This document shows, one piece after another, positions 1 to 64,000 of a stretch of DNA of 64,000 nucleotides. The DNA is from a virus. Taxonomy: Duplodnaviria > Caudoviricetes. Under the pieces are notes generated by a model. It searched no databases. It was not told the DNA's origin and saw nothing but the letters and a program-made list of their open reading frames with translations. The stretch is from positions 5,444 through 69,443 of the IMG/VR virus record IMGVR_UViG_3300026549_000076. One strand, written 5' to 3'. A program made the translations under genes and the position numbers. Position 1 is the stretch's first letter; every line of letters starts with the position of its first letter.

Positions 1-170
1 TTATTAATATAATAATTATACATATCAGAAAATTCAGTATTAGTAAAATCACTACTTAAATCTTCTAAAATGAACTTCTCTGTATATAAATCTTCTAGAA
101 TATCTGAAACCTGAGCTATATCAGTATCAGCTTCAAGTAATTTTAATTTCACTTTCATAAACAAAACCTC

Positions 171-1799
171 CTAACGTTGATGTGGATAACCATACATAGT
201 ATGTTCATCTTGTAATGTATCATCATCAACTAAATAACCTTTATAATTAGTATTTCCGGGTTCATGCCATACAAAACCTCTTTCATAAGGTTCTTTATAC
301 CCTGTATAAATAACACATTTGAAATTAGAAATACAATTCTTAACTCTATGTACTATAGGCCAATCAAGAACATCATTGATAATAGTATCTTCACCAACAG
401 GTCCAAAATCTTCAATCTTAGGATCATATCCCCAATACGCAGGATCAAACCATTGATGAATCTCTTTACCTCCATTAAATTTAGTGACCATAGAAAGAGG
501 CCCTATATAAAGAACATAAGTAAACATAATTCTAGTTCCAATTAATCTTATATTATCAATAGCATTTCGAAGTATATTACTAAACTGAGGAATCTCAATC
601 ATAATATCTCCTGGATATAAATCATTAGAATCTGCAGTACCTACAGGTTCTCCATCCTTACCACCTTCAATAATTCTTACACCACGTAAATCTGAAGAAC
701 TATAATAAGAAACTTTATCTTGTCCAAATACAGAAATTAAATTCTGTAAACTCCAATTAGTTCCTCTCTTCTTACGTATATCAACAAACAACTTCATAGA
801 CTCACGTTGCTGTTCAGCTGTAAGAGCATTATTCCATTCATAACCAATAAGTGAACCCAAATGACGTAAGTATTGTTCCTCAGCCTTATCTGGATCTATC
901 TGATCTCGTAAGGCATAAGCCACTCCAGTTAAATCACCAAAAATATAACACATCAACTTAATAATGATATCTAAATCACCCATAGTTAAATTAGGTGATA
1001 AAGTAAGCTTCATGTAATTATATAAGTCTTCTCTAAAAGAGGCGTAAGCCTCACCAAAGATACTAAAATTAAAAGTATTTCTATCATCAGAATCTGTAGT
1101 ACTAGGAGTTACATAAGGTAGAACATAATCCCCCATATTCAACATAACTTTAAAATCATGATTCTCATCAGGAGTATAAAATTTGAATCTTATAAAAGCA
1201 AGTCTATCATCATTAGGAACTGTAAAAGAATAGTTATCTAATTCATCTCCTAATGGAGTAGAAACAAAAGAATCATAAATAAAACCAGAAGAAGTCTTTC
1301 TATAATAGTAAAGAGAAACTTGATACACTGGAACAGAAGTAGAAACAGTAAACTTCTCTCCAATTTGTAATTGAGATAATGCAGTGGAAGTACCAATAGT
1401 AATATTATTAGACTTACTACGAGTAAAAGTAGCTCCTGCCTCATTACTTCCAGAAATATCATTAATAGAACCTTCTTCTAAAACATCATTAAATAAATTC
1501 ATCTTAGAATGCTTACTTAAAGTAAATCTAACATAGTAAACATCCTTAGGTATAGTAAGTTCAAAAGTTCCTGTAGTAAGAGAAAAAGAAGATACAAAAT
1601 CTTTATCTTTATCATAGAAAGCACCTAACTGTACCTCAGAAACAGAACCTAAACCAGAATAAGAGCATGATGCTCCAGGAGCTACTTTCATAAAGTCAGT
1701 AACTATAAAGTACTCTTCCATATCATTGATAACAGTACCTTCAGAAGATAAATACCCTGAAACACACTTAGCTTTATTAAATAAAGGTAATTTTATCAT
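171..1799 (-). CDS. Baseplate/tail protein with P2 gpI-like (tail protein I) C-terminal domain and N-terminal beta-sandwich modules
   Basis: C-terminal IDPDKAEEQYLRHLGSLIGYEW...RKKRGTNWSLQNLI resembles Tail_P2_I. The N-terminal modules (FYDKDKDFVSS..LTIPKDVYYVRF) resemble carbohydrate-binding folds. Confidence 0.65.
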   Translation of the reverse strand: MIKLPLFNKAKCVSGYLSSEGTVINDMEEYFIVTDFMKVAPGASCSYSGLGSVSEVQLGAFYDKDKDFVSSFSLTTGTFELTIPKDVYYVRFTLSKHSKMNLFNDVLEEGSINDISGSNEAGATFTRSKSNNITIGTSTALSQLQIGEKFTVSTSVPVYQVSLYYYRKTSSGFIYDSFVSTPLGDELDNYSFTVPNDDRLAFIRFKFYTPDENHDFKVMLNMGDYVLPYVTPSTTDSDDRNTFNFSIFGEAYASFREDLYNYMKLTLSPNLTMGDLDIIIKLMCYIFGDLTGVAYALRDQIDPDKAEEQYLRHLGSLIGYEWNNALTAEQQRESMKLFVDIRKKRGTNWSLQNLISVFGQDKVSYYSSSDLRGVRIIEGGKDGEPVGTADSNDLYPGDIMIEIPQFSNILRNAIDNIRLIGTRIMFTYVLYIGPLSMVTKFNGGKEIHQWFDPAYWGYDPKIEDFGPVGEDTIINDVLDWPIVHRVKNCISNFKCVIYTGYKEPYERGFVWHEPGNTNYKGYLVDDDTLQDEHTMYGYPHQR

Positions 1800-1818
1800 A
1801 TAGCTCCTCCTTTAAAAA

Positions 1819-3669
1819 TTAAACTTCATATAAATCAACAAACTCATCTTGAGTAAGTAAAGAAGTATCATTAAAGTCTCCTATCTTTGCATGCATAAGA
1901 TACTTAATAATCTCATCTGTTGTACCTCTCTTCTTTTTAAGAAGATAATTAATAACTTTCTTTTGAAAATCATCTGGTAAATCACAGAACTTTCTATCAG
2001 ATAATTCAGTCTCATTAAAATCTTCTCTAGGTACAATAGATTTAATATTTAAATCTGCAGGCATAATTTCAATCAAACCTGAATCAATACCTGATTTAAA
2101 CTCATTATAATAATCAATTGCATCCTCATCTGAATCAGCTCTAAATCTTTCTAATTCATTTGCATCATTAGTAATAATATACTGACAACCATGAGGTTCA
2201 ACAAAATTAAACTTCATAACTCTTAAGAAAGCATCTTGTTTAAGAGTAGTTGCATCCCAATACTTTTCAGTATCATCTTGAACTTCCTCTGCCTCTTTAT
2301 ATTCTGGATTATTAACATAAAACCATTTATATAAAAGATTATCTTCCTTACCTTGTTTCTTAAGTTCTTCTCCCATCTTCCTCATTTCATCATAACCCTT
2401 AGAAGAATCTTTACTACTAAACACTTTCAAAACCTTATCATTATCACCAGTATCAATAATTCTATATTCTCTTATACGCTTAGGAACTTTCTTCACTTCA
2501 GCTTCATAAATATTACTTACAAAATCCTCTCCATACATATCTTTAAGTTGATTATATATTACATCCCTAGGATCTGAATCAATTTCATAAGCTAAATCTT
2601 TAAATAAAGATGGATCTTCATGAATAGCTTTAAAAGTTAAATTTTCAGGAATCTTATTTAATTGATACTCCATTGGAGCTTCAATTCTCATCCAATCTCT
2701 AATTCTCATATTCTCAGGAGGTCTTAAAGATAATTCTAAAAGTTCATCTGGAACCTTATACCCATTATCATACATCGGATCATTTACATCAGTAGAATAT
2801 GAATCAATAATACTTTGTAAATTACCTGGTATAACATAAAAATCATCAGATTCATTTAGACCTCTATCTTTGTCTTTACCAATGATTGAATCATAGTCAG
2901 CTTCTTTCATATCTGTAGGTTTAATTGCAGCATATCTAGCATAAGAATAACCTTCAGGTTCAACTAAAATATGTGGACTAGAGGAATTATCTTTATTAAT
3001 AACTTCTATACAATAAAAACATCCATCAACACATCTACACTTTTTACCTAACTTCTTAATCCAATCATAATCTTTAGAAATAAGACTACTAGTAAAATCA
3101 TCATACTCTTCATTAGAAAGCTCTTTGGTTGCTACAACTTTAAAATAATCACTACCAATACCCCAAGTTTTAATATCATCTAAATTAACTGGTTTCCTAA
3201 CAAATTCAGCTCTCCCATCTACAGTAGATTTTTCAGCCTCATTAAAACCATCAGTACATGAGGTCTTACCACTCTTAAGTTGATAATAAATATCTAAGTA
3301 TCTTTTAAATTCAGAAGAATTTGGATCACACATAGACATAGCTGTTTTCATATCCTTAATTGCATCTTCAATAGTAGGATATTCTTTGACATCCCCATAT
3401 AAAGAAACTTTAACTTTCTTTTCATCTGATTCATCAGATTCCTCAAACATACTAAACAACGTTCCAGCAACCTTATTACGAACTTCCTTTTCATCCGAAT
3501 TAGGCATCTTAGATTGAACATCTTTAACTATAGAATTAAAAGTATCATCAGTAATAGAAGAAACCTTAGTACCATTAGGTAAATTCTTAGACTTAATAAC
3601 ATTCTTAATTACTTCAGTACTTAAATCTAAATTATCCGAATTCTTCTTAATAGCTTCATACAAATTCAT
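1819..3669 (-). CDS. Putative internal head (cargo) polyprotein with MNLY tag, multi-module
   Basis: Starts MNLYEAIKKN. Repeated hydrophobic-x-E|(A/S/T/E) motifs lie between distinct small modules. One module (FVRKP...ILVEPEGYSYARYAA) is recalled as DUF6329-like. Confidence 0.55.
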   Translation of the reverse strand: MNLYEAIKKNSDNLDLSTEVIKNVIKSKNLPNGTKVSSITDDTFNSIVKDVQSKMPNSDEKEVRNKVAGTLFSMFEESDESDEKKVKVSLYGDVKEYPTIEDAIKDMKTAMSMCDPNSSEFKRYLDIYYQLKSGKTSCTDGFNEAEKSTVDGRAEFVRKPVNLDDIKTWGIGSDYFKVVATKELSNEEYDDFTSSLISKDYDWIKKLGKKCRCVDGCFYCIEVINKDNSSSPHILVEPEGYSYARYAAIKPTDMKEADYDSIIGKDKDRGLNESDDFYVIPGNLQSIIDSYSTDVNDPMYDNGYKVPDELLELSLRPPENMRIRDWMRIEAPMEYQLNKIPENLTFKAIHEDPSLFKDLAYEIDSDPRDVIYNQLKDMYGEDFVSNIYEAEVKKVPKRIREYRIIDTGDNDKVLKVFSSKDSSKGYDEMRKMGEELKKQGKEDNLLYKWFYVNNPEYKEAEEVQDDTEKYWDATTLKQDAFLRVMKFNFVEPHGCQYIITNDANELERFRADSDEDAIDYYNEFKSGIDSGLIEIMPADLNIKSIVPREDFNETELSDRKFCDLPDDFQKKVINYLLKKKRGTTDEIIKYLMHAKIGDFNDTSLLTQDEFVDLYEV

Positions 3670-3681
3670 AAACTAAACCTC

Positions 3682-4344
3682 CTAACCTATCTGTGTAAAT
3701 TTCTTACACTTATTGCAAATATAACCATGTTTAGAAACACCTAGATAAGATGAACCATCAGGTTTAAATTTACTACCTGAATCTGATGAACAAGTACACC
3801 AAATATCTTCTGGATCTTTTATTGCATCTCGATAAGCTTTACCCTCAGGTAATTCCCAAACATCCTCTGGTTTAAATAAACCACTAGAAGTTAACTTTTT
3901 AGTAAATCTTGCATATTCTTTAGCAATATCATCTGAAATCTTAGACTTATTCTTCTCATGGTCTTTAGTAACTTTATTAACCGCTGCAGCCCAAGTAGGA
4001 TCATTATCCATAGTATGAATTTCAGCATCATTTATTGGTTTCACTTTGTAATCTTTAGAATCATCAAAAGTCATAGTTAAACCTGTCTTAGAACTAAGTT
4101 CAAAAATAATTCCATCATTAGAAAACTTATCATTACCTAAATCTTCTCCACCTTTAGAAAGAATAATCTTCTTTAAAGCATCTAACTCATCAGTACTAAT
4201 TTCCCTTGCAGGAAAATGAATATACCCATTATTTTGATAAAGAGCACCAACTAAATTATCATAGAACTCTAAATAAGAACTTTCAAAAGAATCTAACTCT
4301 ACAGATTCTTTCATATTATTTTTAATTGAATTATATAAATTCAT
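3682..4344 (-). CDS. MNLY-tag protein with C-terminal Zn-binding module
   Basis: Starts MNLYNSIKNNMKES. C-terminal WCTC...KHGYICNKC cluster. Confidence 0.5.
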   Translation of the reverse strand: MNLYNSIKNNMKESVELDSFESSYLEFYDNLVGALYQNNGYIHFPAREISTDELDALKKIILSKGGEDLGNDKFSNDGIIFELSSKTGLTMTFDDSKDYKVKPINDAEIHTMDNDPTWAAAVNKVTKDHEKNKSKISDDIAKEYARFTKKLTSSGLFKPEDVWELPEGKAYRDAIKDPEDIWCTCSSDSGSKFKPDGSSYLGVSKHGYICNKCKKFTQIG

Positions 4345-4345
4345 A

Positions 4346-5026
4346 TTAATCTACCTCCTCTTGATTAAGTAAATTAACTTCTTCATCACTAAAGAATAAA
4401 GACTCTCCATTATGATCAACTTTAGTCATAGCTCCATATTCAGTATCTATAATGATAATATCATCATCAAACTTATTAGGATCCCTACGATAAAAAATCT
4501 TTCCATCATAATCAAGAATAAATTCATATCCTAATTCTTCTAACTTATCTGCAAAGTTTAAATCATAATCTTTACCATCAGTAGAAATTCTCTTTAAATC
4601 AATCTCAGAAACTCTCTCAGCTTCATCTAAATCTTCTTTACCTTCTCGTCTAGCATTATTATCTACAATATCATCTAACCATCTAGCACCAACTTGAAAC
4701 TTAAGTATTGGAAGATTACCCATTTCAGTCCACATATCAAGTGGGATAGAAACAAAAGTTAAATTATCTGGATACTTATTACTTCCAGTAAGTTCATACT
4801 TATCATTAAATTCCTTACCTGACCACCAATAAATATCACATGGAACTTTAAAACCTTTAGACTCTTTAGTAAAGAAATCAACTACTTGTGATAAACTATC
4901 ATCATCTGAATTCAATCCTTCCCAAGTAAGAGCAGAACCACTCTCTAATTCTGAAATCTTATCAGAATCAGCATGAATAAGATTATATTTCTTAGTATTT
5001 GACTTAACTGCTTCATATAAATTCAT
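4346..5026 (-). CDS. MNLY-tag protein, two modules
   Basis: Starts MNLYEAVKSN. An internal LDEA site separates two segments. RBS AAGGTGG upstream. Confidence 0.5.
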   Translation of the reverse strand: MNLYEAVKSNTKKYNLIHADSDKISELESGSALTWEGLNSDDDSLSQVVDFFTKESKGFKVPCDIYWWSGKEFNDKYELTGSNKYPDNLTFVSIPLDMWTEMGNLPILKFQVGARWLDDIVDNNARREGKEDLDEAERVSEIDLKRISTDGKDYDLNFADKLEELGYEFILDYDGKIFYRRDPNKFDDDIIIIDTEYGAMTKVDHNGESLFFSDEEVNLLNQEEVD

Positions 5027-5050
5027 AAAAACACCACCTTAAAAGTATAC

Positions 5051-5068
5051 CTACTATATTAGACAAAA
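5051..5068 (-). promoter_or_regulatory. Candidate late promoter (variant TTTTGT-CTAATA-TAGTAG)
   Basis: Intergenic, directly upstream of the MNLY cluster. Variant of the motif that recurs at other operon starts. Confidence 0.4.
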
Positions 5069-5077
5069 AACAAGTAA

Positions 5078-6103
5078 TTAAACTATGCTAGAGTTAATTC
5101 CTTGTTTTATATTCTCCTCATTATTATCTATGATTTCTTCATCAACTTCCTCATTATTAGAAACAGAATTAGAAAGTCTCTTATCTTGTTGATTCTTGAA
5201 ATCAATTTCATTATTAAAATAATCATCTACATCTTGTTCTAAAACCTTCATATCATCAGCAAAAGCCTTCTTACTCATATTAAATTCATCCTTAAGAAAC
5301 TCATCAATAGAACCATCTGGATTCTTATTAAGATACTTACGAACTTCAGAACGTAAAGATTTAATAATGTCATGATCATCCAAGAATGAATGATGTTTAG
5401 CTTGATGTGCAAAATAGTCATTCATATAATCAGAAGGCTTATTTCTCCACTTAACAGCTCTATTCTGTTGCTTAATCTGCTTAGCATGATTAAGTTGTTG
5501 ATAATCATCATAATCTAAATCATTCAACATACGAAGATAATTATTGATATCTTTAACAACTTGCTTTCTAATAGTCCCATTTTCATAAAGATTCTTAACT
5601 ACAGCAATAAGATGTAAATCCAACGCACCAGATAAGGATTTAGAACCATCCTTATACTGTAAATTACGCTTAGGTTGTCTAGTCTCAGGTTCAATTTCAT
5701 AATTACCAACAGTTGCTAAATACGCTTCACCCCAATAAAGAAATGATTCACAATTACATTTAACTCTAAAATTATTCATAGTTAAAAGCCTTGATAAATC
5801 TTGTTCTGTAAAATCATTCCCTTCACCAACTAAATCACCAAACTGTAAGATATCGGGTGCTTCAATAAAAGCATAATGATATTTACCAGAACGACTTCTA
5901 GATTTAACTTTAAAATTTAAAGTACCATCCTCAGATAAACCAAAATAACGAACTCCTGTCTCAACATCTCTAGCACGATATGCTACACTTGGAGTATTAG
6001 TAACTGACTTATTATACAAATTCTTAAGATTAGCTTCATAAAGTGAAACAATAGTTTCTTCAGAAAGTTTACAGAAGTTATTATAAATAGTACTAATCCT
6101 CAT
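5078..6103 (-). CDS. SWIM-like zinc-finger protein
   Basis: FRVKCNCESFLYWG...LDLHLIAV resembles SWIM CxC...xxH. The N-terminal LSEE and LYEA motifs resemble processing sites. Confidence 0.5.
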   Translation of the reverse strand: MRISTIYNNFCKLSEETIVSLYEANLKNLYNKSVTNTPSVAYRARDVETGVRYFGLSEDGTLNFKVKSRSRSGKYHYAFIEAPDILQFGDLVGEGNDFTEQDLSRLLTMNNFRVKCNCESFLYWGEAYLATVGNYEIEPETRQPKRNLQYKDGSKSLSGALDLHLIAVVKNLYENGTIRKQVVKDINNYLRMLNDLDYDDYQQLNHAKQIKQQNRAVKWRNKPSDYMNDYFAHQAKHHSFLDDHDIIKSLRSEVRKYLNKNPDGSIDEFLKDEFNMSKKAFADDMKVLEQDVDDYFNNEIDFKNQQDKRLSNSVSNNEEVDEEIIDNNEENIKQGINSSIV

Positions 6104-6653
6104 TTATAACACTCCCCTCATCATAATAAATTCCTCTACGTAAGAAAACATTCTCAAGATTAGGATCCTTCTTATCCGCTAAAACTTTAACATTCTCTTT
6201 CTGATCAAACCTAGTAGGTACAACTCTACAAACACACTGATTAAGTTCTAAGTCAGTTCTAACTTCAACAATCGTAAATTGAGTTGTAGTGACTGAACCC
6301 TTATCAATAGTAACCTTAGATGACAATTCAATAATAGCTCCCTCATCTATAGCAATAGGTTTATTATTAATATCAAAATAAGTAATAAATAAAACAATAG
6401 GCAATTGAGATTGATCTTCAGTAAACCAACCATATTTAGTTAAAAGTTTTCTAGATGGATTAGTTTCTAAATGATACGCAACATCAACAGCATCTTTATA
6501 ATCATAAATCTTATCAGTACCATTAACTTTAAAAGACTTTACTTGATAAAATTTACCTAAACGACCTTGAACTTTAGCAGAAAGTACAAACTGCTTTCTC
6601 AAATACTCTTGAGCATCAAAGTTAGGTAATAAAGATCCTTTAGATTCACTCAT
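6093..6653 (-). CDS. Putative head completion/neck protein
   Basis: Start reassigned to MSESKG because of the RBS AGGAGTG. Beta-rich sequence, located in the head gene cluster. Confidence 0.35.
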   Translation of the reverse strand: MSESKGSLLPNFDAQEYLRKQFVLSAKVQGRLGKFYQVKSFKVNGTDKIYDYKDAVDVAYHLETNPSRKLLTKYGWFTEDQSQLPIVLFITYFDINNKPIAIDEGAIIELSSKVTIDKGSVTTTQFTIVEVRTDLELNQCVCRVVPTRFDQKENVKVLADKKDPNLENVFLRRGIYYDEGSVINED

Positions 6654-6663
6654 AATATCACTC

Positions 6664-6969
6664 CTATTCATATTTATCTGCATCTTCCTCAACCTTCTGT
6701 AAGTATGCTTCACGCTCACTTGATATTGGAATCTTACCTTTATCCTCTAAATCTCTAACTTTATCTAACTTTTCTATATATGCACCTGATCCTGAATTAT
6801 AACGCTCAAATATTTTCTCAGCGTCTACATTAGTTATCAAATAATCATATGCTTCCTTATATGTATTAAAATTCTTATATGATTCACTAAATCCATTGCT
6901 TTCAGGATATGAAACTACATAATATTTAGTATTTAATGCACTCTCTTTAATACTTTTATATAAATTCAT
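6664..6969 (-). CDS. MNLY-tag small protein
   Basis: Starts MNLYKSIKESAL. RBS GAGGTGG. Confidence 0.5.
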   Translation of the reverse strand: MNLYKSIKESALNTKYYVVSYPESNGFSESYKNFNTYKEAYDYLITNVDAEKIFERYNSGSGAYIEKLDKVRDLEDKGKIPISSEREAYLQKVEEDADKYE

Positions 6970-6984
6970 ACATCCACCTCATTC

Positions 6985-9771
6985 CTACTTCTTATACTTA
7001 TTAACAACATTCTTAACAATAGCATCCACTTGTTCCTCAGGTACAAAGGCACCTTGAATTCTAGTAGGACTTGTTGCACCAACAGGTTTATATAGCATAT
7101 CACCTTTACCTAACAACTTCTCAGCTCCACCTTGATCTAAAATAGTTCTACTATCAGTATTAGAAGCTGTAGAGAATGCTATTCTAGAAGGAAAATTAGA
7201 TTTAATAGTTCCAGTAACTACATCAGTAGAAGGTCTTTGAGTAGCAACAATCATATGAATACCTGCAGCTCTAGCCTTCTGAGTAATACGTTGAATAGAA
7301 GTCTCAACTGACTTACCTGCAACAGACATCAAGTCAGCTAACTCATCTATAACACAAACTATATAAGGCATATGAGGTAACTTATTCTCATGAGATTTAT
7401 TATAGTTATCTACTAAAGAATTATAACCTTTAATATCCTTAACACCAGTTCTATTAAATATAGTATATCGTTCATCCATTTCTTCAGTTAAATCCTTCAA
7501 AGCACTATCAGCCTCTTTAGCATCAGTAATAATTGGTCTAAGTAAATGAGGAACATTCTTATAAGAACTAAGTTCAACTTGCTTAGGATCGATTAAAACT
7601 AACTTAACATCATCTGGACTATATTGTTGAATCAAACTACAAATCATAGAATTGATTGCACTAGACTTACCTGAATTACCTGTAATAGTTATAAAACCAT
7701 TTCTACGTAAAACCCACATACCTGTAGAAGTAGTGAAACAATATTTATATTCATTAGATTTTACTAATATATCTATATTATCCTTACCATGAGAATTAAC
7801 AATTGATGTAAGACTTCTTCCATTAGATATATGTACACAATAACAAACAGACTTGTATGTATAATCTCCATTAGAATGTTTCTTACCTACACGATTATCC
7901 TCAGTTATACTTGATTTAAAACCTAAAGAACTAAATACAAATTGAATAAAATCTGCATCAGTTTTACAAGTACTAAAATAGCGTTTAGTAGACTTAGAAA
8001 CACACCCATCCCATTTACATACATTATCTGCAATAACCTCTAATTGATATTTATTACAATTATACCAAGAACTATCAAAATGTTTTATTCTAACAGGTGA
8101 ATCAAAATAGAATTCAGAATAACCATCAGATCTAACACGTTCATCATATTCTATATTTGCCTCTAACAAGATATTCCTTAATTCAATCTTCTTTCTATTC
8201 TTCTTCAGATTAATTCTACACCTAGAAGTATCATTAAAGAAATTACCATCTGCCATAACAGCCAGCATAACTTTAATACATGAATCTGATAAATCAATAC
8301 CTTCACCTTCATAATTAAAAGTATGTATAAATTTACCTGTAAAACCATTAACTGAATTAAAATGCATATCAGCAATTTCTTTCATAGTTCTATGATAAAG
8401 ATTACCTTTAGAAGTTATATAATAAACATTATGTTCTGGACTCAACATCATATTCATTCCATATTTAGGTTTAACATAATAGAAAATATCTGCTGATTCT
8501 TTAATAAACGCTTGTGGATACTCTAAAGTAGCTTTACCATCTTCATGATAAACTAAAACTTTATCTCCTTCTTCATATTCAGAAATTGGTTTCCAACCAA
8601 AACCATTAAAAAATTCTGTATCCTTATCTACACAACCTGTAGTACCACCTATAAGAACGTGTTGTAACTTAAGAATATCCGCTGATTGAGCATTACCATT
8701 AGTATCCTTACCTAAGGCAACAGCTAAACCTGACTTATCCATATCTTCAAGAACATCATCTAAAGATACTGCAGAAATCTCAGCATTAGGAACTTGAATA
8801 CCAATAGAATTCTTTCCAGTTATTGGAGTAACATAAACAGAAGTTACACCCAAAGTCATTGCAATCTCCTTAGAAAGATTACTTACATCATTAATACGAA
8901 CACCTGATCCTAAAGTAAATTCATACTGAGTAATACTAGGCCCAACAAGACCTCCAACATAAGAAACTTTAACTCCATAATTAGATAAAGTAGATTCAAT
9001 AAGTTCACCTATAGATTTTAAATCTGGAGTATTCTGAGGTTTTAAATTTGCTAAAAATTCTTTATATTCATCTGGAAGTACATTCTCATAAAAAGTCTTA
9101 TAAGAATCTCCCCCTTTATCTCCCTCAATTTTATCCATAACTACCCAATCCCTCATAGTTCTAAGTATACTTGAATCATTCTTAGCAGGTATAAGATTAA
9201 AACTATTTGCAGAAGAATAAACATAGTCTCCCTTTAGACTCTTAGCAACCTCTTGTTCTTCATCAGTTAAAGGAGTTCTTTCTCCTTGATCATCAGAAGA
9301 TTGAGAAAACTTAACTAAATCCTCATCAACCTCAGGCTCTTGTTTAGTAGACTTCTTATTATCTACTCCTGATGAAATATCCTTTCTAGGTTGAATTGCA
9401 CTATTAATCTCACTCATATTTAAACTAATAGCTTCATCAATGGATTTAGAATTAGAAACATCAACTGCACCTAAATCAATAGTCTTAGTTGCTAAAGATA
9501 ATCTCAAAAAGGCATTTGCATCATAATCACCAATATCTCGATTATAACTTTCAATACTTTCATGTGTAGTATTAACCTCCAAAGTACAAGGAATAGTTGT
9601 AGATTCATCTTTATACGTACCAGAAAACTTTACAGAAAAACGAGTTCTATATCTAGGCAAACCAGAACTAAAAGTAAATCCATATTTCTCAAAAACTGGA
9701 AATACTACTTTAGTAATAGAATTTAACATTTTATCAACTGACTGTGCAGCTTCCACTAACTTTAACTTCAT
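6985..9771 (-). CDS. ftsK: FtsK/SpoIIIE-family DNA translocase (soluble), intein-containing
   Basis: Alpha domain (GPSITQYE..GIQVPN), Walker A GTTG|SGKS split by an intein, LIDPKQVEL, Walker B VIDELADL, ATQRPS, GAEKLLGKGDML. Confidence 0.93.
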   Translation of the reverse strand: MKLKLVEAAQSVDKMLNSITKVVFPVFEKYGFTFSSGLPRYRTRFSVKFSGTYKDESTTIPCTLEVNTTHESIESYNRDIGDYDANAFLRLSLATKTIDLGAVDVSNSKSIDEAISLNMSEINSAIQPRKDISSGVDNKKSTKQEPEVDEDLVKFSQSSDDQGERTPLTDEEQEVAKSLKGDYVYSSANSFNLIPAKNDSSILRTMRDWVVMDKIEGDKGGDSYKTFYENVLPDEYKEFLANLKPQNTPDLKSIGELIESTLSNYGVKVSYVGGLVGPSITQYEFTLGSGVRINDVSNLSKEIAMTLGVTSVYVTPITGKNSIGIQVPNAEISAVSLDDVLEDMDKSGLAVALGKDTNGNAQSADILKLQHVLIGGTTGCVDKDTEFFNGFGWKPISEYEEGDKVLVYHEDGKATLEYPQAFIKESADIFYYVKPKYGMNMMLSPEHNVYYITSKGNLYHRTMKEIADMHFNSVNGFTGKFIHTFNYEGEGIDLSDSCIKVMLAVMADGNFFNDTSRCRINLKKNRKKIELRNILLEANIEYDERVRSDGYSEFYFDSPVRIKHFDSSWYNCNKYQLEVIADNVCKWDGCVSKSTKRYFSTCKTDADFIQFVFSSLGFKSSITEDNRVGKKHSNGDYTYKSVCYCVHISNGRSLTSIVNSHGKDNIDILVKSNEYKYCFTTSTGMWVLRRNGFITITGNSGKSSAINSMICSLIQQYSPDDVKLVLIDPKQVELSSYKNVPHLLRPIITDAKEADSALKDLTEEMDERYTIFNRTGVKDIKGYNSLVDNYNKSHENKLPHMPYIVCVIDELADLMSVAGKSVETSIQRITQKARAAGIHMIVATQRPSTDVVTGTIKSNFPSRIAFSTASNTDSRTILDQGGAEKLLGKGDMLYKPVGATSPTRIQGAFVPEEQVDAIVKNVVNKYKK
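7675..8634 (-). mobile_element. Intein with LAGLIDADG homing endonuclease in the FtsK Walker A motif (320 aa)
   Basis: Begins CVDKDTEFF and ends RRNGFITITGN followed by Ser. Removing it restores GGTTGSGKS. Contains LAVMADG and CKWDG motifs. Confidence 0.92.
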
Positions 9772-9782
9772 AATAAAACCTC

Positions 9783-9800
9783 CTCTAATTAATAAGAAAA
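9783..9800 (-). promoter_or_regulatory. Candidate late promoter TTTTCT-TATTAAT-TAGAG
   Basis: Immediately upstream of the ftsK RBS. Matches the recurring motif. Confidence 0.45.
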
Positions 9801-9909
9801 AATTAACCCAATTAAAACCGTTTTAAGAAGATTTGAAAAAACTAGACTAAATCATCAAACTATATAAGTTTCGAGGAAATTAACCTAGTTATGAATCTCT
9901 GAGAGAATC

Positions 9910-11796
9910 CTAGACCTCTCCTAAAGTTGTATCTTCTGGAGTACCATTATTTGTAGGAGGTTCTTCAGGTAAAGGAAGTAATCCTTCATCATTAGTCTCC
10001 TCTCCAGTAGAAGTCTCCTCGCCAAAGTCTTCCTCAGGCGCACCATTAACATTTATATCAACAGGATTATCTATTGTAGAACCTGATGGTAAAGGTTCAT
10101 GTTCATTACCTTCTTCTCCAGACTCTTCATCTTCACTCGGTACAAGATTTTGCATATCCTTGCCTTCATCCTCATTAATCTTATCTAATAACTCAGCATC
10201 AAGATAACGAGTAACAAGTAAATCACGTACACCTGTATACTTACCATCTTCAAAACTAATACCTAAATTATTAAGTGAAGTAATTGCTCTATCAAGAGCT
10301 TCTTGTTTAGCTTGTTCAAATTCAATTCTATCCAAAGCATCTTGATTATTAATCTCTGCAAAAACAACATTAAGATCTACCTTAGAATGATCAATACCTA
10401 ATAAAGTAAGATATTGAATAAAGATATCTTCAAGACCTTGAGATAGAATAGCAGTAAATTGTTGAATAGTTCTAAGATAACGAATATCCTGTCTTGCAGC
10501 AGAAGTATTAATTAATTGTCCAGACTCATCACCATAGATTAAAGTCTTAGGAACTCCTAAAGAACCAAGTAATTGTTCCCTAAAATAATCTAGAGGCTCC
10601 TGAGTCTTAATATCCATATCTCCACCTATAGCTTGAACATTAATTGCACCAACTCCATTACGAGTAGGAACTATAATAGAATCACCTAAAGGTATCTGAG
10701 TTTGAGCAGAACTATAATAATCCTTACGAACATCTACAGTTTCACGAGTAGTAAGTCTCTTCTTAAACTCTAAAATAAGATTATCAGTTTCTTTAGAACT
10801 CATTGCCCCAACATCTATTTGAAAAAGTCTATAAATAGAACTTCTAGTAAGTAAAGCAAGTAAAGTACAATCTTCAACAGTATTAAGCATAGACCATGGA
10901 GTAACAGCCTTATCTATAAAAGATTGTCCTAAAGGTACTTCATATAAAGTAGATACTATATCATCCGGATTAGCCTTAACTGAAATAGTTTTAGTATTAC
11001 CCCTAGAATTAATGAAAGTAGTTATGTTTCTAGGATTTAAAACCTTTACCGTATTATCTAAATCTAAATAGAAAACAGTAACTCCCTTATTCATAAAAGG
11101 AACTAATGAACTAGGAAGAACCTCAAAATAGTATCTACCTACAAGTTTAGAATCCTTCATCTTATCAACAGACAAATCTGAATAAGTATAATCAGAAGTA
11201 CTTGCATCAAAGGAATTCTTAATATCTGAACCAAAGTCAGTAAAATAAGTTTCATTTGCTTCAGAAAGAATCTTACCCTGAACATCAGATTCAAACAAAT
11301 TACGCTTAACATTATTAGAACCTTCAAACAATTTAATTTTTACTTCTTCATACTTATCTACAAAACCAAATCGTACAGAAACAACACCATCAGTAATGAT
11401 TCTGTAAAGAACTTGAGGTAAGATATCTAAAATATTAGAATTAGTTAATAAATAATCTAGCACATCATTAATTTTAGTAATGTCATCATCAGTAACATTG
11501 TCATCTATTTTATTTACATCTACTGAAAAAATTTCATGTGTAAGAACATCTTTATGTAAAGCATCTGATATCCACATATTAATTATCATTGCAATAGTCG
11601 CATCTTCTAACATAGACTTCTTAATTTCACTTGTCATTGTACGTGAAGCATTAAGTCTAAAACTAGATAAAGAAGCTACAAAATTATAATATGGTAAAGA
11701 AAACAAAGATGACATATCTAATTGAGTTTTGTTACTAGACTCATTTAAATTAGATGATTCATTTAATTTAGATTTACCTCGACCAAATAAACCCAT
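9910..11796 (-). CDS. Portal protein, T4 gp20-like
   Basis: LTRSSIYRLFQIDVG..., DYFREQLLGSLGVPK, YLRTIQQF. Acidic C-terminal tail. N-terminal LNES repeats. Confidence 0.85.
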   Translation of the reverse strand: MGLFGRGKSKLNESSNLNESSNKTQLDMSSLFSLPYYNFVASLSSFRLNASRTMTSEIKKSMLEDATIAMIINMWISDALHKDVLTHEIFSVDVNKIDDNVTDDDITKINDVLDYLLTNSNILDILPQVLYRIITDGVVSVRFGFVDKYEEVKIKLFEGSNNVKRNLFESDVQGKILSEANETYFTDFGSDIKNSFDASTSDYTYSDLSVDKMKDSKLVGRYYFEVLPSSLVPFMNKGVTVFYLDLDNTVKVLNPRNITTFINSRGNTKTISVKANPDDIVSTLYEVPLGQSFIDKAVTPWSMLNTVEDCTLLALLTRSSIYRLFQIDVGAMSSKETDNLILEFKKRLTTRETVDVRKDYYSSAQTQIPLGDSIIVPTRNGVGAINVQAIGGDMDIKTQEPLDYFREQLLGSLGVPKTLIYGDESGQLINTSAARQDIRYLRTIQQFTAILSQGLEDIFIQYLTLLGIDHSKVDLNVVFAEINNQDALDRIEFEQAKQEALDRAITSLNNLGISFEDGKYTGVRDLLVTRYLDAELLDKINEDEGKDMQNLVPSEDEESGEEGNEHEPLPSGSTIDNPVDINVNGAPEEDFGEETSTGEETNDEGLLPLPEEPPTNNGTPEDTTLGEV

Positions 11797-11817
11797 ACAG
11801 TACCCTCCTTCTAAAAA

Positions 11818-12291
11818 TTAAAGTGAATTCAAAAAGTTAATACAGGAAACTATCATAGAATAGAAATCTTGTAAATGAATTGAATCCAAATTTAAATTAC
11901 AGTTTCTAATATAATTTATGAAAAAATCTCCGAATCTACTTTTATCTAAAGTAATATCTGAATAATCTTTAGTAAAAACTAAATCAGAACTATCTAACTT
12001 AGTTTTACAATCATTTAGTAAAACAGCTAATTCATCATACTTATCTTCAGTTAAAGGTTGTAAAGAAGCAACATCTTCAGTGAAATCTTTAATATAATCT
12101 TTAAGACCACTTTGAGTATCTACAGAATATTCTTGTAAAGAAATAAGTTCAGATTCATTTAAAACAATATGAGTATTATCTGAAACAAAATCATAATACT
12201 TTCCAAAAACCTTACCTTGATATTCAACCAACTTATCTCCTAAAAGAAAATGCTTACCAATAACTAAAGAACTACCTTTATAAAGAATCAT
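11818..12291 (-). CDS. Hypothetical protein
   Basis: 157-aa ORF tightly packed between baseplate and portal genes. No motif recognised. Confidence 0.6.
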   Translation of the reverse strand: MILYKGSSLVIGKHFLLGDKLVEYQGKVFGKYYDFVSDNTHIVLNESELISLQEYSVDTQSGLKDYIKDFTEDVASLQPLTEDKYDELAVLLNDCKTKLDSSDLVFTKDYSDITLDKSRFGDFFINYIRNCNLNLDSIHLQDFYSMIVSCINFLNSL

Positions 12292-12293
12292 TA

Positions 12294-14036
12294 TTAATCA
12301 CTCCATTCATCTATAATTAATTCATCATTAACATAAATTCTAAATTTACATGCAAACATATCAATATACTCATCAGGTCCACAAGCTATATTAATATCAG
12401 GATCAACTACTTCTAGATAATCTATATAAGGGAAAGCATTAAGTAAATCCTTACCAATAGTAGAACCATATAAAGAATCCCCAATACCTAAAGATTCTCT
12501 ACCATAGATACTTTTCATATAAGATTCTATAGTAGTTGCAATAGATGCAACTCGTAAATCATCCTTATCCATATAAACATTTAATCTAATATTTGGAGTT
12601 AATCTAACTGGATCCTCATAAGTAATCATTAAAGAAGAAAGTCTTCTAAGATCTACATATTCCTTAAGAGCAAGTAAACTAACTGATGGTGAATAAGTTC
12701 CTAAACTATATGAATAAGAACAAACTGCATCATCAAAGAAATCATTTTCTACTGAAGTGATACTACCAGTAGAATAATCTATTGCACCAACAACAGTTCC
12801 CTCACCAGAAACTATATTATTTCCATCAGTAGTATATTCAACATCACCTATGTAAATCTCTACTTCATAATCCTGAGAAACTGGAAAATTAGCTAACTGA
12901 TAAGTAGTAGTTGAAGTCTTAGCTAAATCCTCTTCCTCAACAGATTCTGTATCCTTAACAAAGATAGAAATCTCATTTGGATTAGATGGTAGAACTAAAA
13001 CCTTAGCTTTATATGCATCACCTGGTTGAACATATCCTGTCCAATCATCATTATAGTCTCCACACTTAACATCTGCAATTTCAGAAAGAGCTTCAGACAA
13101 CTCTTCAAAATCTCTCTTAGTAACTATAGTATCCATAGTTCTTGCATGAATAGGTGCATTAACTTTTAATTCATCTACAGTCTCTGGAAAGTAACCTCCT
13201 TCAGAAACTGTATTAGTAATACCATAACTACGAATTAATGTAGTCTGAGAACTAGTAGTTAAAATATTAGCACCAATACGTCCAGCTTCACCTTGAGAAA
13301 TTAAATACGTAATAACACAATAAGAACCATCTGCAAGAGTCTCACTCCAATAAGAAGGAAGCTGAACATAAACTCTAGCATACTCATCTACATGAACAGA
13401 GAAAGCAAAAATACCTGCTATAAATCTAATATCCTCAACTCTAGGAATTAAACTATTAGAAATACTAGGAATCATCAACTGAACAGTATTAGTTCCTATC
13501 TTATAATCAGGTAAGTAAATCTTACCATCAGAAGTAATCTGAGAATAAGTATATGTATTAGTAACCCTAGTACCTTCATAAGCAACCTGACTACCAACAC
13601 CTCTAGAAATTAACATAGGCTCTAATAAAGTATAAGTAATAGTATTCTCTCTATTAGTAAAAGTAGTATATGCAGGAAGTGTAGTAGAATCACTAGTCTC
13701 TGCATTAGCTTGTAAAGTAATAGTAGTAAAAGCAGATTCATAATGTCTTGGCTTATAACCTATAAGTTTAAGAATAGACATTATTGAAGTTCTCTCAACA
13801 GCAGTATCTAAGAAAAGTTCTGATGCTGTCTTATCTATTTGAAAGTTATTACTATCTGCAAGATACGCCATAAGCCCTAAAAGAATAGAACCTATATCAC
13901 CAGAACTAAAATCTGTCCAACGACCTTCAGAAAGAATACCTGCTTGTTCTTTCAAATACTCATAAATAGACATTACATCTCTTCTAGTGTAAGTAGTATT
14001 ATTCATACCTAAAATACTATTCTCAAAGTCTGCCAT
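12294..14036 (-). CDS. Baseplate wedge subunit, T4 gp6/baseplate J-like
   Basis: WTDFSSGDIG..LMAYLADSNNFQID..ELFLDTAVERTSI..LIGYKP, and ETVDELKVNAP..RTMDTIVTKRDF. Confidence 0.88.
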   Translation of the reverse strand: MADFENSILGMNNTTYTRRDVMSIYEYLKEQAGILSEGRWTDFSSGDIGSILLGLMAYLADSNNFQIDKTASELFLDTAVERTSIMSILKLIGYKPRHYESAFTTITLQANAETSDSTTLPAYTTFTNRENTITYTLLEPMLISRGVGSQVAYEGTRVTNTYTYSQITSDGKIYLPDYKIGTNTVQLMIPSISNSLIPRVEDIRFIAGIFAFSVHVDEYARVYVQLPSYWSETLADGSYCVITYLISQGEAGRIGANILTTSSQTTLIRSYGITNTVSEGGYFPETVDELKVNAPIHARTMDTIVTKRDFEELSEALSEIADVKCGDYNDDWTGYVQPGDAYKAKVLVLPSNPNEISIFVKDTESVEEEDLAKTSTTTYQLANFPVSQDYEVEIYIGDVEYTTDGNNIVSGEGTVVGAIDYSTGSITSVENDFFDDAVCSYSYSLGTYSPSVSLLALKEYVDLRRLSSLMITYEDPVRLTPNIRLNVYMDKDDLRVASIATTIESYMKSIYGRESLGIGDSLYGSTIGKDLLNAFPYIDYLEVVDPDINIACGPDEYIDMFACKFRIYVNDELIIDEWSD

Positions 14037-14436
14037 AATTAATACCTCCTTCAGAATTCAATGGAATCTTATATTCAAGACGAGTACTTAAATTAGTGTT
14101 AACCGTAACATAATCAATTTTAAGATAAAGTAAAGTACTATCAATTTCAGACTCAATAGTAACATCCTTAATAAAATTATAATTATTCAACAAAACACTT
14201 TTAACTTCATCATTTATAAGTAACACATTAGTATTACTAGAATTATCAAATAAGTATCTATAAAGATTAGAACCATACTCTGGATTACCTAAAAGAGAAC
14301 CCTTACGAGTAAGAAGTAAAGTTCTAATGTCTTGTTGAAGTTTCTCATGTTGAGAAACAACTCCAATACTACCTAAAGAATTAATTACCTTATCAGTAGA
14401 CATACCCTGTAAGGTTAAAACATTAATAGAAGCCAT
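14023..14436 (-). CDS. Baseplate wedge gp25/GPW-like protein
   Basis: IRTLLLTRKGSLLGNPEYGSNLYRYLFD. Confidence 0.88.
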   Translation of the reverse strand: MASINVLTLQGMSTDKVINSLGSIGVVSQHEKLQQDIRTLLLTRKGSLLGNPEYGSNLYRYLFDNSSNTNVLLINDEVKSVLLNNYNFIKDVTIESEIDSTLLYLKIDYVTVNTNLSTRLEYKIPLNSEGGINYGRL

Positions 14437-14437
14437 A

Positions 14438-14833
14438 TTATATCAAACCTCCATGATTAAGAATCTCACCTAAAGGTGGAAGTCTAAGAGTTAAATTAGT
14501 TCTTACTTGCAAAGGTGAAATTAAATTGTTACAAGATAAGATAACCCAATAATAAATAGGTGAACCATAAACCTCATTAGAAATTAAGTCTGGTCTATAC
14601 TGCTTTGATGCATCTACAAAATAATACTGATCATCAGTAGAAACCTCTAAATAAAGCTGTGACTTCTTAATAAACTCTAAAAAAGTAACTCCTGTATATG
14701 AAGTAAGTCTAATTTTATTTCTGTAACGACTCAAAGTATTGTTATCTCTATCAGAATAAACATCTGATAATGTACTAGAAAACCATACCTCACGATTACT
14801 AGGTTCTAGATGAGTTTGATATTCATTGTTCAT
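14438..14833 (-). CDS. Baseplate wedge gp53/LysM-like protein
   Basis: RPDLISNEVYGSPIYYWVILSCNNLISPL. Confidence 0.85.
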   Translation of the reverse strand: MNNEYQTHLEPSNREVWFSSTLSDVYSDRDNNTLSRYRNKIRLTSYTGVTFLEFIKKSQLYLEVSTDDQYYFVDASKQYRPDLISNEVYGSPIYYWVILSCNNLISPLQVRTNLTLRLPPLGEILNHGGLI

Positions 14834-14848
14834 AATATCTCATCCCCT

Positions 14849-14864
14849 CTCTTATTTAAGAAAA
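14849..14864 (-). promoter_or_regulatory. Candidate late promoter TTTTCT-TAAATA-AGAG (variant)
   Basis: Just upstream of the gp53-like gene RBS. Confidence 0.35.
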
Positions 14865-14882
14865 ATTATTGATAATTAAAAA

Positions 14883-17684
14883 TTAACTATTACTTAGAAT
14901 ATCCACAACAGTTGTTCTATCCCAATGAGTAGAATCCCACGATTCAGCTGTTGAAATAGTAGTATTACATTTATAAAGTAAACCTAAATAAACAACATAA
15001 TCCCCTACATCATAAGTTGAAGATGAAGAATAAATAGGTGCAATATTAGCCATAAGATCATCAACATACTTCTTAGGAGTAAATTGATTATCTGTAGTAG
15101 GTAAACCAGAAAAACGTCCTATTACTGGATAGTCCCCAAAGGTCTTAACTCCTCCTATAGACTGTGCACCAGTAAGATTAACAAAGCGATTTTCAAAATA
15201 AGTAGTTGAATTCTGTGCTAGATGATATACATAAGTAGTACTATAAGTCAATCTAGTAACATAAGAAATAACTGACTCAGTATTTCCAACACCTAAACAA
15301 TAATAATACGCAAGAACATCTCCAGAAGAATAAGTATTAGACTCATAAGGTTCTATATCCTCAGGTACAATTAAAATTCTAGGAGTATTCATAGTTACAA
15401 ATTTACCTGAATTACTACTTCCATAACTAATATAAGTACCTACATTAGAAGAAAGAGGATTGAAAACATAAAGTCCTTTACTTAAACCAGATAAATCAAA
15501 AGGTGTATACTCTGAATCATGTGTAGTACTAATATAAAAAACTTCATCAGTACCCCCAGCATTATCATCTACATACTTCTTATTAACTAATTGATTATCT
15601 GTTGTCGGAACTATAGATGATTCTGGTAAAACATAAAAGTTTTTTACTCCGTATATAGTTTGTTTATCATATAAAGTAACTGCTGATGATATAGCTCCTA
15701 AATTATAATCATCAATAACACCATAAACATTATTTTGTGCTACACCAATATAAATATAATTACGATTACGTGAAGAAGTAAGAGGATCTCTACCCATTAG
15801 ATAAAAAGGTCTACTATTAGATGATTCATGTCCTACAAATAGAAATGCTCCATAAGAAGATGTTGTGACATACCCACCAGACTTATAATACAAATTAACA
15901 CCTGATTCTACATCATAAATACCCTCTTCTAATTCCCAAATATTTGTAGCTGTAGTAATACTAGGAAGTTCTCCAGTGATACTAATATCCCCAGATCCTA
16001 AGATTGATTCATTATTAATTGTTTTAATATTTGAACCACTAACTAATAAGTCTTGTTTAGAAACTAAACTATCATCAACATATTTCTTATTAACCAACTG
16101 ATTATTCGTTGTTGGAACCACAGAAGATTCTGGTAAAGTAGAGAAAGTCTTTTTACTTGATATAGTTTGATTATCATATAAAGTAACAGCTGATGATATA
16201 GCGTCTAAATTATAAGAGTAAATTATTCCATAAACATTATTTTGTGCTACACCAACATAAATATAATCATTATTCCTAGAAGAAGTAAGAGGATCTCTAC
16301 CCATTAGATAAAAAGGTCTTCTATTAGACGACTCATGTCCTACAAATAGAAATGCTCCATAAGAAGATGTTGTGACATAACCAGAAGATTTATAATATAA
16401 ATTAACACTAGGTCCAACATCATAAATACCTTCTTCTAACTCCCAAATATTTGTAGCTGTAGTAATACTAGGAAGTTTTCCTGTAATACTAATATCTCCT
16501 GATCCTAAAATTGACTCATTATTGATTGTTTTAACATTAGAACCACTCACCAATATATCTTGTTTAGAAACTAAACTATCATCAACGTATTTTTTATTTA
16601 CTAATTGCTTATTTGTAGTTGGAACTACAGAAGATTCTGGTAAAGTAGAGAAAGTTTTCTTACCTGAAATTGTTTGAGCTGTATCTTTAGACACATAGGT
16701 TCTAGCAGAATAAGAAGTTATATTTAAACCTGTATTATATAATCCTGGATTTTGTCTAGCAACAGTAACAGGATAATCAGTATATCTATCATTAACAGTT
16801 GAATATTTAACATAATACGCTAATACTGTATCATCAGCTACATCTTCAGGTATATCATTTAAAATGGCAATATAGTGTGCTAAACCCAAAGGCTCAGATA
16901 TTACATGAGTAGTTTCATCAAAAGTATAATAAACTGAAGAAATGGATCTATTAAAAAAGTATAAGCCTTTCTTCTTACCACAAAAATAAAATGGATTAGA
17001 TGAACTATTAGTATCAATATAATATATTGGTGCATCATATAAAATACTAATATCTCCTGTTCCTAAAATACTTTCATTATTAACAGTTTTAATATTAACT
17101 CCTGAAACTAGAGCATCTTGTTTAGCATTCCAAGTATTCTTCTCTGTAGAAGAAACAAACTTATTAACTTGATTAGTATCATCTACTAAATCACTTGCAA
17201 GTTTATTACTAGAAGTAATTTCTGTCTGCAAACCTGAAATTAAATCCCCTACAGGAATATCTATAGTACTACCACTCTGTAAAGTTAAAACAATCTTCTT
17301 ATTAGTATTATCATACTCACCATTAACAACCACAGACTCTAAAGGTAAATCTATAGAATCTGAACTAATAACTGTACCAGAACTATTCTTCAAAGACAAA
17401 GTAACAACATAAGTAGTTGAATTGATATCTAAATCTATAAAAGAACCTGCATCCACAGCTAAAGTATAATGAGTTAAATCATTAACATCCTTATTAATAA
17501 AACCAGAATCATTAATTAAATCTGAAGTCTTAGTAGGTGAAGAAATTTGGATATCACCTGAACCTAAAATACTTTCATTATTAATAGTCTTAATATTAGT
17601 TCCAGAAATAAGCTTAGATTGAAAAATTTCACCTAACTTATTTTTAAATCTTCTTAACCCAGAAAAATCTAAATACTTTGCCAT
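14883..17684 (-). CDS. Tail fibre/receptor-binding protein, modular
   Basis: Four KT(I/V)NNESILG(S/T)GDI repeats and four PTT..KKYVDD linkers. C-terminal YSSSSTYDVGDYVVY..YKC...W resembles a chitin/carbohydrate-binding module. Confidence 0.8.
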   Translation of the reverse strand: MAKYLDFSGLRRFKNKLGEIFQSKLISGTNIKTINNESILGSGDIQISSPTKTSDLINDSGFINKDVNDLTHYTLAVDAGSFIDLDINSTTYVVTLSLKNSSGTVISSDSIDLPLESVVVNGEYDNTNKKIVLTLQSGSTIDIPVGDLISGLQTEITSSNKLASDLVDDTNQVNKFVSSTEKNTWNAKQDALVSGVNIKTVNNESILGTGDISILYDAPIYYIDTNSSSNPFYFCGKKKGLYFFNRSISSVYYTFDETTHVISEPLGLAHYIAILNDIPEDVADDTVLAYYVKYSTVNDRYTDYPVTVARQNPGLYNTGLNITSYSARTYVSKDTAQTISGKKTFSTLPESSVVPTTNKQLVNKKYVDDSLVSKQDILVSGSNVKTINNESILGSGDISITGKLPSITTATNIWELEEGIYDVGPSVNLYYKSSGYVTTSSYGAFLFVGHESSNRRPFYLMGRDPLTSSRNNDYIYVGVAQNNVYGIIYSYNLDAISSAVTLYDNQTISSKKTFSTLPESSVVPTTNNQLVNKKYVDDSLVSKQDLLVSGSNIKTINNESILGSGDISITGELPSITTATNIWELEEGIYDVESGVNLYYKSGGYVTTSSYGAFLFVGHESSNSRPFYLMGRDPLTSSRNRNYIYIGVAQNNVYGVIDDYNLGAISSAVTLYDKQTIYGVKNFYVLPESSIVPTTDNQLVNKKYVDDNAGGTDEVFYISTTHDSEYTPFDLSGLSKGLYVFNPLSSNVGTYISYGSSNSGKFVTMNTPRILIVPEDIEPYESNTYSSGDVLAYYYCLGVGNTESVISYVTRLTYSTTYVYHLAQNSTTYFENRFVNLTGAQSIGGVKTFGDYPVIGRFSGLPTTDNQFTPKKYVDDLMANIAPIYSSSSTYDVGDYVVYLGLLYKCNTTISTAESWDSTHWDRTTVVDILSNS
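15570..16650 (-). repeat. Tandem duplication with 507-bp (169-aa) period inside the tail fibre
   Basis: ATAAAGTAAC at 15671 and 16178 anchors the offset. The two modules are near-identical in protein sequence. Boundaries are approximate. Confidence 0.9.
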
Positions 17685-17696
17685 ATAATCACCTTC

Positions 17697-18530
17697 CTAT
17701 ATAAATAAAGAATCTATCTCATCATTAGTAATTCTATCCATAGCATCTTGCAAACCTAAAGCAGATGAAGTTCTATTACCAATTAAAGAAACACCATTAA
17801 TCTGAGGTTTATGCATAAGTTCATTATAATCAGAAGCTGAACCATCAAAAACAATTTCCTCACCATTAATATAAATTATCAATCTATCATCATATAATCT
17901 TACATAAGTATCCTCCGTACTACGAAGTTCTACAAACCTAACCTGATCCTCAGTAACTGAATCTGTTGCAGAAATAAGTTTAAGTGCTTGTCCATGAGAA
18001 TCTTTAAGAATCACCTTATTAGTTAAATCATTACTATCAAAATAAAGAATTGCACCTGTAGGTGATTTATACACAATAGCTTGAGTACCTGTATACTCAC
18101 TAGGAATATCATCCTCAGTAACTTCCTTAGGAATACCCCCATTAATATCCCAACCATAAAACTGAGATTTACCTTCTGCAAACTTAGTAGGAATACCTCC
18201 AAAATAAATTGGTCGATGTTCATCAGAATACTCAAAAGTAACCCAAACAAGTGAACCAATAGGTGGAAGTATAAACTGTCCAACCTGATTACCTAAACCT
18301 ACACTAACAGCAGGATACGCATAAGGTAAAACAGCATCTACAAGATTAGAATGTAACGCAGGAATTCTAATCTGAATCCTACCAAGATTAAGTGGATCAC
18401 TCGTAGAAACAACATAGGCTCTATAAAATGAGTTATAATCAAAATCATTCTCTGAAGTCTTAACATCAGTATTTTCACTTAAAAACTGATTAAAAATTGT
18501 ATCATTAGAACTAGAAAACAATAAAATCAA
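17697..18530 (-). CDS. Baseplate spike, gp5/gpV-like OB-fold protein
   Basis: YRAYVVSTSDPLNLGRIQIRIP, and LPPIGSLVWVTFEYSDEHRPIYFG. Confidence 0.85.
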   Translation of the reverse strand: MILLFSSSNDTIFNQFLSENTDVKTSENDFDYNSFYRAYVVSTSDPLNLGRIQIRIPALHSNLVDAVLPYAYPAVSVGLGNQVGQFILPPIGSLVWVTFEYSDEHRPIYFGGIPTKFAEGKSQFYGWDINGGIPKEVTEDDIPSEYTGTQAIVYKSPTGAILYFDSNDLTNKVILKDSHGQALKLISATDSVTEDQVRFVELRSTEDTYVRLYDDRLIIYINGEEIVFDGSASDYNELMHKPQINGVSLIGNRTSSALGLQDAMDRITNDEIDSLFI

Positions 18531-21106
18531 CTCCTCTCAAGTATACCTCTACCAAGTAACCAATAACTTCCTGCACTCTCAGGTTTACTTCCTTTATAAT
18601 AGAAATATCTAACAGTATATTTACTAGAACTACCATTAACACAAAATGCTGAATAACCAGAAGGAGCTTTAAGATTCTTAGTTTCTAAAAGCTTACCAGT
18701 ATTCTTCTTCCAAGTAAGATACATTCCTCCATAAAAAGGAATCCAAAACTTAGTTATTGATTCTAGATTATCTGGATCAGTTCCCTTACCATAAATATCT
18801 GGATACACTTCTACATAACCCTTAGGAGGTTTAATACTTCCTCCACCATTATTAATTACATCTGCTACAAACTTCTGAGTTTCCTTAGACTTATCTGTAA
18901 TCAAAGAGTTTAAATCTAGATACTTATTCAAATCTGGTACAAACAATTTACTTGTACCATTAGAGTAAACTAAATATTTACCTTTATATTTAGCTCCATT
19001 AACTAAACCATAACCTTTAGGTAATTTACCTGAAACAACATTATCATCCTCTTTAAAATTAAGATTGGCAGTTATCGGTAAAACCTTAGAAGTCCTCCAA
19101 TTAATAGTAGACATCTCCTCAACACTACTCTTAAAGTCACTTGTATATTTAAGAAGATTAAGTGTCTGAACGAATCCAGATCCAGAAATTTCATCTGACT
19201 GAGATTGAATCATATAAACACCTGAAGAAAAGTGTTCTGTAGGATACATATTATCAGAACTCTTAATCATATTAACTACCTTAATTAAACTTGCAGGTTT
19301 AAGTCTTACATCTCCCCAAAGAGTCATTGAAGCCTTAATCATAAAGTTTCTAATCTTACTTTTAGAATTTTCAAGTCGTCCTTTAATTTCAGTAACAGAA
19401 GAAACAGATGAAACAGCTAAAGAAGAAACTAATTTCTCTGAATAAAAATCATTATTAATCAATAACTGTGGACTTGTAAGTGTGAATGGCTCATCCTTAG
19501 TTGCATAAGGATTTGAATCTCCTGATAAAGTTACACTAGATTTAGTTCCTGACGCAGTTACTTTAAAACCTGAAGATTGCGCCTCATCAAAAGAATAACC
19601 AAAGAAACTTGCTAAACCTTCATTAAATCCTGCAACTTTATTATACTCATTAATCTGTGCTTCAGAAGATGTAGAAACCTCTTCATATTCTTCACCAGTA
19701 ACAATATTAGTAGCACTTAACTTAAGTGGTTGAACCGTATAGAACACAGTTCCCTTAGTATCTATTTGAAAAGATAACACTGGTGAATTCGGTATATTAT
19801 ATCCTAATAATAAACTAGATGTAATGTCATTATAATAAGAAGAATTTAAAGGTTCATAATAAAACTTACCATCTCTAAAGTATGGATGGAAACCACCTAC
19901 ACCAGATGGAATTACAACATCTTCACCTTTACTATTCTTTACTAAACCAATAGGTAAAATAGAAACAGGAACTAAATTATTTAAAATAAAGTCTAACGCT
20001 GTTTGATTATGCATCTTGAAAGTATCTCCACAAGCAACAGTATCAGTATCCACTATATTACCTATCTCCCAACCTTCAAGAATAGCAAGTTGTCTAATAA
20101 TATCTGATGGTGAAACTCCATTAGTATTATATAAAAGAGTTCCTGCACCTGCATACTTCTTCTCTAAATTAACCTCAATATAAGCCCCCTCTTGTGAAAG
20201 AAAACCTACAATACGATCTGGATGTTTCTTAGTACAAATATAATAAACCTTATTACCTGTAAGCTTATCCTCAGGAACCTTAACCCATTTATGAGAATTG
20301 TAATTATAGTATTTATAAATTAAATCCTTTTCACCATAGAATCTATAAACAGCTTGTTTCTTGATATCAACTTCAGTACCCGCATCTTTATCCGAACCTG
20401 AAATAACAGTACTATTTGAAGTAACAAAAGAAGTAGGAACTGGAAGTTTAATCGTACCAACTGGTCCATGAACAGGAATAAAAGTAGTATTAAAAGTAAA
20501 AAGTGAATGAAAGAAGCTATCCAAAATATCTGAAGATTGAACTTCTCCTACTGCTGAACCTTCATAAGTACCATAAACAGCAAACATCCCACCAGAATAC
20601 TCTACCTGCAACTCACCTGTCTTAGAAGTCTTTTCTTTAAAAGTAGCATACTTCTTAGATAAACCATTTGATCTATCTAACTGACGTAATGCATTCCAAA
20701 TCTTAGTGTTATCTGCTCTTAAATTATAATAGTTATTCCAATCAATATTATAACTATAACTAGAACCAGAAACATTCTGAATATAAACTGCTGGAGTTAC
20801 ATAACCTGAAATCTCAAGTTTCTTTATATTAGCAACAAAAGTAACTCTATAATCCCAAATAGTTCCATTAAAAGCTTCAAGATTATTAATATCATCACCA
20901 TATCTAAAAGAAATTGTTCTACCTCCAGAACACATATATAATTCAATATCTGTGAAAAGAGAATTAACTGCAGGTGAATCCACTAAAGACATAGAAAACT
21001 TATTAGATACATCTGAGAAATTTCTATCAACTTTTAAACTATCAATAGAATCATTAGAAATGTCTATCCCACCAATTGTACATTTGATAATAATAGCCTT
21101 CGCCAA
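18527..21106 (-). CDS. Baseplate hub protein (gp27/gpD-like) with C-terminal extension
   Basis: Position between spike and tube-initiator-like genes. ASMTLWGDVRLKPASLIKV..GVYMIQSQSDEISGSGFVQTLNL. TTG start with GGAGG RBS. Confidence 0.6.
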   Translation of the reverse strand: MAKAIIIKCTIGGIDISNDSIDSLKVDRNFSDVSNKFSMSLVDSPAVNSLFTDIELYMCSGGRTISFRYGDDINNLEAFNGTIWDYRVTFVANIKKLEISGYVTPAVYIQNVSGSSYSYNIDWNNYYNLRADNTKIWNALRQLDRSNGLSKKYATFKEKTSKTGELQVEYSGGMFAVYGTYEGSAVGEVQSSDILDSFFHSLFTFNTTFIPVHGPVGTIKLPVPTSFVTSNSTVISGSDKDAGTEVDIKKQAVYRFYGEKDLIYKYYNYNSHKWVKVPEDKLTGNKVYYICTKKHPDRIVGFLSQEGAYIEVNLEKKYAGAGTLLYNTNGVSPSDIIRQLAILEGWEIGNIVDTDTVACGDTFKMHNQTALDFILNNLVPVSILPIGLVKNSKGEDVVIPSGVGGFHPYFRDGKFYYEPLNSSYYNDITSSLLLGYNIPNSPVLSFQIDTKGTVFYTVQPLKLSATNIVTGEEYEEVSTSSEAQINEYNKVAGFNEGLASFFGYSFDEAQSSGFKVTASGTKSSVTLSGDSNPYATKDEPFTLTSPQLLINNDFYSEKLVSSLAVSSVSSVTEIKGRLENSKSKIRNFMIKASMTLWGDVRLKPASLIKVVNMIKSSDNMYPTEHFSSGVYMIQSQSDEISGSGFVQTLNLLKYTSDFKSSVEEMSTINWRTSKVLPITANLNFKEDDNVVSGKLPKGYGLVNGAKYKGKYLVYSNGTSKLFVPDLNKYLDLNSLITDKSKETQKFVADVINNGGGSIKPPKGYVEVYPDIYGKGTDPDNLESITKFWIPFYGGMYLTWKKNTGKLLETKNLKAPSGYSAFCVNGSSSKYTVRYFYYKGSKPESAGSYWLLGRGILERS

Positions 21107-21125
21107 AAGAAACACCTCCAAACCA

Positions 21126-21153
21126 CATTTAAATCAATTCTAAGACACTTTCT
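21126..21153. repeat. Dispersed 28-bp intergenic repeat, copy 1, next to an inverted repeat
   Basis: CATTTAAATCAATTCTAAGACACTTTCT matches 58397-58424 at 27 of 28 positions. Confidence 0.85.
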
Positions 21154-21220
21154 ACTCAAGAAGTACAAATACCCAAGAAAGTGAATTAAAGAAATAATAG
21201 AACACTAAGATTAAGTATTT

Positions 21221-21913
21221 CTACCTAATCTTAGTGAAAGAACATTGTATATCTGCTTTAACAAAAGAATTAACATTATAAAGAGTATCATAACTAATGC
21301 TAACAGACTCACAAACACATTTAACTGAAATATCCGCAAATGTAAGAATAACATATGGAGACTTAACCAAACTATCTGAATAACCTGGTTTAACAATTTC
21401 CTTAACAGCATCTATATATTCTCTTAATGAACTAAATTCACTTGGTAAATAATCTGCTAAAGCAACAAAGCTAAATGGGAAAGTTTCCTCTCCTGTAGAA
21501 TTGAATGCTACTATAGGACTAGAAGAACCCACAGGACTTTCCTTAACATAAGAAGCAGATAGATTATTGGAAATAGTTGTACTAAACAAAATTGGAATTT
21601 CTCTTATCTTATCTGAACCTCTAAACAAAGTAATACTTCCAGTTAAATATTCTGGAGGAGCAGATATAGTAGATAAGTTTCTACCTCTACTAGTAGTAAA
21701 TCTCTTAGTTGGTAAATAATTCTTATTAACTGTAACCTTACCTCCATTATTCAAATAAGGATCTGTAATAGTCTGTGCTGTATTATCCCAAGAAATATTA
21801 AAAGTATTAGTATTCAAATCAAAATCAAATGAATTACTAAAACTATTAACTATCTTATTAGAATCATTAAGTTGATCTATTAAACTTTGATTAATTGAAT
21901 TAGTATTAGGCAT
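21221..21913 (-). CDS. Putative tail-tube initiator/baseplate tube-like protein
   Basis: Follows the tape measure gene. C-terminal PYVILTFADISVKCVCESVSISY..KADIQCSF is typical of tube-fold proteins. Confidence 0.5.
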   Translation of the reverse strand: MPNTNSINQSLIDQLNDSNKIVNSFSNSFDFDLNTNTFNISWDNTAQTITDPYLNNGGKVTVNKNYLPTKRFTTSRGRNLSTISAPPEYLTGSITLFRGSDKIREIPILFSTTISNNLSASYVKESPVGSSSPIVAFNSTGEETFPFSFVALADYLPSEFSSLREYIDAVKEIVKPGYSDSLVKSPYVILTFADISVKCVCESVSISYDTLYNVNSFVKADIQCSFTKIR

Positions 21914-21927
21914 AAAGTCACCTCCAA

Positions 21928-24900
21928 TTAACTCATCCTAGGTTGTGTATTGTATGTATTTGTAATAGCTCTCATTAACTTCTCATTAGCAGTTGCTTGG
22001 TTACTCAATCCAACAATAGTGTTCTTTAAATCCACAATTGAATTAATAATACCTGTAGAACCATGTGGAGAACCAAAAGTAGCCAACTTAATATTAGCTG
22101 TCTTCTTATTAATAGAAGCAAGTAAAGAAGATGTAGATACTGAACTTGAAGAATTACTTGCATCTAAACCATCATAATCTGGATTATACGGTGCAGCTGA
22201 ACTAGAGAAAATCGCATTAGTAGCAAATGACTCTGGATTAACTGAATTAGATAAAAATGCACTATAACCATCTGAATATCTTGATCTAGTAACTTGATAA
22301 TGTAAATGTGGTCCAGTAGAATTTCCTGTAGAACCTACATAACCAACTAAATCACCCTGCTTAACAGATTCTCCTACCTTACGAGTAGATGGAGCAATCA
22401 TGTGCCAATAATAATGAATATAACCATCTGAACCTTTAACACCAACAAAATTAGCACCAGCAGGATCCTTCCCAACATCAACAACAGTACCCGTAACATT
22501 TGAATATAAAGGAGCTCCATTAATATTTCCTCCAGAGAAATCAACACCATAATGCCATCCATCAAATGAACGAGAACCATAAGGTGAAGAAACACCAAAC
22601 TTCAAACCCCTAGTTCCACCAATACCTACAGGACCTCCCATAGCTCTTGCTGGACTACCAGCAGAACCCTTAGCTTTAGAACTATATGGTATTGTAGAAA
22701 CTGTAGTTCTACCAACTTCTCTAATAGATAAAGCATTGGCAGACTTGGCTGTATTAGTAACAACCTTATCTAACTTCTTATTAGTTTCCCTCTGCTCATC
22801 AGTAGTCTTCTTCATCGTACCACCAATACCTGCAGCAATAGAACCAACACCTGCACCAATAAGACCTCCTACAAGAGTACCAGCTCCTGGACCTCCGATT
22901 AAAGTACCTATTCCAGCTCCAACTAAACCCCACTTACCTGCGTTAGCAAGGTTAGATTTAAGCATATCAGAATTAGACTGTCCACTATGTGCAGAACCCA
23001 AGAAAAACTGTCTAACTGCACCTTTAGCACCTCCAGTTTGATATCCTTGATATGCATCATACCCAGCTAAACCTAATCCTGCAAGTGGTAAAGCCACAGT
23101 AGCTAAACCTGCAGCACTAGCACCTAAAGTAGATGTAGCACCTTCAGCAAGTCCTATCTTAGTAAATAAACCTGCACTAGTAACTGCACCAGTAGCAGAT
23201 GTACCTACCTTACCAAACAACTTACCAAATACACCTAACTTACCTTCAATTGCTACTAAACCTGCTATAATAGCAGTAGTATTAGCAATAAAGTTAAGTT
23301 TATTCATAAGAGAATTTAATCCCTTCCAATTACCATTCTTATCTATAAAATTACTTATTCTATTAAGAATCTTTTCTTCAGTAGTCATATTATTCTTTTT
23401 GATATCCTTAAGTTCTTCCTCAATAGCTGCTCCATCTAAACCTTTAAACTTCTTAATTAAATCACCAGTTAACTTACCTTCTTGTTGAAGTCTAGTAACT
23501 TGATTAATAAAGTTGACAGTAGAACTATCCATACCTTGAGTAAGTTCATCTTGATGTGCTATTGCAAAATCTCTATTAGAAGTCATTAACTTATAATAGT
23601 TACCTGCTCTACCTCTACCAGAAGCAAGTAAATCTAAATAATTACCTCCATTACTTAAGAATGTTTTAAACTGACCTGAAGTCATTCCTAACATCTCTGC
23701 AGATAAATCTGTACTATTAGCAAAAGCTGTCATACTCTGAGTATATAAACCTGCTAACTCAGTACCACCAGAAGCTTTAGTAAGAGCTCCATTAATCGCT
23801 GCAGTCATTGAATCAAATGCATCACCAGAAACACCTAAGTCTGCCATCTGAGAAGCAAAATTAGTATTAATACTAACTAACTGATTAAGTTGTTCCTTAG
23901 AAACATTAGTAATTTCTTTAATATACTTAGCAAAAGTATTAGTTCCTAAAGTCAACTCATCTCTTCCTGTCTTATTAGATAATTGCATTAAAGCAGTTTG
24001 AGTCTCTGCTGACATACCAAGAAGTTGTTGACCTTCTAATATCTTATCAAAATACTTAACAATATCCTCTTGATTCTTAATTCCCATAGAATTAAGAGAT
24101 TGCATTGTTTGAAGAACTTGTTCAGAACTATATAAAGAATTATCAAATGAACCATAAACATTTCTCTTAAGAGAATTAAATTGTCTATCACTTAAACTAT
24201 ATCGTTGTTGTAATTGAGTTTGAACTTGCATCTGAGTAGATGGTCCAATACCATTAGATAACTTCTCCAAACTCAACATTGATTTAATACCTGTAATTGT
24301 TGAACTTAAAGTAGTAGAAAAAGAAGATAAACGCTTATCAAAATCTCCTGCAGCTTTAGTAGAATCCTTAATTCCTTTTTCAATATTTTTAAATTCTAAA
24401 TTAAAAGATTTACTACCATCTTTAACCTCAGAATAAAGAACCTTAAGATTAGCTCTTAAATCAGAAACAGAATCATTCTGTCCATAAGTTGCAGTAGTAA
24501 GAGCATCTATTGCATCAGAACTTTCTTGATATGCAAGAGAAACCTTCTTATATAAATCAATTAACTGATCATCTGAAATACTCTGATCTTCTACCGCTTT
24601 ATTGTACTCATTAGTTGCCCTAGTAAGAGTTAATATATCCTCCTTAGCTTTCTTAAATAAAAGAGAATTAGAAAAGGCTTCCTTATACCCCTTACCAGCA
24701 TCAGAAATCTTCTTAATCATTTCATCTAAAGCTTTATTAGAATCATTAGTATAAGAAGTCATATTCTTCATTATAGAAGATAACTCTTTATCTATACCTT
24801 GAACTATTTGCTTATATGCCTTACCACCTTCAATCGCAGCTCTAACTGAACTATCATCAGTAAATCCTGTAGAACCTACATCAATTGAACCTAAAGTATC

Positions 24901-24930
24901 TGAATTAATTACATTAGATTTATTTGGCAT
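21928..24930 (-). CDS. Tape measure protein with C-terminal M23 peptidase
   Basis: Long helical Ala/Ser/Leu-rich region, Gly-zipper segment, then WHYGVDF...YYWHM...GSTGNSTGPHLHY. Start set at MPNK (RBS GGGAGG). Confidence 0.88.
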   Translation of the reverse strand: MPNKSNVINSDTLGSIDVGSTGFTDDSSVRAAIEGGKAYKQIVQGIDKELSSIMKNMTSYTNDSNKALDEMIKKISDAGKGYKEAFSNSLLFKKAKEDILTLTRATNEYNKAVEDQSISDDQLIDLYKKVSLAYQESSDAIDALTTATYGQNDSVSDLRANLKVLYSEVKDGSKSFNLEFKNIEKGIKDSTKAAGDFDKRLSSFSTTLSSTITGIKSMLSLEKLSNGIGPSTQMQVQTQLQQRYSLSDRQFNSLKRNVYGSFDNSLYSSEQVLQTMQSLNSMGIKNQEDIVKYFDKILEGQQLLGMSAETQTALMQLSNKTGRDELTLGTNTFAKYIKEITNVSKEQLNQLVSINTNFASQMADLGVSGDAFDSMTAAINGALTKASGGTELAGLYTQSMTAFANSTDLSAEMLGMTSGQFKTFLSNGGNYLDLLASGRGRAGNYYKLMTSNRDFAIAHQDELTQGMDSSTVNFINQVTRLQQEGKLTGDLIKKFKGLDGAAIEEELKDIKKNNMTTEEKILNRISNFIDKNGNWKGLNSLMNKLNFIANTTAIIAGLVAIEGKLGVFGKLFGKVGTSATGAVTSAGLFTKIGLAEGATSTLGASAAGLATVALPLAGLGLAGYDAYQGYQTGGAKGAVRQFFLGSAHSGQSNSDMLKSNLANAGKWGLVGAGIGTLIGGPGAGTLVGGLIGAGVGSIAAGIGGTMKKTTDEQRETNKKLDKVVTNTAKSANALSIREVGRTTVSTIPYSSKAKGSAGSPARAMGGPVGIGGTRGLKFGVSSPYGSRSFDGWHYGVDFSGGNINGAPLYSNVTGTVVDVGKDPAGANFVGVKGSDGYIHYYWHMIAPSTRKVGESVKQGDLVGYVGSTGNSTGPHLHYQVTRSRYSDGYSAFLSNSVNPESFATNAIFSSSAAPYNPDYDGLDASNSSSSVSTSSLLASINKKTANIKLATFGSPHGSTGIINSIVDLKNTIVGLSNQATANEKLMRAITNTYNTQPRMS

Positions 24931-24943
24931 GGTAACAACCTCC

Positions 24944-25180
24944 CTAATTTCCATTTATATTTTTATTCTTCTCTTCTATAAAATCACCTAAAACTTCTGA
25001 CATAAAAACCAATTCTGCAGGTGATATCATATCAGTATATTCCATAGATACATGATTATCTGCAAAATAGAATTGAAGTCTCAGTAAATCTCTATAACTT
25101 TCATAACAATATTTATCATAAACTTTTCTATCTTTCTCAGATAGCTTAATCCCATAATGTAAACTATACGAGACGAAAAA
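24944..25180 (-). CDS. Startless reading frame (78 codons): probable frameshift extension of the tail assembly chaperone (GT-like)
   Basis: +1 frame is open from the TTT-TTT-C run to a TAG overlapping the tape measure RBS: FFVSYSLHYGIKLSEKDRKVYDKYCYESYRDLLRLQFYFADNHVSMEYTDMISPAELVFMSEVLGDFIEEKNKNINGN. No start codon with an RBS was seen. Confidence 0.7.
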   Translation of the reverse strand, partial: FFVSYSLHYGIKLSEKDRKVYDKYCYESYRDLLRLQFYFADNHVSMEYTDMISPAELVFMSEVLGDFIEEKNKNINGN

Positions 25181-25976
25181 AGTCTGGCGCGATATACGCT
25201 TCTACCTCATCTGAATTTCCACACTTAGGACAATCAGATATAAACTTTCTATCTAATCCAAAAGACTCAGTCACATCAGTATATTCTTTATTAAGAGATT
25301 CAAAATCAAATGCAGATAAACCTGAAATAAACTTATACTTATCTTCAAAATCTTCAAAAGGTTCTCCATTTTTAGATTGAATCATATAAGAAATCTTAGA
25401 TAATAAAATCTCCCAAGTAGTATCCTCATCAGATAAATTCTTCTGCTTAGCTCTACGTCTAGCAATCTGTTCACAATGTTGAATTTCACCTTCTGACAAA
25501 ATTTTAAATGTAACAGTATCATTCAAATCTTCTAATTTAACTTTAAATAAGTTTTCTTTATATTCTGAATACTTAACCTTAAGTTCTGGAATTCTAATTT
25601 CAGTATCATAAAGATTATTACATTCAGTACAATATACTCTCTGTTGTAAATTCTTAGGTGAAGAAATATACCTTAACATAAAACATAAATAGATTACATC
25701 ATTAGGATGTAAATCATTTAAAGAGAAATTGACTGGTGAAACTATACACCCTTTAATTAAAGAAGTTAAAAAATTTGGATCCTTAGACGTATAAAGAGTC
25801 TTAGTTTGTTGAATTGTCATTCTCTTCAAAGTAACCTGAGTAACCTCAGGATTCATAAGCCCATTGCTTGGAAGTTTAACAGTAGTTGTTGCCTCGTACA
25901 TTAAAGTTTCATTAGCATCCACCGCAGTGATTGCCTCTGTAATATTAGTTACCATATCTTTATTTGTATCATTCAT
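25164..25976 (-). CDS. Tail/baseplate assembly chaperone (T4 gp26-like)
   Basis: VKLPSNG..., DLHPNDVIYL..LRYIS, CxxC motifs (CTEC, CPKC), ends APDFFRLV. Directly upstream of the tape measure gene. Confidence 0.8.
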   Translation of the reverse strand: MNDTNKDMVTNITEAITAVDANETLMYEATTTVKLPSNGLMNPEVTQVTLKRMTIQQTKTLYTSKDPNFLTSLIKGCIVSPVNFSLNDLHPNDVIYLCFMLRYISSPKNLQQRVYCTECNNLYDTEIRIPELKVKYSEYKENLFKVKLEDLNDTVTFKILSEGEIQHCEQIARRRAKQKNLSDEDTTWEILLSKISYMIQSKNGEPFEDFEDKYKFISGLSAFDFESLNKEYTDVTESFGLDRKFISDCPKCGNSDEVEAYIAPDFFRLV

Positions 25977-26069
25977 AAATTACCCTCCTCCACAAATAAG
26001 ATTATATTAAGTATACCATATAAATAAACATCTGTAGAATATTGGGAATTATTACTGTATAAGACTTAA

Positions 26070-26088
26070 CTCTATAATTATAAGAAAA
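26070..26088 (-). promoter_or_regulatory. Candidate late promoter TTTTCT-TATAATTA-TAGAG
   Basis: Between a terminator and the chaperone gene. Confidence 0.45.
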
Positions 26089-26097
26089 TTTAGACAT

Positions 26098-26123
26098 AAT
26101 AAAAGACATCTAAAAGATGTCTA
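26098..26123 (-). terminator. Rho-independent terminator
   Basis: AGACATCT-ttt-AGATGTCT followed by TTTATT on the minus strand. Confidence 0.7.
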
Positions 26124-26237
26124 ATACCATACTACTATCCGCTTAGTAATACTGGATTAACAAAAGTTCTAGGGAAGTTAATCATAAATACTACATAACT
26201 ACTAAGCAAGAATATAATAATAATACAAACACACAAA

Positions 26238-26290
26238 AATGTAAAGAGTTTGTTCGTGTGTGGGGAAGTCAGAAACAAACTCTTTACATT
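26238..26290. repeat. Perfect 17-bp inverted repeat with 19-nt loop
   Basis: AATGTAAAGAGTTTGTT ... AACAAACTCTTTACATT. Confidence 0.9.
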
Positions 26291-26311
26291 AATTAAAGAT
26301 AATATTAAAGT

Positions 26312-26340
26312 AATAAAAAGAGTAGCTAGGCTACTCTTTA
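26312..26340 (-). terminator. Rho-independent terminator after the major capsid gene
   Basis: AAAGAGTAGC-cta-GCTACTCTTT followed by a T-tract on the minus strand. Confidence 0.85.
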
Positions 26341-26355
26341 ACTGCTCTTGAAAGA

Positions 26356-27804
26356 TTAATTGTGAGTAATTGTTAACTTAGCAAAGAACTTAGGATTTAA
26401 AGTTTTCTTAGCCATCATAGTAGCTAATGAACTTGTATTTCTAAAGTCTTCATATTGTAATAATTGAGTTTGAACTACTGGCATATATTCACCAACAGCA
26501 TATGAACCAGTAAATTCAGATCCTTTATAAGTTAAAATACATAAATCAGTATTTTGGAAAGGATTCTCAATTAAAGTAATACCTTTATAAGTACCAATTA
26601 CATGGATACCAACTGGATTAGCTTCTTCTTGAGAAGTGAATCCATCAAGGTTACGAGCTAAGTATGCTCCATTAGTACCTAAGATACCAACGTTTGGTCT
26701 AATTTTTCTAGTTGCATTAAACATTAATTGTTGTAATTGAACTAGACGAAGACCAAATGATTGCATATAATCTCTTTCACTATAGTAACCAGTTGGAGTC
26801 ATTTCAAATGTTAAAGCTATACCACTAGCATTAGCAGCTTTAATAAAGTCTTGATATACTAAAGAATCTATTTCAGCAACTAATTCATTAGCAGCTCCTT
26901 CACCAAGTAAATCTTTAAGATCAACATTTTGACTTCTTAATAAGTTAAATGCTGCAAAAGTACTATATTCATAATTTAATGTATAAGCTTTTGCATTTAA
27001 GATTAACTTAGTAGTTTCTAATTTTAATTTAGGAACTTTAACTGGTGCGATTTGGTTGTTGTAACTATAAGCTACAGTACCATCAGTAACTGCTAATGTA
27101 GTAGAAGTTAATAAACCAGTAGTGTAATCTACAGTAGCAACTACAGTAGATGAACCAGTCTTAGTAATGTTACCATTACCATCATCTTCATAAGTATCAT
27201 TACCAGAAGTGATTACAATACCATCAGAAACTGCTGTAATATCATAATTAGCATTAAATGAATCAACACCAGATGCTTGTCCTTTTGGTACAATTGGAGC
27301 AAATTCAAATTGATATGTTCCAGCTGCAGCAACATCAAAAGTTTCAGCATCAATTACTTCTGAAGCATATTTAGATGCAGATTCAACTTTAGAATCTTCA
27401 ACCCAATAACGATCATAAGTATTTAAGACATCACCTTTCTTGATTCCACCTTTATTAGAATCATATTTATAAGCTAAGTAGTAAACTACACTTGTTTCTT
27501 GTCCCATTGCAAAAGTTAATGTAGATTGAGATAAAGTTGATTTAGCCCAAGTACAAATTACTAAGTTTAAGAATTCTGCTTTCTTAGCAATATCAGTAAC
27601 TTGAGTTCCTTCAGCTTCATTCATCATCATTAAATCAGAAACATTGTTAATTACTGTAGCAAGTTTAACTTTATCAAATTGAGATAAAGTTCTTCCGCTA
27701 GATTCTTTAAGAGCTTTATCTACAGCGGAAACTAATCTTTCTTGAGAGCGGATTGTGTTTTCTCCTTCTTTAAGAAAACGTTGAGTTAATTGTGCCTCAT
27801 TCAT
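26356..27804 (-). CDS. Major capsid protein, T4 gp23-like
   Basis: Start MNEAQ (RBS AGGAGAGG). MGQETSVVYYL, KAYTLNYEYSTFAAFNL..LLGEGAANELVAEID, YMPVVQT. Probable propeptide ending at MNE|A. Confidence 0.9.
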   Translation of the reverse strand: MNEAQLTQRFLKEGENTIRSQERLVSAVDKALKESSGRTLSQFDKVKLATVINNVSDLMMMNEAEGTQVTDIAKKAEFLNLVICTWAKSTLSQSTLTFAMGQETSVVYYLAYKYDSNKGGIKKGDVLNTYDRYWVEDSKVESASKYASEVIDAETFDVAAAGTYQFEFAPIVPKGQASGVDSFNANYDITAVSDGIVITSGNDTYEDDGNGNITKTGSSTVVATVDYTTGLLTSTTLAVTDGTVAYSYNNQIAPVKVPKLKLETTKLILNAKAYTLNYEYSTFAAFNLLRSQNVDLKDLLGEGAANELVAEIDSLVYQDFIKAANASGIALTFEMTPTGYYSERDYMQSFGLRLVQLQQLMFNATRKIRPNVGILGTNGAYLARNLDGFTSQEEANPVGIHVIGTYKGITLIENPFQNTDLCILTYKGSEFTGSYAVGEYMPVVQTQLLQYEDFRNTSSLATMMAKKTLNPKFFAKLTITHN

Positions 27805-27922
27805 ATAACAAACCTCTCCTTTTAAATAATATTTGAAGACCATCATTCTCCTAGTCCGCAGATACATAAAACGATTAAACTCCGAATCATTTTACTAGTA
27901 TAACTAATAAAATAATACTCTT

Positions 27923-27940
27923 CACTAATATAATAGAAAA
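27923..27940 (-). promoter_or_regulatory. Candidate late promoter TTTTCT-ATTATAT-TAGTG upstream of the capsid gene
   Basis: Recurring motif, about 120 nt upstream of the capsid start. Confidence 0.5.
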
Positions 27941-27958
27941 AAGAGATAATGAAATCCA

Positions 27959-28294
27959 TTATCTATCAAATGATGTAATTTTATAATCTGAATTAACTGC
28001 TCCAGTCATTCCTACTTGAATCTTCATCTTCTCGAGCTCAGCTTTAATATCCTCAGGTAAAACACTAGAAAGTAATACTTGTCCAGAAGATGAAACCCGA
28101 TAAGTTTTATTATCCTCATTAAGATTTGCTGTCATATGTACCAAACTTACACTATTATAAGTATAGTAAGTAAAAACATAATGACTAGGTAAAAATTCTG
28201 AATCTCGAGTTTCCTGCTTCTTAACTAAACACATATCAGGAAACTGCTCCTTAATACAATCATAATCCTTCAATAACTTATCGATCTTCTTCAT
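27959..28294 (-). CDS. Hypothetical protein
   Basis: Start set at MKKIDK after the RBS AAGGAG. Confidence 0.55.
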   Translation of the reverse strand: MKKIDKLLKDYDCIKEQFPDMCLVKKQETRDSEFLPSHYVFTYYTYNSVSLVHMTANLNEDNKTYRVSSSGQVLLSSVLPEDIKAELEKMKIQVGMTGAVNSDYKITSFDR

Positions 28295-28317
28295 AATAGA
28301 ACTCCTTTCAAATGATG

Positions 28318-28674
28318 CTAGTAATTCCAATCCCTATATTTATTTTGAAAATCATCACCTAACAAAGCCCCAAACAACGCCATTGGAATTGTCGCAACAA
28401 TAGCATCACCTGCCATATGATAAAGTGATGTATCTGACTGTCCCTTCTTGATATTCTCATAATCAGAATCCTTAACACCCATTAAACGAAAACATTCCTT
28501 AGGAGTTAACCTACGAATTCGTAAATTCTTGTTAATAATTTTATTTTTATCTCCACTAGTCATAAGTGAACCTACAACTCCTTTCTCCCAATATGCTCTA
28601 CAAGACATCTCAAAAACTCCTGCACCATACCATTGAATATAAGTTCCTTTATCTTCAATTCTAATATCTGACAT
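28318..28674 (-). CDS. C5 cytosine methyltransferase, C-terminal subunit (motifs IX-X)
   Basis: IRRLTPKECFRLMG and LYHMAGDAIV. Has its own RBS (GAGGAG) and ATG 5 nt after the upstream stop. Confidence 0.85.
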   Translation of the reverse strand: MSDIRIEDKGTYIQWYGAGVFEMSCRAYWEKGVVGSLMTSGDKNKIINKNLRIRRLTPKECFRLMGVKDSDYENIKKGQSDTSLYHMAGDAIVATIPMALFGALLGDDFQNKYRDWNY

Positions 28675-28678
28675 AAAA

Positions 28679-31159
28679 TCACTCCTCAGAAGTATCAATA
28701 ACAACTCCATCAGTATGAGAAGTAAGTATAGTACCAATAGTATCAACACCCTCTTTGAAGCGTTCTTTGCCCCTCATAAAAGACTTAGAACTATTGTAAT
28801 CGTATGTACCAACTACAACACCAACAGACGCCCCACCAGCAGTTGTGAGAGTCTGTGCCATATCCTTCTGAACAGTACCTCTGTGATACTTAACTCTACC
28901 AGAAATATCTACACCATCACCTTCAGTTGCTTTTAAATAACCTTGCTTAGTTGCATTCTTAACCTTAATAGAATCTTCAACCACAATAGCAGATTCAGAT
29001 TCTGAAGAAGTAGTAAGAGTAGACATTACATCTTTAGATTTAACCAACTTATCATTAGCAACAGTACTTGAAATATAATTAGTCTTAAGAACTTGACCTT
29101 CTTCAGCTTCACCTGATTCTAAATAGTCAGAAAGAACTTGTTTATAAAGAGGTTCACTTCCAGAAACATCCACACACTTAGGATCCTTAGAATTATGTGC
29201 TATAATAGTAGTAACAGACTTATCTGGATGCATAACTCTATGTTCATAATCATTAGCAACATAATTACATTGAATAATCTGTTCAATCTGCTTATTACTT
29301 AAGAAATATCTCTCAGGAACTTCTGGCTCTAACATATCCCTAAGTTTCTTATCTAATGGAATAGTATCTGGAAACTCAAAACTGTACTCTCCTAAAATAG
29401 AAACCATAAAACATCTATTACGAGTCTGTGGAATACCATAATCAGTTGCAGCTAAATCCTTCCAATAATTTCTATAACCTAAATCCTCTAAAGCAACTAT
29501 CCACTTACAAAAATCTTTATAGTTAGTATCATCATGCACTTGAGGAACATTCTCCATAACAAGAATCTGTGGTAAAGAATCTAACTCATATAATTCATTA
29601 AGAATTCTTTCCACTTCCCATAACATTCCAGATCTTGTGGAAGTATCATTCATCCCCTGTCTAGTACCAGCTAATGATAAATCTTGACAATTCTTAGAGA
29701 TACAACCTTGAATAATATAACTATGATCATCTTCAACTTCCATATTATAAACGTGTTCAAAATTACCTAAAATAATTTTATTAAAAGGATACCAAATATA
29801 TCCATCTTTATAGAAGGCTTTATCTTGCTTATTAGATACTGGATTAAATCTTAAAATATAATAATCTTTCTGATTAACAACTCTCCCTTGAATAGAACAC
29901 TTATCAGAATTAACTGTCTTATAAATGCAAACAGGTCTACAAAACAACTTATTAACTATAACACCTAAACTATAAATTAAATTTCTACTAGTAGAAGTAA
30001 ATTGATGTTTACCTTTAATAACACTACCATCTGATGCTAAATAACCTTCATATAAAGACATCAAACAATCTTTAGGTAATCTAAGTATCTCACCAGAAAC
30101 AAATTTAGTAGAACTACCTGTACCTATAAACTTATCTAAAAAATTATATATAGACTTATCTGTAAAATTAACTTGCCAACAAGTACCTCCCCAATTAACA
30201 TGATAATTTATATTTGTTAAATGTGACTTTAAAATCTCTAATTTCTTATCATTTGCTGTTAAACGAATTTGATTATCATACTTACTCAACCAACCATCAC
30301 CTAAATAATAACCTACTAAAAACCAAAAATCTAAATCATTAGTATAAAAAGGCTCCTCATCTACAATAACTGGTACACCAAAATAATCTCCTTTAACTAA
30401 ATCTTTAACCTCTTTAAATTCAGGATTTGTAAATTTCCTAACATCAGCTCTTTTAAAATTATCCCATTCTCGATACATATGTCTAACAAGAAACTTATGA
30501 TTTAAAGTACAATGAATATTCTCAAACCCCATACCATCAAGATAACAAGTTTGATGTATTCCATTATCAAACAATTTATGTATCTTATGCCAAGTATTAG
30601 ACTTAGTTAAAACTACATCATTTAAAGTTAAATCTTTAAACTCCTTATAACCATCTTTAGTTAAAATTAAGGAATCCTCTGTAACACATGGGAATGAATA
30701 AGATAAAATATACTCATACTTATCCTTATCAACAATTTCTAAATCCGAACCATGAACTTGTTGAATGTTAACCAAATTATGTGTAGCTTGAATATTATTA
30801 TAAATCTCTCTAGCAGAACTCTCTGATAAAGAATCTATCTGTTTCCTAGTCATAGGTTCATTGTAATTAGAAGATAAACCCTTATTAAAAAGATAATCCT
30901 TAAGATCATCCACAGATAAGTCCTTAGAATAATCAGTATCATCATTAGTAAAATGTATATTCTTATACGCTTGAATAGATTTAATTGCCCACTCAACTAA
31001 CTTATAAGATTCATAATTAGCTCCTATATACTTCAATCCTAAACTAAAAGTACCATAACCACCAAACATTTCAATAAGTCTAATAGGCTTAGTAATCTTG
31101 TACTTAGGATAAATATCCACAAATAAGTTGTAAGGATCATTACCAAAAGTCTTTCTCAC
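28679..31159 (-). CDS. C5 cytosine methyltransferase, N-terminal subunit (motifs I-VIII and TRD), intein-containing
   Basis: IEMFGGYG (motif I variant), SFP|CQDLS (motif IV split by an intein), LVMENV (VI), GIPQTRNRCF (VIII). Confidence 0.92.
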   Translation of the reverse strand: MRKTFGNDPYNLFVDIYPKYKITKPIRLIEMFGGYGTFSLGLKYIGANYESYKLVEWAIKSIQAYKNIHFTNDDTDYSKDLSVDDLKDYLFNKGLSSNYNEPMTRKQIDSLSESSAREIYNNIQATHNLVNIQQVHGSDLEIVDKDKYEYILSYSFPCVTEDSLILTKDGYKEFKDLTLNDVVLTKSNTWHKIHKLFDNGIHQTCYLDGMGFENIHCTLNHKFLVRHMYREWDNFKRADVRKFTNPEFKEVKDLVKGDYFGVPVIVDEEPFYTNDLDFWFLVGYYLGDGWLSKYDNQIRLTANDKKLEILKSHLTNINYHVNWGGTCWQVNFTDKSIYNFLDKFIGTGSSTKFVSGEILRLPKDCLMSLYEGYLASDGSVIKGKHQFTSTSRNLIYSLGVIVNKLFCRPVCIYKTVNSDKCSIQGRVVNQKDYYILRFNPVSNKQDKAFYKDGYIWYPFNKIILGNFEHVYNMEVEDDHSYIIQGCISKNCQDLSLAGTRQGMNDTSTRSGMLWEVERILNELYELDSLPQILVMENVPQVHDDTNYKDFCKWIVALEDLGYRNYWKDLAATDYGIPQTRNRCFMVSILGEYSFEFPDTIPLDKKLRDMLEPEVPERYFLSNKQIEQIIQCNYVANDYEHRVMHPDKSVTTIIAHNSKDPKCVDVSGSEPLYKQVLSDYLESGEAEEGQVLKTNYISSTVANDKLVKSKDVMSTLTTSSESESAIVVEDSIKVKNATKQGYLKATEGDGVDISGRVKYHRGTVQKDMAQTLTTAGGASVGVVVGTYDYNSSKSFMRGKERFKEGVDTIGTILTSHTDGVVIDTSEE
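29690..30688 (-). mobile_element. Intein with LAGLIDADG homing endonuclease in the MTase catalytic PC motif (333 aa)
   Basis: Begins CVTEDSLI and ends VYNMEVEDDHSYIIQGCISKN followed by Cys. Contains LVGYYLGDG and EGYLASDG motifs. Confidence 0.93.
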
Positions 31160-31194
31160 ATAAATCCCTCCTAAATATATTATGAATTAAAATA

Positions 31195-31222
31195 AGAAAA
31201 AGAGATATCAAATATCTCTTTT
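31195..31222 (-). terminator. Terminator after the lysin gene
   Basis: AAAAGAGATAT-ttg-ATATCTCTTTT hairpin with T-tract. Confidence 0.8.
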
Positions 31223-31255
31223 AGACTAACATAAAATTGAATACAAAATCAAATT

Positions 31256-32296
31256 CTAATAATAACCATGTTCAAACATTGGCTTATCAGTAACTGGTGT
31301 AGCATCAGTAATTCTAACTAATACTTTACCATAATCATTAGTTTGAATCTCAGCATAGTACTTATTATCTACAAAAGCAAGTATCTTATAAGTTAATCCA
31401 CCAAACTTCTTAACCTTTAAAGTTTTATCAAGTTTCTTCTTAGTATTAACATCATAAATAGCTCTCTCATCAATTTTATCTGGTGGTAAATTAATAAACT
31501 TATCTCTAGAAGTTGCTGGATAAACAGTAGTCCACTCATTATTAGAAGCTATCCATTGTCCATCAGCAATTCTAAACCAAGTATATCCATCAGCATCTCT
31601 AGTCTCATAATAATTAAAGTAACCTACACCAGCATGACCTAAAACATCAGCTTTAAGACTTGGTGAAGTTCTTACACGAAGATTATTAACTTTAACTTCA
31701 ATTTGATTCTTGTAAATATCCTTAGCAACATTTCCAGTTACTGGAGGTAGTACAGGTACTGCAGAAGTTAATCTCCAATTACCTCTCATACCTTGAATAA
31801 TATTAGTATTATCTACAAAATAACAATCATCAGTATCATATTCATTATTAAAATGATAAATACCATATTTATTCTTGTACCAAGACTTATCAGCACTTTG
31901 ACTTATTTCAATATGACAATGTACTCCAGTTGCATTTCCACGCATTCCCATATTTCCTAACTGTGAACCCTGAGATACAACCAAGCCTGGTTTTGCATCA
32001 AATGAATCATCATGCACAGTACAAAAAGTTGCGAAATCAATTCTTCCATTTGCAAAGCGCACTTTATTAACAGACTGCCACATAGCTTGTCCTGAACTTG
32101 GATAAGTAGCATAACACTTACAAGTACAAGGAGCATAATAAGGGTATCTTACACCAGGTTGAACACCACGAACATCATTCGCCATAATACCTTTATGACT
32201 AAATGCTGAGTTAGAACCTTGAGTTATGTACATATCAGTAAATGGACATAAGAAATCTTCTATACCAGCTCTAACACTTTTCTGACCTTTTTGCAT
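31256..32296 (-). CDS. Endolysin: M23-like peptidase with SH3b cell-wall-binding domain
   Basis: SHKGIMAND, HDDS, GNMGMRGNATGVHCHIE, then NNLRVRTSPSL...GYTWFRIADGQWIA. Start set at MQKGQ (RBS AAGGAGG). Confidence 0.8.
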   Translation of the reverse strand: MQKGQKSVRAGIEDFLCPFTDMYITQGSNSAFSHKGIMANDVRGVQPGVRYPYYAPCTCKCYATYPSSGQAMWQSVNKVRFANGRIDFATFCTVHDDSFDAKPGLVVSQGSQLGNMGMRGNATGVHCHIEISQSADKSWYKNKYGIYHFNNEYDTDDCYFVDNTNIIQGMRGNWRLTSAVPVLPPVTGNVAKDIYKNQIEVKVNNLRVRTSPSLKADVLGHAGVGYFNYYETRDADGYTWFRIADGQWIASNNEWTTVYPATSRDKFINLPPDKIDERAIYDVNTKKKLDKTLKVKKFGGLTYKILAFVDNKYYAEIQTNDYGKVLVRITDATPVTDKPMFEHGYY

Positions 32297-32297
32297 A

Positions 32298-32408
32298 TTA
32301 ATTTTCCTCCTTCTCTTCAATTATTTCTTCAGCAACTTCTTCTACAGGTACACCTGCAGTTAAATCTGCTTTAATTTCTTCTACGGTTCTTGTATCGATC
32401 GTAGCCAT
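32298..32408 (-). CDS. Small acidic protein (36 aa), not in the ORF track
   Basis: MATIDTRTVEEIKADLTAGVPVEEVAEEIIEEKEEN. RBS AAAGGA. Stop abuts the lysin start. Confidence 0.6.
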   Translation of the reverse strand: MATIDTRTVEEIKADLTAGVPVEEVAEEIIEEKEEN

Positions 32409-32442
32409 TCTAATCACATCCTTTTCTAAATATTTTACTTAT

Positions 32443-32476
32443 AAAAACAAAGAGGTAGTAAGTCCTTACCACCCCT
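32443..32476 (-). terminator. Terminator after the tail tube gene
   Basis: GGGGTGGTAAG-ga-CTTACTACCTC followed by TTTGTTTTT. Confidence 0.75.
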
Positions 32477-32491
32477 CCGTATAAGTTACAA

Positions 32492-33088
32492 TTAAATTTT
32501 AGTTATATAATCATGGAAATTAGGATCAGTGAATACTTCCTTACGAGCAAAGTCGTCAACAGAAATAGTCATATCTAAAGTTCTAATTCCTGAATCAGTA
32601 TAACTTAAATCTCCCCAACTAATAGATACTGGGAAACATCCACGTGCAATACTTGGACGTCCTTTGTCTCCATTAGGTGATAATGGAATAATTTCTATAT
32701 CTAACTTGTAACCACTCTTTCCAGTTTCATTACCAACAATACCACGAGTACCATCTTTAATATTTAAGATAGCTTCAGCCCATTTAGTTAATTTCAACTC
32801 AGTATCTGCTGAAATAACATCTCTAACAACAATTCTCATATCACTGAAACTATTACGTCCAGCTAAATTGATATTCTTGTTAGCATATGGAACTTCAATC
32901 TTAGCAAATTGTCTTTCAGGTAAAGATACAGACTCAGCTATAAGTTCAAAACCTTCACCTAAGAAACTACTCTTCTCAAATACAATAATAAAGTTTTCCT
33001 TCATTTGTATTTGATAATCTCTTGTATTAAAGAAGTTTGGAGTTAATTGTGGAGTTAAACCTTCACTACTTAATAATGTCTCTGCCAT
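32492..33088 (-). CDS. Tail tube protein, gp19-like
   Basis: SVSLPERQF..YANKNINLAGR, GCFPVSISWGDLSY. Follows the sheath gene. Confidence 0.88.
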   Translation of the reverse strand: MAETLLSSEGLTPQLTPNFFNTRDYQIQMKENFIIVFEKSSFLGEGFELIAESVSLPERQFAKIEVPYANKNINLAGRNSFSDMRIVVRDVISADTELKLTKWAEAILNIKDGTRGIVGNETGKSGYKLDIEIIPLSPNGDKGRPSIARGCFPVSISWGDLSYTDSGIRTLDMTISVDDFARKEVFTDPNFHDYITKI

Positions 33089-34575
33089 TATCTGTCACCT
33101 CCTAAATCATCTGTAACAGTTAAATCTAAATAGATATATTCAGTTACATTAACTGGTCTTAACGCAAGAGCTACATGAAGCTCATGATTAGCTAAAGTCT
33201 CAGGAGTATTATTAGAACTATCACAAACTATTTGATAGTCATCATAAAGAACCTCTTGAGTTACTAAACTCTGGAATAACTTATCCATATCTAAGAAAAC
33301 CTTTTGGAATGTACTAACTGGAGTATATTCAAATAAATAAGGAATAAGTAATTCTCTAGAATGAATAGTAATAAATTGAACTAAACCTGAAACATTGATT
33401 CTATTAGTAAATACTTGAGAAGCATCCATAGTCTTTTGTCCATAAAGTGTAAAACCATGATTAGTTAAATACTTAACTGGATTAACTGGGATATCATAAT
33501 TATATAAAATCTCAGCGTCAGCATCTGATAAGTTATTAAGTACATTAGATACAATATCTAATGTAGTTCTATTAACTCCCGCAGGAGCTAAATAACGAGA
33601 TACTGAATAAGACTTAGCCCAAGCATAAATAGCAGCAATTTCAAATGGAACTATAATAGAAGTATCAGCAAGAGTACAACTATCTGGAATATATAAAACA
33701 CCTTGATCAGTAGCTTTTAAATTTGCTAAATAAGATAACTTAGCATCTAAATCATTACCTACTGCAGTACCAATGAAGAAATATTTATTTTTAAGAGCTA
33801 ATCCTGCATTAATTACTGCTGCAGATCTAAACTCAGGAACTATGATAGCATCTTGAATTTCAAGTGTTTGATCCTTTTCAACTACATCAAATGAAGATAT
33901 AACATCTGCATCAGTAATTCCAGTAAAACCAGAATCACCAGAAGTTACAGTACCTGATACTGCATCAGAAGTAATCTTAGCACTATCTGAAGTTTTATTT
34001 ACAAACTTATTAGTTAATGTAATTCCAGATCCAAGTTGATTCCAATTAGCAACTAACTTATTTAAAACAGTTTCTTCAACATCCGCAGTTGCAGTTGATA
34101 AATCAATAATTTCATATGGAGTAGTAAAAGTAGTACCATCTAACTCACCAGTAAGAGCTAAACGTGTACTTACAGAATTATAAAGGAATTTAATTTCATC
34201 CCCATTGTAAATATCTGTTTTATAATCAGAAGTACCTTCAATGATAGTACCTAAAGAAGCAATTTCTGCACCTTCTGAATCATGTGCTTTAATTGCAATA
34301 GTACCAACAGCCGCACTAGATGAAGCAAGTCTTACAACATTAATATAACTATAAGTTTTAAGAACTTGTTCAATACCATAAAGTGCAGGAGTAGTAGCAT
34401 CACCTAAACCAAAAGTTTTAATTGCTTGATTATAACTAGATAATCTTACAAATTTACCTATAGGTCCTGTCTTAGCCTTTAAGAATACTGTAACATTGAA
34501 TGGAACATATGTATTTGCAAGTGGAGATTTAACTTGATTCAAGTTAACAAATATGTTAGGTAAAACATCTGCCAT
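33088..34575 (-). CDS. Tail sheath protein, gp18-like
   Basis: YLAPAGVNR, GFTLYGQKT, NRINVSGL, CDSSNNTPE..LRPVNVTEYIYL. Confidence 0.92.
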   Translation of the reverse strand: MADVLPNIFVNLNQVKSPLANTYVPFNVTVFLKAKTGPIGKFVRLSSYNQAIKTFGLGDATTPALYGIEQVLKTYSYINVVRLASSSAAVGTIAIKAHDSEGAEIASLGTIIEGTSDYKTDIYNGDEIKFLYNSVSTRLALTGELDGTTFTTPYEIIDLSTATADVEETVLNKLVANWNQLGSGITLTNKFVNKTSDSAKITSDAVSGTVTSGDSGFTGITDADVISSFDVVEKDQTLEIQDAIIVPEFRSAAVINAGLALKNKYFFIGTAVGNDLDAKLSYLANLKATDQGVLYIPDSCTLADTSIIVPFEIAAIYAWAKSYSVSRYLAPAGVNRTTLDIVSNVLNNLSDADAEILYNYDIPVNPVKYLTNHGFTLYGQKTMDASQVFTNRINVSGLVQFITIHSRELLIPYLFEYTPVSTFQKVFLDMDKLFQSLVTQEVLYDDYQIVCDSSNNTPETLANHELHVALALRPVNVTEYIYLDLTVTDDLGGDR

Positions 34576-34578
34576 AAT

Positions 34579-35676
34579 CTATTCTCCTTTCTTTGAATTA
34601 TTTACTGAATAAAGTATATCTCTAAATTTAGATGTAGCTTTATCTTTATCTTCAAAGATTTCAGCTTCATCTAACATACTAGTTTCAGAATTGAAATTTC
34701 TTCCTACAATAAAGACTCTAGAATTATCTACCTTATCTGCTTCTATCATATAGATACTTCCAGTAGGTGACATTCTAAGGATATTGTAAGATTTAACTTC
34801 ACATTCCTCTAAAGGTTCTTCTTCAACTTCTACTTCCTCAACTTCTTCAGTTGGTGGAACTAAAGTATCAATAGCACCTTGAACTAATTCTTTACATTTA
34901 TCTGGATCTATACTTCCTTCATCATTTAAAATAGAAATGATTTCATTAAGTTTAGATACAGCATCTGTAATAGGATCAGATTCAACAACTTCATCTGAAA
35001 CTTCCTCAGTTGTAATCTCATTATGTATAGGAACCTTCTTTCCTTCATCACCTTCAGAAAGTTTCTTATCTTCTAAATAACTTCTAGCTTCATCCTCAGT
35101 AGTAAAGTAATGTCCTTGTCCCCAATAAAGCTTATCATCTTCAGTTAAACCAGGAGCCCAAGCGACAACAAAAGGTTGATAACCTGCATTACGTTTAACT
35201 AAAATATAATCAGCACCCTTGTCTAAATCCAAGATTTCAACTGATCCAGCTCCATCAGATTCTAAAGAATCACCAACTTTGAAATTAGCACTCCAAAATT
35301 TACTACCATCTTCTGCAGATTCTTTAACAGAATCTTTAGAATTACACTCTTCACAATCTTTACCTTCATAATCTGCTTTATCAGATTCTTCTTCAAGAGG
35401 TGTATCCTCAGTAACAGGTTTTTCAACTTCAGAAGTAACTTCTTCTGCAACTGGAGTAGTAACTTCAGGTACAATAGGAGTTTCCTCAACTTTGTTATTA
35501 TCTATCACAATATTAACATCTGTAGAATTACCTTCATTAGAAACATTAACTTCAGTAGATTCATGAAGTTTAGTTCTAGTGTTACTTCTAGGTTTTAACT
35601 TTCTTGAAGATTTAGTCATAGACTCATGAAGTTTAAATTCTCTATAATCATCATTCAATGCTTTATATAAATTCAT
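34579..35676 (-). CDS. Acidic MNLY-tag protein (prohead core or internal protein candidate)
   Basis: Starts MNLYKALND. Multiple LHES, VKES and LSEG sites. Embedded PFVVAW...WGQGHYF module. Confidence 0.5.
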   Translation of the reverse strand: MNLYKALNDDYREFKLHESMTKSSRKLKPRSNTRTKLHESTEVNVSNEGNSTDVNIVIDNNKVEETPIVPEVTTPVAEEVTSEVEKPVTEDTPLEEESDKADYEGKDCEECNSKDSVKESAEDGSKFWSANFKVGDSLESDGAGSVEILDLDKGADYILVKRNAGYQPFVVAWAPGLTEDDKLYWGQGHYFTTEDEARSYLEDKKLSEGDEGKKVPIHNEITTEEVSDEVVESDPITDAVSKLNEIISILNDEGSIDPDKCKELVQGAIDTLVPPTEEVEEVEVEEEPLEECEVKSYNILRMSPTGSIYMIEADKVDNSRVFIVGRNFNSETSMLDEAEIFEDKDKATSKFRDILYSVNNSKKGE

Positions 35677-35681
35677 AAAAT

Positions 35682-36374
35682 CTAAATCTCCTTTCTAGTA
35701 TTAACATCCTTTAATTCTAAAGTGATGTCTGAACTTGTAATATTTAAATAATTTTGAGTTCTAAATACTGGTGCATTTATAACTGCTTGAAAAGCAAACA
35801 TATAAACATTACCAATATCAGAATAAGTAACATAACTACTATTATCAGTAATTGTGTCCTGCAAAGTAAGATTTGCTCTATAAGTCTGTCCACGATATTT
35901 AATTAATACTTCACCTTGAGATTGTAACCAAAAACAAAGTTCTTGAACTAACTGCAATGCTTGAATTCTATTATTACCCCAACAAACTAAAGTATAAGAA
36001 ATATCAAAATATTGAACTTGATAAAAGTTCTGCATATTTTCACTATAACCTTTAAACTTAAGAGTATCATCTTCATATAACTTAGCTAATCTATTAACTG
36101 GATTACCTACATTAGATAAGGCAAAATTCTTATTTACTCTTGTATAACCACCACTTGGAAATAAAGAAATAAATGGAAAATGAATATCCTTACCTTCTTG
36201 ATTAATATAAAGTTCTAATGCTCTATCAGTTGGAGCTAGAATAACACTTCCAGCAAACACTTGAGATAACAAAGTCTTAAAAGCTTCATCATACTGTGCT
36301 AATACAGGAAGTCCCTTAATATCTTCACTTAACTCTAAATCTTCTATTTTTAAATCCATATCAGAAACTGCCAT
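35682..36374 (-). CDS. Putative tail terminator/neck protein (gp15-like)
   Basis: Lies between neck and sheath genes. ISYTLVCWG..QALQLVQEL. Start set at MAVSD. Confidence 0.5.
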   Translation of the reverse strand: MAVSDMDLKIEDLELSEDIKGLPVLAQYDEAFKTLLSQVFAGSVILAPTDRALELYINQEGKDIHFPFISLFPSGGYTRVNKNFALSNVGNPVNRLAKLYEDDTLKFKGYSENMQNFYQVQYFDISYTLVCWGNNRIQALQLVQELCFWLQSQGEVLIKYRGQTYRANLTLQDTITDNSSYVTYSDIGNVYMFAFQAVINAPVFRTQNYLNITSSDITLELKDVNTRKEI

Positions 36375-36375
36375 A

Positions 36376-37047
36376 TTAGTACACCCTAATTGGTGGAAGA
36401 ATTCTATTAAGAATAGCTTCCTTCTCAGCTTGAGCTTCAGCAATCAAAGCAGAACCATCAAGTTGATATGGAGAACCTGCAACAGTAAATCTGCTACGAG
36501 TTCTACCTACAATCTCCTTAGCAAGAGCCAAAGCATAGTCTAACATCAAAGGATAATTAGATGATGCTGGATCTATATCAGAAAACTTAGTAGGTCTAAC
36601 AAAACATTCAAGAATTACATTTCCTGAATACCCATGTAAGTAAACCTTGGGAGGTATAAACTTCCATGTAAGTGACTTCATAGGTTTAAAATTAGAATAA
36701 AGAGTTTGTAAAGACACATACTGCAAATAACTATCCATAGTAGCAGAATCCCAAATATAAACTCCTGGTTGTCCAAAAAACAATGTTTGGATAAATTCAT
36801 CAGAAGAAGATTCAGTTGCCAATACATTATGTACTGAAACTACCTCAGGATAATTAGATAAATCTATATTAGGTGCAGTACCATAAATATACTTGGTACC
36901 TTCATAATAAGGAGCAAACACATTGAGAGTCTGTCTCTCAATTATTTCATAATCTTGTTCCTGAAGTTCAATCTCTATATTAGAATTACCTAGCATAGTT
37001 TTAATGAAACGTTCAGCTTCAGATTCTGGTACATTAGTAGATGCCAT
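36376..37047 (-). CDS. Neck/head-tail adaptor protein (gp13-like)
   Basis: YALALAKEIVGRTRSRF..GSPYQLDGSALIAEAQAEKEAI. Confidence 0.75.
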   Translation of the reverse strand: MASTNVPESEAERFIKTMLGNSNIEIELQEQDYEIIERQTLNVFAPYYEGTKYIYGTAPNIDLSNYPEVVSVHNVLATESSSDEFIQTLFFGQPGVYIWDSATMDSYLQYVSLQTLYSNFKPMKSLTWKFIPPKVYLHGYSGNVILECFVRPTKFSDIDPASSNYPLMLDYALALAKEIVGRTRSRFTVAGSPYQLDGSALIAEAQAEKEAILNRILPPIRVY

Positions 37048-37071
37048 AGAATTGCTCCCTTCTAACCAAAA

Positions 37072-37737
37072 TTATAAATTCAACTTATTTATAATTTCAG
37101 ATTTTAATATTTTTTTAGTTTTAGTTTGAACAGATTCAATACCAAGAGAAGTAGCAAGTTCCTCTAATTGAGGCTTAGACATTGTACCAACATCTTTCTT
37201 AGTAATAGAAGTCTCTTCAACATTTTCAACTTCTTCAGATTCATTAGAATCAATAGTAGATTCAGAAACCTCTTCAGTTACCTCAGGTTCAGTAGATTCT
37301 TCAACAGGTTCTTCTGCAACTTCTGGAGTAACAGATTCATCAGTAAAATCTTCAGCTGTATTACCATCACTATCAATAGCTTCAGGCTCTACAACTTCTT
37401 CAACCACTTCAGGTTCAATAGGTTCTTCTACCTTAGGTTCTTCAATAGTAACTTTATTAGTTCTTAAACGTCCTAATAAAGACTTAGGATCATTGATATC
37501 ATAATTGATACAATTTATAGTATTAAAACAACCTTTCTTATTATCAGTTAACTGATACTTAACATCCATAGCACTAACTAATCCAATAACTCTTTCATAT
37601 AAAGATCTTGGACAGTTCTCTAAAAAATATTCTTTACCAGGTTGAACATATAAATGACCAGCACCATGTAAATCAAAGTCCCAAGCATTATATAAACTAC
37701 TAGAGAATCTAATATTAAAAGTTCTATCTTCTTTCAT
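37072..37737 (-). CDS. Acidic protein with C-terminal Rho-N/HeH-like helical motif
   Basis: E/P/V-rich linker. C-terminal MSKPQLEELATSLGI..KKILKSEII. Confidence 0.5.
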   Translation of the reverse strand: MKEDRTFNIRFSSSLYNAWDFDLHGAGHLYVQPGKEYFLENCPRSLYERVIGLVSAMDVKYQLTDNKKGCFNTINCINYDINDPKSLLGRLRTNKVTIEEPKVEEPIEPEVVEEVVEPEAIDSDGNTAEDFTDESVTPEVAEEPVEESTEPEVTEEVSESTIDSNESEEVENVEETSITKKDVGTMSKPQLEELATSLGIESVQTKTKKILKSEIINKLNL

Positions 37738-37739
37738 AG

Positions 37740-38012
37740 TTATACCTCCTTCTCCACTTTGGAAATTACAAATTGAATTATATTAATCGTAATCCCATCA
37801 GCATCAACTTCTTCCAAAGAAAACAAATCAAAAGATAAAGTAAATGGTTCATTTTGAATATATTTCTTTGCAATAATCAAACCCTTAGCCGTTGCATTAA
37901 CAGCTTGAGGTCCTAAGCAATCAACAGTAATATCAGAATGTCCAATATTATGAGCAATCGCTGACGCCAACTTAGATGGATTAGTAGTTTGCTTAGCTTT
38001 AAAAATTAACAT
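37740..38012 (-). CDS. spoVS: Stage V sporulation protein S-like (Alba-like fold)
   Basis: KAKQTTNPSKLASAIA...VDCLGPQAVNATAKGLIIA closely follows the SpoVS pattern. Confidence 0.8.
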   Translation of the reverse strand: MLIFKAKQTTNPSKLASAIAHNIGHSDITVDCLGPQAVNATAKGLIIAKKYIQNEPFTLSFDLFSLEEVDADGITINIIQFVISKVEKEV

Positions 38013-38077
38013 AATATGTCTCCTTCACTAGGTAAATAAATTATTTTTAATTTTCATATCTGCGAAATACTTAAAAA

Positions 38078-38111
38078 TTAAAAATAGTAGAGATATCACT
38101 CTCTACTATTT
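38078..38111 (-). terminator. Terminator after the helicase gene
   Basis: AAATAGTAGAGA-gtgata-TCTCTACTATTT with T-tract. Confidence 0.8.
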
Positions 38112-38120
38112 AATAGAAAA
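38103..38120 (-). promoter_or_regulatory. Candidate late promoter TTTTCT-ATTAAA-TAGTAG
   Basis: Overlaps the terminator arm, upstream of the spoVS-neck-sheath run. Confidence 0.4.
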
Positions 38121-38136
38121 ACAACATAATAAAACA

Positions 38137-39630
38137 CTACTTTAATAAAGAAAGAATTTCTTCCTCAGTAGGAAGTCTACGTTCCTTAAAACTCCAAAGC
38201 AACTTATTTCTAAGTTTCTGTTGAGTCTTACCATCAATCAAAGTAAGATCAAGAGGAAGTGTTGCTATATCTCCAAAAAGCTGTTCAATAGTACTACCAT
38301 GCATAGATATACAAAGTCTCTTGTAAGTATCTAATGTACCCTTAGCTTCAATAAAATGTACAAACTGTTTAGAATACTTAGAGTCAACTCTAGTAATTCT
38401 ACCTATAGCTTGAATCAAAGTTTTAATACTAAAAGAAGCATCATAAAATATTAAAGTATCTGACTTCTGAAGATTAATTGATTCTGATCCTGCAGAAGTA
38501 ATAATAACTATATCTGAAATACCAAGATTCTTTTCTATGGCTGAACGTTCTTCAAAAGACTGTGAACCAGTAATTCGATAAATATTATTGATATGATAAC
38601 CTAACTTCTTCAACTTATAAAATAACATTTCGAGTCTATCAACAACCTCAATCAACTCCGCATAAACTAAAATAGCATGCTCATCAATCAAACTCGCAAC
38701 AACCTGAACTAATAACTTCTCTTTAGAACATAACTTACTAGGCTTAGAATATTTCTCTGAAACATTATCTAAAACTCTTTGAAGATCATTAAGACGAACA
38801 GCCCAATTCTTCTTAGAAGTATCCCTCGCCATACCCGCACTAGCAGCAAGATATGACATAGTTTCATCTATATCTAAATCACACTGATGATAAACAAACT
38901 CTAGATTATACTTCTTCTGTCGTAAAATTACATAATCAGAAATAGTATCTTGTAATAGATTTAAATTTTTAGTTCCTACAACAATATCCTCATAAGGAAA
39001 TTCATATCTATGTGTAAAACGATTAAATCTCTTAACCCTACGTCTTTCAGTAATTAAAAACTTATTAGTGAAGTCTTCCTTAGTACCTAAAACCTTAGGA
39101 TTAATAAAAGACATAAGATTAAATAAACCATAAATGTCATTACCACAAGGAGTTGCAGTTGCAATCCAAAATACTGCAAAAAACTTTCGAATATCCCATA
39201 AAGATTTAGTAAATTCATTATCAGTTGACTGAAGTATATGTCCTTCATCTAAAAGCATTCCAAGTTTATAATTCTTACTAACTAACTTATGTACTATAGG
39301 AATAATATCTTTAAGCTTAGTATTAGCAACAAGATAAATTCTAGAATTTTTATTTACTTTATTCTGAGTAGAAATCTCTGAATAACTAACATTTAACTTA
39401 GTAGTAAGTTCCTTTCTAAAAACTGACAAAGCTTTAGGTGGAACTACAACAAAGAAAACTAAATCTTTATGTTGTAATAACAATCTAACAAGTGCAGTAC
39501 AATTAGTAAAAGTTTTACCTATACCCGTCTGACCAGCATTGATACAACTAGGTCGAGTTAACATAAACTCTACAATTTCATTCTGTACTGATGTTAGAGG
39601 AATATTCTTATTTAAACTATAATCAACCAC
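38137..39630 (-). CDS. SF2/SNF2-like helicase
   Basis: GQTGIGKT, LLDEGH, ATATPCGN, SESINLQ, QAIGRITR. Confidence 0.88.
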   Translation of the reverse strand: MVDYSLNKNIPLTSVQNEIVEFMLTRPSCINAGQTGIGKTFTNCTALVRLLLQHKDLVFFVVVPPKALSVFRKELTTKLNVSYSEISTQNKVNKNSRIYLVANTKLKDIIPIVHKLVSKNYKLGMLLDEGHILQSTDNEFTKSLWDIRKFFAVFWIATATPCGNDIYGLFNLMSFINPKVLGTKEDFTNKFLITERRRVKRFNRFTHRYEFPYEDIVVGTKNLNLLQDTISDYVILRQKKYNLEFVYHQCDLDIDETMSYLAASAGMARDTSKKNWAVRLNDLQRVLDNVSEKYSKPSKLCSKEKLLVQVVASLIDEHAILVYAELIEVVDRLEMLFYKLKKLGYHINNIYRITGSQSFEERSAIEKNLGISDIVIITSAGSESINLQKSDTLIFYDASFSIKTLIQAIGRITRVDSKYSKQFVHFIEAKGTLDTYKRLCISMHGSTIEQLFGDIATLPLDLTLIDGKTQQKLRNKLLWSFKERRLPTEEEILSLLK

Positions 39631-40556
39631 TAAACCACCACCTTTAAAAATTCTATAAATTCCTTAAGTTCTAAATGTTCTACAACAGTTTTAACTTCAA
39701 ATGGAGTTTTATTCTTTTTCTCAATCGGAATAATATCAACAAACTCTAAACGCATAAGTAAAAGATTAGACATGAATATATCACTTTTATAGATAAAAAG
39801 CAACTGTTCTAACTGCTTACCTGTAAAACCTGATGACTTAGGCTTAACTATCTGATCAGAATGAACACAGTTCTTAGCAAAGTAATGTGCTACCTTCTTA
39901 GAAAATCTTGGTTCAATTGGTGGAAGATTATCTGACTTATCTCCAATACAGGCTCGGAAATAAGGAATCTGATAAGGTTCCAAGTCTCTAAAATGTTTCT
40001 TATAATAGTCAGATGCATCATCAAGTAAAACAAAATGCCCATCAGTATAATGACTACTAATAAAGGTAGTCTTATCTATCGCCTGAAACAAATCTTTATC
40101 AAGTGTATAAATAATGAATCTATTATCAAACTGCTTAATTCTAGAAATAGAAAACATAAGATCATCTGCTTCAACAAGTGAATTATAAACTCTATAAACA
40201 TTAGGAAGATTCTGAATAAGACAATCAACTATATAACTTTTATTTCCAAAAGAAACTGAATGCTTACGATTAGATTTATATTCAGAAGATTGTCTATTTC
40301 TATCAACTGGAACACCATCATCAATTAAAAGAATTAAACTATCTTTATAAAACATACTAGTAGATAAGGTCATTAAAAACTTAGTTAAACCATAATAACC
40401 TCCAGTCTGCTCACCATCAGAATTCCTTAACTTATCAAAAGCAAACAAATTCCTAAACAACAAATTCATGAGGTCAACAAGGATAACAGGCTTACCTTTA
40501 TACTCTTGCAAAAGAGTAACTAAATCATCCAAGAAATTCACCTCCAACAAAATCAA
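39630..40556 (-). CDS. 5'-3' exonuclease/flap endonuclease (Pol I N-terminal or T4 RNase H-like)
   Basis: ILVDLMNLLFR, YKSNR, VEADDL, DKDLFQ, GDKSDNL. Confidence 0.9.
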   Translation of the reverse strand: MILLEVNFLDDLVTLLQEYKGKPVILVDLMNLLFRNLFAFDKLRNSDGEQTGGYYGLTKFLMTLSTSMFYKDSLILLIDDGVPVDRNRQSSEYKSNRKHSVSFGNKSYIVDCLIQNLPNVYRVYNSLVEADDLMFSISRIKQFDNRFIIYTLDKDLFQAIDKTTFISSHYTDGHFVLLDDASDYYKKHFRDLEPYQIPYFRACIGDKSDNLPPIEPRFSKKVAHYFAKNCVHSDQIVKPKSSGFTGKQLEQLLFIYKSDIFMSNLLLMRLEFVDIIPIEKKNKTPFEVKTVVEHLELKEFIEFLKVVV

Positions 40557-41272
40557 TCTTTATATTTCCATACATACCCCAAGGAAGTTTTATTCTTACC
40601 TAAACAACACTTAGTAATACTTGCTCTAACACTAGGTTTACCTAAAGAAACAGCTGCATTAGTAATACTTGGAAATTCTGCTAAAAAATTACCCTCTAAA
40701 TCATATTGTAAAACTGGATGCATAAAACTAGGTTCTAAATCCACATCTATATGTTTTAAGATTTCTCTATCTTTAAACCTCCAAATAAAATTCCCTGTTG
40801 TTATTCTATCCCCATTACAACATTTACCTATACTTGATCTTAAAGAAGGTTTCCCAATCACACGTGCAGCCTCAGTAATTCCTGGAAATTCTGCTATAAA
40901 ATTACCTTCCAAATCATATTGTAAAACACCATTACCTCTTCTCTTACGCAAACCAGTAACATACGCATGAACATGATTTTCACTTGAAGTAACCCACTCC
41001 AAATTAGTTACACAATTATTTCTCTTATTTCCATCAATATGATTTACCTCAGGTTTATTATCTGGATTTGGAATAAAAGTCATAGCTACTAATCTATGAA
41101 CACGAAAATTACGTCCTTTACCATCTTTATATAGACGACATCGAGCATAACCTTTCCTATTATAAAATACACCTAAGAAACATCCTTCTCTACAAAGGGA
41201 CTTAATTCTACCTAAATTACTAACTTGGTATAATCCTTCATAACCTTCTATATCCTTCCAAACTTCCTGCAC
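40553..41272 (-). CDS. Free-standing NUMOD4-HNH homing endonuclease with two NUMOD1-like repeats
   Basis: WKDIEGYEGLYQVSNLGR, HRLVAMTF, VNHIDGNKRNNCVTNLEW, twice VLQYDLEGNF.AEFP. GTG start after GGAGG. Confidence 0.92.
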   Translation of the reverse strand: MQEVWKDIEGYEGLYQVSNLGRIKSLCREGCFLGVFYNRKGYARCRLYKDGKGRNFRVHRLVAMTFIPNPDNKPEVNHIDGNKRNNCVTNLEWVTSSENHVHAYVTGLRKRRGNGVLQYDLEGNFIAEFPGITEAARVIGKPSLRSSIGKCCNGDRITTGNFIWRFKDREILKHIDVDLEPSFMHPVLQYDLEGNFLAEFPSITNAAVSLGKPSVRASITKCCLGKNKTSLGYVWKYKD

Positions 41273-41377
41273 CAAATCACCTCCACTAAATAAGCCCATA
41301 TAACAAGAATAACTAACTTTAAGTAGAAATACCCACCTAAAGAGAAAATCAACGAAATTGAGCAACTTATGAAAGAA

Positions 41378-42493
41378 TTATAAGGAAGATAACTGAGATT
41401 TATAATATGCTAGAATAAATTCATATTCATTCTGGTCTTTCAATTTCAAATCCAACAGGTCACCAAAGTCTTTCAACTTATTATTATGAGAAAACTTCAC
41501 TACAGAAATCCCCTCAGCTTCTAATTTCTTCTTAGAAATAAAATATCCTTTCTTACCTGCCTCATCATTATCTAAAGCTAATATAACTTTAGAAGTTAAG
41601 TGCTTAAGAATAGTTAACTGATTATTAGAAACTACATCAGTTAATAAAGCTAAAGTATTAGGATAAAATTGCTTAATGAAATCACAATCTAAATTACCTT
41701 CCACTAAAAGAATAGTATCACCAAACCTAAAATCATCTGGTAAATTACCTAAGTTGTACATAACCTCAGAAACATTCCCCATCTTAAGAAACTGTTTCTG
41801 CCCCTGAATATTCCTCAAAGAAATAGAATAAATTCGATTCTTAATAATATTAGGTATCATAACACAATCACCATGAGATCGAATATAAGAAACTAAATAA
41901 TCTGGATATAAAGATACATTATTTAAAACCTCAAAAGCACTAAGAAACTTATAATCAGACTGATTAATAAAACTCAAATACTTATTACTTTTATCCTCAA
42001 CCTTAACTCCCTTAGTATAAAGATTACTTAACAATAATGAAGTATCATCAAAAGGAATTGCTTTATTAATTGAAGTTAGTAATTCAGGAAAAGTTATCTT
42101 ACTAAATTTAAACTTCTCTAACATATCCACATAAGAAATAGAATTAACTACAGAAGTAACCTGTAGATTATTCATTAAACTATCTTGAAGTTCCTTAGAT
42201 AAATTAGAATATAGTAAAGAAGCTAAATCTTCTAAATTAACATCTGGTAAATAATTCTTATACAAATCTACATTAGTAAAAACTCTATTTTCACTGAAAC
42301 AATAAATAGTATAAGAACCATCCTTCTCTTGATACAAATGTGCAGCAGGAGTGTTCTGATTATCATGAAAAGGACAAAACATAACTAAATTAGGCTTAAC
42401 ATCAATATGTAAAGAAGAAAGTAATGCTCTCATATCAATAAAATGATTAACTATATAATAAACTAAATTCTTATTCAAATTATAAATCCCCAC
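41378..42493 (-). CDS. DNA primase (CHC2 Zn finger and TOPRIM)
   Basis: CPFHDN..YCF, LLVEGNLD, LALDNDEAG. Confidence 0.88.
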   Translation of the reverse strand: MGIYNLNKNLVYYIVNHFIDMRALLSSLHIDVKPNLVMFCPFHDNQNTPAAHLYQEKDGSYTIYCFSENRVFTNVDLYKNYLPDVNLEDLASLLYSNLSKELQDSLMNNLQVTSVVNSISYVDMLEKFKFSKITFPELLTSINKAIPFDDTSLLLSNLYTKGVKVEDKSNKYLSFINQSDYKFLSAFEVLNNVSLYPDYLVSYIRSHGDCVMIPNIIKNRIYSISLRNIQGQKQFLKMGNVSEVMYNLGNLPDDFRFGDTILLVEGNLDCDFIKQFYPNTLALLTDVVSNNQLTILKHLTSKVILALDNDEAGKKGYFISKKKLEAEGISVVKFSHNNKLKDFGDLLDLKLKDQNEYEFILAYYKSQLSSL

Positions 42494-43466
42494 TCCAATC
42501 TACAATACAATTAGTCTTGTACCAATCAACTTGAGCTTTAGGAATGAATAAACACTCAGTAGTGAACTGATCTTCATAAGAACGTGAAGAATTAGAAATA
42601 CCTAAATTCTTTCTCTTCTTAATTCTAGCTATACAAACAAATCTATCATCAGAACATTGATACTCACTAATCATAACTAACTTAGACTTAGGCACCAACT
42701 CATCAATAATATAATTATAAAATGCTCTATGATCGAAATCACCTGAAACATAACCTGCAGTATTCTCATAAGGTGGATCTAAATAAATAAAATTATCCTC
42801 AGTTGTAATAGGAACATCTCTATAATCACCTTTAAAGATATGAAATTCCTCTGGCTTAAAATATGGTTGAAGATCATGCATTGAACGAAATCTAAGTAAA
42901 CCATTCATACTCTCAAGAACATCAAATCTATCTACAATATCTTCAGAACATGACTTCTCAAACTCAGCAAAAGCACTAGGATAATTATTATAATAATTCC
43001 TCCATGAAGTATAACGTTCCTCTAAAGAATCCCACTCAGGAACTGGTACATCAATACCTAAATCCTTAAAAGGTTGATTATCTTTAAAGAAAAGTAGATA
43101 GTGTAATGCTCTCTTAAATTGTTCTACTTTAGTACCATACATATAAGACTTACCTGTAGAACTAAATGACCATACATATCTAACATAAAGATCATCTTCC
43201 TTAAGACGATTATAGTCTTCTCTAGAAATCCATCTATCCTCAGTTTCATATTTACCATTAACTGCATCAATAAAAGTCTGCACAGTATTTTCCCAATCAT
43301 TTACATAATAATGTTTAAACTTATTAGATAAAATTGCAACATGAGTTGCTGCGCACCCACCTGCAAAGAGTTCATAATAATTATCTGCCTCAGGAAAGTG
43401 ATCAACCACCCACTCAGAAATAGAACTCTTAGAACCTAAATAAGGTAAACCATAATTAGTTGCCAT
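42480..43466 (-). CDS. DNA adenine methyltransferase (Dam/D12 class)
   Basis: PYLGSK, ELFAGG, IYLDPPY, VMISEY. Confidence 0.9.
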   Translation of the reverse strand: MATNYGLPYLGSKSSISEWVVDHFPEADNYYELFAGGCAATHVAILSNKFKHYYVNDWENTVQTFIDAVNGKYETEDRWISREDYNRLKEDDLYVRYVWSFSSTGKSYMYGTKVEQFKRALHYLLFFKDNQPFKDLGIDVPVPEWDSLEERYTSWRNYYNNYPSAFAEFEKSCSEDIVDRFDVLESMNGLLRFRSMHDLQPYFKPEEFHIFKGDYRDVPITTEDNFIYLDPPYENTAGYVSGDFDHRAFYNYIIDELVPKSKLVMISEYQCSDDRFVCIARIKKRKNLGISNSSRSYEDQFTTECLFIPKAQVDWYKTNCIVDWSGDL

Positions 43467-43486
43467 AATAAAACCTCCAATTAATA

Positions 43487-43867
43487 TTATGAATCATACT
43501 CAGTATTTTGCTCTTCATCTAGAGATTTAATGTAAGTTAACTCATCAGATAAAGCAACATTTGCATCTAGTATCTTATGATACTCTTTATTCAAAGAATT
43601 ATAACTTGATAATAGTTTTCTATGTATATAACCTGGAACTAAATCCGCAGATTCAGTTGCTACAATATATTTTTTAGATAATTCATCATAATCATTAGAC
43701 AAACGCTTATAATCCTTACTAAGTTTCCTATACTCTTGTTTTAGAGTTTTATATTCTTTTATAAGATTAAAATAAAGAACCTTAGCATCACTATCTGTCA
43801 TAAAATTGTGTTCAACAACCTTCTCAGAAAAAGCATCTTCAAATAATTCATCTATATTATTCCACAT
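43487..43867 (-). CDS. Coiled-coil hypothetical protein
   Basis: Heptad-like YKxL repeats. Confidence 0.55.
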   Translation of the reverse strand: MWNNIDELFEDAFSEKVVEHNFMTDSDAKVLYFNLIKEYKTLKQEYRKLSKDYKRLSNDYDELSKKYIVATESADLVPGYIHRKLLSSYNSLNKEYHKILDANVALSDELTYIKSLDEEQNTEYDS

Positions 43868-43936
43868 AGAAAACCTCCTAACATAAAGAGAGCTTCAACA
43901 GCTCTCAATAAATCAACAAATAAAAATAAATTAGTA

Positions 43937-44506
43937 TCAAGAACTGAAATTAATATATTCTCTAATTATAGAACACTTCTTAAGTTTGGCTATATAAATA
44001 AAATAATTTACACCCATAGACTTAATTACTAATAAGAAAAATTCTACAAGGAACTTAGTATCTTTATGTAAAATTATATCTCCACTTTTCATTTTAACAT
44101 TCCAATAAAAATCATATGGTGCAGATTGTGTCCAAACCTTACCTGAATTCTTCATATAAACTTTACCTGAAGCAATCCAATCACAAAGCATTTCTAACAC
44201 ATAATTATAAGGTATCCTAATCGGTGTATTCTGATAACTAGATAAATTAGTTATCCAATACTCCCAATGATGTGGATTATGTCCTTTATGATGTTGCCAA
44301 ACATACGAAAAACCTTTCTCCTTAACTTCAGCATCAATAGGACTAGAACCACCTTGATAATACTTTACACTTGTCCAAAATTCAACTGGACTATACTTAG
44401 ATAAATCATGAAAAAGACCTTGTCGAATCAAACCCAAACGAAAACAATAATGTCTTACCCAATAACGATGTCTCATAATTGTCCACAAATGTTTGAGTAT
44501 CTTCAT
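43937..44506 (-). CDS. HD-like metal-binding protein (recalled as DUF5662)
   Basis: HDLSKYSPVEF, WQHHKGHNPHHWEYW, EMLCDW. Confidence 0.75.
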   Translation of the reverse strand: MKILKHLWTIMRHRYWVRHYCFRLGLIRQGLFHDLSKYSPVEFWTSVKYYQGGSSPIDAEVKEKGFSYVWQHHKGHNPHHWEYWITNLSSYQNTPIRIPYNYVLEMLCDWIASGKVYMKNSGKVWTQSAPYDFYWNVKMKSGDIILHKDTKFLVEFFLLVIKSMGVNYFIYIAKLKKCSIIREYINFSS

Positions 44507-44518
44507 ACAAGGACCTCC

Positions 44519-44662
44519 CTAATCTAAATTCTCTGGATCCGCATATTTATCACCATGATTTAAATATAAATCATATAAATATTTCATATAAGCATCATTA
44601 TCTTTATCTGCGTCTCCTTTAAAATCACTATATGCTTTATCCTCATAAAAATTATTCTGCAC
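44519..44662 (-). CDS. Possible small protein (47 aa), not in the ORF track
   Basis: GTG start with a weak AAGGA RBS. MQNNFYEDKAYSDFKGDADKDNDAYMKYLYDLYLNHGDKYADPENLD fills the gap exactly. Confidence 0.4.
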   Translation of the reverse strand: MQNNFYEDKAYSDFKGDADKDNDAYMKYLYDLYLNHGDKYADPENLD

Positions 44663-45623
44663 TTAAATTATCCTTGAAATAATCAAAAGTAAATTCACAA
44701 ATTTTGGAAATACTAGAAAAATCAAATAAAGCATCTGCCTTACCAACAGGACCAGATTTTGCAAACTTTTTAGTAACTGCATCTGTAAAATCTTTATACT
44801 CTTCAAGTCTATCTACTTCTGGACGAGTACCATAATAATTATATTTTAAACCAAACACTCCTTCAGCTTTACCTGGAACATTGGCTAGTACAGTAAACCA
44901 ACATGCTTTCTTATTAGGAATCTTAATAGTTAAAATATTTTTAGACATCCCTGTAACTCCTATAGGAACACCTGCATTAGTAAATTCATCTAAAAATTTA
45001 GTTACAATAGTTGCTAAGTCATGTTGCACTGTATCAACACTAGAATTTTTATTCTTATCTATAAGAGAATCTACTTTACTTCTAAATTCTTCTGGTGACA
45101 TACGCCCTATAAAAGTCTCAGAATCTAAAGTTTTATTTATCTTAAATACCTCACCTGTAGCCAAACCATAAGCAAAAGAAAAACCAGGTAAGTCTTTAAT
45201 ATTTGATACATTAGCAAAATTACCTAAACCATAATGATAAGCTTTAACAAATTCTAAATCACAATCTAAATCTTTAAAAGCTTTCTTAATTCCTAACTTA
45301 GCACGCCTTATATCATCATGTAAATCCTTCCTCAATCTATCAAGATCTTCTTGTTCTTCACGTTCCCTATCCTCATCAGTTTTAGACATCTCTTCCTTAG
45401 CAAGAGATTTCAAATCCTTTTTAGCAGAAGCTACAGAATAAGAATCACCTATTTCCATAACAATATCACTATTCTTCCCAAAATCTGTACCTGTCATATA
45501 AGCATGCATTAATTCCTCTAAATCATCTGCAGTCCTACAAGAAGAAACCTCTTTATAAATACTTTCCCAATCAGTAGTATCTGCTTCATTTAAATTATTT
45601 TTAATAGCTTCAAATAAATTCAT
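44652..45623 (-). CDS. MNLF-tag protein
   Basis: Starts MNLFEAIKNNLNEA. Confidence 0.55.
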   Translation of the reverse strand: MNLFEAIKNNLNEADTTDWESIYKEVSSCRTADDLEELMHAYMTGTDFGKNSDIVMEIGDSYSVASAKKDLKSLAKEEMSKTDEDREREEQEDLDRLRKDLHDDIRRAKLGIKKAFKDLDCDLEFVKAYHYGLGNFANVSNIKDLPGFSFAYGLATGEVFKINKTLDSETFIGRMSPEEFRSKVDSLIDKNKNSSVDTVQHDLATIVTKFLDEFTNAGVPIGVTGMSKNILTIKIPNKKACWFTVLANVPGKAEGVFGLKYNYYGTRPEVDRLEEYKDFTDAVTKKFAKSGPVGKADALFDFSSISKICEFTFDYFKDNLSAE

Positions 45624-45635
45624 AATAGAACCACC

Positions 45636-46199
45636 TTAATTAACTAATTTCTTTGCTTCATCTAAAGTAAGAATTTTATCACTAGTATAAGAATTATCAA
45701 AAAGTTTATTCTGACAATCCTCACAATAACCAGTCTTAATAAATTCTCTTTCTAAAGGATTTAAATCTGGAAAAATATCCTGGATAAAACCACCATCAGA
45801 AACATACTTATTATACTTAGCCGAATCTACATACATAATATGTTCCTTACCACACATAGGACATACTCTAGATACACCAGTATCCTTATTCACCATTGCT
45901 ACACGAAGTTCATTATCTATATTTATTTTTAAATTCTCAAATTCTTTATCTGACATTTTACCTAAATTATTTACATTAAACTTAAGTCTATTAATTTCAT
46001 TTCCTGATCTATCCTTAATACTGTACTCCATAAAATCATCATCACCTAAAGAAGAACCACACCAACTACCTACTAAACCACCAGATCTAATCTTTATTTT
46101 TTCTAATTCTCTAAATCTATCACTACTACGTTCAAAATCTTCTTCTGTATAATCATTTAAATCAGTACCATGTTTCTTAATAGATTCATACAAATTCAT
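45636..46199 (-). CDS. MNLY-tag protein with C-terminal Zn finger
   Basis: Starts MNLYESIKKH. CPMC...IQDIFPDLNPLEREFIKTGYCEDC. Confidence 0.55.
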   Translation of the reverse strand: MNLYESIKKHGTDLNDYTEEDFERSSDRFRELEKIKIRSGGLVGSWCGSSLGDDDFMEYSIKDRSGNEINRLKFNVNNLGKMSDKEFENLKINIDNELRVAMVNKDTGVSRVCPMCGKEHIMYVDSAKYNKYVSDGGFIQDIFPDLNPLEREFIKTGYCEDCQNKLFDNSYTSDKILTLDEAKKLVN

Positions 46200-46213
46200 A
46201 ATATCACCACCAA

Positions 46214-47179
46214 TTAAAAATTACCTACAACAGTTTCCCAGAATTCATCAGTAGTAGAATCAAAATCTTCATTCCTTAATTGATACATAACAACTTGACA
46301 AAATCTTCTCCAAACTTCTTCTTGATAAAATTCATCTAAATCATCTGCCATAGAAGAAATAAAGCCACTATGACTACTATACTTATCCTTCAAGAAATCC
46401 TTAAAACCTTCTTCTTTAACAGTTCTTTCAAGAACATCTTTAAACTCAGAAGGACTCACAGAAACAGTAAAATCTAGTTCATCAGTTGAATAATTATAAT
46501 ACTTAGGATGATAAACTGAAGGATTACTTACCTTAGCACTAGGAAAAACTTTTTTAATATAATTCTCTACAATAGGAACTCCAAATTGAATAACAACTTT
46601 ATCTAAATCCTCCATAGTAGGTTGTTCCTCTTCTGGAACATCTTGATTAATATAATCACTCCAAATGTAATCTTCTCTTCCATAAGTACCAACATCTAAC
46701 ACAGGTAAAACTTCTGTATTAATTTCAAAGGTAGTACTAGAATCATCTGCCTCGCAAAGTGAGGATTCATGTAAATTATTATCAACCAAAGTATTAACAA
46801 AAGAAGCTAAAGAGTACGCACTTGGATAACTCCATTTAAAATCCAACATAATGTAACTCTCATTAGAAAGCCCACCTCCATTAACTTTATCAATAGAACT
46901 AGGTATAACCTTACCTACAAAGAAATCTGAATCAATTGATGCAGTTCCTAACTTATCAAAGTTATCACAATATTCTACATCAACTCCATCTTTAGAGAAA
47001 CGATAATGTCCATACTTAGCACTACTATCATCATAGCTCCATCCAAAATCCTTGAAATTTTTAATTAATTCCTCTACATAGTCATGCATAAGTTTTCCAT
47101 ACTTTTCATCATACTCAGAATCTTCACCCCAAAGAGTACCTTCTTTAAGATTAAATTTAATTGTTTTAAATAAATTCAT
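46214..47179 (-). CDS. MNLF-tag protein, two modules
   Basis: Start set at MNLFKTIKFNLKEG (RBS GAGGTG). Internal LHES/LCEA boundary. Second module HPKYYNYSTD..SSHSGFIS. Confidence 0.55.
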   Translation of the reverse strand: MNLFKTIKFNLKEGTLWGEDSEYDEKYGKLMHDYVEELIKNFKDFGWSYDDSSAKYGHYRFSKDGVDVEYCDNFDKLGTASIDSDFFVGKVIPSSIDKVNGGGLSNESYIMLDFKWSYPSAYSLASFVNTLVDNNLHESSLCEADDSSTTFEINTEVLPVLDVGTYGREDYIWSDYINQDVPEEEQPTMEDLDKVVIQFGVPIVENYIKKVFPSAKVSNPSVYHPKYYNYSTDELDFTVSVSPSEFKDVLERTVKEEGFKDFLKDKYSSHSGFISSMADDLDEFYQEEVWRRFCQVVMYQLRNEDFDSTTDEFWETVVGNF

Positions 47180-47191
47180 AAAGTAACACCT

Positions 47192-47209
47192 CACTATTAA
47201 ATAAGAAAA
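47192..47209 (-). promoter_or_regulatory. Candidate late promoter TTTTCT-TATTTAA-TAGTG
   Basis: Heads the MNL cluster embedded in the replication region, directly after a terminator. Confidence 0.5.
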
Positions 47210-47237
47210 GTTACACCTAATAAAACAAGTGTAACTT
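47203..47237 (-). terminator. Terminator hairpin
   Basis: AAGTTACAC...GTGTAACTT followed by TTCTT on the minus strand. Confidence 0.6.
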
Positions 47238-47245
47238 CCTTAAAA

Positions 47246-47707
47246 CTACTTAGTTTTCTTTGCAACAGGTTCAATTTTAATTGAACTTGATCTAGCAGAA
47301 GTTTTACTATACTTAGCAGCTAATTCAGGTAAATCAGCTTTAAATGCTTTAGTATCAATTGATGTAGTTGTAGTAGCAGAAGTATATGTAATCTTTAATA
47401 AATTAGTTTTAAAACTTCCCCATTTATTATCTTCAATAAAAGATTTAATATAGGACTTCTTTTCATCTACCTTAGCTTGTAATTCCGCCAAAGCAATTAA
47501 ATCATTATAAAGTTCTTTCTCATACTCATCAGTAATAGAAATAGTTTTACCTCTCTCATCTGTTGTAGATTCAACAAAGAATAAAGGCTCCTCACTAATA
47601 ACTGGAGGTTGAATGTCCTCCACAATATTGGTAATATTAGTTTCTATCTCAACTAAACTATCATTAGAAACCAAGTCATTTAACTTTTGTAAATCTTCTT
47701 CTCTCAT
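47246..47707 (-). CDS. Hypothetical phage protein
   Basis: Start set at MREED. The C-terminal IDTKAFKADLPELAAKYSK..SSSIKI pattern is common in phage recombination-associated proteins. Confidence 0.5.
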   Translation of the reverse strand: MREEDLQKLNDLVSNDSLVEIETNITNIVEDIQPPVISEEPLFFVESTTDERGKTISITDEYEKELYNDLIALAELQAKVDEKKSYIKSFIEDNKWGSFKTNLLKITYTSATTTTSIDTKAFKADLPELAAKYSKTSARSSSIKIEPVAKKTK

Positions 47708-47762
47708 ATTAAATCCTCCCCCACTCAATATATGAATATTATACCATAAAATAACATAATTA

Positions 47763-48404
47763 TCAACTTAACTCCTTAGCCTCTTCAAGTCTAGGAAGTA
47801 AGTCAATTAACTTAGATTTAAGTTCTCCATCATCAGAAAACTTATAAAACTGATGTAAAGCATAAATGAAAGAATCCGCCTCACCATCAGTAATAGTTCT
47901 TCGTCTCTGCCAACGATTACCAACCTTAACTTCCTTAGTATCAGCTTCCTCCATTTTACTAACACAATAACCATGTTCAACAAACAAAGGTAAAATCTGA
48001 TCTTCAATTAAAAAGATAGTCTTCTCCTTAGCAGATGACTTATGTCCTGTAACCTTAGTAATAGTACTAGGTGAATATAAATCAAGATTATCATAATCTA
48101 CACTATCAAGATAACTATATAAATGAAAATCCAAAGCATATAACTCTAAAGCAAAATAACCTGTATATACTGTAGTAACTTCTTCTCCATAATACATATG
48201 AAAACCTGAACTAGCATAAAAATCATAAAGAAAAGAATCTACTTGAGAACACAATGAATCAATTGCATTAAACTTACTTAAAGTACTATGTTTATCAATT
48301 ACAGTAGAAAACTGATTAAAAACTATATTCTTATAACCTTCATCAATAACAGAAATACCAAAAGCAGTGAAAGAAGGATCAAAACCTACATAGCAATTAC
48401 TCAT
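47763..48404 (-). CDS. RuvC-like Holliday junction resolvase
   Basis: YVGFDPSFTAFGISV, YGEE, GHKSSAKEK, DGEADS. Confidence 0.72.
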   Translation of the reverse strand: MSNCYVGFDPSFTAFGISVIDEGYKNIVFNQFSTVIDKHSTLSKFNAIDSLCSQVDSFLYDFYASSGFHMYYGEEVTTVYTGYFALELYALDFHLYSYLDSVDYDNLDLYSPSTITKVTGHKSSAKEKTIFLIEDQILPLFVEHGYCVSKMEEADTKEVKVGNRWQRRRTITDGEADSFIYALHQFYKFSDDGELKSKLIDLLPRLEEAKELS

Positions 48405-48633
48405 GTAATTTCTCTCCACAATAACTACAGAAATTGTCTTTAATATGTACCTCAGTATTACACTTAGGACAATTAGTAAGAACATTATCCTTAGAAACAA
48501 TAACCTTACCATCCACAATAGCCAACGAAACATTGGAATCTTCTTCCCAACCCAAACCTCTTAAGAAACTCTTTGGTATACAAACTCTACCTAAAGAATC
48601 TAACTTAACATTATGTCTAGTAATATCTTCCAT
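48397..48633 (-). CDS. AbrB/SpoVT-family regulator with zinc ribbon
   Basis: KLDSLGRVCIPKSFLRGLGW, then CPKC...CSYCG. Confidence 0.82.
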   Translation of the reverse strand: MEDITRHNVKLDSLGRVCIPKSFLRGLGWEEDSNVSLAIVDGKVIVSKDNVLTNCPKCNTEVHIKDNFCSYCGEKLHE

Positions 48634-48643
48634 AACATACCTC

Positions 48644-49021
48644 CTAATTAACAAACTTAGATAAATGTAAACATTCTACTTTAGGATAAATCTTTCTCAT
48701 ATTCCAAAGTCTAGAAGAATTGGAATCTATAAAAGTAGAAACAGTACCTAAAGTAGGACAATCAGTAAGAACCTGACTGAAATTTACATAAGGAATAAAG
48801 ATGAACTTACATTTAAGTAAATCTTCATTAGATGCAATAAGTTGTTCAAACTTAAATTGCTCCTCCTTATCCTTAATACTTATTATACAATACACAGTGG
48901 AATACTTACCACAAATTTCACGAATTAAACCCTCATTTAGAGTTGCATTCACAATATCAGTACTGTACAAGTCTACTTGAGAAAAAACCCCCACAAACCA
49001 AACTAAAACAGTATTTTCCAT
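48644..49021 (-). CDS. Hypothetical protein
   Basis: Tightly packed ORF. No motif recognised. Confidence 0.55.
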   Translation of the reverse strand: MENTVLVWFVGVFSQVDLYSTDIVNATLNEGLIREICGKYSTVYCIISIKDKEEQFKFEQLIASNEDLLKCKFIFIPYVNFSQVLTDCPTLGTVSTFIDSNSSRLWNMRKIYPKVECLHLSKFVN

Positions 49022-49024
49022 AAA

Positions 49025-50230
49025 TTAATCACCACACTTCATACTAGATAAGTAAGTTAAATCATAGACACACTTATCAAAAGATTTGTCTAATCTCCAA
49101 ACTATCAATCTAGGATGTATCATTTCTAAATTAGTATTTAAACCATCACATACAAACTCAGCTACATGATGATAAAAACCTTCATTAAGTATTATGCTTC
49201 CATCAACAGCATATCTAGTTAATTTAATAGATAACTCTCTAGAAACACCTAACTTACAAAACAACTTATCATATTCAATAGTTCCCTGATTATCAACCCC
49301 TATACTAAAAAGTAAAGTAGAAATCATATTGTTATCACCAACAAGGAAACCAGACACATAGGCATCTAAAGTATCATTAAGATTAACTGTACCAACAGAA
49401 ACAGGCTTAATCTTCAACCAACTAGTAGAACGCTTAAATTCATACTTAGAATTTAAATCCTTAACAACTACACCTTCACCCCCAGAATCAACTATCTTAT
49501 AATAAAACTCTTCTTTAGATTCAATAGAAGAAATAGTTTCAACTGGTTCAAAAGTATAACACAAATTCAAATCAAAGAAATAATTAAATAAGTTCTTTCT
49601 AGTACGATATGACAAATTAGTAATATCCTCTCCACCAGAAACTAAACAATCTAATAAAATAAACTTAACATCATCTGGTGAGAAAACTTCTTTATTAACT
49701 ATAGTATCTTCAAAGAAAGTATTAATATCTTCATTAATAGTGTCATTCTTAAAAACCAACTCAGTATCTAAAACAAAACTATGTAAATTAATAGACTTGA
49801 TTGAATTAAGTAACATTACATTAAATGCCTTTGTATAACTTATAGGTAACATAGTAGATTCATCTAAACCTCTAGTAAAAATCTCTAATTTTTGAGTATC
49901 CTCATCATAAAATAAAATTAATCTAACTCCATTATATTTACGTTCAAAAATCCATTTATCTGAATACTCTGACCAAACTTCCTTCTGAAGAGCTTCAGAT
50001 TGTGAAGATAACAAAGTAGCCAACATAGGAGTTTTATGTTTAACCATAAAGTCAACACCCTTAGAATATCTACCCTCTGACTTCCAAAGATTAATATAAT
50101 GTTCTTGAATTGCTTTAACACAATCATTAACTGAAAGTTCATACCTATCTGGATTGAGTCTATGTTTAGTAGGCTTAGGATTTAAACCCATAGCATCACA
50201 CATCATTTTTAAATCATGTAACTTCTTCAT
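49025..50230 (-). CDS. ATP-dependent DNA ligase
   Basis: PMLA, FERKYNGVR (motif I variant), LDTEL, EGVVVK, WLKIKP, HPRLIVWRLDK. Confidence 0.88.
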   Translation of the reverse strand: MKKLHDLKMMCDAMGLNPKPTKHRLNPDRYELSVNDCVKAIQEHYINLWKSEGRYSKGVDFMVKHKTPMLATLLSSQSEALQKEVWSEYSDKWIFERKYNGVRLILFYDEDTQKLEIFTRGLDESTMLPISYTKAFNVMLLNSIKSINLHSFVLDTELVFKNDTINEDINTFFEDTIVNKEVFSPDDVKFILLDCLVSGGEDITNLSYRTRKNLFNYFFDLNLCYTFEPVETISSIESKEEFYYKIVDSGGEGVVVKDLNSKYEFKRSTSWLKIKPVSVGTVNLNDTLDAYVSGFLVGDNNMISTLLFSIGVDNQGTIEYDKLFCKLGVSRELSIKLTRYAVDGSIILNEGFYHHVAEFVCDGLNTNLEMIHPRLIVWRLDKSFDKCVYDLTYLSSMKCGD

Positions 50231-50234
50231 GAAA

Positions 50235-50555
50235 CTAACCTCCAGTATTCTCTAGAAAAAACTTAAACAAGGCTCTCAAAATTGTATTATACAATTCAGG
50301 AGTCATTGGTTCATCTGAATCAACAAACTCTTCTAAATTAACTCCTGAAATATTAGATAACTCCTTAATAGTTAATCCTGATAAATTAAGTAAATTATCC
50401 ACAGAAGCAACACTTAAATAATCATTATAAGTTTTAACAAAATTCTTAATAACTGAACTATTAACATTTCTTAAGAAACCTATATCGTTAGTTAAATCAA
50501 GAATATTCTGTTTTAATCCTTCAACAAAATTCTTATCCTTCTTCCCCAAAATCAT
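50235..50555 (-). CDS. Hypothetical protein, possible HTH
   Basis: LSGLTIKELSNISGV resembles an HTH segment. Confidence 0.45.
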   Translation of the reverse strand: MILGKKDKNFVEGLKQNILDLTNDIGFLRNVNSSVIKNFVKTYNDYLSVASVDNLLNLSGLTIKELSNISGVNLEEFVDSDEPMTPELYNTILRALFKFFLENTGG

Positions 50556-50566
50556 TCTAATTCCCC

Positions 50567-51115
50567 CTACAAAAGTTTAATATATCTATTAAATGAACTT
50601 GCACCTTTAGTTTCCAAAAGATTCTTGCAAAGATAGAAATATTCTGGACAATACTTCATCGACTCTTCTTCAAGTACGTGTATATTTGAAAAATCAAAAT
50701 CTGACTCACGATTCTTAATAAAATCACCTAAAGACTCACTCTTATAACTATTATCCACTGGTACCTTAATAATAACTTTACATCTAGAAATAATAGTATC
50801 CAAAATACAATCTTCACTTGCAAGTAGCAATATAGGACAATAAGACTCTTCAAGAAACTTAAGTAGAGCCGCCTGACCTTTAATACCTATACGAGATAAA
50901 TCCTCAACAACAACTAACTTATCCAAAGGAACACTAAATTTCGCAACAAATTCTCGAGTCTCTTCAACATTAGTGATTGTATAATAAGAACCTCTCATCA
51001 TCTGCTTAACTAATTTAGCTGCATACCCAATAACCAAAGTAATACGATTAGTAAGTAATTTATCTACAGTTAATTCTTGTGCCAAATACTTCTTAGCATC
51101 AACAACACTAGACAT
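50567..51115 (-). CDS. Clamp-loader small subunit (delta-prime/HolB-like, degenerate AAA+)
   Basis: VVEDLSRIGIKGQAALLKFLEE..LLLASE..DTIISRC. Confidence 0.7.
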   Translation of the reverse strand: MSSVVDAKKYLAQELTVDKLLTNRITLVIGYAAKLVKQMMRGSYYTITNVEETREFVAKFSVPLDKLVVVEDLSRIGIKGQAALLKFLEESYCPILLLASEDCILDTIISRCKVIIKVPVDNSYKSESLGDFIKNRESDFDFSNIHVLEEESMKYCPEYFYLCKNLLETKGASSFNRYIKLL

Positions 51116-51419
51116 TAGAATCCTCTATAAAATCAAAAATAGTTGTTTGAACTGGTTCATTAAGAGAATAACACTTATTTTCAAATTTCTTATATACATC
51201 CAAATAAAGTTCTTTCTTATCTGAATTATAAGTAACTTCATAATACATTCCATCTAACAAAGTTGTACTAACTAATGCCTTCATATTTCCTAAAGTATAA
51301 TTAAACCAAACAATATAAGCTTCAAGAACTTCTGAAACAGTATCTGATTTATCTAAATGTTCTAAAGCATACCCCTTAACTAAATCCTTAGCTTTAATAA
51401 AAAATTCTTCACTCTTCAT
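51108..51419 (-). CDS. Conserved phage protein (recalled as DUF6275)
   Basis: YIVWFNYTLGNMKALVST..DGMYYEVTYN..KELYLDVYKKFEN. Confidence 0.7.
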   Translation of the reverse strand: MKSEEFFIKAKDLVKGYALEHLDKSDTVSEVLEAYIVWFNYTLGNMKALVSTTLLDGMYYEVTYNSDKKELYLDVYKKFENKCYSLNEPVQTTIFDFIEDSNV

Positions 51420-51478
51420 AAAAACCTCCTAAAATAAAAGACATATTATTTACTATGTCTTTGTTAATTATGAAAAAT

Positions 51479-51721
51479 TCACCTAGAATTAAACCTTTTA
51501 TCTATGATATACACCTTATATCTTTTCAACTTATCATAATAAATAAATTCTAATACTGAATGAATAAGTTTAGCATCACTTAAAAAGTCTACATATTTCG
51601 GAAATAAAATAGTTGAACCATTTCCTATATACATATCCTTAACAGTATCTAAAACTTTAACTTCATTTGAATTTAGTATCCCTTTAATTCTACTAAACAT
51701 AATCAATACCTGAACGTTCAC
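51479..51721 (-). CDS. Hypothetical protein
   Basis: Short ORF. Start uncertain. Confidence 0.4.
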   Translation of the reverse strand: MNVQVLIMFSRIKGILNSNEVKVLDTVKDMYIGNGSTILFPKYVDFLSDAKLIHSVLEFIYYDKLKRYKVYIIDKRFNSR

Positions 51722-52133
51722 TTCTACGTGAAGTTACATCTAATAAAGGGAAATACAAATCAAGAGATGTAATCAAATAATTAATAATGTGATTTAAATT
51801 AGGCTCTATCTGATCATATACACTTAACTTATAACATTCATCAGTTACCTTTAAATTCAAATTTCCTAAAGACATTTCAAAATTAGCATCCCCTGAGAAT
51901 CTATAAGTTAAGTAACTCCTACAAAAGTTATAAAAATCATCTGCAGAAGAAATACAATTAAATGTATTAGGCTTACTACCTGAATAAGTAAGTCTCTTAA
52001 ATAATTCTTCTGCATCAATATAAGCAAGAATATTTATATACACAGGTCTCTTATTATTAAAATCCCAATTAATACAATACCAAGTTAAAGTATTAAAATA
52101 CTTAACAAAAGCTTTCTTAGTTTTATATTTCAT
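51693..52133 (-). CDS. Hypothetical phage protein
   Basis: Has an RBS and overlaps its neighbours by operon-style junctions. Confidence 0.55.
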   Translation of the reverse strand: MKYKTKKAFVKYFNTLTWYCINWDFNNKRPVYINILAYIDAEELFKRLTYSGSKPNTFNCISSADDFYNFCRSYLTYRFSGDANFEMSLGNLNLKVTDECYKLSVYDQIEPNLNHIINYLITSLDLYFPLLDVTSRRSERSGIDYV

Positions 52134-52864
52134 GACTTCCTCACTCCTCTCGTAAGATCAAAAATAAAATTCAAAAGTCTAAGTGTGCCAGAATCTACAT
52201 TAGAATCTAACAACCTATACACAGCATAATTAATATTACCTCCATGAGAATTCATAAAACTCAACCTAGTAGAATATACTTTACTATTATTAGAATTAGT
52301 AATATTAATATCTTTAGAATTATTAATAAAAGTAATAAAATTAGACTCAAGATATCCTACATCTCCAGTCGAATCCAAAAGTTCAAAAAACCTAGGAATC
52401 AACTTAACTAAATTAGAAAGATTATTAATTATCTCAAGAAATAATGAATTATTAGATAACTCCTTATCTGGAACTATACCTAAAAGAAGAATAAACTTCA
52501 AATTATAATAAAAAGTTTTATCATCCCAAAGTTTCAATAACTCACGTTCTTCGAAATACTTAGGAATTGGTTTACCTATATAATCAAAAACACATTCTAA
52601 TAAAGTTTGTCTATCAAGTAAATCAATCCCAGAAGTAGCAACAATAATATGTGGATTAGATTTATCCTTTACAGAGTTAATCCATTTAATATCTCCTATA
52701 TAGATAAAAGAATCCTCTGGATAAATATCAAAAACTCCTTTAACTAATCTAAAATCAGGATACATAATCTTAAGAATACTGATGACATCATCATCTAAAA
52801 CCCACTTGTTATTAACACTCTTCCAACCAATAACTTGTTGTCCAATTAAACTAGTTGCGCTCAT
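52130..52864 (-). CDS. Hypothetical protein, possible clamp-loader delta-like subunit
   Basis: Size and context near HolB-like and DnaX genes only. No decisive motif. Confidence 0.3.
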   Translation of the reverse strand: MSATSLIGQQVIGWKSVNNKWVLDDDVISILKIMYPDFRLVKGVFDIYPEDSFIYIGDIKWINSVKDKSNPHIIVATSGIDLLDRQTLLECVFDYIGKPIPKYFEERELLKLWDDKTFYYNLKFILLLGIVPDKELSNNSLFLEIINNLSNLVKLIPRFFELLDSTGDVGYLESNFITFINNSKDINITNSNNSKVYSTRLSFMNSHGGNINYAVYRLLDSNVDSGTLRLLNFIFDLTRGVRKS

Positions 52865-53198
52865 TAGAAGAAACTCCTCCTAAATCAGTAACCATAGAAT
52901 TCAACATCTTTATGTGTTTATTAACTGAATCCCGTGTATAAGATAAAATCTTTTTATCATCTTCCTTCAAAACATTTTCAGAAAGTACATCAGAAAACAA
53001 ATCTGAAGTAGCTTGTAAAACTCCTACATAAGATGTTATAATAGAAACTAATTTATCTGGATTCATCACAGATTGAACTTGAACTGAATTCATAATTATA
53101 CCCATATAATGTTTAAATAAAATATCTCTCACAGCAAAAAGTATTAACAACGATAAACATACTCCAAAAATGATACCTAAAAATATTGATGTGTCCAT
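52851..53198 (-). CDS. Hypothetical protein with N-terminal transmembrane helix
   Basis: IFLGIIFGVCLSLLILFAV followed by a helical region. Confidence 0.55.
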   Translation of the reverse strand: MDTSIFLGIIFGVCLSLLILFAVRDILFKHYMGIIMNSVQVQSVMNPDKLVSIITSYVGVLQATSDLFSDVLSENVLKEDDKKILSYTRDSVNKHIKMLNSMVTDLGGVSSNERN

Positions 53199-53227
53199 AT
53201 AATCCCCTCCAATTATAATTATGAAAA

Positions 53228-55147
53228 CTACAGTAAATTAATGAAACTTTGAGTATCTTTAGTTCTCATTGATGAATAAATCGCATCTGCATCAACCAAA
53301 GCATTATGAACTGAACCACAAACAGCATCAGTAAGACCTTTATCACCAACAGAACCATCAGTAAACTGTGCAGGGTGATCTACCTTATGTTTATCTCTAT
53401 ACCAAATCAAATTAAATAATTCTTCCTTATATCTTCTAACATTTGGATGTTTAATTCTTTCAGAGAAATAAAGTTGAGTTAAATCAGTATAAGCTTTATC
53501 ATCTCTATCTAAAGACAATCTATCTACATTAAAATTATGTATCTTTAAATCCTGAACAGCTTCCTCAGAAGCATAAGAGTCAAAAGTAACCTTACCAATA
53601 GTAAGATGTAAAGTATCTCTTAAATAATAACAAATACTTCTTAACTTCTTTAAATCAATCTGTTCTGGCTTCTTAGGTGGAAGAATTCTCATCATCCATT
53701 CTACAGTAACATACTTATCTAAAGTACCATCCTCTCTAGGAACCACCTGAACATAACTACATGCCACACCAGCTTCATCAGTAGTAATAGACTGGTCAAA
53801 ATGTAAATATCTTGGAAGTTCTGGATGTTGAGGTTTATAACCTTCACTAAAATAAGATTGAATAGTTCTAACATCAACAACATTAGTAGAAATTGTAATA
53901 TCATCTTGAATAAAAACACTACCTAAAGTCGCAGCCTTCTGATAATACTTATCAGAAGTAAATAATCTACCTTGAGGCGCAACAACAACCGATGCAATAT
54001 CCTGTAAGGCTTGAATAAGATTAGTTTGAAACTCACCTAAGAAATCAATTGGTACTTCAACAAAATCTTCTTGAAAAGACTTATCTAACTCTTTATACGC
54101 AACAGTAGGATCCTTAGATTTAAAAGTCATAGGTTGCATATACTTAGTAACCAAATAGTCATTAAAGAATCTTACATCTTCAACAATTTGAGGATCAAGA
54201 ATATTAGATCCTTTAAAAACTAAAAAATGTTTATCAGAATAAGTTCCTTTAGGCTTAACTGTCCAAAGAGTCTCTTTAATAATATAACAATGTGGATTAG
54301 ACTCATTTCTCTTAATTAGTTGTGAAACAAAACCTGATTCATAAGTAGGTGAAGATAAAACTATATTCAAAGAGTGATTAATACCATTTACCATAAATCT
54401 AGACTTAGCTCTGTTTCTAATAGAAACATAAAGAGATTGAGCTCTAGACAAAGCTTGACCATCAACAGAACTATTAGTAACACCATAGAAGTCACCTTCA
54501 TCAACAACAGACAAAATAACATCAGTACCAATAACTTGTTTAGATTGTGAACCTGAAGTAATAGCCATATTCCTTTCAGGCCAATCTATATCATAAGATC
54601 TTTTAGTATTAGGTAAGAAATAGTCTCTAAAATAAGGAATTGAAAGTAACATATTTCTTAACTGTGCATAACCTGTATTCTCAGCAACTTCCCTAGTAAT
54701 AGAAAAATAAACCATAAGTAACTTCTTAGAAGTCATTAAATTGTACAAAGGTCTAATATCTGAATAACAAGATAATTCATATAACTTACGCAACAAAATT
54801 ACATTAGCACAACTGGTTTTACCTGAACCTAAACTCGCTAACATAATAATTTCATCTATATAATCTTCTTCATCTCTATCTTCATCAAAAATAGAAATCA
54901 AATGTTCTTTGTACTTAGGATACAAAGTATAACATAAATCCCCTATATAATAATCAGAATTAACCCACTCCTCTATAGGAACTATAGGTCTCAATAAAAC
55001 TGCTCTAGTTTGAGTAGAAATAGTAGAAATTTCTTCTAAAAGTTTCTTAGTCTGACTATCTAAAACCTTCGTCTTAGGTTTAGCTTTAACGGTGGACTTA
55101 CGCTTTCTGACCTTCTTCTCCTTCGTCTTCAAAGAGTTTTCTTTCAT
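53228..55147 (-). CDS. Terminase large subunit
   Basis: SLGSGKT (Walker A), VVDEGD (Walker B), VLSSP, nuclease YLHFDQS, VTFDSY, HKVDHP...KGLTDAV. Confidence 0.88.
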   Translation of the reverse strand: MKENSLKTKEKKVRKRKSTVKAKPKTKVLDSQTKKLLEEISTISTQTRAVLLRPIVPIEEWVNSDYYIGDLCYTLYPKYKEHLISIFDEDRDEEDYIDEIIMLASLGSGKTSCANVILLRKLYELSCYSDIRPLYNLMTSKKLLMVYFSITREVAENTGYAQLRNMLLSIPYFRDYFLPNTKRSYDIDWPERNMAITSGSQSKQVIGTDVILSVVDEGDFYGVTNSSVDGQALSRAQSLYVSIRNRAKSRFMVNGINHSLNIVLSSPTYESGFVSQLIKRNESNPHCYIIKETLWTVKPKGTYSDKHFLVFKGSNILDPQIVEDVRFFNDYLVTKYMQPMTFKSKDPTVAYKELDKSFQEDFVEVPIDFLGEFQTNLIQALQDIASVVVAPQGRLFTSDKYYQKAATLGSVFIQDDITISTNVVDVRTIQSYFSEGYKPQHPELPRYLHFDQSITTDEAGVACSYVQVVPREDGTLDKYVTVEWMMRILPPKKPEQIDLKKLRSICYYLRDTLHLTIGKVTFDSYASEEAVQDLKIHNFNVDRLSLDRDDKAYTDLTQLYFSERIKHPNVRRYKEELFNLIWYRDKHKVDHPAQFTDGSVGDKGLTDAVCGSVHNALVDADAIYSSMRTKDTQSFINLL

Positions 55148-55481
55148 CCGCCTCACCCACTCTTAATAAAATAGCACTCAAACGTTGTTGAGTAATATGA
55201 AAATATCTGACAGTATCAGCTACCACAGTAGCACTGTCAGAATGCTTCATGTAATATCTATACACTTCAATATTATAAAGTATATGAAAAACTTTTTGTC
55301 TACTTGGCACAGTTAAAGTTGTACCTGCAAAAAGATCTAAAAATTTGACAAAGTCATCCTCAGATTTAAAGAAGTCTAATAAAAGAACTAACTTATCTTT
55401 ATACACAGGTAACATTTTCAATAAAAGAATTAAATCATCATAGTTTAATTCTTTTGCTTGTGATAATTGTCCAGCTTCCAT
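55098..55481 (-). CDS. Mor-like transcription activator candidate
   Basis: FVKFLDLFAGTTLTVPS resembles the Mor GG..YIP signature. C-terminal HTH-like segment TVRYFHITQQRLSAIL. Confidence 0.55.
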   Translation of the reverse strand: MEAGQLSQAKELNYDDLILLLKMLPVYKDKLVLLLDFFKSEDDFVKFLDLFAGTTLTVPSRQKVFHILYNIEVYRYYMKHSDSATVVADTVRYFHITQQRLSAILLRVGEADERKLFEDEGEEGQKA

Positions 55482-55918
55482 ATTAACTCTCCTTTCAACA
55501 CACTATCAAGTAAAGAATTAACATCTACACTTAGTAAATTTCTAATATAGTTCTTGTCCTTAGTACCTAAGACATTTTTATACTGATTATAAACTTCAGT
55601 AACAATATCGTCTAAATACAAATTAAAGTTAAGGTCAATTGAAGTATCAGATTGTTGAATAATTACTTCATCATCTACTGCAACAAGTTTCTTATCATGA
55701 TACAAATAACTAGAAACAGCATTACGAGCAATAGAATAGGCATACCCATAAAGATTAAAGACTGGATCATAAGTATTATTCTGTAGAACATCTAAAATCT
55801 TCATATAACACTCCTGATATAAATCCTCATAACAATTCATATCTCTAAACTTATAGATAACTCTCTTAATTGCAGAATCAAAAATAACAAATGAACTTCC
55901 TTGATCTATATTCTTCAA
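55445..55918 (-). CDS. Short sigma-70-family factor (region 2; no evident region 4)
   Basis: EDLYQECYMKIL..YDP..NLYGYAYSIARNAVSSYL. Confidence 0.75.
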   Translation of the reverse strand: MKNIDQGSSFVIFDSAIKRVIYKFRDMNCYEDLYQECYMKILDVLQNNTYDPVFNLYGYAYSIARNAVSSYLYHDKKLVAVDDEVIIQQSDTSIDLNFNLYLDDIVTEVYNQYKNVLGTKDKNYIRNLLSVDVNSLLDSVLKGELIWKLDNYHKQKN

Positions 55919-55935
55919 TTAACACACCTCTATTA

Positions 55936-55952
55936 TTACTATAACATAGAAA
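55936..55952 (-). promoter_or_regulatory. Candidate promoter TTTCT-ATGTTA-TAGTAA upstream of the sigma gene
   Basis: Variant of the recurring motif. Confidence 0.35.
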
Positions 55953-57029
55953 TTAAGAAAGTGCTTTTAATTTATTCACCAAAACAAGCATTGCTATCTG
56001 AAATTGATTATCATTAGCAAATAACTTGTAAATACCTTGATCATTAAAAATATCAATTAAATCAAAAGTATATTTATGTTTAACCAACAAATCAGAGAAT
56101 TCTGCAGAAGGAGTTGAAGTAAAAGTATTTTTAATTAAATCTAAAACAAAAGATTCATAATCTGCTTTTAAATCTGCTACCATAAAAGCAGTTAAACTTT
56201 TCAAAACACCTTCTAAATTCTGATCAATTTTATCTTTATCAAACTTAGTAATTAAAGTTTTATAATTAATAGCTTTAGTAAATAACTCAATATAAATTGA
56301 CTTTGCAGATCTAACAGAATCCTTAAAATCCTCCTTAAGAAGAAACATACTATCTAAAAGCATTAAAGCATTTCTCATATGTCCTCTAGAACGCTCACAA
56401 ATAAGTTCAAGATTATAATTAAGTTCCTCATCTGAAAAAGTAATTTTATCCCTATTAAGTTCAACAATATGTTGTAAATAAGGTAACATCATTTCTCTAG
56501 ACAAAGTTCTAATCTTTAACTCCAAACTTCTAGAAACAATAGTAGGTAAAAGCTTATCTGGATCAGTAGTACATAAAACAAAGAAAACATTAGGTTGAGG
56601 TTCCTCTAAAACCTTAAGTAATGCAGCTTGAGATTGTTTAGAACACAAAGCAACTTCATCTAAACAAATAACCTTAAATCCTTTGTCATAACCAAAATAG
56701 AATGTATTTCTAAGCTCTCTTATATCATTAACATTACCTACAATAGTAGAGTCATATTCAGTATAAAACATAGTATCTTGAATATCTCTACCACAAACAG
56801 GACAATCAGGTTTAAGACACGCATCACCATTAGGTAACTGATTAGGACAATTAAGAGCCCTAGCAAGAATCCTTGCAGAAGTTGTCTTACCTGAACCAAA
56901 AGAACCTTCAAGTAAAATGGTATGTGGACTATTATAAGGATCTTTACAAATATGAAGTAAAGACTTCTTAATTAAACCCTGACCTGCCATATCCCTAAAA
57001 GATTGAGGTCTATGTTCAAGTGTTAACAT
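55953..57029 (-). CDS. dnaX: DNA polymerase III gamma/tau-like clamp-loader ATPase
   Basis: HRPQSFRDMAGQ, GSFGSGKTTSARILARALNC, CxxC, LDEV, AALLKVLEEP, TIVSRS. Confidence 0.9.
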   Translation of the reverse strand: MLTLEHRPQSFRDMAGQGLIKKSLLHICKDPYNSPHTILLEGSFGSGKTTSARILARALNCPNQLPNGDACLKPDCPVCGRDIQDTMFYTEYDSTIVGNVNDIRELRNTFYFGYDKGFKVICLDEVALCSKQSQAALLKVLEEPQPNVFFVLCTTDPDKLLPTIVSRSLELKIRTLSREMMLPYLQHIVELNRDKITFSDEELNYNLELICERSRGHMRNALMLLDSMFLLKEDFKDSVRSAKSIYIELFTKAINYKTLITKFDKDKIDQNLEGVLKSLTAFMVADLKADYESFVLDLIKNTFTSTPSAEFSDLLVKHKYTFDLIDIFNDQGIYKLFANDNQFQIAMLVLVNKLKALS

Positions 57030-57033
57030 AATA

Positions 57034-57519
57034 TCACTTCTCCTTCTTAGTTCTTTTTCCTTTAACAGTATCTTCATACTGATGTAGATTTAAATTATCT
57101 GAAATAACCTTAATACTAGAAACCTTCTTGAAACCCATACCCAAAATATAAGCTAATTCCATATCAAAGACACATGGTTCAGCTATATCAGTTTGAGTAA
57201 CAAAGTCACATGAAGTATAACAAGGAACACCATCTGCATACTTATCTGAAACAATCAAAGAAAAAGTAGGTTCATCATAAGTAACATGAGGATGATATAA
57301 AGAACTCTTACTTACTTGATAAGTGTACCCCTTAGGTAAAGAATTACTTCCTGCAAATCCCCAATTAATAATATGAAACCAACGAGGAACTCTTCGTAGT
57401 TTATTATAAACATTAAGAGCTCCTACACCAGTTTTAATTATTTTATAATTAGGAAACAAATCTTTAGCTTGTTGAAACTCCTCATCAGTAGCAACAACAA
57501 TTCTAGTGAAAAGTTTCAT
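57034..57519 (-). CDS. MTA/SAH nucleosidase-like (PNP_UDP family) protein
   Basis: VATDEE, TGVGALN, INWGFAGS, FDMEL, KVISDN. Confidence 0.78.
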   Translation of the reverse strand: MKLFTRIVVATDEEFQQAKDLFPNYKIIKTGVGALNVYNKLRRVPRWFHIINWGFAGSNSLPKGYTYQVSKSSLYHPHVTYDEPTFSLIVSDKYADGVPCYTSCDFVTQTDIAEPCVFDMELAYILGMGFKKVSSIKVISDNLNLHQYEDTVKGKRTKKEK

Positions 57520-58373
57520 TATTTCATCTCACTTAAGATAGCTTCTAATAATACTTCAGATTCAGGAACTTTTGATAATCCCCATTCTGCAAACTTTTCA
57601 AAACCACCAATTCTATCAATATATCTCTTAGCAATATCTACTATTTCAGAATAAGGTCTACCATCAATAAAATTATCTCCAATAGCACAGCAAAGGTCTA
57701 CATCTTTATGTTCAGCTTGAGCTTTAAGCCATGCATAAATATTAACAGAAACATCAGCTTTAGAAATGTCCTTACCATGAAGTCCACCACCAGAAACTGA
57801 ATGTCCCATATCAGAACCTAACTTACGATTAGTAGCTCCTGTATCTACATCAGTTCCACCTGTCCATTCACCAAGTGGATTAAGAGTTAAACCATAACCA
57901 GTAGTTGCTAAAAGATCACCAAGTTCATCATTAGTTGCATTACTTTGACAAACAATCAACTTACCATTAGTTTCATCAAGAATATACTTACCATCACTTG
58001 GAAACTTAACATAAATCTCTTCAGCAATACGTTGAAGCATCATCTCTTCACCTGTAAGATTCTTACCTGTAAAGATTCCATTATCTCCACATCTTATTTC
58101 ATCTTTTTGATTATCCGCTAGATGAGGATCTTGTGGTACAACTTGTAAATCAAGTAATACTCCTTCTCCAACAATTCTATCAATAATTGGTTGAATTTCT
58201 TCTTCCATAAAAACTACAGAAGATTCAATGATAATGTGTGCATTACCATGACCTAAAAGTACTTCAACTGCTACTTTAGGATTTTCTTGCTTAGTATAAG
58301 CTAAATCAACAATAGCTCCAGCAACTCGATCTGCAAGTTTATCTGGATGTTTAGGATTAACTATTTCTATCAT
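57519..58373 (-). CDS. metK: S-adenosylmethionine synthetase, compact phage type
   Basis: HPDKLADRVAGAIVD, GDNGI, DTGATNRKL, GGGLHGKDISKAD. Confidence 0.9.
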   Translation of the reverse strand: MIEIVNPKHPDKLADRVAGAIVDLAYTKQENPKVAVEVLLGHGNAHIIIESSVVFMEEEIQPIIDRIVGEGVLLDLQVVPQDPHLADNQKDEIRCGDNGIFTGKNLTGEEMMLQRIAEEIYVKFPSDGKYILDETNGKLIVCQSNATNDELGDLLATTGYGLTLNPLGEWTGGTDVDTGATNRKLGSDMGHSVSGGGLHGKDISKADVSVNIYAWLKAQAEHKDVDLCCAIGDNFIDGRPYSEIVDIAKRYIDRIGGFEKFAEWGLSKVPESEVLLEAILSEMK

Positions 58374-58396
58374 AACAAAACCTCCTTCAATTAACC

Positions 58397-58424
58397 CATT
58401 TAAATCAATTCTAAGCCACTTTCT
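58397..58424. repeat. Dispersed 28-bp intergenic repeat, copy 2, next to an inverted repeat
   Basis: CATTTAAATCAATTCTAAGCCACTTTCT, followed by the hairpin CTTTCTTGATTA...TAATCAAGAAAG. Confidence 0.85.
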
Positions 58425-58487
58425 TGATTAATCAATAGAATAATCAAGAAAGAAAACTTAAAAGAAATTTACCAAATATGTGACTCT

Positions 58488-59669
58488 CTATCCAGCTGAA
58501 TCTAAGTCTTCAGTATCATCAGCTGTATAATCCACCAATTTATTCTCTTCATAAGTAAGATCATCACGTTCATCATAATCTGCATTAACCATAGCTTCAT
58601 GTTTACCTAAGAAATAGTCAGTTACATAATCATTACATAACTTATCAATTTCATCCCAATTATTATTAATTAAAGTAAGTAAACCATTTCTACCTGCAGA
58701 AGTAGTATAATCTCCAGAATCTAAATGTAATTCATGAGTAACACTAGACTTCTTTACATACACTGGTTCACCTTTACTATTAACTAATAAAGGTAATAAT
58801 ACCTCATAGGCTGCAAGATTAGAAACACCCTTACCAAAATAGATAGTCATAGGATAAGCAATAAAACCTTGACCTTGACGAGACTTAGTTGCCTCAATAG
58901 TAGTCTCAGCACCTATAGTTGCATTCTCAGAATCCCCAGTAACTAAAACTGCCTTATCAAGAATCTTCTTCTTACGTTTCATAAATAGTCTAACATCTGG
59001 GAAAAACTTAACAGCTTGACCTCCAGTAGATTTAAATGAAGTAATAAAGGTATTACTTAAATCAACTCTTGTTTGACTAATACAGAAAAAGATACAGTTA
59101 TATTTAGTTTTCAATGCATTTAACTTCTTAAGAAGTCTTGATGACATTAAAGCATCAAAACCAACTCTATTTTCAGTTGCCTTTCTATCTTCTTTCTCAT
59201 CAAGATAAACATCACCTACAAGTGCAGTAAGAGAATCAATTACAATTAGCTTAAACTTATTAGTCTGTAAAGCTTTAGTAATAAGTTCTTCTACTGCTGT
59301 ATACCCAGAAATTCTAACTAAAGTAAATAAATTATCCTTATGATCTTTAGTAGAAAGATAAGGTGACAATTGTAAACCTTCAATCATTGAATCTTTAACT
59401 GATCCTTCAGAATCTATATACAAAGTACCCAAACCTAAATCTGCAAAATTCTTAGCAAGATTCAAAAGTAGAGTTGACTTACCTACTCCAGATTCTGATG
59501 ATAATTCAATAAGACTACCAGACTCAAGATATCCTCCAAGAACTTCATCTAAAGGTAAAATACCTGTCTTATACTTTTCAGGTTCAAAGTATGCATCACA
59601 TTCTTTCTCTAAATAAGTTAAAAAATCATCTGTAGAACATTTCTCAACTTTCTTTCTAGTAATCGCCAT
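58488..59669 (-). CDS. recA: RecA/UvsX-like recombinase
   Basis: TGILPLDEVLGG, SESGVGKST, YIDSEG, IVIDSLTAL, ISQTR, TGGQAVKF. Confidence 0.88.
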   Translation of the reverse strand: MAITRKKVEKCSTDDFLTYLEKECDAYFEPEKYKTGILPLDEVLGGYLESGSLIELSSESGVGKSTLLLNLAKNFADLGLGTLYIDSEGSVKDSMIEGLQLSPYLSTKDHKDNLFTLVRISGYTAVEELITKALQTNKFKLIVIDSLTALVGDVYLDEKEDRKATENRVGFDALMSSRLLKKLNALKTKYNCIFFCISQTRVDLSNTFITSFKSTGGQAVKFFPDVRLFMKRKKKILDKAVLVTGDSENATIGAETTIEATKSRQGQGFIAYPMTIYFGKGVSNLAAYEVLLPLLVNSKGEPVYVKKSSVTHELHLDSGDYTTSAGRNGLLTLINNNWDEIDKLCNDYVTDYFLGKHEAMVNADYDERDDLTYEENKLVDYTADDTEDLDSAG

Positions 59670-59735
59670 AAACATTCCTCCTTTCCAAAAATAAAGTCTA
59701 TTAAACCTTATGAAATCTAATAGACTCTAACAACA

Positions 59736-59945
59736 CTAATTAACTTTAAAACTTGTTGTATCTAAAGATTTAGATGGTTTAAAAGAAATAACTATTTTAT
59801 CTTCAGTTTTAAATGGCTTACCATTAAAACTACTTACTCCTTCTCTACCCTTTCTAACTTTAGTAGTGAATACACCAAATCCATTAACTTGAGATCTTCC
59901 TGTTTCTTTTAATTCTTCTAAGATCTCTGCAACTGTTTTATTCAT
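59736..59945 (-). CDS. HU/IHF-like histone-like protein
   Basis: QVNGFGVFTTKVRKGREG..GKPF..VISFKPSKSL. Confidence 0.88.
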   Translation of the reverse strand: MNKTVAEILEELKETGRSQVNGFGVFTTKVRKGREGVSSFNGKPFKTEDKIVISFKPSKSLDTTSFKVN

Positions 59946-59991
59946 ACAGTATCCTCCTTCTAGAAGTAAAACTTCTAATATTAATTATGAA

Positions 59992-61380
59992 TTAATAATT
60001 AACTAATAAACATTTGGTAGATAAAACTTGAGAAACTACAGTAAATGAATTAAATATTACTTGTTCAGCAACCATATAAGAATCAAAAACATTCTTCTCA
60101 ATATAATCTACAAACTCAGTAAGTAAACTATACCCACTTAAACCAAACAATAACTTATATAAATAATTCATTGATACCTTAACTGGTTCACAATCACATC
60201 CAGCTACCAATGCTGAATAAGTAAATCCTGCACCAAGAACATAACCTGAATTCCTTGCATTATAAGCTGAAGAAACAGCATCCTCAATTCTCTTATAATA
60301 CTCATCTTGTTGAGAAAAAGTAGTAAACCCAACCTGAATTATAGAAGAATTATTTGGTAAAACATCTGAAGAATATTCATCATTATCACCTTGAATAACT
60401 ATAGAATCCTTTGTATAAGTACAACCTTTAGCTTCTCCCCAAACAAAGTCATTACCAACAACTTGATATGGATTCATATCATCTAAAACATCACACTTAA
60501 AATAAGACTTAAGTGCAGTAAAGTATTCATCTAATTTATCCATAGATTTAATCTTAACTGGAATAAGATTAAGACTTCCTTCTTGAACATTATAATGTAT
60601 CTGATCTAACACAGAATAAGAAATATCTGAAAAAATCATGATAGTCTTCTTTGGATTTTTAGAAATTTTATTTAATAAACTCGCAAAAGCTGTATCAATT
60701 CTTGAAACACTTTGATTAATAAGAATTACATTCAAAGGCTCTTCTAAATTCAAAGGCATATGTCTAAGAACTATAGGATTAATTTCAACTGGAGTCAAAC
60801 TAATACCAGAAACAGATACTGCAGCAACACCTGAAATTTCATCTGTCTTCATAATAGTTGGTTTCTGATCAATAGATAAATTCTTAAACGCATCAAAAAT
60901 AACATCAGTAAATTTATCTGAACCTAAACTAACAGTAATAACATTACGTAAATCTTCATCTGAAGAAATATTCTTCTTAAACTTCTGTAAAGAATCTAAT
61001 AAAGAATCTCTCATATCAAGAAGCTGTTGAGGAGTAATACACTCTCCATGACTATGATTATATTCCAAAATGTTATTTAATAACTGATTCTGTAAAACAA
61101 TACTAGAAGTAGTACCATCTGCAGAATTCTTATCTGTCGCAAGAGCAGACTCTTTTAAAGTATTAAGAACTAACTTCAATTCTGGTCTATCAGAAGAAAT
61201 TCTCTGAATAATAGATTTACCATCATTAATAATAGATAAGAAATCATTCTGTGTAGGAACCGCTGAATTAGTTCCATTAGGTCCTAAAGTATGTTCAACA
61301 GCCTGAGTTAAGATATTAGATCCCTCAAGAAATAAATCTTGAACATTCCCTTCATAAATATGCACACCCTTATCATTCAT
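59992..61380 (-). CDS. GroEL-like chaperonin
   Basis: TLGPNG, IINDGKSI, ADGTTSS, RIEDAVSSA..GYVLGAG. About 460 aa, no GGM tail. Confidence 0.85.
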   Translation of the reverse strand: MNDKGVHIYEGNVQDLFLEGSNILTQAVEHTLGPNGTNSAVPTQNDFLSIINDGKSIIQRISSDRPELKLVLNTLKESALATDKNSADGTTSSIVLQNQLLNNILEYNHSHGECITPQQLLDMRDSLLDSLQKFKKNISSDEDLRNVITVSLGSDKFTDVIFDAFKNLSIDQKPTIMKTDEISGVAAVSVSGISLTPVEINPIVLRHMPLNLEEPLNVILINQSVSRIDTAFASLLNKISKNPKKTIMIFSDISYSVLDQIHYNVQEGSLNLIPVKIKSMDKLDEYFTALKSYFKCDVLDDMNPYQVVGNDFVWGEAKGCTYTKDSIVIQGDNDEYSSDVLPNNSSIIQVGFTTFSQQDEYYKRIEDAVSSAYNARNSGYVLGAGFTYSALVAGCDCEPVKVSMNYLYKLLFGLSGYSLLTEFVDYIEKNVFDSYMVAEQVIFNSFTVVSQVLSTKCLLVNY

Positions 61381-61384
61381 AAAA

Positions 61385-62605
61385 CTAACCTCCAAAAGTC
61401 ATAATAGTTAAGATTACTTTATCATTCCACAAATAGATAAATCCTTCAGAATAACCTAAATAAGTAGTAGAAGTAGCATCTAAAGTATTAAATGCTCTAT
61501 AAAGATCTTTAGAATTAACCACTGCATGAAGATCATGAGGTAAATATATTTCTTTACTAATAATTGGAATCTCAACTAAAGATTCATTGTTATTATTTAA
61601 TTTAACTTTACCTAAGACCTTATCCCCCTTAACTGATAAAGTAACACTACCAGCTGCATAAGTAATACTATTAACATATTCCAAAGTATATTTAAGTTCA
61701 CCAAATTGAATTGCTGTACCATCAGGTAAGGCTGATTGAATAGCTCTCGTAGTAATGTCATACTTAGAATCTGCATAATTAGTAATCATTATAATATCAT
61801 CAAATACAATTGCATAACGTGTAATAGTCTGAGAAGAAGTTTCACGAAGTTCTACACTACCTGAAGCAGAACATAAAGAACATGCTTTAAGTAAATAATT
61901 TACTACTTGAGGAATCAATCTAACCTCAGGAAAATGTAAAGAAGAAGTAGCTTGTACAAAAGGAGTCATAAATTGAACTAAGTTATCCTTAACATCAAAA
62001 ACTCTTCTAGGTAAATCAGCAGCAAAAGAATATAACTTACTTAAAGTTCCTAGAGAAGTAAGTACTTCATTCCTATCTAAAGTACAAACAACATTATCAA
62101 GAACATCCCACTCTTGAGTTAACTTTCTTACATCAGAATCAATTAAAACAGTATCAATTAACTCTAAGTCACCTGTAACTAAACGTAAATAATAAATTCC
62201 TTCCTTCTTATAAATTAAAACCTTTAATGGTAAGAAACGTATCATCTTGATTAAGAAACTATAATCTATATGAAAAATAGTTCCATTTGATAAAGTACAT
62301 TTCTCAGGTTTAATATTTGCTGTAAAATAGAATAATTCATTAGGTGTTACAACACGAATGTTATCATCCTCTACAATAAAACTTAAACCTCTAGAAACTT
62401 TTCTTGGTGAGTTAACATCAATAATTGTAGTTAACTGATTAAGAATCTTAACTAAAGTTTCAGTACTAAATAGAATGAAATCTCCATCAGTAGAATAGTC
62501 AACATCCTTTCTATCTAATCTGGTAAGTTCCTCATCAATATTTTCAGAAGCTAATTCTGAATCAACAACTTGTGTAATATCTGAACTATTTAATTCATTA
62601 TTCAT
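61385..62605 (-). CDS. Putative DNA sliding clamp (beta/DnaN-like) with acidic N-terminal extension
   Basis: About 365-aa alternating helix/strand body after a ~40-aa acidic leader. Clamp-loader genes are in the same region. Confidence 0.55.
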   Translation of the reverse strand: MNNELNSSDITQVVDSELASENIDEELTRLDRKDVDYSTDGDFILFSTETLVKILNQLTTIIDVNSPRKVSRGLSFIVEDDNIRVVTPNELFYFTANIKPEKCTLSNGTIFHIDYSFLIKMIRFLPLKVLIYKKEGIYYLRLVTGDLELIDTVLIDSDVRKLTQEWDVLDNVVCTLDRNEVLTSLGTLSKLYSFAADLPRRVFDVKDNLVQFMTPFVQATSSLHFPEVRLIPQVVNYLLKACSLCSASGSVELRETSSQTITRYAIVFDDIIMITNYADSKYDITTRAIQSALPDGTAIQFGELKYTLEYVNSITYAAGSVTLSVKGDKVLGKVKLNNNNESLVEIPIISKEIYLPHDLHAVVNSKDLYRAFNTLDATSTTYLGYSEGFIYLWNDKVILTIMTFGG

Positions 62606-62667
62606 AAAAACCTCCTTATAACGAAACATAGGTCGTTACAAAAATAGTAACAACCCCTAATAATTAA

Positions 62668-63597
62668 TTATGAAATTAATCCACCTAATCTTAAATATTT
62701 AAGTAATAACTCATACACATCTTCAGACAACTCCATATCCTGAAGAGTCTCCAAAATAGATTGTGAGGAATCAAACTTAAAATTATCTAAGAAATCAGTA
62801 AAATCAACATTCAAAGACTGTAAGGATGTATCTAGGACTTTATTTAAAAGAACCTGCTCTTTAAAAACATCTTTAATTCCTAAAACACCTGGAATAGCAA
62901 TAGATGAAAACTTAGAAGTAGATGTATTAAATAGTAACACATCTACAGATTCTCTATGTAATTGAGAAGTCTGTGAAGTACCTCTAGAAAAAGAACCAGG
63001 TCTATAAACAGAAAAATCAGATCTTACCACAGGATCGTATGGAGTATGATCATGTCCAAGAACATAATATTTATACCCTAAAGACTTACATAAATCCACA
63101 GTTAATGTATGTTCAACATCATTAAAACCATCCTCAAAGAAATAATGTCCTATAAGAAACTCATCCTTAACTGTAGCTTTAGGAATATCATTAACTTCAG
63201 TAGTAAAATCACAAAATCTAAAAGTATATCCTTGAATAACTGTCTCATCAGCATTCTCAAAAGCTCCAACCATTCTCAACATAGAAATTGGAGAAGCATC
63301 TAGCAATTCTCTATTTCTATAAAGTAAATCATGATTACCTATAACAGTATAGAAATTAACTCCAGTTAACATTTTAATATTAAGAAATTCTTTCAATACT
63401 CTAGTAAAATACCCTAAATCTAAACCCTTAGTATTAAATAAGTCACCTAAGAAAATTGCATCTGAAACATCATTAGATTCAATAAGAGATGCCACAGATC
63501 TAAGTTTAGAAATTAAAGTACTAGGATAATCATCTTTACGAGAAATAGGAATCTTATTAGAAAAATGAGTATCTCCTATAAATAAAATATTCCCCAC
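62668..63597 (-). CDS. SbcD/Mre11-like metallophosphoesterase nuclease
   Basis: IGDTH, LGDLF, IGNHD, GHY, LGHDH, RPGSFSR. Confidence 0.9.
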   Translation of the reverse strand: MGNILFIGDTHFSNKIPISRKDDYPSTLISKLRSVASLIESNDVSDAIFLGDLFNTKGLDLGYFTRVLKEFLNIKMLTGVNFYTVIGNHDLLYRNRELLDASPISMLRMVGAFENADETVIQGYTFRFCDFTTEVNDIPKATVKDEFLIGHYFFEDGFNDVEHTLTVDLCKSLGYKYYVLGHDHTPYDPVVRSDFSVYRPGSFSRGTSQTSQLHRESVDVLLFNTSTSKFSSIAIPGVLGIKDVFKEQVLLNKVLDTSLQSLNVDFTDFLDNFKFDSSQSILETLQDMELSEDVYELLLKYLRLGGLIS

Positions 63598-63605
63598 AAA
63601 ATCAC

Positions 63606-63788
63606 CTACCCAAAATCTCTATATGAAAATCTATACCCATTAATATTAGCACAATTACTAAAATTATCTGGATTCTCTTCTGATTGCTTCTCCTCAACCA
63701 TCTTAAAGAAGTCATCATAGGAAACCTCAACTGTAAGTTGTTTCTGCTTAACAACTTCAGTACAGAAAGTAACTATAACATCATACAT
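63606..63788 (-). CDS. Hypothetical protein (60 aa)
   Basis: RBS AAGGAG, TAATG overlap with the upstream ORF. Confidence 0.6.
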   Translation of the reverse strand: MYDVIVTFCTEVVKQKQLTVEVSYDDFFKMVEEKQSEENPDNFSNCANINGYRFSYRDFG

Positions 63789-64000
63789 TATTTATTCTCC
63801 TTTAGATTATTAATTTCATCTATTAGTTCATTAATTTTTCGTTTAATTTCATAATGCTCACTATCTTCTATTTTACCAAATTTAAATTTTTCTATCTTCT
63901 TATCTTCTTCTATTATTTCTGCATTCATATTTAGCCATTCATCATCTATATACCACTCTACTTTTGTTCCATCTTCATCACGTATACAATTTGATTTATC
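63788..64000 (-). CDS. Partial hypothetical protein (3' end only)
   Basis: Open frame from the window edge (DKSNCIRDEDG...NNLKENK) ending in a TAATG overlap. Confidence 0.6.
   Translation of the reverse strand, partial: DKSNCIRDEDGTKVEWYIDDEWLNMNAEIIEEDKKIEKFKFGKIEDSEHYEIKRKINELIDEINNLKENK

Follow-up and report, generated by a model that had tools for sequence, protein, structure and literature searches.

A shared N-terminal peptide as a probable capsid-targeting sequence in an uncultured myophage distantly related to T4

Introduction

Why do eight proteins with dissimilar bodies, encoded by one phage, share their first residues? The question arises for an uncultured myophage that is distantly related to T4. 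The window analysed here is a stretch of 64 kb from a 69-kb record, which itself is about 48% complete. In T4, the principle of capsid targeting was recognized as early as the 1990s, but it is, to our knowledge, documented in few lineages. As far as can be judged from sequence, the most likely role of the leader on the eight proteins is that of an address label for loading into the virus head.

Results

Eight proteins with a common start

Eight minus-strand ORFs in the window begin with MNL[YF]xx[IVL][KN]. They are as follows.

A616: 1819-3669, minus strand, 616 aa, MNLYEAIKK, full start MNLYEAIKKNSDN
B220: 3682-4344, minus strand, 220 aa, MNLYNSIKN, tag MNLYNSIKNNMKE followed by S
C226: 4346-5026, minus strand, 226 aa, acidic, MNLYEAVKS, full start MNLYEAVKSNTKK
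D101: 6664-6969, minus strand, 101 aa, short tag MNLYKSIKE followed by S
E365: 34579-35676, minus strand, 365 aa, acidic, MNLYKALND, begins MNLYKALNDDYREFKLHE|S...KLHE|S
F323: 44652-45623, minus strand, 323 aa, MNLFEAIKN, canonical tag MNLFEAIKNNLNE followed by A
G187: 45636-46199, minus strand, 187 aa, MNLYESIKK, full start MNLYESIKKHGTD
H321: 46214-47179, minus strand, 321 aa, MNLFKTIKF, tag MNLFKTIKFNLKE followed by G

The initial annotation described these ORFs as sharing a start and then diverging. All eight were found at the positions given there, and an all-versus-all BLASTP comparison of residues 13 to the end gave no significant match among the bodies; the best E-value (0.028) came from two short Cys-rich C-termini. 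A ribosome-binding site of the GGAGG or GGTGG type lies 7-10 nt upstream of all eight ATGs. For H321 the longest ORF would begin at a GTG at 47194, but this codon falls within the ribosome-binding site and was rejected; hence the true start is 47179. The full motif is absent from all other ORFs of at least 50 aa in the 69-kb record.

The tagged proteins are strongly acidic, with a net charge of -7.9 per 100 aa compared to -2.9 for the remaining proteins. Family and function searches assigned no cargo function to them. B220 belongs to no family in Pfam or PHROGs, a protein atlas search returned no relatives of H321, and F323 remained an ORFan in a comparison with 5.8 billion proteins. G187 has a C-terminal zinc-ribbon-like domain and matches phrog_20898. 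Homologues of A616 (P0002-P0009) retain the MNLY tag, while the second half of the tag in A616 itself is degenerate. The AlphaFold2 model of A616 predicts separate domains joined by flexible linkers, and an internal GLNE|S site (residues 270-274) lies with its LNE|S in the disordered linker 255-276.

A T4-type head and a sister phage

The head of this phage is of the T4 type, as indicated by Pfam matches to Gp23 (32.9 bits, cut-off 24.4) and Portal_T4; T4_baseplate and the gp19 tube were matched as well. The two head genes are the following.

Portal: 9910..11796, minus strand, T4-type portal (Pfam Portal_T4, 107 bits), predicted protease substrate
Capsid: 26356..27804, minus strand, major capsid protein of the Gp23 family (Pfam Gp23)

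The closest relative is the sister phage G001 (112 kb), whose capsid and portal proteins are 66% and 52% identical to those of the window. The nearest cultured relatives infect Bacillota and share about 30% capsid identity. A gene for a prohead protease or scaffold was not found in the 69-kb record (about 48% complete), and a Pfam S77 search gave no match there. G001 encodes a prohead protease of the Peptidase_S77 family, to which T4 gp21 belongs, at 82360-83178 (44.5 bits, cut-off 27). Two tagged genes lie directly upstream of this protease gene and one directly upstream of the capsid gene. A proposed late-promoter motif was no more frequent than expected by chance.

The gene content around the tags turns over between the two phages. 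H321 is the first gene of a three-gene variable cargo island (44652-47179) that is syntenic with 62171-68306 of G001, yet the genes within the two islands differ. The position orthologous to D101 holds no gene in the sister phage, so D101 is an insertion. E365 behaves differently: it is a conserved gene directly upstream of the tail sheath gene, and its orthologue in the sister phage begins MKEKTLFGMLNDDYRE and is 44% identical in the C-terminal and 38% in the N-terminal part. Two untagged, conserved minus-strand genes (5078-6103 and 6093-6719) are situated between tagged genes; their sister-phage orthologues are 39% and 67% identical, and Pfam and PHROGs assigned no function to them.

Tag consensus and the putative cleavage motif

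Scanning relatives for the tag revealed 13 tagged ORFs in G001 and eight in a third contig, none of which is orthologous to the set of the window. From the resulting 29 tags, on non-orthologous proteins of 74 to 1217 aa in three phages, MNLY-x-x-IK-N-N-L-[NK]-E|[SAG] was derived as the consensus. Position 4 is Tyr in 26 and Phe in 3 of the 29 tags, and position 7 is Ile in 25, Leu in 3 and Val in 1. When a profile of the tag was run against 1.84 billion representative proteins, eight non-repetitive matches were obtained, and all eight are located at residue 1.

Hydrophobic-x-Glu motifs behind the common start had been pointed out by the initial annotation, and they are indeed present as MKE|S in B220, LNE|A in F323 and LKE|G in H321 (residues 11-13 in each case), as IKE|S in D101 (residues 7-9) and as LHE|S in E365 (residues 16-18 and 37-39). 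No hydrophobic-x-Glu[S/A/G] site closely follows the tag in the other three of the eight window proteins, A616, C226 and G187; C226 lacks a Glu at residue 13. Within the window, [LIMV]xE[SAG] occurs between residues 7 and 20 in 5/8 tagged and 5/64 untagged proteins. Over the three phages, 17 of 29 tagged proteins carry [LIMV]xE exactly at residues 11-13, compared to 6 of 225 untagged ones (Fisher 3e-14, binomial 1e-21), and in 14 of these 17 tags the next residue is Ser, Ala or Gly. The motif L[NK]E[SAG] is enriched 3-6x: G001 contains 40 copies, shuffled sequences 6.1 +/- 2.5; the genome of the window contains 11, with 3.4 +/- 1.9 in shuffles. These sites cluster in portal, capsid, head-module and tagged proteins.

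The same motif had been reported for the N-termini of the portal and capsid proteins. For the portal this is correct. Its N-terminus reads MGLFGRGKSKLNE|SSNLNE|SS and thus contains two L-N-E|S sites, and the double LNE motif recurs in the sister phage. The assignment of MNE|A in the capsid protein does not hold, since MNEAQ... begins at the real start ATG (27804); the orthologue supports this start, and MNEA is therefore the initiator rather than a cleavage site. A conserved internal MMNE|AEG (MMNE at residues 60-63, followed by A at 64) aligns with the maturation site LTE|AEIGG of T4 gp23, and a conserved ALKE|SS is found at residues 31-36.

Resemblance to T4 gp67

The scaffolding core of T4 contains gp67, which is also a substrate of gp21. 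Its N-terminal LIEAIKSN is identical to tag variants reading LYEAIKSN in 7/8 residues, and a degenerate DNA pattern for the tag core has a single match in all six frames of the T4 genome, namely codons 4-11 of gp67. The gp67 motif and the tag core lie at nearly equal distances from the initiator Met. Four of five sampled T4-like homologues keep the gp67 motif closely and one is more divergent. The similarity of gp67 (PHROG 1064) to the tagged proteins ends with this motif, and PHROG 1064 gave no match to the small tagged proteins. The papers considered here do not document the gp67 N-terminus as a mediator of core binding.

Discussion

We propose that the leader is a capsid-targeting sequence of a T4-type prohead, with release by the protease and delivery of the cargo, and assign this reading a probability of roughly 70%. 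The tag, M-N-L-[YF]-x-x-[IVL]-K-x-N-L-[NK]-E, is a short and probably helical N-terminal peptide. It would dock onto the scaffolding core while the prohead assembles, whereby the attached protein would be incorporated into the head. Once the shell has formed, a prohead protease of the gp21 family would cleave at the terminal L-x-E, directly behind its Glu (in most cases residue 13), and free the mature protein within the capsid. In larger tagged proteins it may also cleave at linkers of the type L-[NK]-E|[SAG] inside the chain. Genes for the cargo reside in islands of fast turnover, and their products presumably reach the host cell along with the phage DNA at infection. We infer that the tag binds the core, that the proteins are cleaved, stay in the virion and are injected, and that they act as effectors. 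Every available computational test agrees with the reading of the initial annotation. E365 is a member of a conserved family and not a swapped cargo.

Alternatively, the tag could direct proteins to the prohead core, but the tagged proteins could be accessory core or scaffold proteins, like gp67, gp68 and gp22, which are fragmented and expelled before DNA packaging instead of being kept as injected effectors. The likeness of the tag core to the gp67 N-terminus is compatible with this, as is the acidic character of the tagged proteins, in which they resemble T4 core proteins. The large tagged proteins contain multiple L[NK]E[SAG] sites in their interior, and the tagged genes of G001 adjoin the protease gene at the position of T4 genes 67 and 68. 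For a core, however, a conserved set would be expected, whereas the tagged genes are non-orthologous despite 66% capsid identity, and one of them encodes an ORFan. The size range from 74 to 1217 aa and the folded domains predicted by AlphaFold2 also argue against such a role, and the internal sites are few and located in linkers, in contrast to the dense cutting of T4 gp22. We therefore regard expelled core proteins as unlikely.

A protein signal unrelated to the capsid, i.e. a degron or timing signal, a docking site for a chaperone or membrane, or a signal for tail or baseplate assembly, appears quite improbable. E365 adjoins tail and neck genes, the cargo is acidic and the amphipathic-helix signal of the tag is modest, all of which would fit. 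The hydrophobicity of the tag, however, is too low for a secretion signal. Moreover, L-x-E is also found at the N-terminus of the portal and at the T4 maturation site of the capsid propeptide, and the best T4 match of the tag is a prohead-core protein.

Finally, the common start might be a feature of the nucleic acid, either an enhancer of translation initiation or a patch of homology for the recombination of cassettes. For T4, a role in cassette exchange has been proposed for the conserved DNA that encodes the capsid-targeting sequence. The tag is AT-rich and lies immediately 3' of the ribosome-binding site, Ile-7 is encoded by ATT in 24/25 cases (about 14 expected), and the gene content of tag-bearing islands turns over. 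Nevertheless, a nucleic-acid feature is very unlikely, since the tag is limited to 8/72 ORFs and missing from other well-expressed structural genes, the protease consensus closes the motif at a fixed residue, one G001 protein contains an internal tag copy without Met, a second tag type combines a different leader with the same peptide core, and the constraint acts on the peptide, as is evident from genome-typical codons at conserved positions other than Ile-7, exchanges between similar residues at positions 5 and 6, and upstream DNA whose conservation is restricted to the ribosome-binding site.

If the leader is a capsid-targeting sequence, it would constitute a second, independent and clearly readable example of capsid targeting, in a distant uncultured lineage and on proteins that are far more numerous and far larger. 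The proteins that enter the host with the DNA could then be listed from sequence alone. Proteins of this kind are foremost candidates for roles in anti-defence and host takeover. The likeness to gp67 suggests where such tags came from. In a more far-reaching version, the tag would make the head-packaged protein set of a whole uncultured lineage readable, with about one tenth of the genes encoding pre-packaged, fast-evolving acidic (poly)proteins that are loaded by way of a gp67-derived helix and separated into their domains where the prohead protease cleaves L-[NK]-E|S linkers. Capsid-targeting sequences in general would then have arisen as copies of a core-protein N-terminus placed in front of new genes. 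This version is put forward tentatively and is more doubtful than the targeting function itself. A 13-residue tag with a release site could also serve to package foreign proteins in phages of low-GC hosts.

Comparison with known systems

In the giant phages SPN3US and phiKZ, ejection proteins are made with long N-terminal propeptides, which are cleaved off behind Glu by a protease related to gp21, and the substrates likewise are located inside the head, include paralogues with conserved N-termini and extend to a processed portal (PMC5694885). These propeptides comprise 79-127 residues, compared to 13 in the tag described here, and are not similarly portable across unrelated proteins (PMC5694885). 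Polyvalent proteins are characterized, in the part of Iyer et al. 2017 considered here (PMC5512222), as large multi-domain proteins predicted to be packaged into capsids and to enter a new host with the DNA; a comparable N-terminal targeting tag does not appear in that part. None of the window proteins has a polyvalent-protein domain above threshold. A616 is multi-domain in its AlphaFold2 model, yet it has no Pfam domain above threshold, and the polyvalent-protein domain LPD11 was found only in its distant homologue P0020, a point in favour of packaging. DUF6329 reached 22.5 bits in the window proteins and stayed below the cut-off of 26.8.

The closest parallel is the capsid-targeting sequence of T4, in which targeting is determined by residues 4 and 7 and processing by residues 8 and 10, with gp21 cleaving after L/I-x-E (PMC9026906). 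The T4 tags read MKTYQEFIAE|A and MKTFKEF...ITE|A. MKTYQEFIAE cannot be aligned with MNLYESIKNNLNE, and the resemblance is confined to the level of the pattern. At this level, both systems equip otherwise unrelated proteins with an N-terminal leader, 10-19 aa long in T4 and 13 aa here, in a phage whose head is of the Gp23 type. An aromatic position 4 and a hydrophobic position 7 appear to be common to both tags by analogy, and both leaders close with the gp21 motif, a hydrophobic-x-Glu with Ala, Ser or Gly as the next residue, at residues 8-10 in T4 and 11-13 in the new tag. The genes for T4 internal proteins and the new tagged genes occupy variable loci outside the head-gene cluster, and internal-protein genes of T-even phages vary as does the content of the islands in the window and G001. 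The two systems differ in their cargo. Three tagged genes are found in T4, compared to eight in half a genome of the window's phage and 13 in its sister. T4 internal proteins are small and basic, whereas the new cargo is acidic, which makes for a less easy fit alongside packed DNA, reaches 1217 aa and contains internal cleavage motifs. Judging by these sequences, the phage presumably employs a variant of the T4 capsid-targeting system in which the cargo proteins are unusually numerous, large and acidic.

The phage and its head genes

Judged by its predicted genes, the phage of the window has a contractile tail and a particle of T4 type. It spans bases 5444–69443 of a 69,443-bp IMG/VR record with a completeness of about 48% (CheckV), its G+C content is about 30% and all genes lie on the minus strand. 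The structural genes are as follows.

9910–11796, minus, portal (Pfam Portal_T4)
25164–25976, minus, baseplate (T4_baseplate)
26356–27804, minus, major capsid protein (Pfam Gp23)
32492–33088, minus, tube protein, gp19-like
33088–34575, minus, tail sheath

The capsid gene probably starts at 27804 (MNEAQ...), in agreement with the start of the orthologue in a sister phage, IMGVR_UViG_3300033463_000045 (G001); its longest open reading frame (ORF), 26356–27867 on the minus strand, begins 21 codons further upstream. At capsid residues 60–63 a conserved MMNE/AEG (slashes mark predicted cuts) aligns with the maturation site LTE/AEIGG of the T4 capsid protein gp23. Two L-N-E sites followed by S or A stand at the portal start in the window phage and G001 alike. 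Protease and scaffold genes are absent from the window's own record; since this record is incomplete, their absence speaks neither for nor against capsid targeting. The closest cultured phages have Listeria, Bacillus and Streptococcus as hosts and capsid protein identities of just 25–30%, and a megablast search of positions 1800–7000 against cultured phages gave zero matches.

A common leader on unrelated proteins

Eight minus-strand ORFs open with MNL[YF]xx[IVL][KN], each with a ribosome-binding site of the GGAGG or GGTGG type ahead of its ATG. The products are designated by letter and length in residues (A616, B220, C226, D101, E365, F323, G187 and H321). The initial annotation had described them as unrelated proteins that share this start and then diverge, and comparison of the ORFs and their similarities bears this out: past the first 10–13 residues no significant pairwise similarity was detected among the eight by BLASTP, and no further ORF of the whole record carries the motif. 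The sharing itself is real. The conserved object is the peptide and not a nucleic-acid element, because conservation of the upstream DNA is confined to the ribosome-binding site, codon choice in the tag tracks the genome codon bias (sole exception Ile-7, ATT in 24 of 25), and residues vary at positions 5 (E, K, S, N) and 6 (S, N, A, T, G). Cys-rich, zinc-ribbon-like ends occur in G187 (45636–46199, minus; CPMC...CEDC) and B220 (3682–4344, minus; CTC...CNKC), and a tagged G001 protein at 105281 has a CxxC cluster resembling them.

Relatives and turnover of the tagged genes

Two further phages came from a scan of IMG/VR and JGI/ENA metagenome contigs with a degenerate pattern for the tag DNA. 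The 78 matches to the initial pattern were mostly chance or one unrelated orthologous 139-aa family, and those in L032 and L061 fall on internal Met codons of an unrelated phage. G001 (complete, 112,265 bp with terminal repeats) shares 66% capsid and 52% portal protein identity and largely the gene order with the window; 13 of its ORFs begin MNLY or MSLY. The third phage, the 39-kb contig Ga0256404_1002631, has 8 tagged ORFs. A search of IMG/VR with a single capsid sequence gave no matches, and G001 was the one match to a capsid alignment. Of the cultured relatives, which include Listeria phage LIS04, Bacillus phage SP-15 and Streptococcus phage GXN1, the search for shared leaders covered the nearest small one, Bacillus phage HSE3 (29% capsid identity), in which no N-terminal prefix is common to at least three ORFs.

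No orthologues of the window's tagged genes were found among the tagged ORFs of these two phages, only short, domain-sized similarities. The three-gene island at 44652–47179 sits between two conserved genes whose G001 orthologues flank six different tagged genes (62171–68306), a pattern also described for T-even phages, whose internal-protein genes are variable. The gene for E365 is conserved, and the N-terminus of its G001 orthologue is related but extended. E365 is more aptly called a conserved, putatively processed virion protein than swapped cargo.

Predicted cleavage motif and head protease

The consensus of the 29 tags from the three phages reads M1, N2, L3, Y (26) or F (3) at 4, E/K/S at 5, S/N/A at 6, I (25), L (3) or V (1) at 7, K8, any residue at 9, N10, L11, K/N at 12 and E13, followed by S, A or G. 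[LIMV]-x-E is found precisely at residues 11–13 in 17 of 29 tagged ORFs vs. 6 of 225 untagged ORFs from the same genomes (Fisher, 3e-14); a binomial test on the background of 2.1% per position gives 1e-21. In T4, the prohead protease gp21 cleaves after L/I-x-E (PMC9026906). Hydrophobic-x-E sites behind the tag had been pointed out in the initial annotation. They stand in B220 (MKE/S), F323 (LNE/A) and H321 (LKE/G), whose tags are canonical, in D101, where a shortened tag carries IKE/S at residues 7–9, and in E365, with LHE/S at residues 18 and 39. They do not extend to A616, C226 and G187, in which the second half of the tag is degenerate.

G001 contains 40 L[NK]E[SAG] sites vs. 6.1 ± 2.5 after shuffling the residues of its proteins (19 vs. 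1.2 for LNES alone), and the genome of the window phage contains 11 vs. 3.4 ± 1.9. The carriers are the portal, the capsid protein, head-module genes beside the protease, the E365 family and the tagged proteins; the remaining untagged G001 proteins (an estimated ~27,000 residues) hold about six sites, near the shuffled expectation. G001 encodes a Peptidase_S77 (gp21-family) protease at 82360–83178 (44.5 bits, cut-off 27). The protease gene has two tagged genes immediately upstream, at the position of T4 genes 67 and 68, and the capsid gene has a further one. The putative core genes of G001 span 76795–82347, with candidate core proteins at 76795, 77342, 78593 and 81712. Within 1712–2347 of G001 (L100), a gene just upstream of the protease, there is a Met-less internal tag copy (...YYESNLYSMIKSNQKLNE/SV) at about residues 78–93, reflecting either a fusion of two genes or a tag able to work internally.

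Large tagged proteins contain internal sites, e.g. six besides the tag in G001 12479–15418 and one at residue 271 in A616. AlphaFold2 models A616 (mean pLDDT 70.6) as separate domains with flexible linkers between them; in this model the tag forms a short helix (residues 3–8), and the internal LNE/S falls within the disordered linker 255–276. The internal sites and this linker position suggest that large tagged proteins may be cleaved into domains within the head.

Wider occurrence and further leader types

In a collection of 5.8 billion proteins, the A616 homologues P0002–P0009 retain the MNLY tag, and F323 is an ORFan with no relatives. A second leader type, MRVMSSKSFFESLQESLNE/ or MRLLNKSLTESIFSTLNE/S, is shared by the more distant homologues P0010–P0020, whose contigs reach 114 kb. 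The core of this leader, [FL][FY]ES[LF]QExL[NK]E, is parallel to the MNLY tag, and the leader as a whole looks like the tag core behind an extra head of 6–8 residues. For this type (MRVM...FFESLQESLNE), a pattern scan of IMG/VR gave unrelated internal matches only and an alignment-based search gave no matches. One distant A616 homologue has an LPD11 domain, which marks polyvalent proteins, a class predicted to be packaged (PMC5512222). A profile of the first 30 residues found nine hits among 1.84 billion representative proteins. Apart from a repeat artefact, all of these (eight, four being new proteins) match at residue 1.

Residues 142–266 of the tagged, multi-domain P0013 match hypothetical genes in 186 phage records, with mostly Listeria, Staphylococcus, Enterococcus and Bacillus as hosts; that in Bacillus phage Grass falls within its terminal-repeat region. 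These matches hint that the domain may act in early host takeover and that the host range lies in the Bacillota.

Three or four independent families, several adjoining the G001 protease, have another short N-terminal motif in common, M-[KR]-hydrophobic-[KR/F]-L-x-E/[AS]. This motif occurs in the window at 6985–9771 and 3–164 (both minus), in G001 at 10148, 76145, 76795 and 77342, and in L141 at 2276 and 2796. Examples are MKLKLVE/A (an FtsK-like protein), MRLKLSE/S, MKIRLKE/A, MRIFLKE/A, MFMKVKLKLLE/A and MKKIKLVLNE/S. The motif may be another kind of head-protease propeptide, in which case the FtsK-like motor would also be a head protein.

Expression and function of the tagged proteins

TTTCT-N6-8-TAGWR was rejected as a late promoter, as its 12 matches (9.8 ± 3.2 expected) are near chance and its 3' part is a ribosome-binding site in two cases. 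TTTTCATAAT-like words recur intergenically, about 20-fold enriched over the genome, in the window phage and G001; they lie upstream of 59945, 59675, 51419 and 31159, with two more in the 5.4 kb of the record preceding the window. They may be promoter elements and have no specific tie to the tagged genes.

Pfam, PHROGs, PDB sequence searches, the protein atlas and Foldseek returned nothing usable on cargo function; the best Foldseek hit of the A616 model had E = 2e-3 and a low TM-score. For the further claim that the cargo consists of injected effectors, the chances are about even. The cargo is acidic (net charge per 100 aa −7.9 vs. −2.9), unlike the basic T4 internal proteins, and for this reason some tagged proteins are possibly expendable core components rather than delivered effectors.

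Comparison with T4

Capsid targeting with proteolytic removal of the tag, as initially proposed, is the best-supported reading, given the T4-type head, the Peptidase_S77 of the sister phage, the hydrophobic-x-E motif at a fixed position and the likeness to the T4 prohead-core protein gp67; its probability is put at about 0.7. In the T4 genome the tags read MKTYQEFIAE/A (IPII, IPIII) and MKTFKEFTSTTTPVSTITE/A (IPI), with targeting information in residues 4 and 7 and processing information in residues 8 and 10 (PMC9026906). In the new tag, residue 4 is always aromatic, Y alternating with F as in T4; an aliphatic residue invariably occupies position 7, and the closing triplet is hydrophobic-x-Glu. 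The amphipathic-helix moment is near that of the T4 tag, yet only marginally above shuffles. Over 8 consecutive residues at near-equal offset, the gp67 N-terminus MEGLIEAIKSNDLV shares 7 with tag variants MNLYEAIKSN... In a sample of five gp67 homologues from other T4-like phages, four keep the motif closely and that of Salmonella phage Melville is more divergent. A DNA pattern for L-[Y/F/I]-[E/Q/K]-[A/S]-I-K-x-N has a single match in the 169-kb T4 genome (six frames), at gp67 codons 4–11. The tag system is a variation of the known T4 capsid-targeting principle and not a new kind of system.

Follow-up and report, generated by a model that had tools for sequence, protein, structure and literature searches.

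Why should a phage that encodes a conventional packaging motor also encode an FtsK-type DNA translocase, placed beside its portal gene? The question is raised by a contig (G000; 69 kb, about 48% complete) from a gut-type phage that is uncultured and has a T4-like head. The window analyzed here covers 64,000 nucleotides of that contig, and the features of the FtsK locus within it are collected in Table 1.

The open reading frame encodes a phage-adapted FtsK/SpoIIIE alpha-beta DNA translocase in the form of an intein-interrupted precursor. The Pfam FtsK_SpoIIIE domain (PF01580) matched residues 691–848 (E 1e-52), and alignment with Pseudomonas aeruginosa FtsK (PDB 2iuu; E 8e-86) paired residues 246–379 with 2iuu residues 86–224 and residues 700–920 with 225–461, as a gapless chain. 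Walker B (CVIDE) starts at residue 806 and the ATQRP motif at residue 843; the residues of both, and of Walker A once the intein is removed, were invariant across the 16 relatives compared. The same alpha and beta domains, Walker motifs, and ATQRP sequence are found in cellular FtsK/SpoIIIE proteins (P. aeruginosa and Escherichia coli; PDB 2iuu, 2iut, and 2ius). The sequence-only reading of this DNA had described the alpha and beta motor motifs as intact; both domains are indeed present, but Walker A is whole only after removal of residues 380–699. That reading had also described the transmembrane segments and the gamma domain as missing, and both absences were confirmed. The highest Kyte-Doolittle mean over 19 residues was 1.32, in a stretch that falls in the Walker B strand, and the protein had no Pfam match to the FtsK_4TM membrane domain (PF13491). 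The C terminus lies 8 residues beyond the end of the 2iuu motor alignment, and the gamma domain (PF09397) was absent from the whole 69-kb contig in a search that was positive in 10 of 14 control genomes, ruling out a gamma domain encoded as a separate gene. The gamma winged helix of FtsK reads KOPS/SRS and activates XerD. Because the phage protein has neither the anchor nor the gamma domain, the motor should not read sequence, and from FtsK biology it is predicted to load as a hexamer on double-stranded DNA regardless of sequence. The earlier description of a sequence-independent motor without a membrane anchor is thus consistent with the domain content and with published FtsK biology.

Table 1. 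Features of the FtsK-type gene and its surroundings (positions in the window; a slash within a peptide marks a candidate processing site)
Feature	Position	Strand	Description
First downstream gene with MNL(Y or F) leader	6664..6969	-	MNLYKSIKE/S
FtsK-type ORF	6985..9771	-	928-aa precursor, soluble FtsK/SpoIIIE-type translocase; reading frame unbroken
Beta domain remainder and stop codon	6985..7674	-	aa 700-928; SGKS, Walker B CVIDE, ATQRP; no gamma after
Intein, 320 aa	7675..8634	-	aa 380-699; Cys1 to terminal Asn, then Ser+1; LAGLIDADG-like middle
Beta (RecA-like) domain, first part	8635..8784	-	closes with GGTTG (aa 375-379), the leading half of Walker A
FtsK alpha domain	8785..9036	-	aa 246-329; PF17854, 4e-20; aligned to 2iuu
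Acidic low-confidence linker	9037..9387	-	aa 129-245; weak F-x-x-N-V-L-P motif resembling the tail of a free-standing family
Globular N-domain	9388..9750	-	about aa 8-128 (~125 aa); uncharacterized alpha/beta family; predicted structure pLDDT 82.7
N-terminal heptapeptide MKLKLVE, then Ala	9751..9771	-	candidate T4-type L-x-E/ processing site
Shine-Dalgarno GAGGAGG	9779..9785	-	7 nt 5' of the FtsK ATG
T4-type portal gene	9910..11796	-	PF07230, 1e-30; directly upstream of FtsK
Divergent large terminase	53228..55156	-	conventional packaging motor; 25% identical to Bacillus phage SP-15 large terminase, E 2e-34

The intein divides Walker A exactly (GGTTG/C...TGN/SGKS, here with slashes at the intein ends), running from Cys380 to Asn699 with Ser700 in the +1 position, and its insertion point is flanked by the equivalents of 2iuu residues 224 and 225. 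Clustering at 90% identity grouped the protein with other 928-residue alleles (13 in all, this one included). Intein-less alleles (P0003–P0008; 605–608 residues, 77–97% identical) also occur naturally and are missing exactly residues 380–699. Given the intein anatomy and these natural alleles, we infer that the intein splices out and joins GGTTG to SGKS, to leave a predicted product of 608 residues. Related inteins (46–51% identical) were found at G/[CST]GK[ST] in RecD-like helicases and primase-helicases; one copy lies in a ribonucleotide reductase, and nine relatives in other host proteins have the same terminal residues. The element shares with the P-loop inteins of phage and cellular NTPases the span from Cys1 to Asn, a +1 Ser, Cys, or Thr, and insertion between the G and [CST]GK[ST] of the motif. 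It differs from them in its host protein, an FtsK motor, in its penultimate residue, and in an endonuclease domain that is only weakly recognizable: LAGLIDADG_3 (E 0.0016) and Hint (E 0.12) both fell below the Pfam cut-offs, and a PDB sequence search with the intein gave no match. The penultimate residue is Gly (the intein ends Gly-Asn) where His is usual, and block B reads S-P-E-H rather than T-x-x-H. Inteins without a penultimate His exist, and such a sequence does not exclude activity. None of the phage FtsK-like proteins among the aligned GenBank phage matches contained an intein.

The N-terminal region of about 240 residues had been called novel. It resolves into a domain of about 125 residues followed by a linker, and it has no characterized match; the claim of novelty needs qualification in that the region is not unique, the domain belonging to a family (the N-module) of at least 30 members. 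Structure prediction, which the earlier reading had proposed as a check, gave a confident fold for the domain with structural matches only at noise level. Searches of Pfam, PHROGs, GenBank phages, and the ESM Atlas returned no match, and Foldseek against PDB and BFVD gave no hit with E 0.001 or lower; the best VIA-align match was the FP dimerization domain of Fbxo7/PI31 (Z 7.1, rmsd 3.4, 99 residues), which lies in that tool's noise range. No paralogue was present elsewhere on the contig. Domain alignments were too variable to support pattern scans. Scans of viral contigs with the whole protein and with the free-standing member P0126 gave no close relative. A degenerate pattern at the DNA level, built on MKIKLVE, gave three matches in viral contigs, none belonging to the N-module family. 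One metagenome and one genome scan were dominated by cellular FtsK, with no N-module locus among the matches. In the full-length model of the intein-less allele P0003, the N-domain is confident, residues 128–248 are disordered (pLDDT 30–45), and the motor follows. The linker of the phage protein carries 25 acidic (D+E) against 17 basic (K+R) residues. Its tail resembles that of the free-standing family, but any homology between the two is no more than weak (E 0.0076 for the whole protein).

Among the sequences found, the N-module is confined to phage-like sequences and occurs in two arrangements only, as a free-standing protein or as part of an FtsK fusion. The fusions are exclusively to motors without gamma, and no single protein among about 45 membrane-less relatives carries both the N-module and gamma. 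In the related contig G001, a free-standing homologue of the N-domain is encoded 2.4 kb upstream of a gamma-bearing FtsK. This pattern, with the module fused in some phages and a gene of its own in G001, suggests that module and motor cooperate.

Membrane-less FtsK proteins are already known from phages, in Cluster J mycobacteriophages, Bacillus phages, and PHROG 1358, and loss of the membrane domain in phage FtsK-like proteins was described in 2013 (PMC3706429). The protein described here matched 563 GenBank phage records, and PHROG 1358 at 8e-94. Like the known examples (Omega gp203, Thibault gp178, Cherry gp22, and SP-15 gp161; PHROGs 1358 and 3551), it is membrane-less and encoded by a tailed phage; unlike the Cluster J proteins, which keep a divergent gamma-like tail, it has none, and GenBank phage and PHROG searches found no N-module in the known phage FtsK-like proteins. 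In SP-15 and the Cluster J phages, the genes for the latter are part of early or DNA-metabolism regions and adjoin helicase, glycosylase, or Ku genes. Closer relatives are the gamma-bearing soluble FtsKs (P0014–P0048, including that of G001), which are likewise membrane-less and 65–71% identical in the motor. These sisters differ in possessing gamma, a 13-residue leader, and a short helical N-terminal region, and their FtsK lacks the N-module. The outgroup branch in the motor tree had a length of 3.09, making its rooting unreliable, and no order of gain or loss was taken from it.

The statement that a conventional terminase is present elsewhere, so that packaging does not have FtsK as its only motor, held up. 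The large terminase is divergent (42% identical to its G001 homologue) and had no sequence match in Pfam, PHROG, or PDB, but Walker A, Walker B, and the nuclease region are conserved in this phage, G001, and SP-15. Because a separate large terminase is present, FtsK is not regarded as the packaging motor, and its candidacy as the only such motor was rejected. A viral packaging ATPase of the FtsK-HerA type (PRD1 P9 or A32) would be expected to be the only packaging motor, in a virus that lacks a terminase, and this is not the arrangement in this phage.

The gene lies between the portal and a set of genes with tagged (leader-bearing) products, as had been stated. No terminator was predicted in the 138-nt gap between portal and FtsK. 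A candidate late promoter that had been placed upstream of FtsK (9783–9799) was discarded: its motif was not enriched (12 matches against 9.8 expected), and at 9783 it coincides in part with the ribosome-binding site GAGGAGG. Conservation of the portal linkage was not supported in the relatives reached. In G001, the portal is followed by an unrelated ORF of at least 600 residues, and the FtsK gene is found at the opposite contig end. It sits there in a mixed late-gene region, about 4 kb upstream of the genes for the prohead protease and the capsid, and has thymidine kinase and metallophosphoesterase genes as neighbors. What G001 (the sole sister-clade context read) shares with our contig is a T4-type head and an FtsK gene within a few kilobases of head genes. 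Structural and replication genes are interleaved throughout our contig, where the capsid gene, for instance, has a C5 methyltransferase gene nearby and baseplate genes adjoin one for a DnaB-like helicase, making gene neighborhood weak evidence in either direction.

A second feature of the locus is a short peptide at the N termini of otherwise unrelated proteins. Leaders of the form I-x-x-N-L-x-E/ were strongly enriched at N termini in both contigs, a loose version of the motif occurring 11 times against 1.4 expected in ours and 14 times against 3.8 in G001. The capsid protein bears the same leader (MNEAQLTQRFLKE, then Gly) when its start is re-called, a change backed by a ribosome-binding site, and 21 of 28 gamma-bearing sister FtsKs start with the leader of the neighboring tagged genes (for example, MSLNRNIIKNLFE). 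The FtsK protein itself begins with MKLKLVE/A, a propeptide-type candidate (L-x-E before a small residue) by motif match; it is a minimal, L-x-E/A version of the 13-residue leader and matches the last heptad of it. L5, E7, and a small residue at position 8 ([AST]) are kept in 30 of 31 N-module family members, and residues 1–6 are predicted to form a disordered tail (pLDDT below 50). Head proteins of phage T4 carry propeptides of 10–20 residues that are cut after Glu and double as capsid-targeting sequences (PMC5694885). The T4 examples (IPI-III, Alt, and gp24) likewise have a short N-terminal peptide ending in L-x-E or I-x-E before a small residue, and the T4-like traits extend to a peptide common to otherwise unrelated proteins and to gene arrays near head genes. 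In contrast to T4, the leader here is known as a sequence pattern, FtsK has a 7-residue version of it, and no protease gene was found on the contig. G001 encodes a head maturation protease of which our contig, about 48% complete, contains no homologue; a search of the contig with PF03420 (prohead protease of the T4 gp21 type) gave no match, and neither did its controls.

The head-gene context and the leader-like N terminus fit two readings of the protein equally. The one we favor, and give an even chance, is that of an accessory motor, distinct from the packaging motor and not necessarily part of the virion, which would act on phage DNA within the infected cell at a late stage. The other makes the protein virion cargo: the N-terminal peptide would be a capsid-targeting propeptide of the T4 kind that takes FtsK into the prohead core, and the prohead protease would cut behind Glu7. 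The protein would then leave the particle together with the DNA and, in the new cell, assemble on the incoming genome, either to pull it in or to protect and clear it. The enrichment of leaders, their presence on the capsid protein and most gamma-bearing sisters, the conserved heptapeptide, the T4 precedent, and the fact that in both contigs FtsK heads an array of tagged genes all speak for cargo. Against it, FtsK lacks the full leader of its neighbors, starts of the form M-K-(I or L)-K-L are frequent in AT-rich genomes, no prohead protease turned up on the incomplete contig, and strict linkage to the portal is lost in G001. Furthermore, a hexameric ATPase would have to unfold, traverse the tail, and reassemble. 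A literature search found no report of a virion-borne FtsK for tailed phages, and we know of no tailed phage with an FtsK-type translocase in its particle. We therefore hold this reading to be possible but doubtful. Its most elaborate form, in which a motor loaded through the leader or the N-module is trimmed and ejected and drives ATP-dependent import or clearing in the new host, with the intein as an additional gate on the timing of active motor, appears unlikely.

Two further roles look outside this pair. The pump might be directed at the host chromosome or at DNA transfer at the spore or septum, for example to bring phage DNA into forespores or to disturb chromosome segregation. Its motor is 49–52% identical to FtsK from metagenome-assembled genomes of uncultured gut Bacilli, Tenericutes, and Erysipelotrichaceae, which points to capture from a host-like genome, and the Bacillus phage homologues have been suggested to act in host sporulation (PMC4464726). 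However, gamma, for reading host polarity motifs, and the anchor, for reaching the septum, are both missing, the N-module is confined to phage-like sequences, and the gene sits in a late or structural neighborhood; a host-directed function is improbable. Adjacency to the portal gene could instead indicate a second or alternative packaging ATPase acting at the portal, after the manner of the FtsK-HerA-type enzymes of membrane-containing phages; work cited in PMC7824862 has PRD1-like viruses packaging their DNA with such ATPases. This role is very hard to credit, as the large terminase is conserved in both contigs and SP-15, the adjacency is lost in G001, and the protein is a true cellular-type FtsK rather than one of the A32/P9 type.

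Under the accessory-motor reading, the spliced protein would consist of the globular N-domain with its conserved N-terminal peptide exposed, a flexible acidic linker of about 120 residues, and the motor. This layout copies that of cellular FtsK, in which a targeting module and a long flexible linker precede the motor. By analogy, the soluble N-module, standing in the place of the membrane anchor, would set the pump's site of action through binding to a partner from the phage or the host. The pump may then clear or untangle replicated, branched DNA or feed it to the terminase, and would be tethered close to the head-assembly machinery while acting.

Phage FtsK motors have been annotated for about 20 years with no role assigned to them, and the clade described here offers testable handles. 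Because the intein is present in some natural alleles and missing from others, the motor and splicing can both be tested cleanly. The mutual exclusion of gamma and the N-module, together with the separate module gene in one relative, predicts that module and motor are physical partners. Through the leader peptide, the FtsK family is connected with the head-cargo system found in phages whose heads are of the T4 type. Should FtsK prove to be a virion protein, it would be the first case of a tailed phage delivering an ATP-driven DNA translocase and would bear on the old question of how the entry of large genomes into cells is completed; otherwise it would still be a well-defined accessory DNA pump with which to study concatemer processing.

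The FtsK gene lies on G000, a 69.4-kb IMG/VR viral contig with a GC content of ~30% and nearly all genes on the minus strand, 64 kb of which forms the window. The ORF is real, and its earlier description was right: it is preceded by a ribosome-binding site (GAGGAGG) 7 nt upstream of the ATG, the product falls in the PHROGs "FtsK/SpoIIIE-like protein" families 1358 (8e-94) and 3551, and the Pseudomonas aeruginosa FtsK motor (PDB 2iuu) matches it at 8e-86. No 19-residue window was hydrophobic enough for a membrane helix (maximum 1.32), in agreement with the reported lack of N-terminal transmembrane segments. The reported lack of a gamma domain was also borne out; the protein stops 8 residues beyond the motor alignment, and the FtsK gamma model, positive in 10 of 14 control genomes, had no match across the whole contig. 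Judged from its sequence, this is a soluble alpha-beta motor of the phage FtsK type from which gamma has been lost and to which gene fusion has added an N-terminal domain specific to phages (the N-module); an intein is inserted in it as well.

Coordinates of features (window positions unless stated)
Feature	Position	Strand	Detail
FtsK ORF	6985-9771	minus	928 aa, one uninterrupted frame
FtsK_alpha	aa 246-329		Pfam 4e-20
FtsK_SpoIIIE	aa 691-848		Pfam 1e-52
Intein	aa 380-699; nt 7675-8634	minus	320 residues; first Cys, last Asn, then Ser
T4-type portal	9910-11796		directly upstream of FtsK; PF07230, 1e-30
Large terminase, divergent	53228-55156	minus	SP-15 TerL and G001 homologue
Capsid protein, gp23-like	26356-27867	minus	
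Leader-bearing genes	1819-6969, 34579-35676, 44652-47194; G001 L088, L259		M-(N/S)-(L/I)-x-x-x-I-x-x-N-L-x-E at N termini
341-aa ORF	5078-6103	minus	phrog_4315
208-aa ORF	6093-6719	minus	
141-aa ORF	contig 5182-5607 (window -261 to 164)	minus	L175; between baseplate genes
DnaB-like helicase	contig 3011-4483, outside the window		L175; adjoins baseplate-wedge genes

The sequence-only reading took the motor motifs to be intact; the motor domains are present, but Walker A is interrupted by the intein (GGTTG/C...TGN/SGKS; slashes, intein borders). In the 2iuu alignment the query falls into two blocks, aa 246-379 and aa 700-920, while the FtsK chain continues from residue 224 to 225. Some close relatives (605-608 aa, 77-97% identical) have no intein, the missing stretch being exactly aa 380-699; for one cluster of close relatives, 13 alleles with the full 928 aa are listed, the present one being counted. 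Related inteins (46-51% identical, starting CVD.DTEFF and ending GN) occupy the Walker A site G/[CST]GK[ST] of RecD-like helicases and primase-helicases from other metagenomic sequences, and one copy lies inside a ribonucleotide reductase; by these alignments the family recurs at Walker A. The penultimate intein residue is Gly instead of His, the endonuclease part is weakly recognisable (LAGLIDADG_3 at E 0.0016, under the cut-off), and GC is 27.5%, compared with 32-33% in the flanking coding sequence. Because the intein interrupts Walker A, motor activity is predicted only after protein splicing, to which the sequence-only reading alluded solely by naming a "spliced protein". No report of an intein in a phage FtsK was found in the literature.

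Querying 1.84 billion cluster representatives with aa 1-245 returned 21 proteins. Besides FtsK fusions, these were small proteins (131-257 aa) aligned from residue 1, except for two long proteins (P0128 and P0137) that aligned over a short stretch. The free-standing N-module proteins all terminate a few residues past a common (V/I)(Y/F)P motif and are genuine genes rather than contig-end fragments; a weak echo of this tail (F-x-x-N-V-L-P) is present at ~aa 225-232 of the FtsK protein. A profile built from the proteins recovered was run on the motor relatives and detected the N-module on every gamma-less relative (P0001-P0013, P0021, P0022, and P0027; weakly on P0039 and P0041) and on 0 of 28 gamma-bearing ones, indicating that the N-module and gamma are mutually exclusive. 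The N terminus, previously described as novel, is so in having no match in Pfam, PHROG, GenBank phages, or the ESM Atlas, but it belongs to a family; no FtsK with such a module was found in the literature. AlphaFold modeled aa 12-128 as a confident alpha/beta fold (mean pLDDT 82.7), for which fold searches gave matches in the noise range: Z 7.1 at best, to the FP dimerisation domain of Fbxo7/PI31 (99 residues aligned, rmsd 3.4), then Z 4.5-4.8 to type III secretion chaperones. The full-length model of P0003, an intein-less allele, comprises the confident N-domain, ~120 residues at pLDDT 30-45 that form an acidic linker, and the motor. The order of parts would match that of cellular FtsK, in which an anchor and a long linker precede the motor, except that the place of the membrane anchor is taken by a soluble module.

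Eight proteins of the contig start with MNL(Y/F), usually with (L/I/M)-x-E and a small residue within the next 5-18 residues. Conservation does not extend to the DNA ahead of these genes, which places the signal of this leader at the peptide level. When the motif is loosened, N termini carry it more often than expected: 11 times against 1.4 in G000, and 14 times against 3.8 in G001, a related contig. An internal ATG at 27804, preceded by AAAGGAGAGG, is the probable start of the capsid gene; read from this ATG, which has ribosome-binding site support, the capsid N terminus is MNEAQLTQRFLKE/G, the pattern of the MNL-tagged genes. In T4, head proteins carry propeptides of 10-20 residues that are cleaved after Glu and serve as capsid-targeting sequences (PMC5694885). 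The leader opens 21 of the 28 gamma-bearing sister FtsKs as M-(S/N)-(L/I)-x-x-x-I-x-x-N-L-x-E, the form seen on tagged small proteins of both contigs (e.g., MSIFNSIQRNLKE/S). The FtsK studied here is without the full leader, and its MKLKLVE/A corresponds to the last heptad alone. In 30 of 31 N-module family members, L5 and E7 are conserved and position 8 has a small residue; disorder is predicted for residues 1-6. This candidate site lends real but circumstantial support to processing by a head protease; no prohead protease gene was found on this contig, ~48% complete by CheckV. The 141-aa ORF has a start similar to that of FtsK, (MF)MKVKLKLLEA, and no match to the N-domain profile over its remainder (E 0.54).

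The portal gene does lie beside FtsK as stated, with no terminator predicted between them. A proposed late promoter upstream of FtsK did not hold up: 12 copies of its motif are present where 9.8 are expected, and the one at 9783 shares bases with the ribosome-binding site. Comparison of related-genome context rests on one genome, G001 (an IMG/VR contig of 123.5 kb, ~86% complete), whose portal and FtsK motor share 32% and 65-67% identity, respectively, with their G000 counterparts. Its portal lies at one contig end, with an unrelated ORF of 600 aa or more after it, and its gamma-bearing FtsK at the opposite end; the ends do not overlap. The strongest cultured-phage portal matches are the Thornevirus phages SP-15 and LIS04, in which ribonucleotide reductase genes occupy the slot after the portal and distant FtsK-like genes (31-35% identical) are >100 kb away. 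The SP-15 gene adjoins a helicase with a glycosylase nearby, and Cluster J FtsK is near Ku. With FtsK apart from the portal in G001, SP-15, and LIS04, strict linkage is not conserved. The surroundings of FtsK in G001 are mixed. On the downstream side, small ORFs alone separate it from the head genes for prohead protease and capsid, ~4 kb away; on the upstream side, past thymidine kinase and metallophosphoesterase genes, a separately encoded N-domain homologue (29% identical, E 1e-7) is reached at 2.4 kb. A 513-aa DUF5662 protein encoded beside that N-domain gene has a C-terminal part homologous to the 341-aa ORF, and the 208-aa ORF has its homologue in a G001 gene between capsid and sheath genes; the FtsK neighborhood is therefore partly common to both contigs. 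Replication and structural genes are interleaved across all of G000, making gene neighborhood weak evidence of function there. Among cellular FtsK motors, the closest (49-52% identical; L176-L203) belong to MAGs of uncultured gut Bacilli, Tenericutes, and Erysipelotrichaceae from humans and ruminants, a hint of the group in which the host of this 30%-GC phage may lie.

Membrane-less phage FtsK-like proteins are already known, and 563 GenBank phage records match this one. Those of Cluster J mycobacteriophages lack the N-terminal membrane domain, keep a divergent gamma, and are of unclear function (PMC3706429); a sporulation link was suggested as possible for those of Bacillus phages (PMC4464726). 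The most likely reading here, as apt to be right as wrong, is an accessory, sequence-blind pump that would act on phage DNA late in infection, placed by its N-module. Both a host-directed pump, which is improbable, and a second packaging motor, which is very improbable indeed, are less likely than this reading or carriage in the virion. A conventional, though divergent, terminase is present elsewhere, as had been claimed: its ORF had no Pfam, PHROG, or PDB sequence match and is recognisable solely through the SP-15 large terminase (25% identical, E 2e-34) and the G001 homologue (42% identical), and it carries a GSGKT Walker A. Next to the accessory pump stands the possible but doubtful reading that the FtsK protein is carried in the virus particle. 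The leader on FtsKs of the gamma-bearing sister clade favors such carriage, and no report of FtsK in a tailed-phage virion was found in the literature; if true, it would be remarkable.
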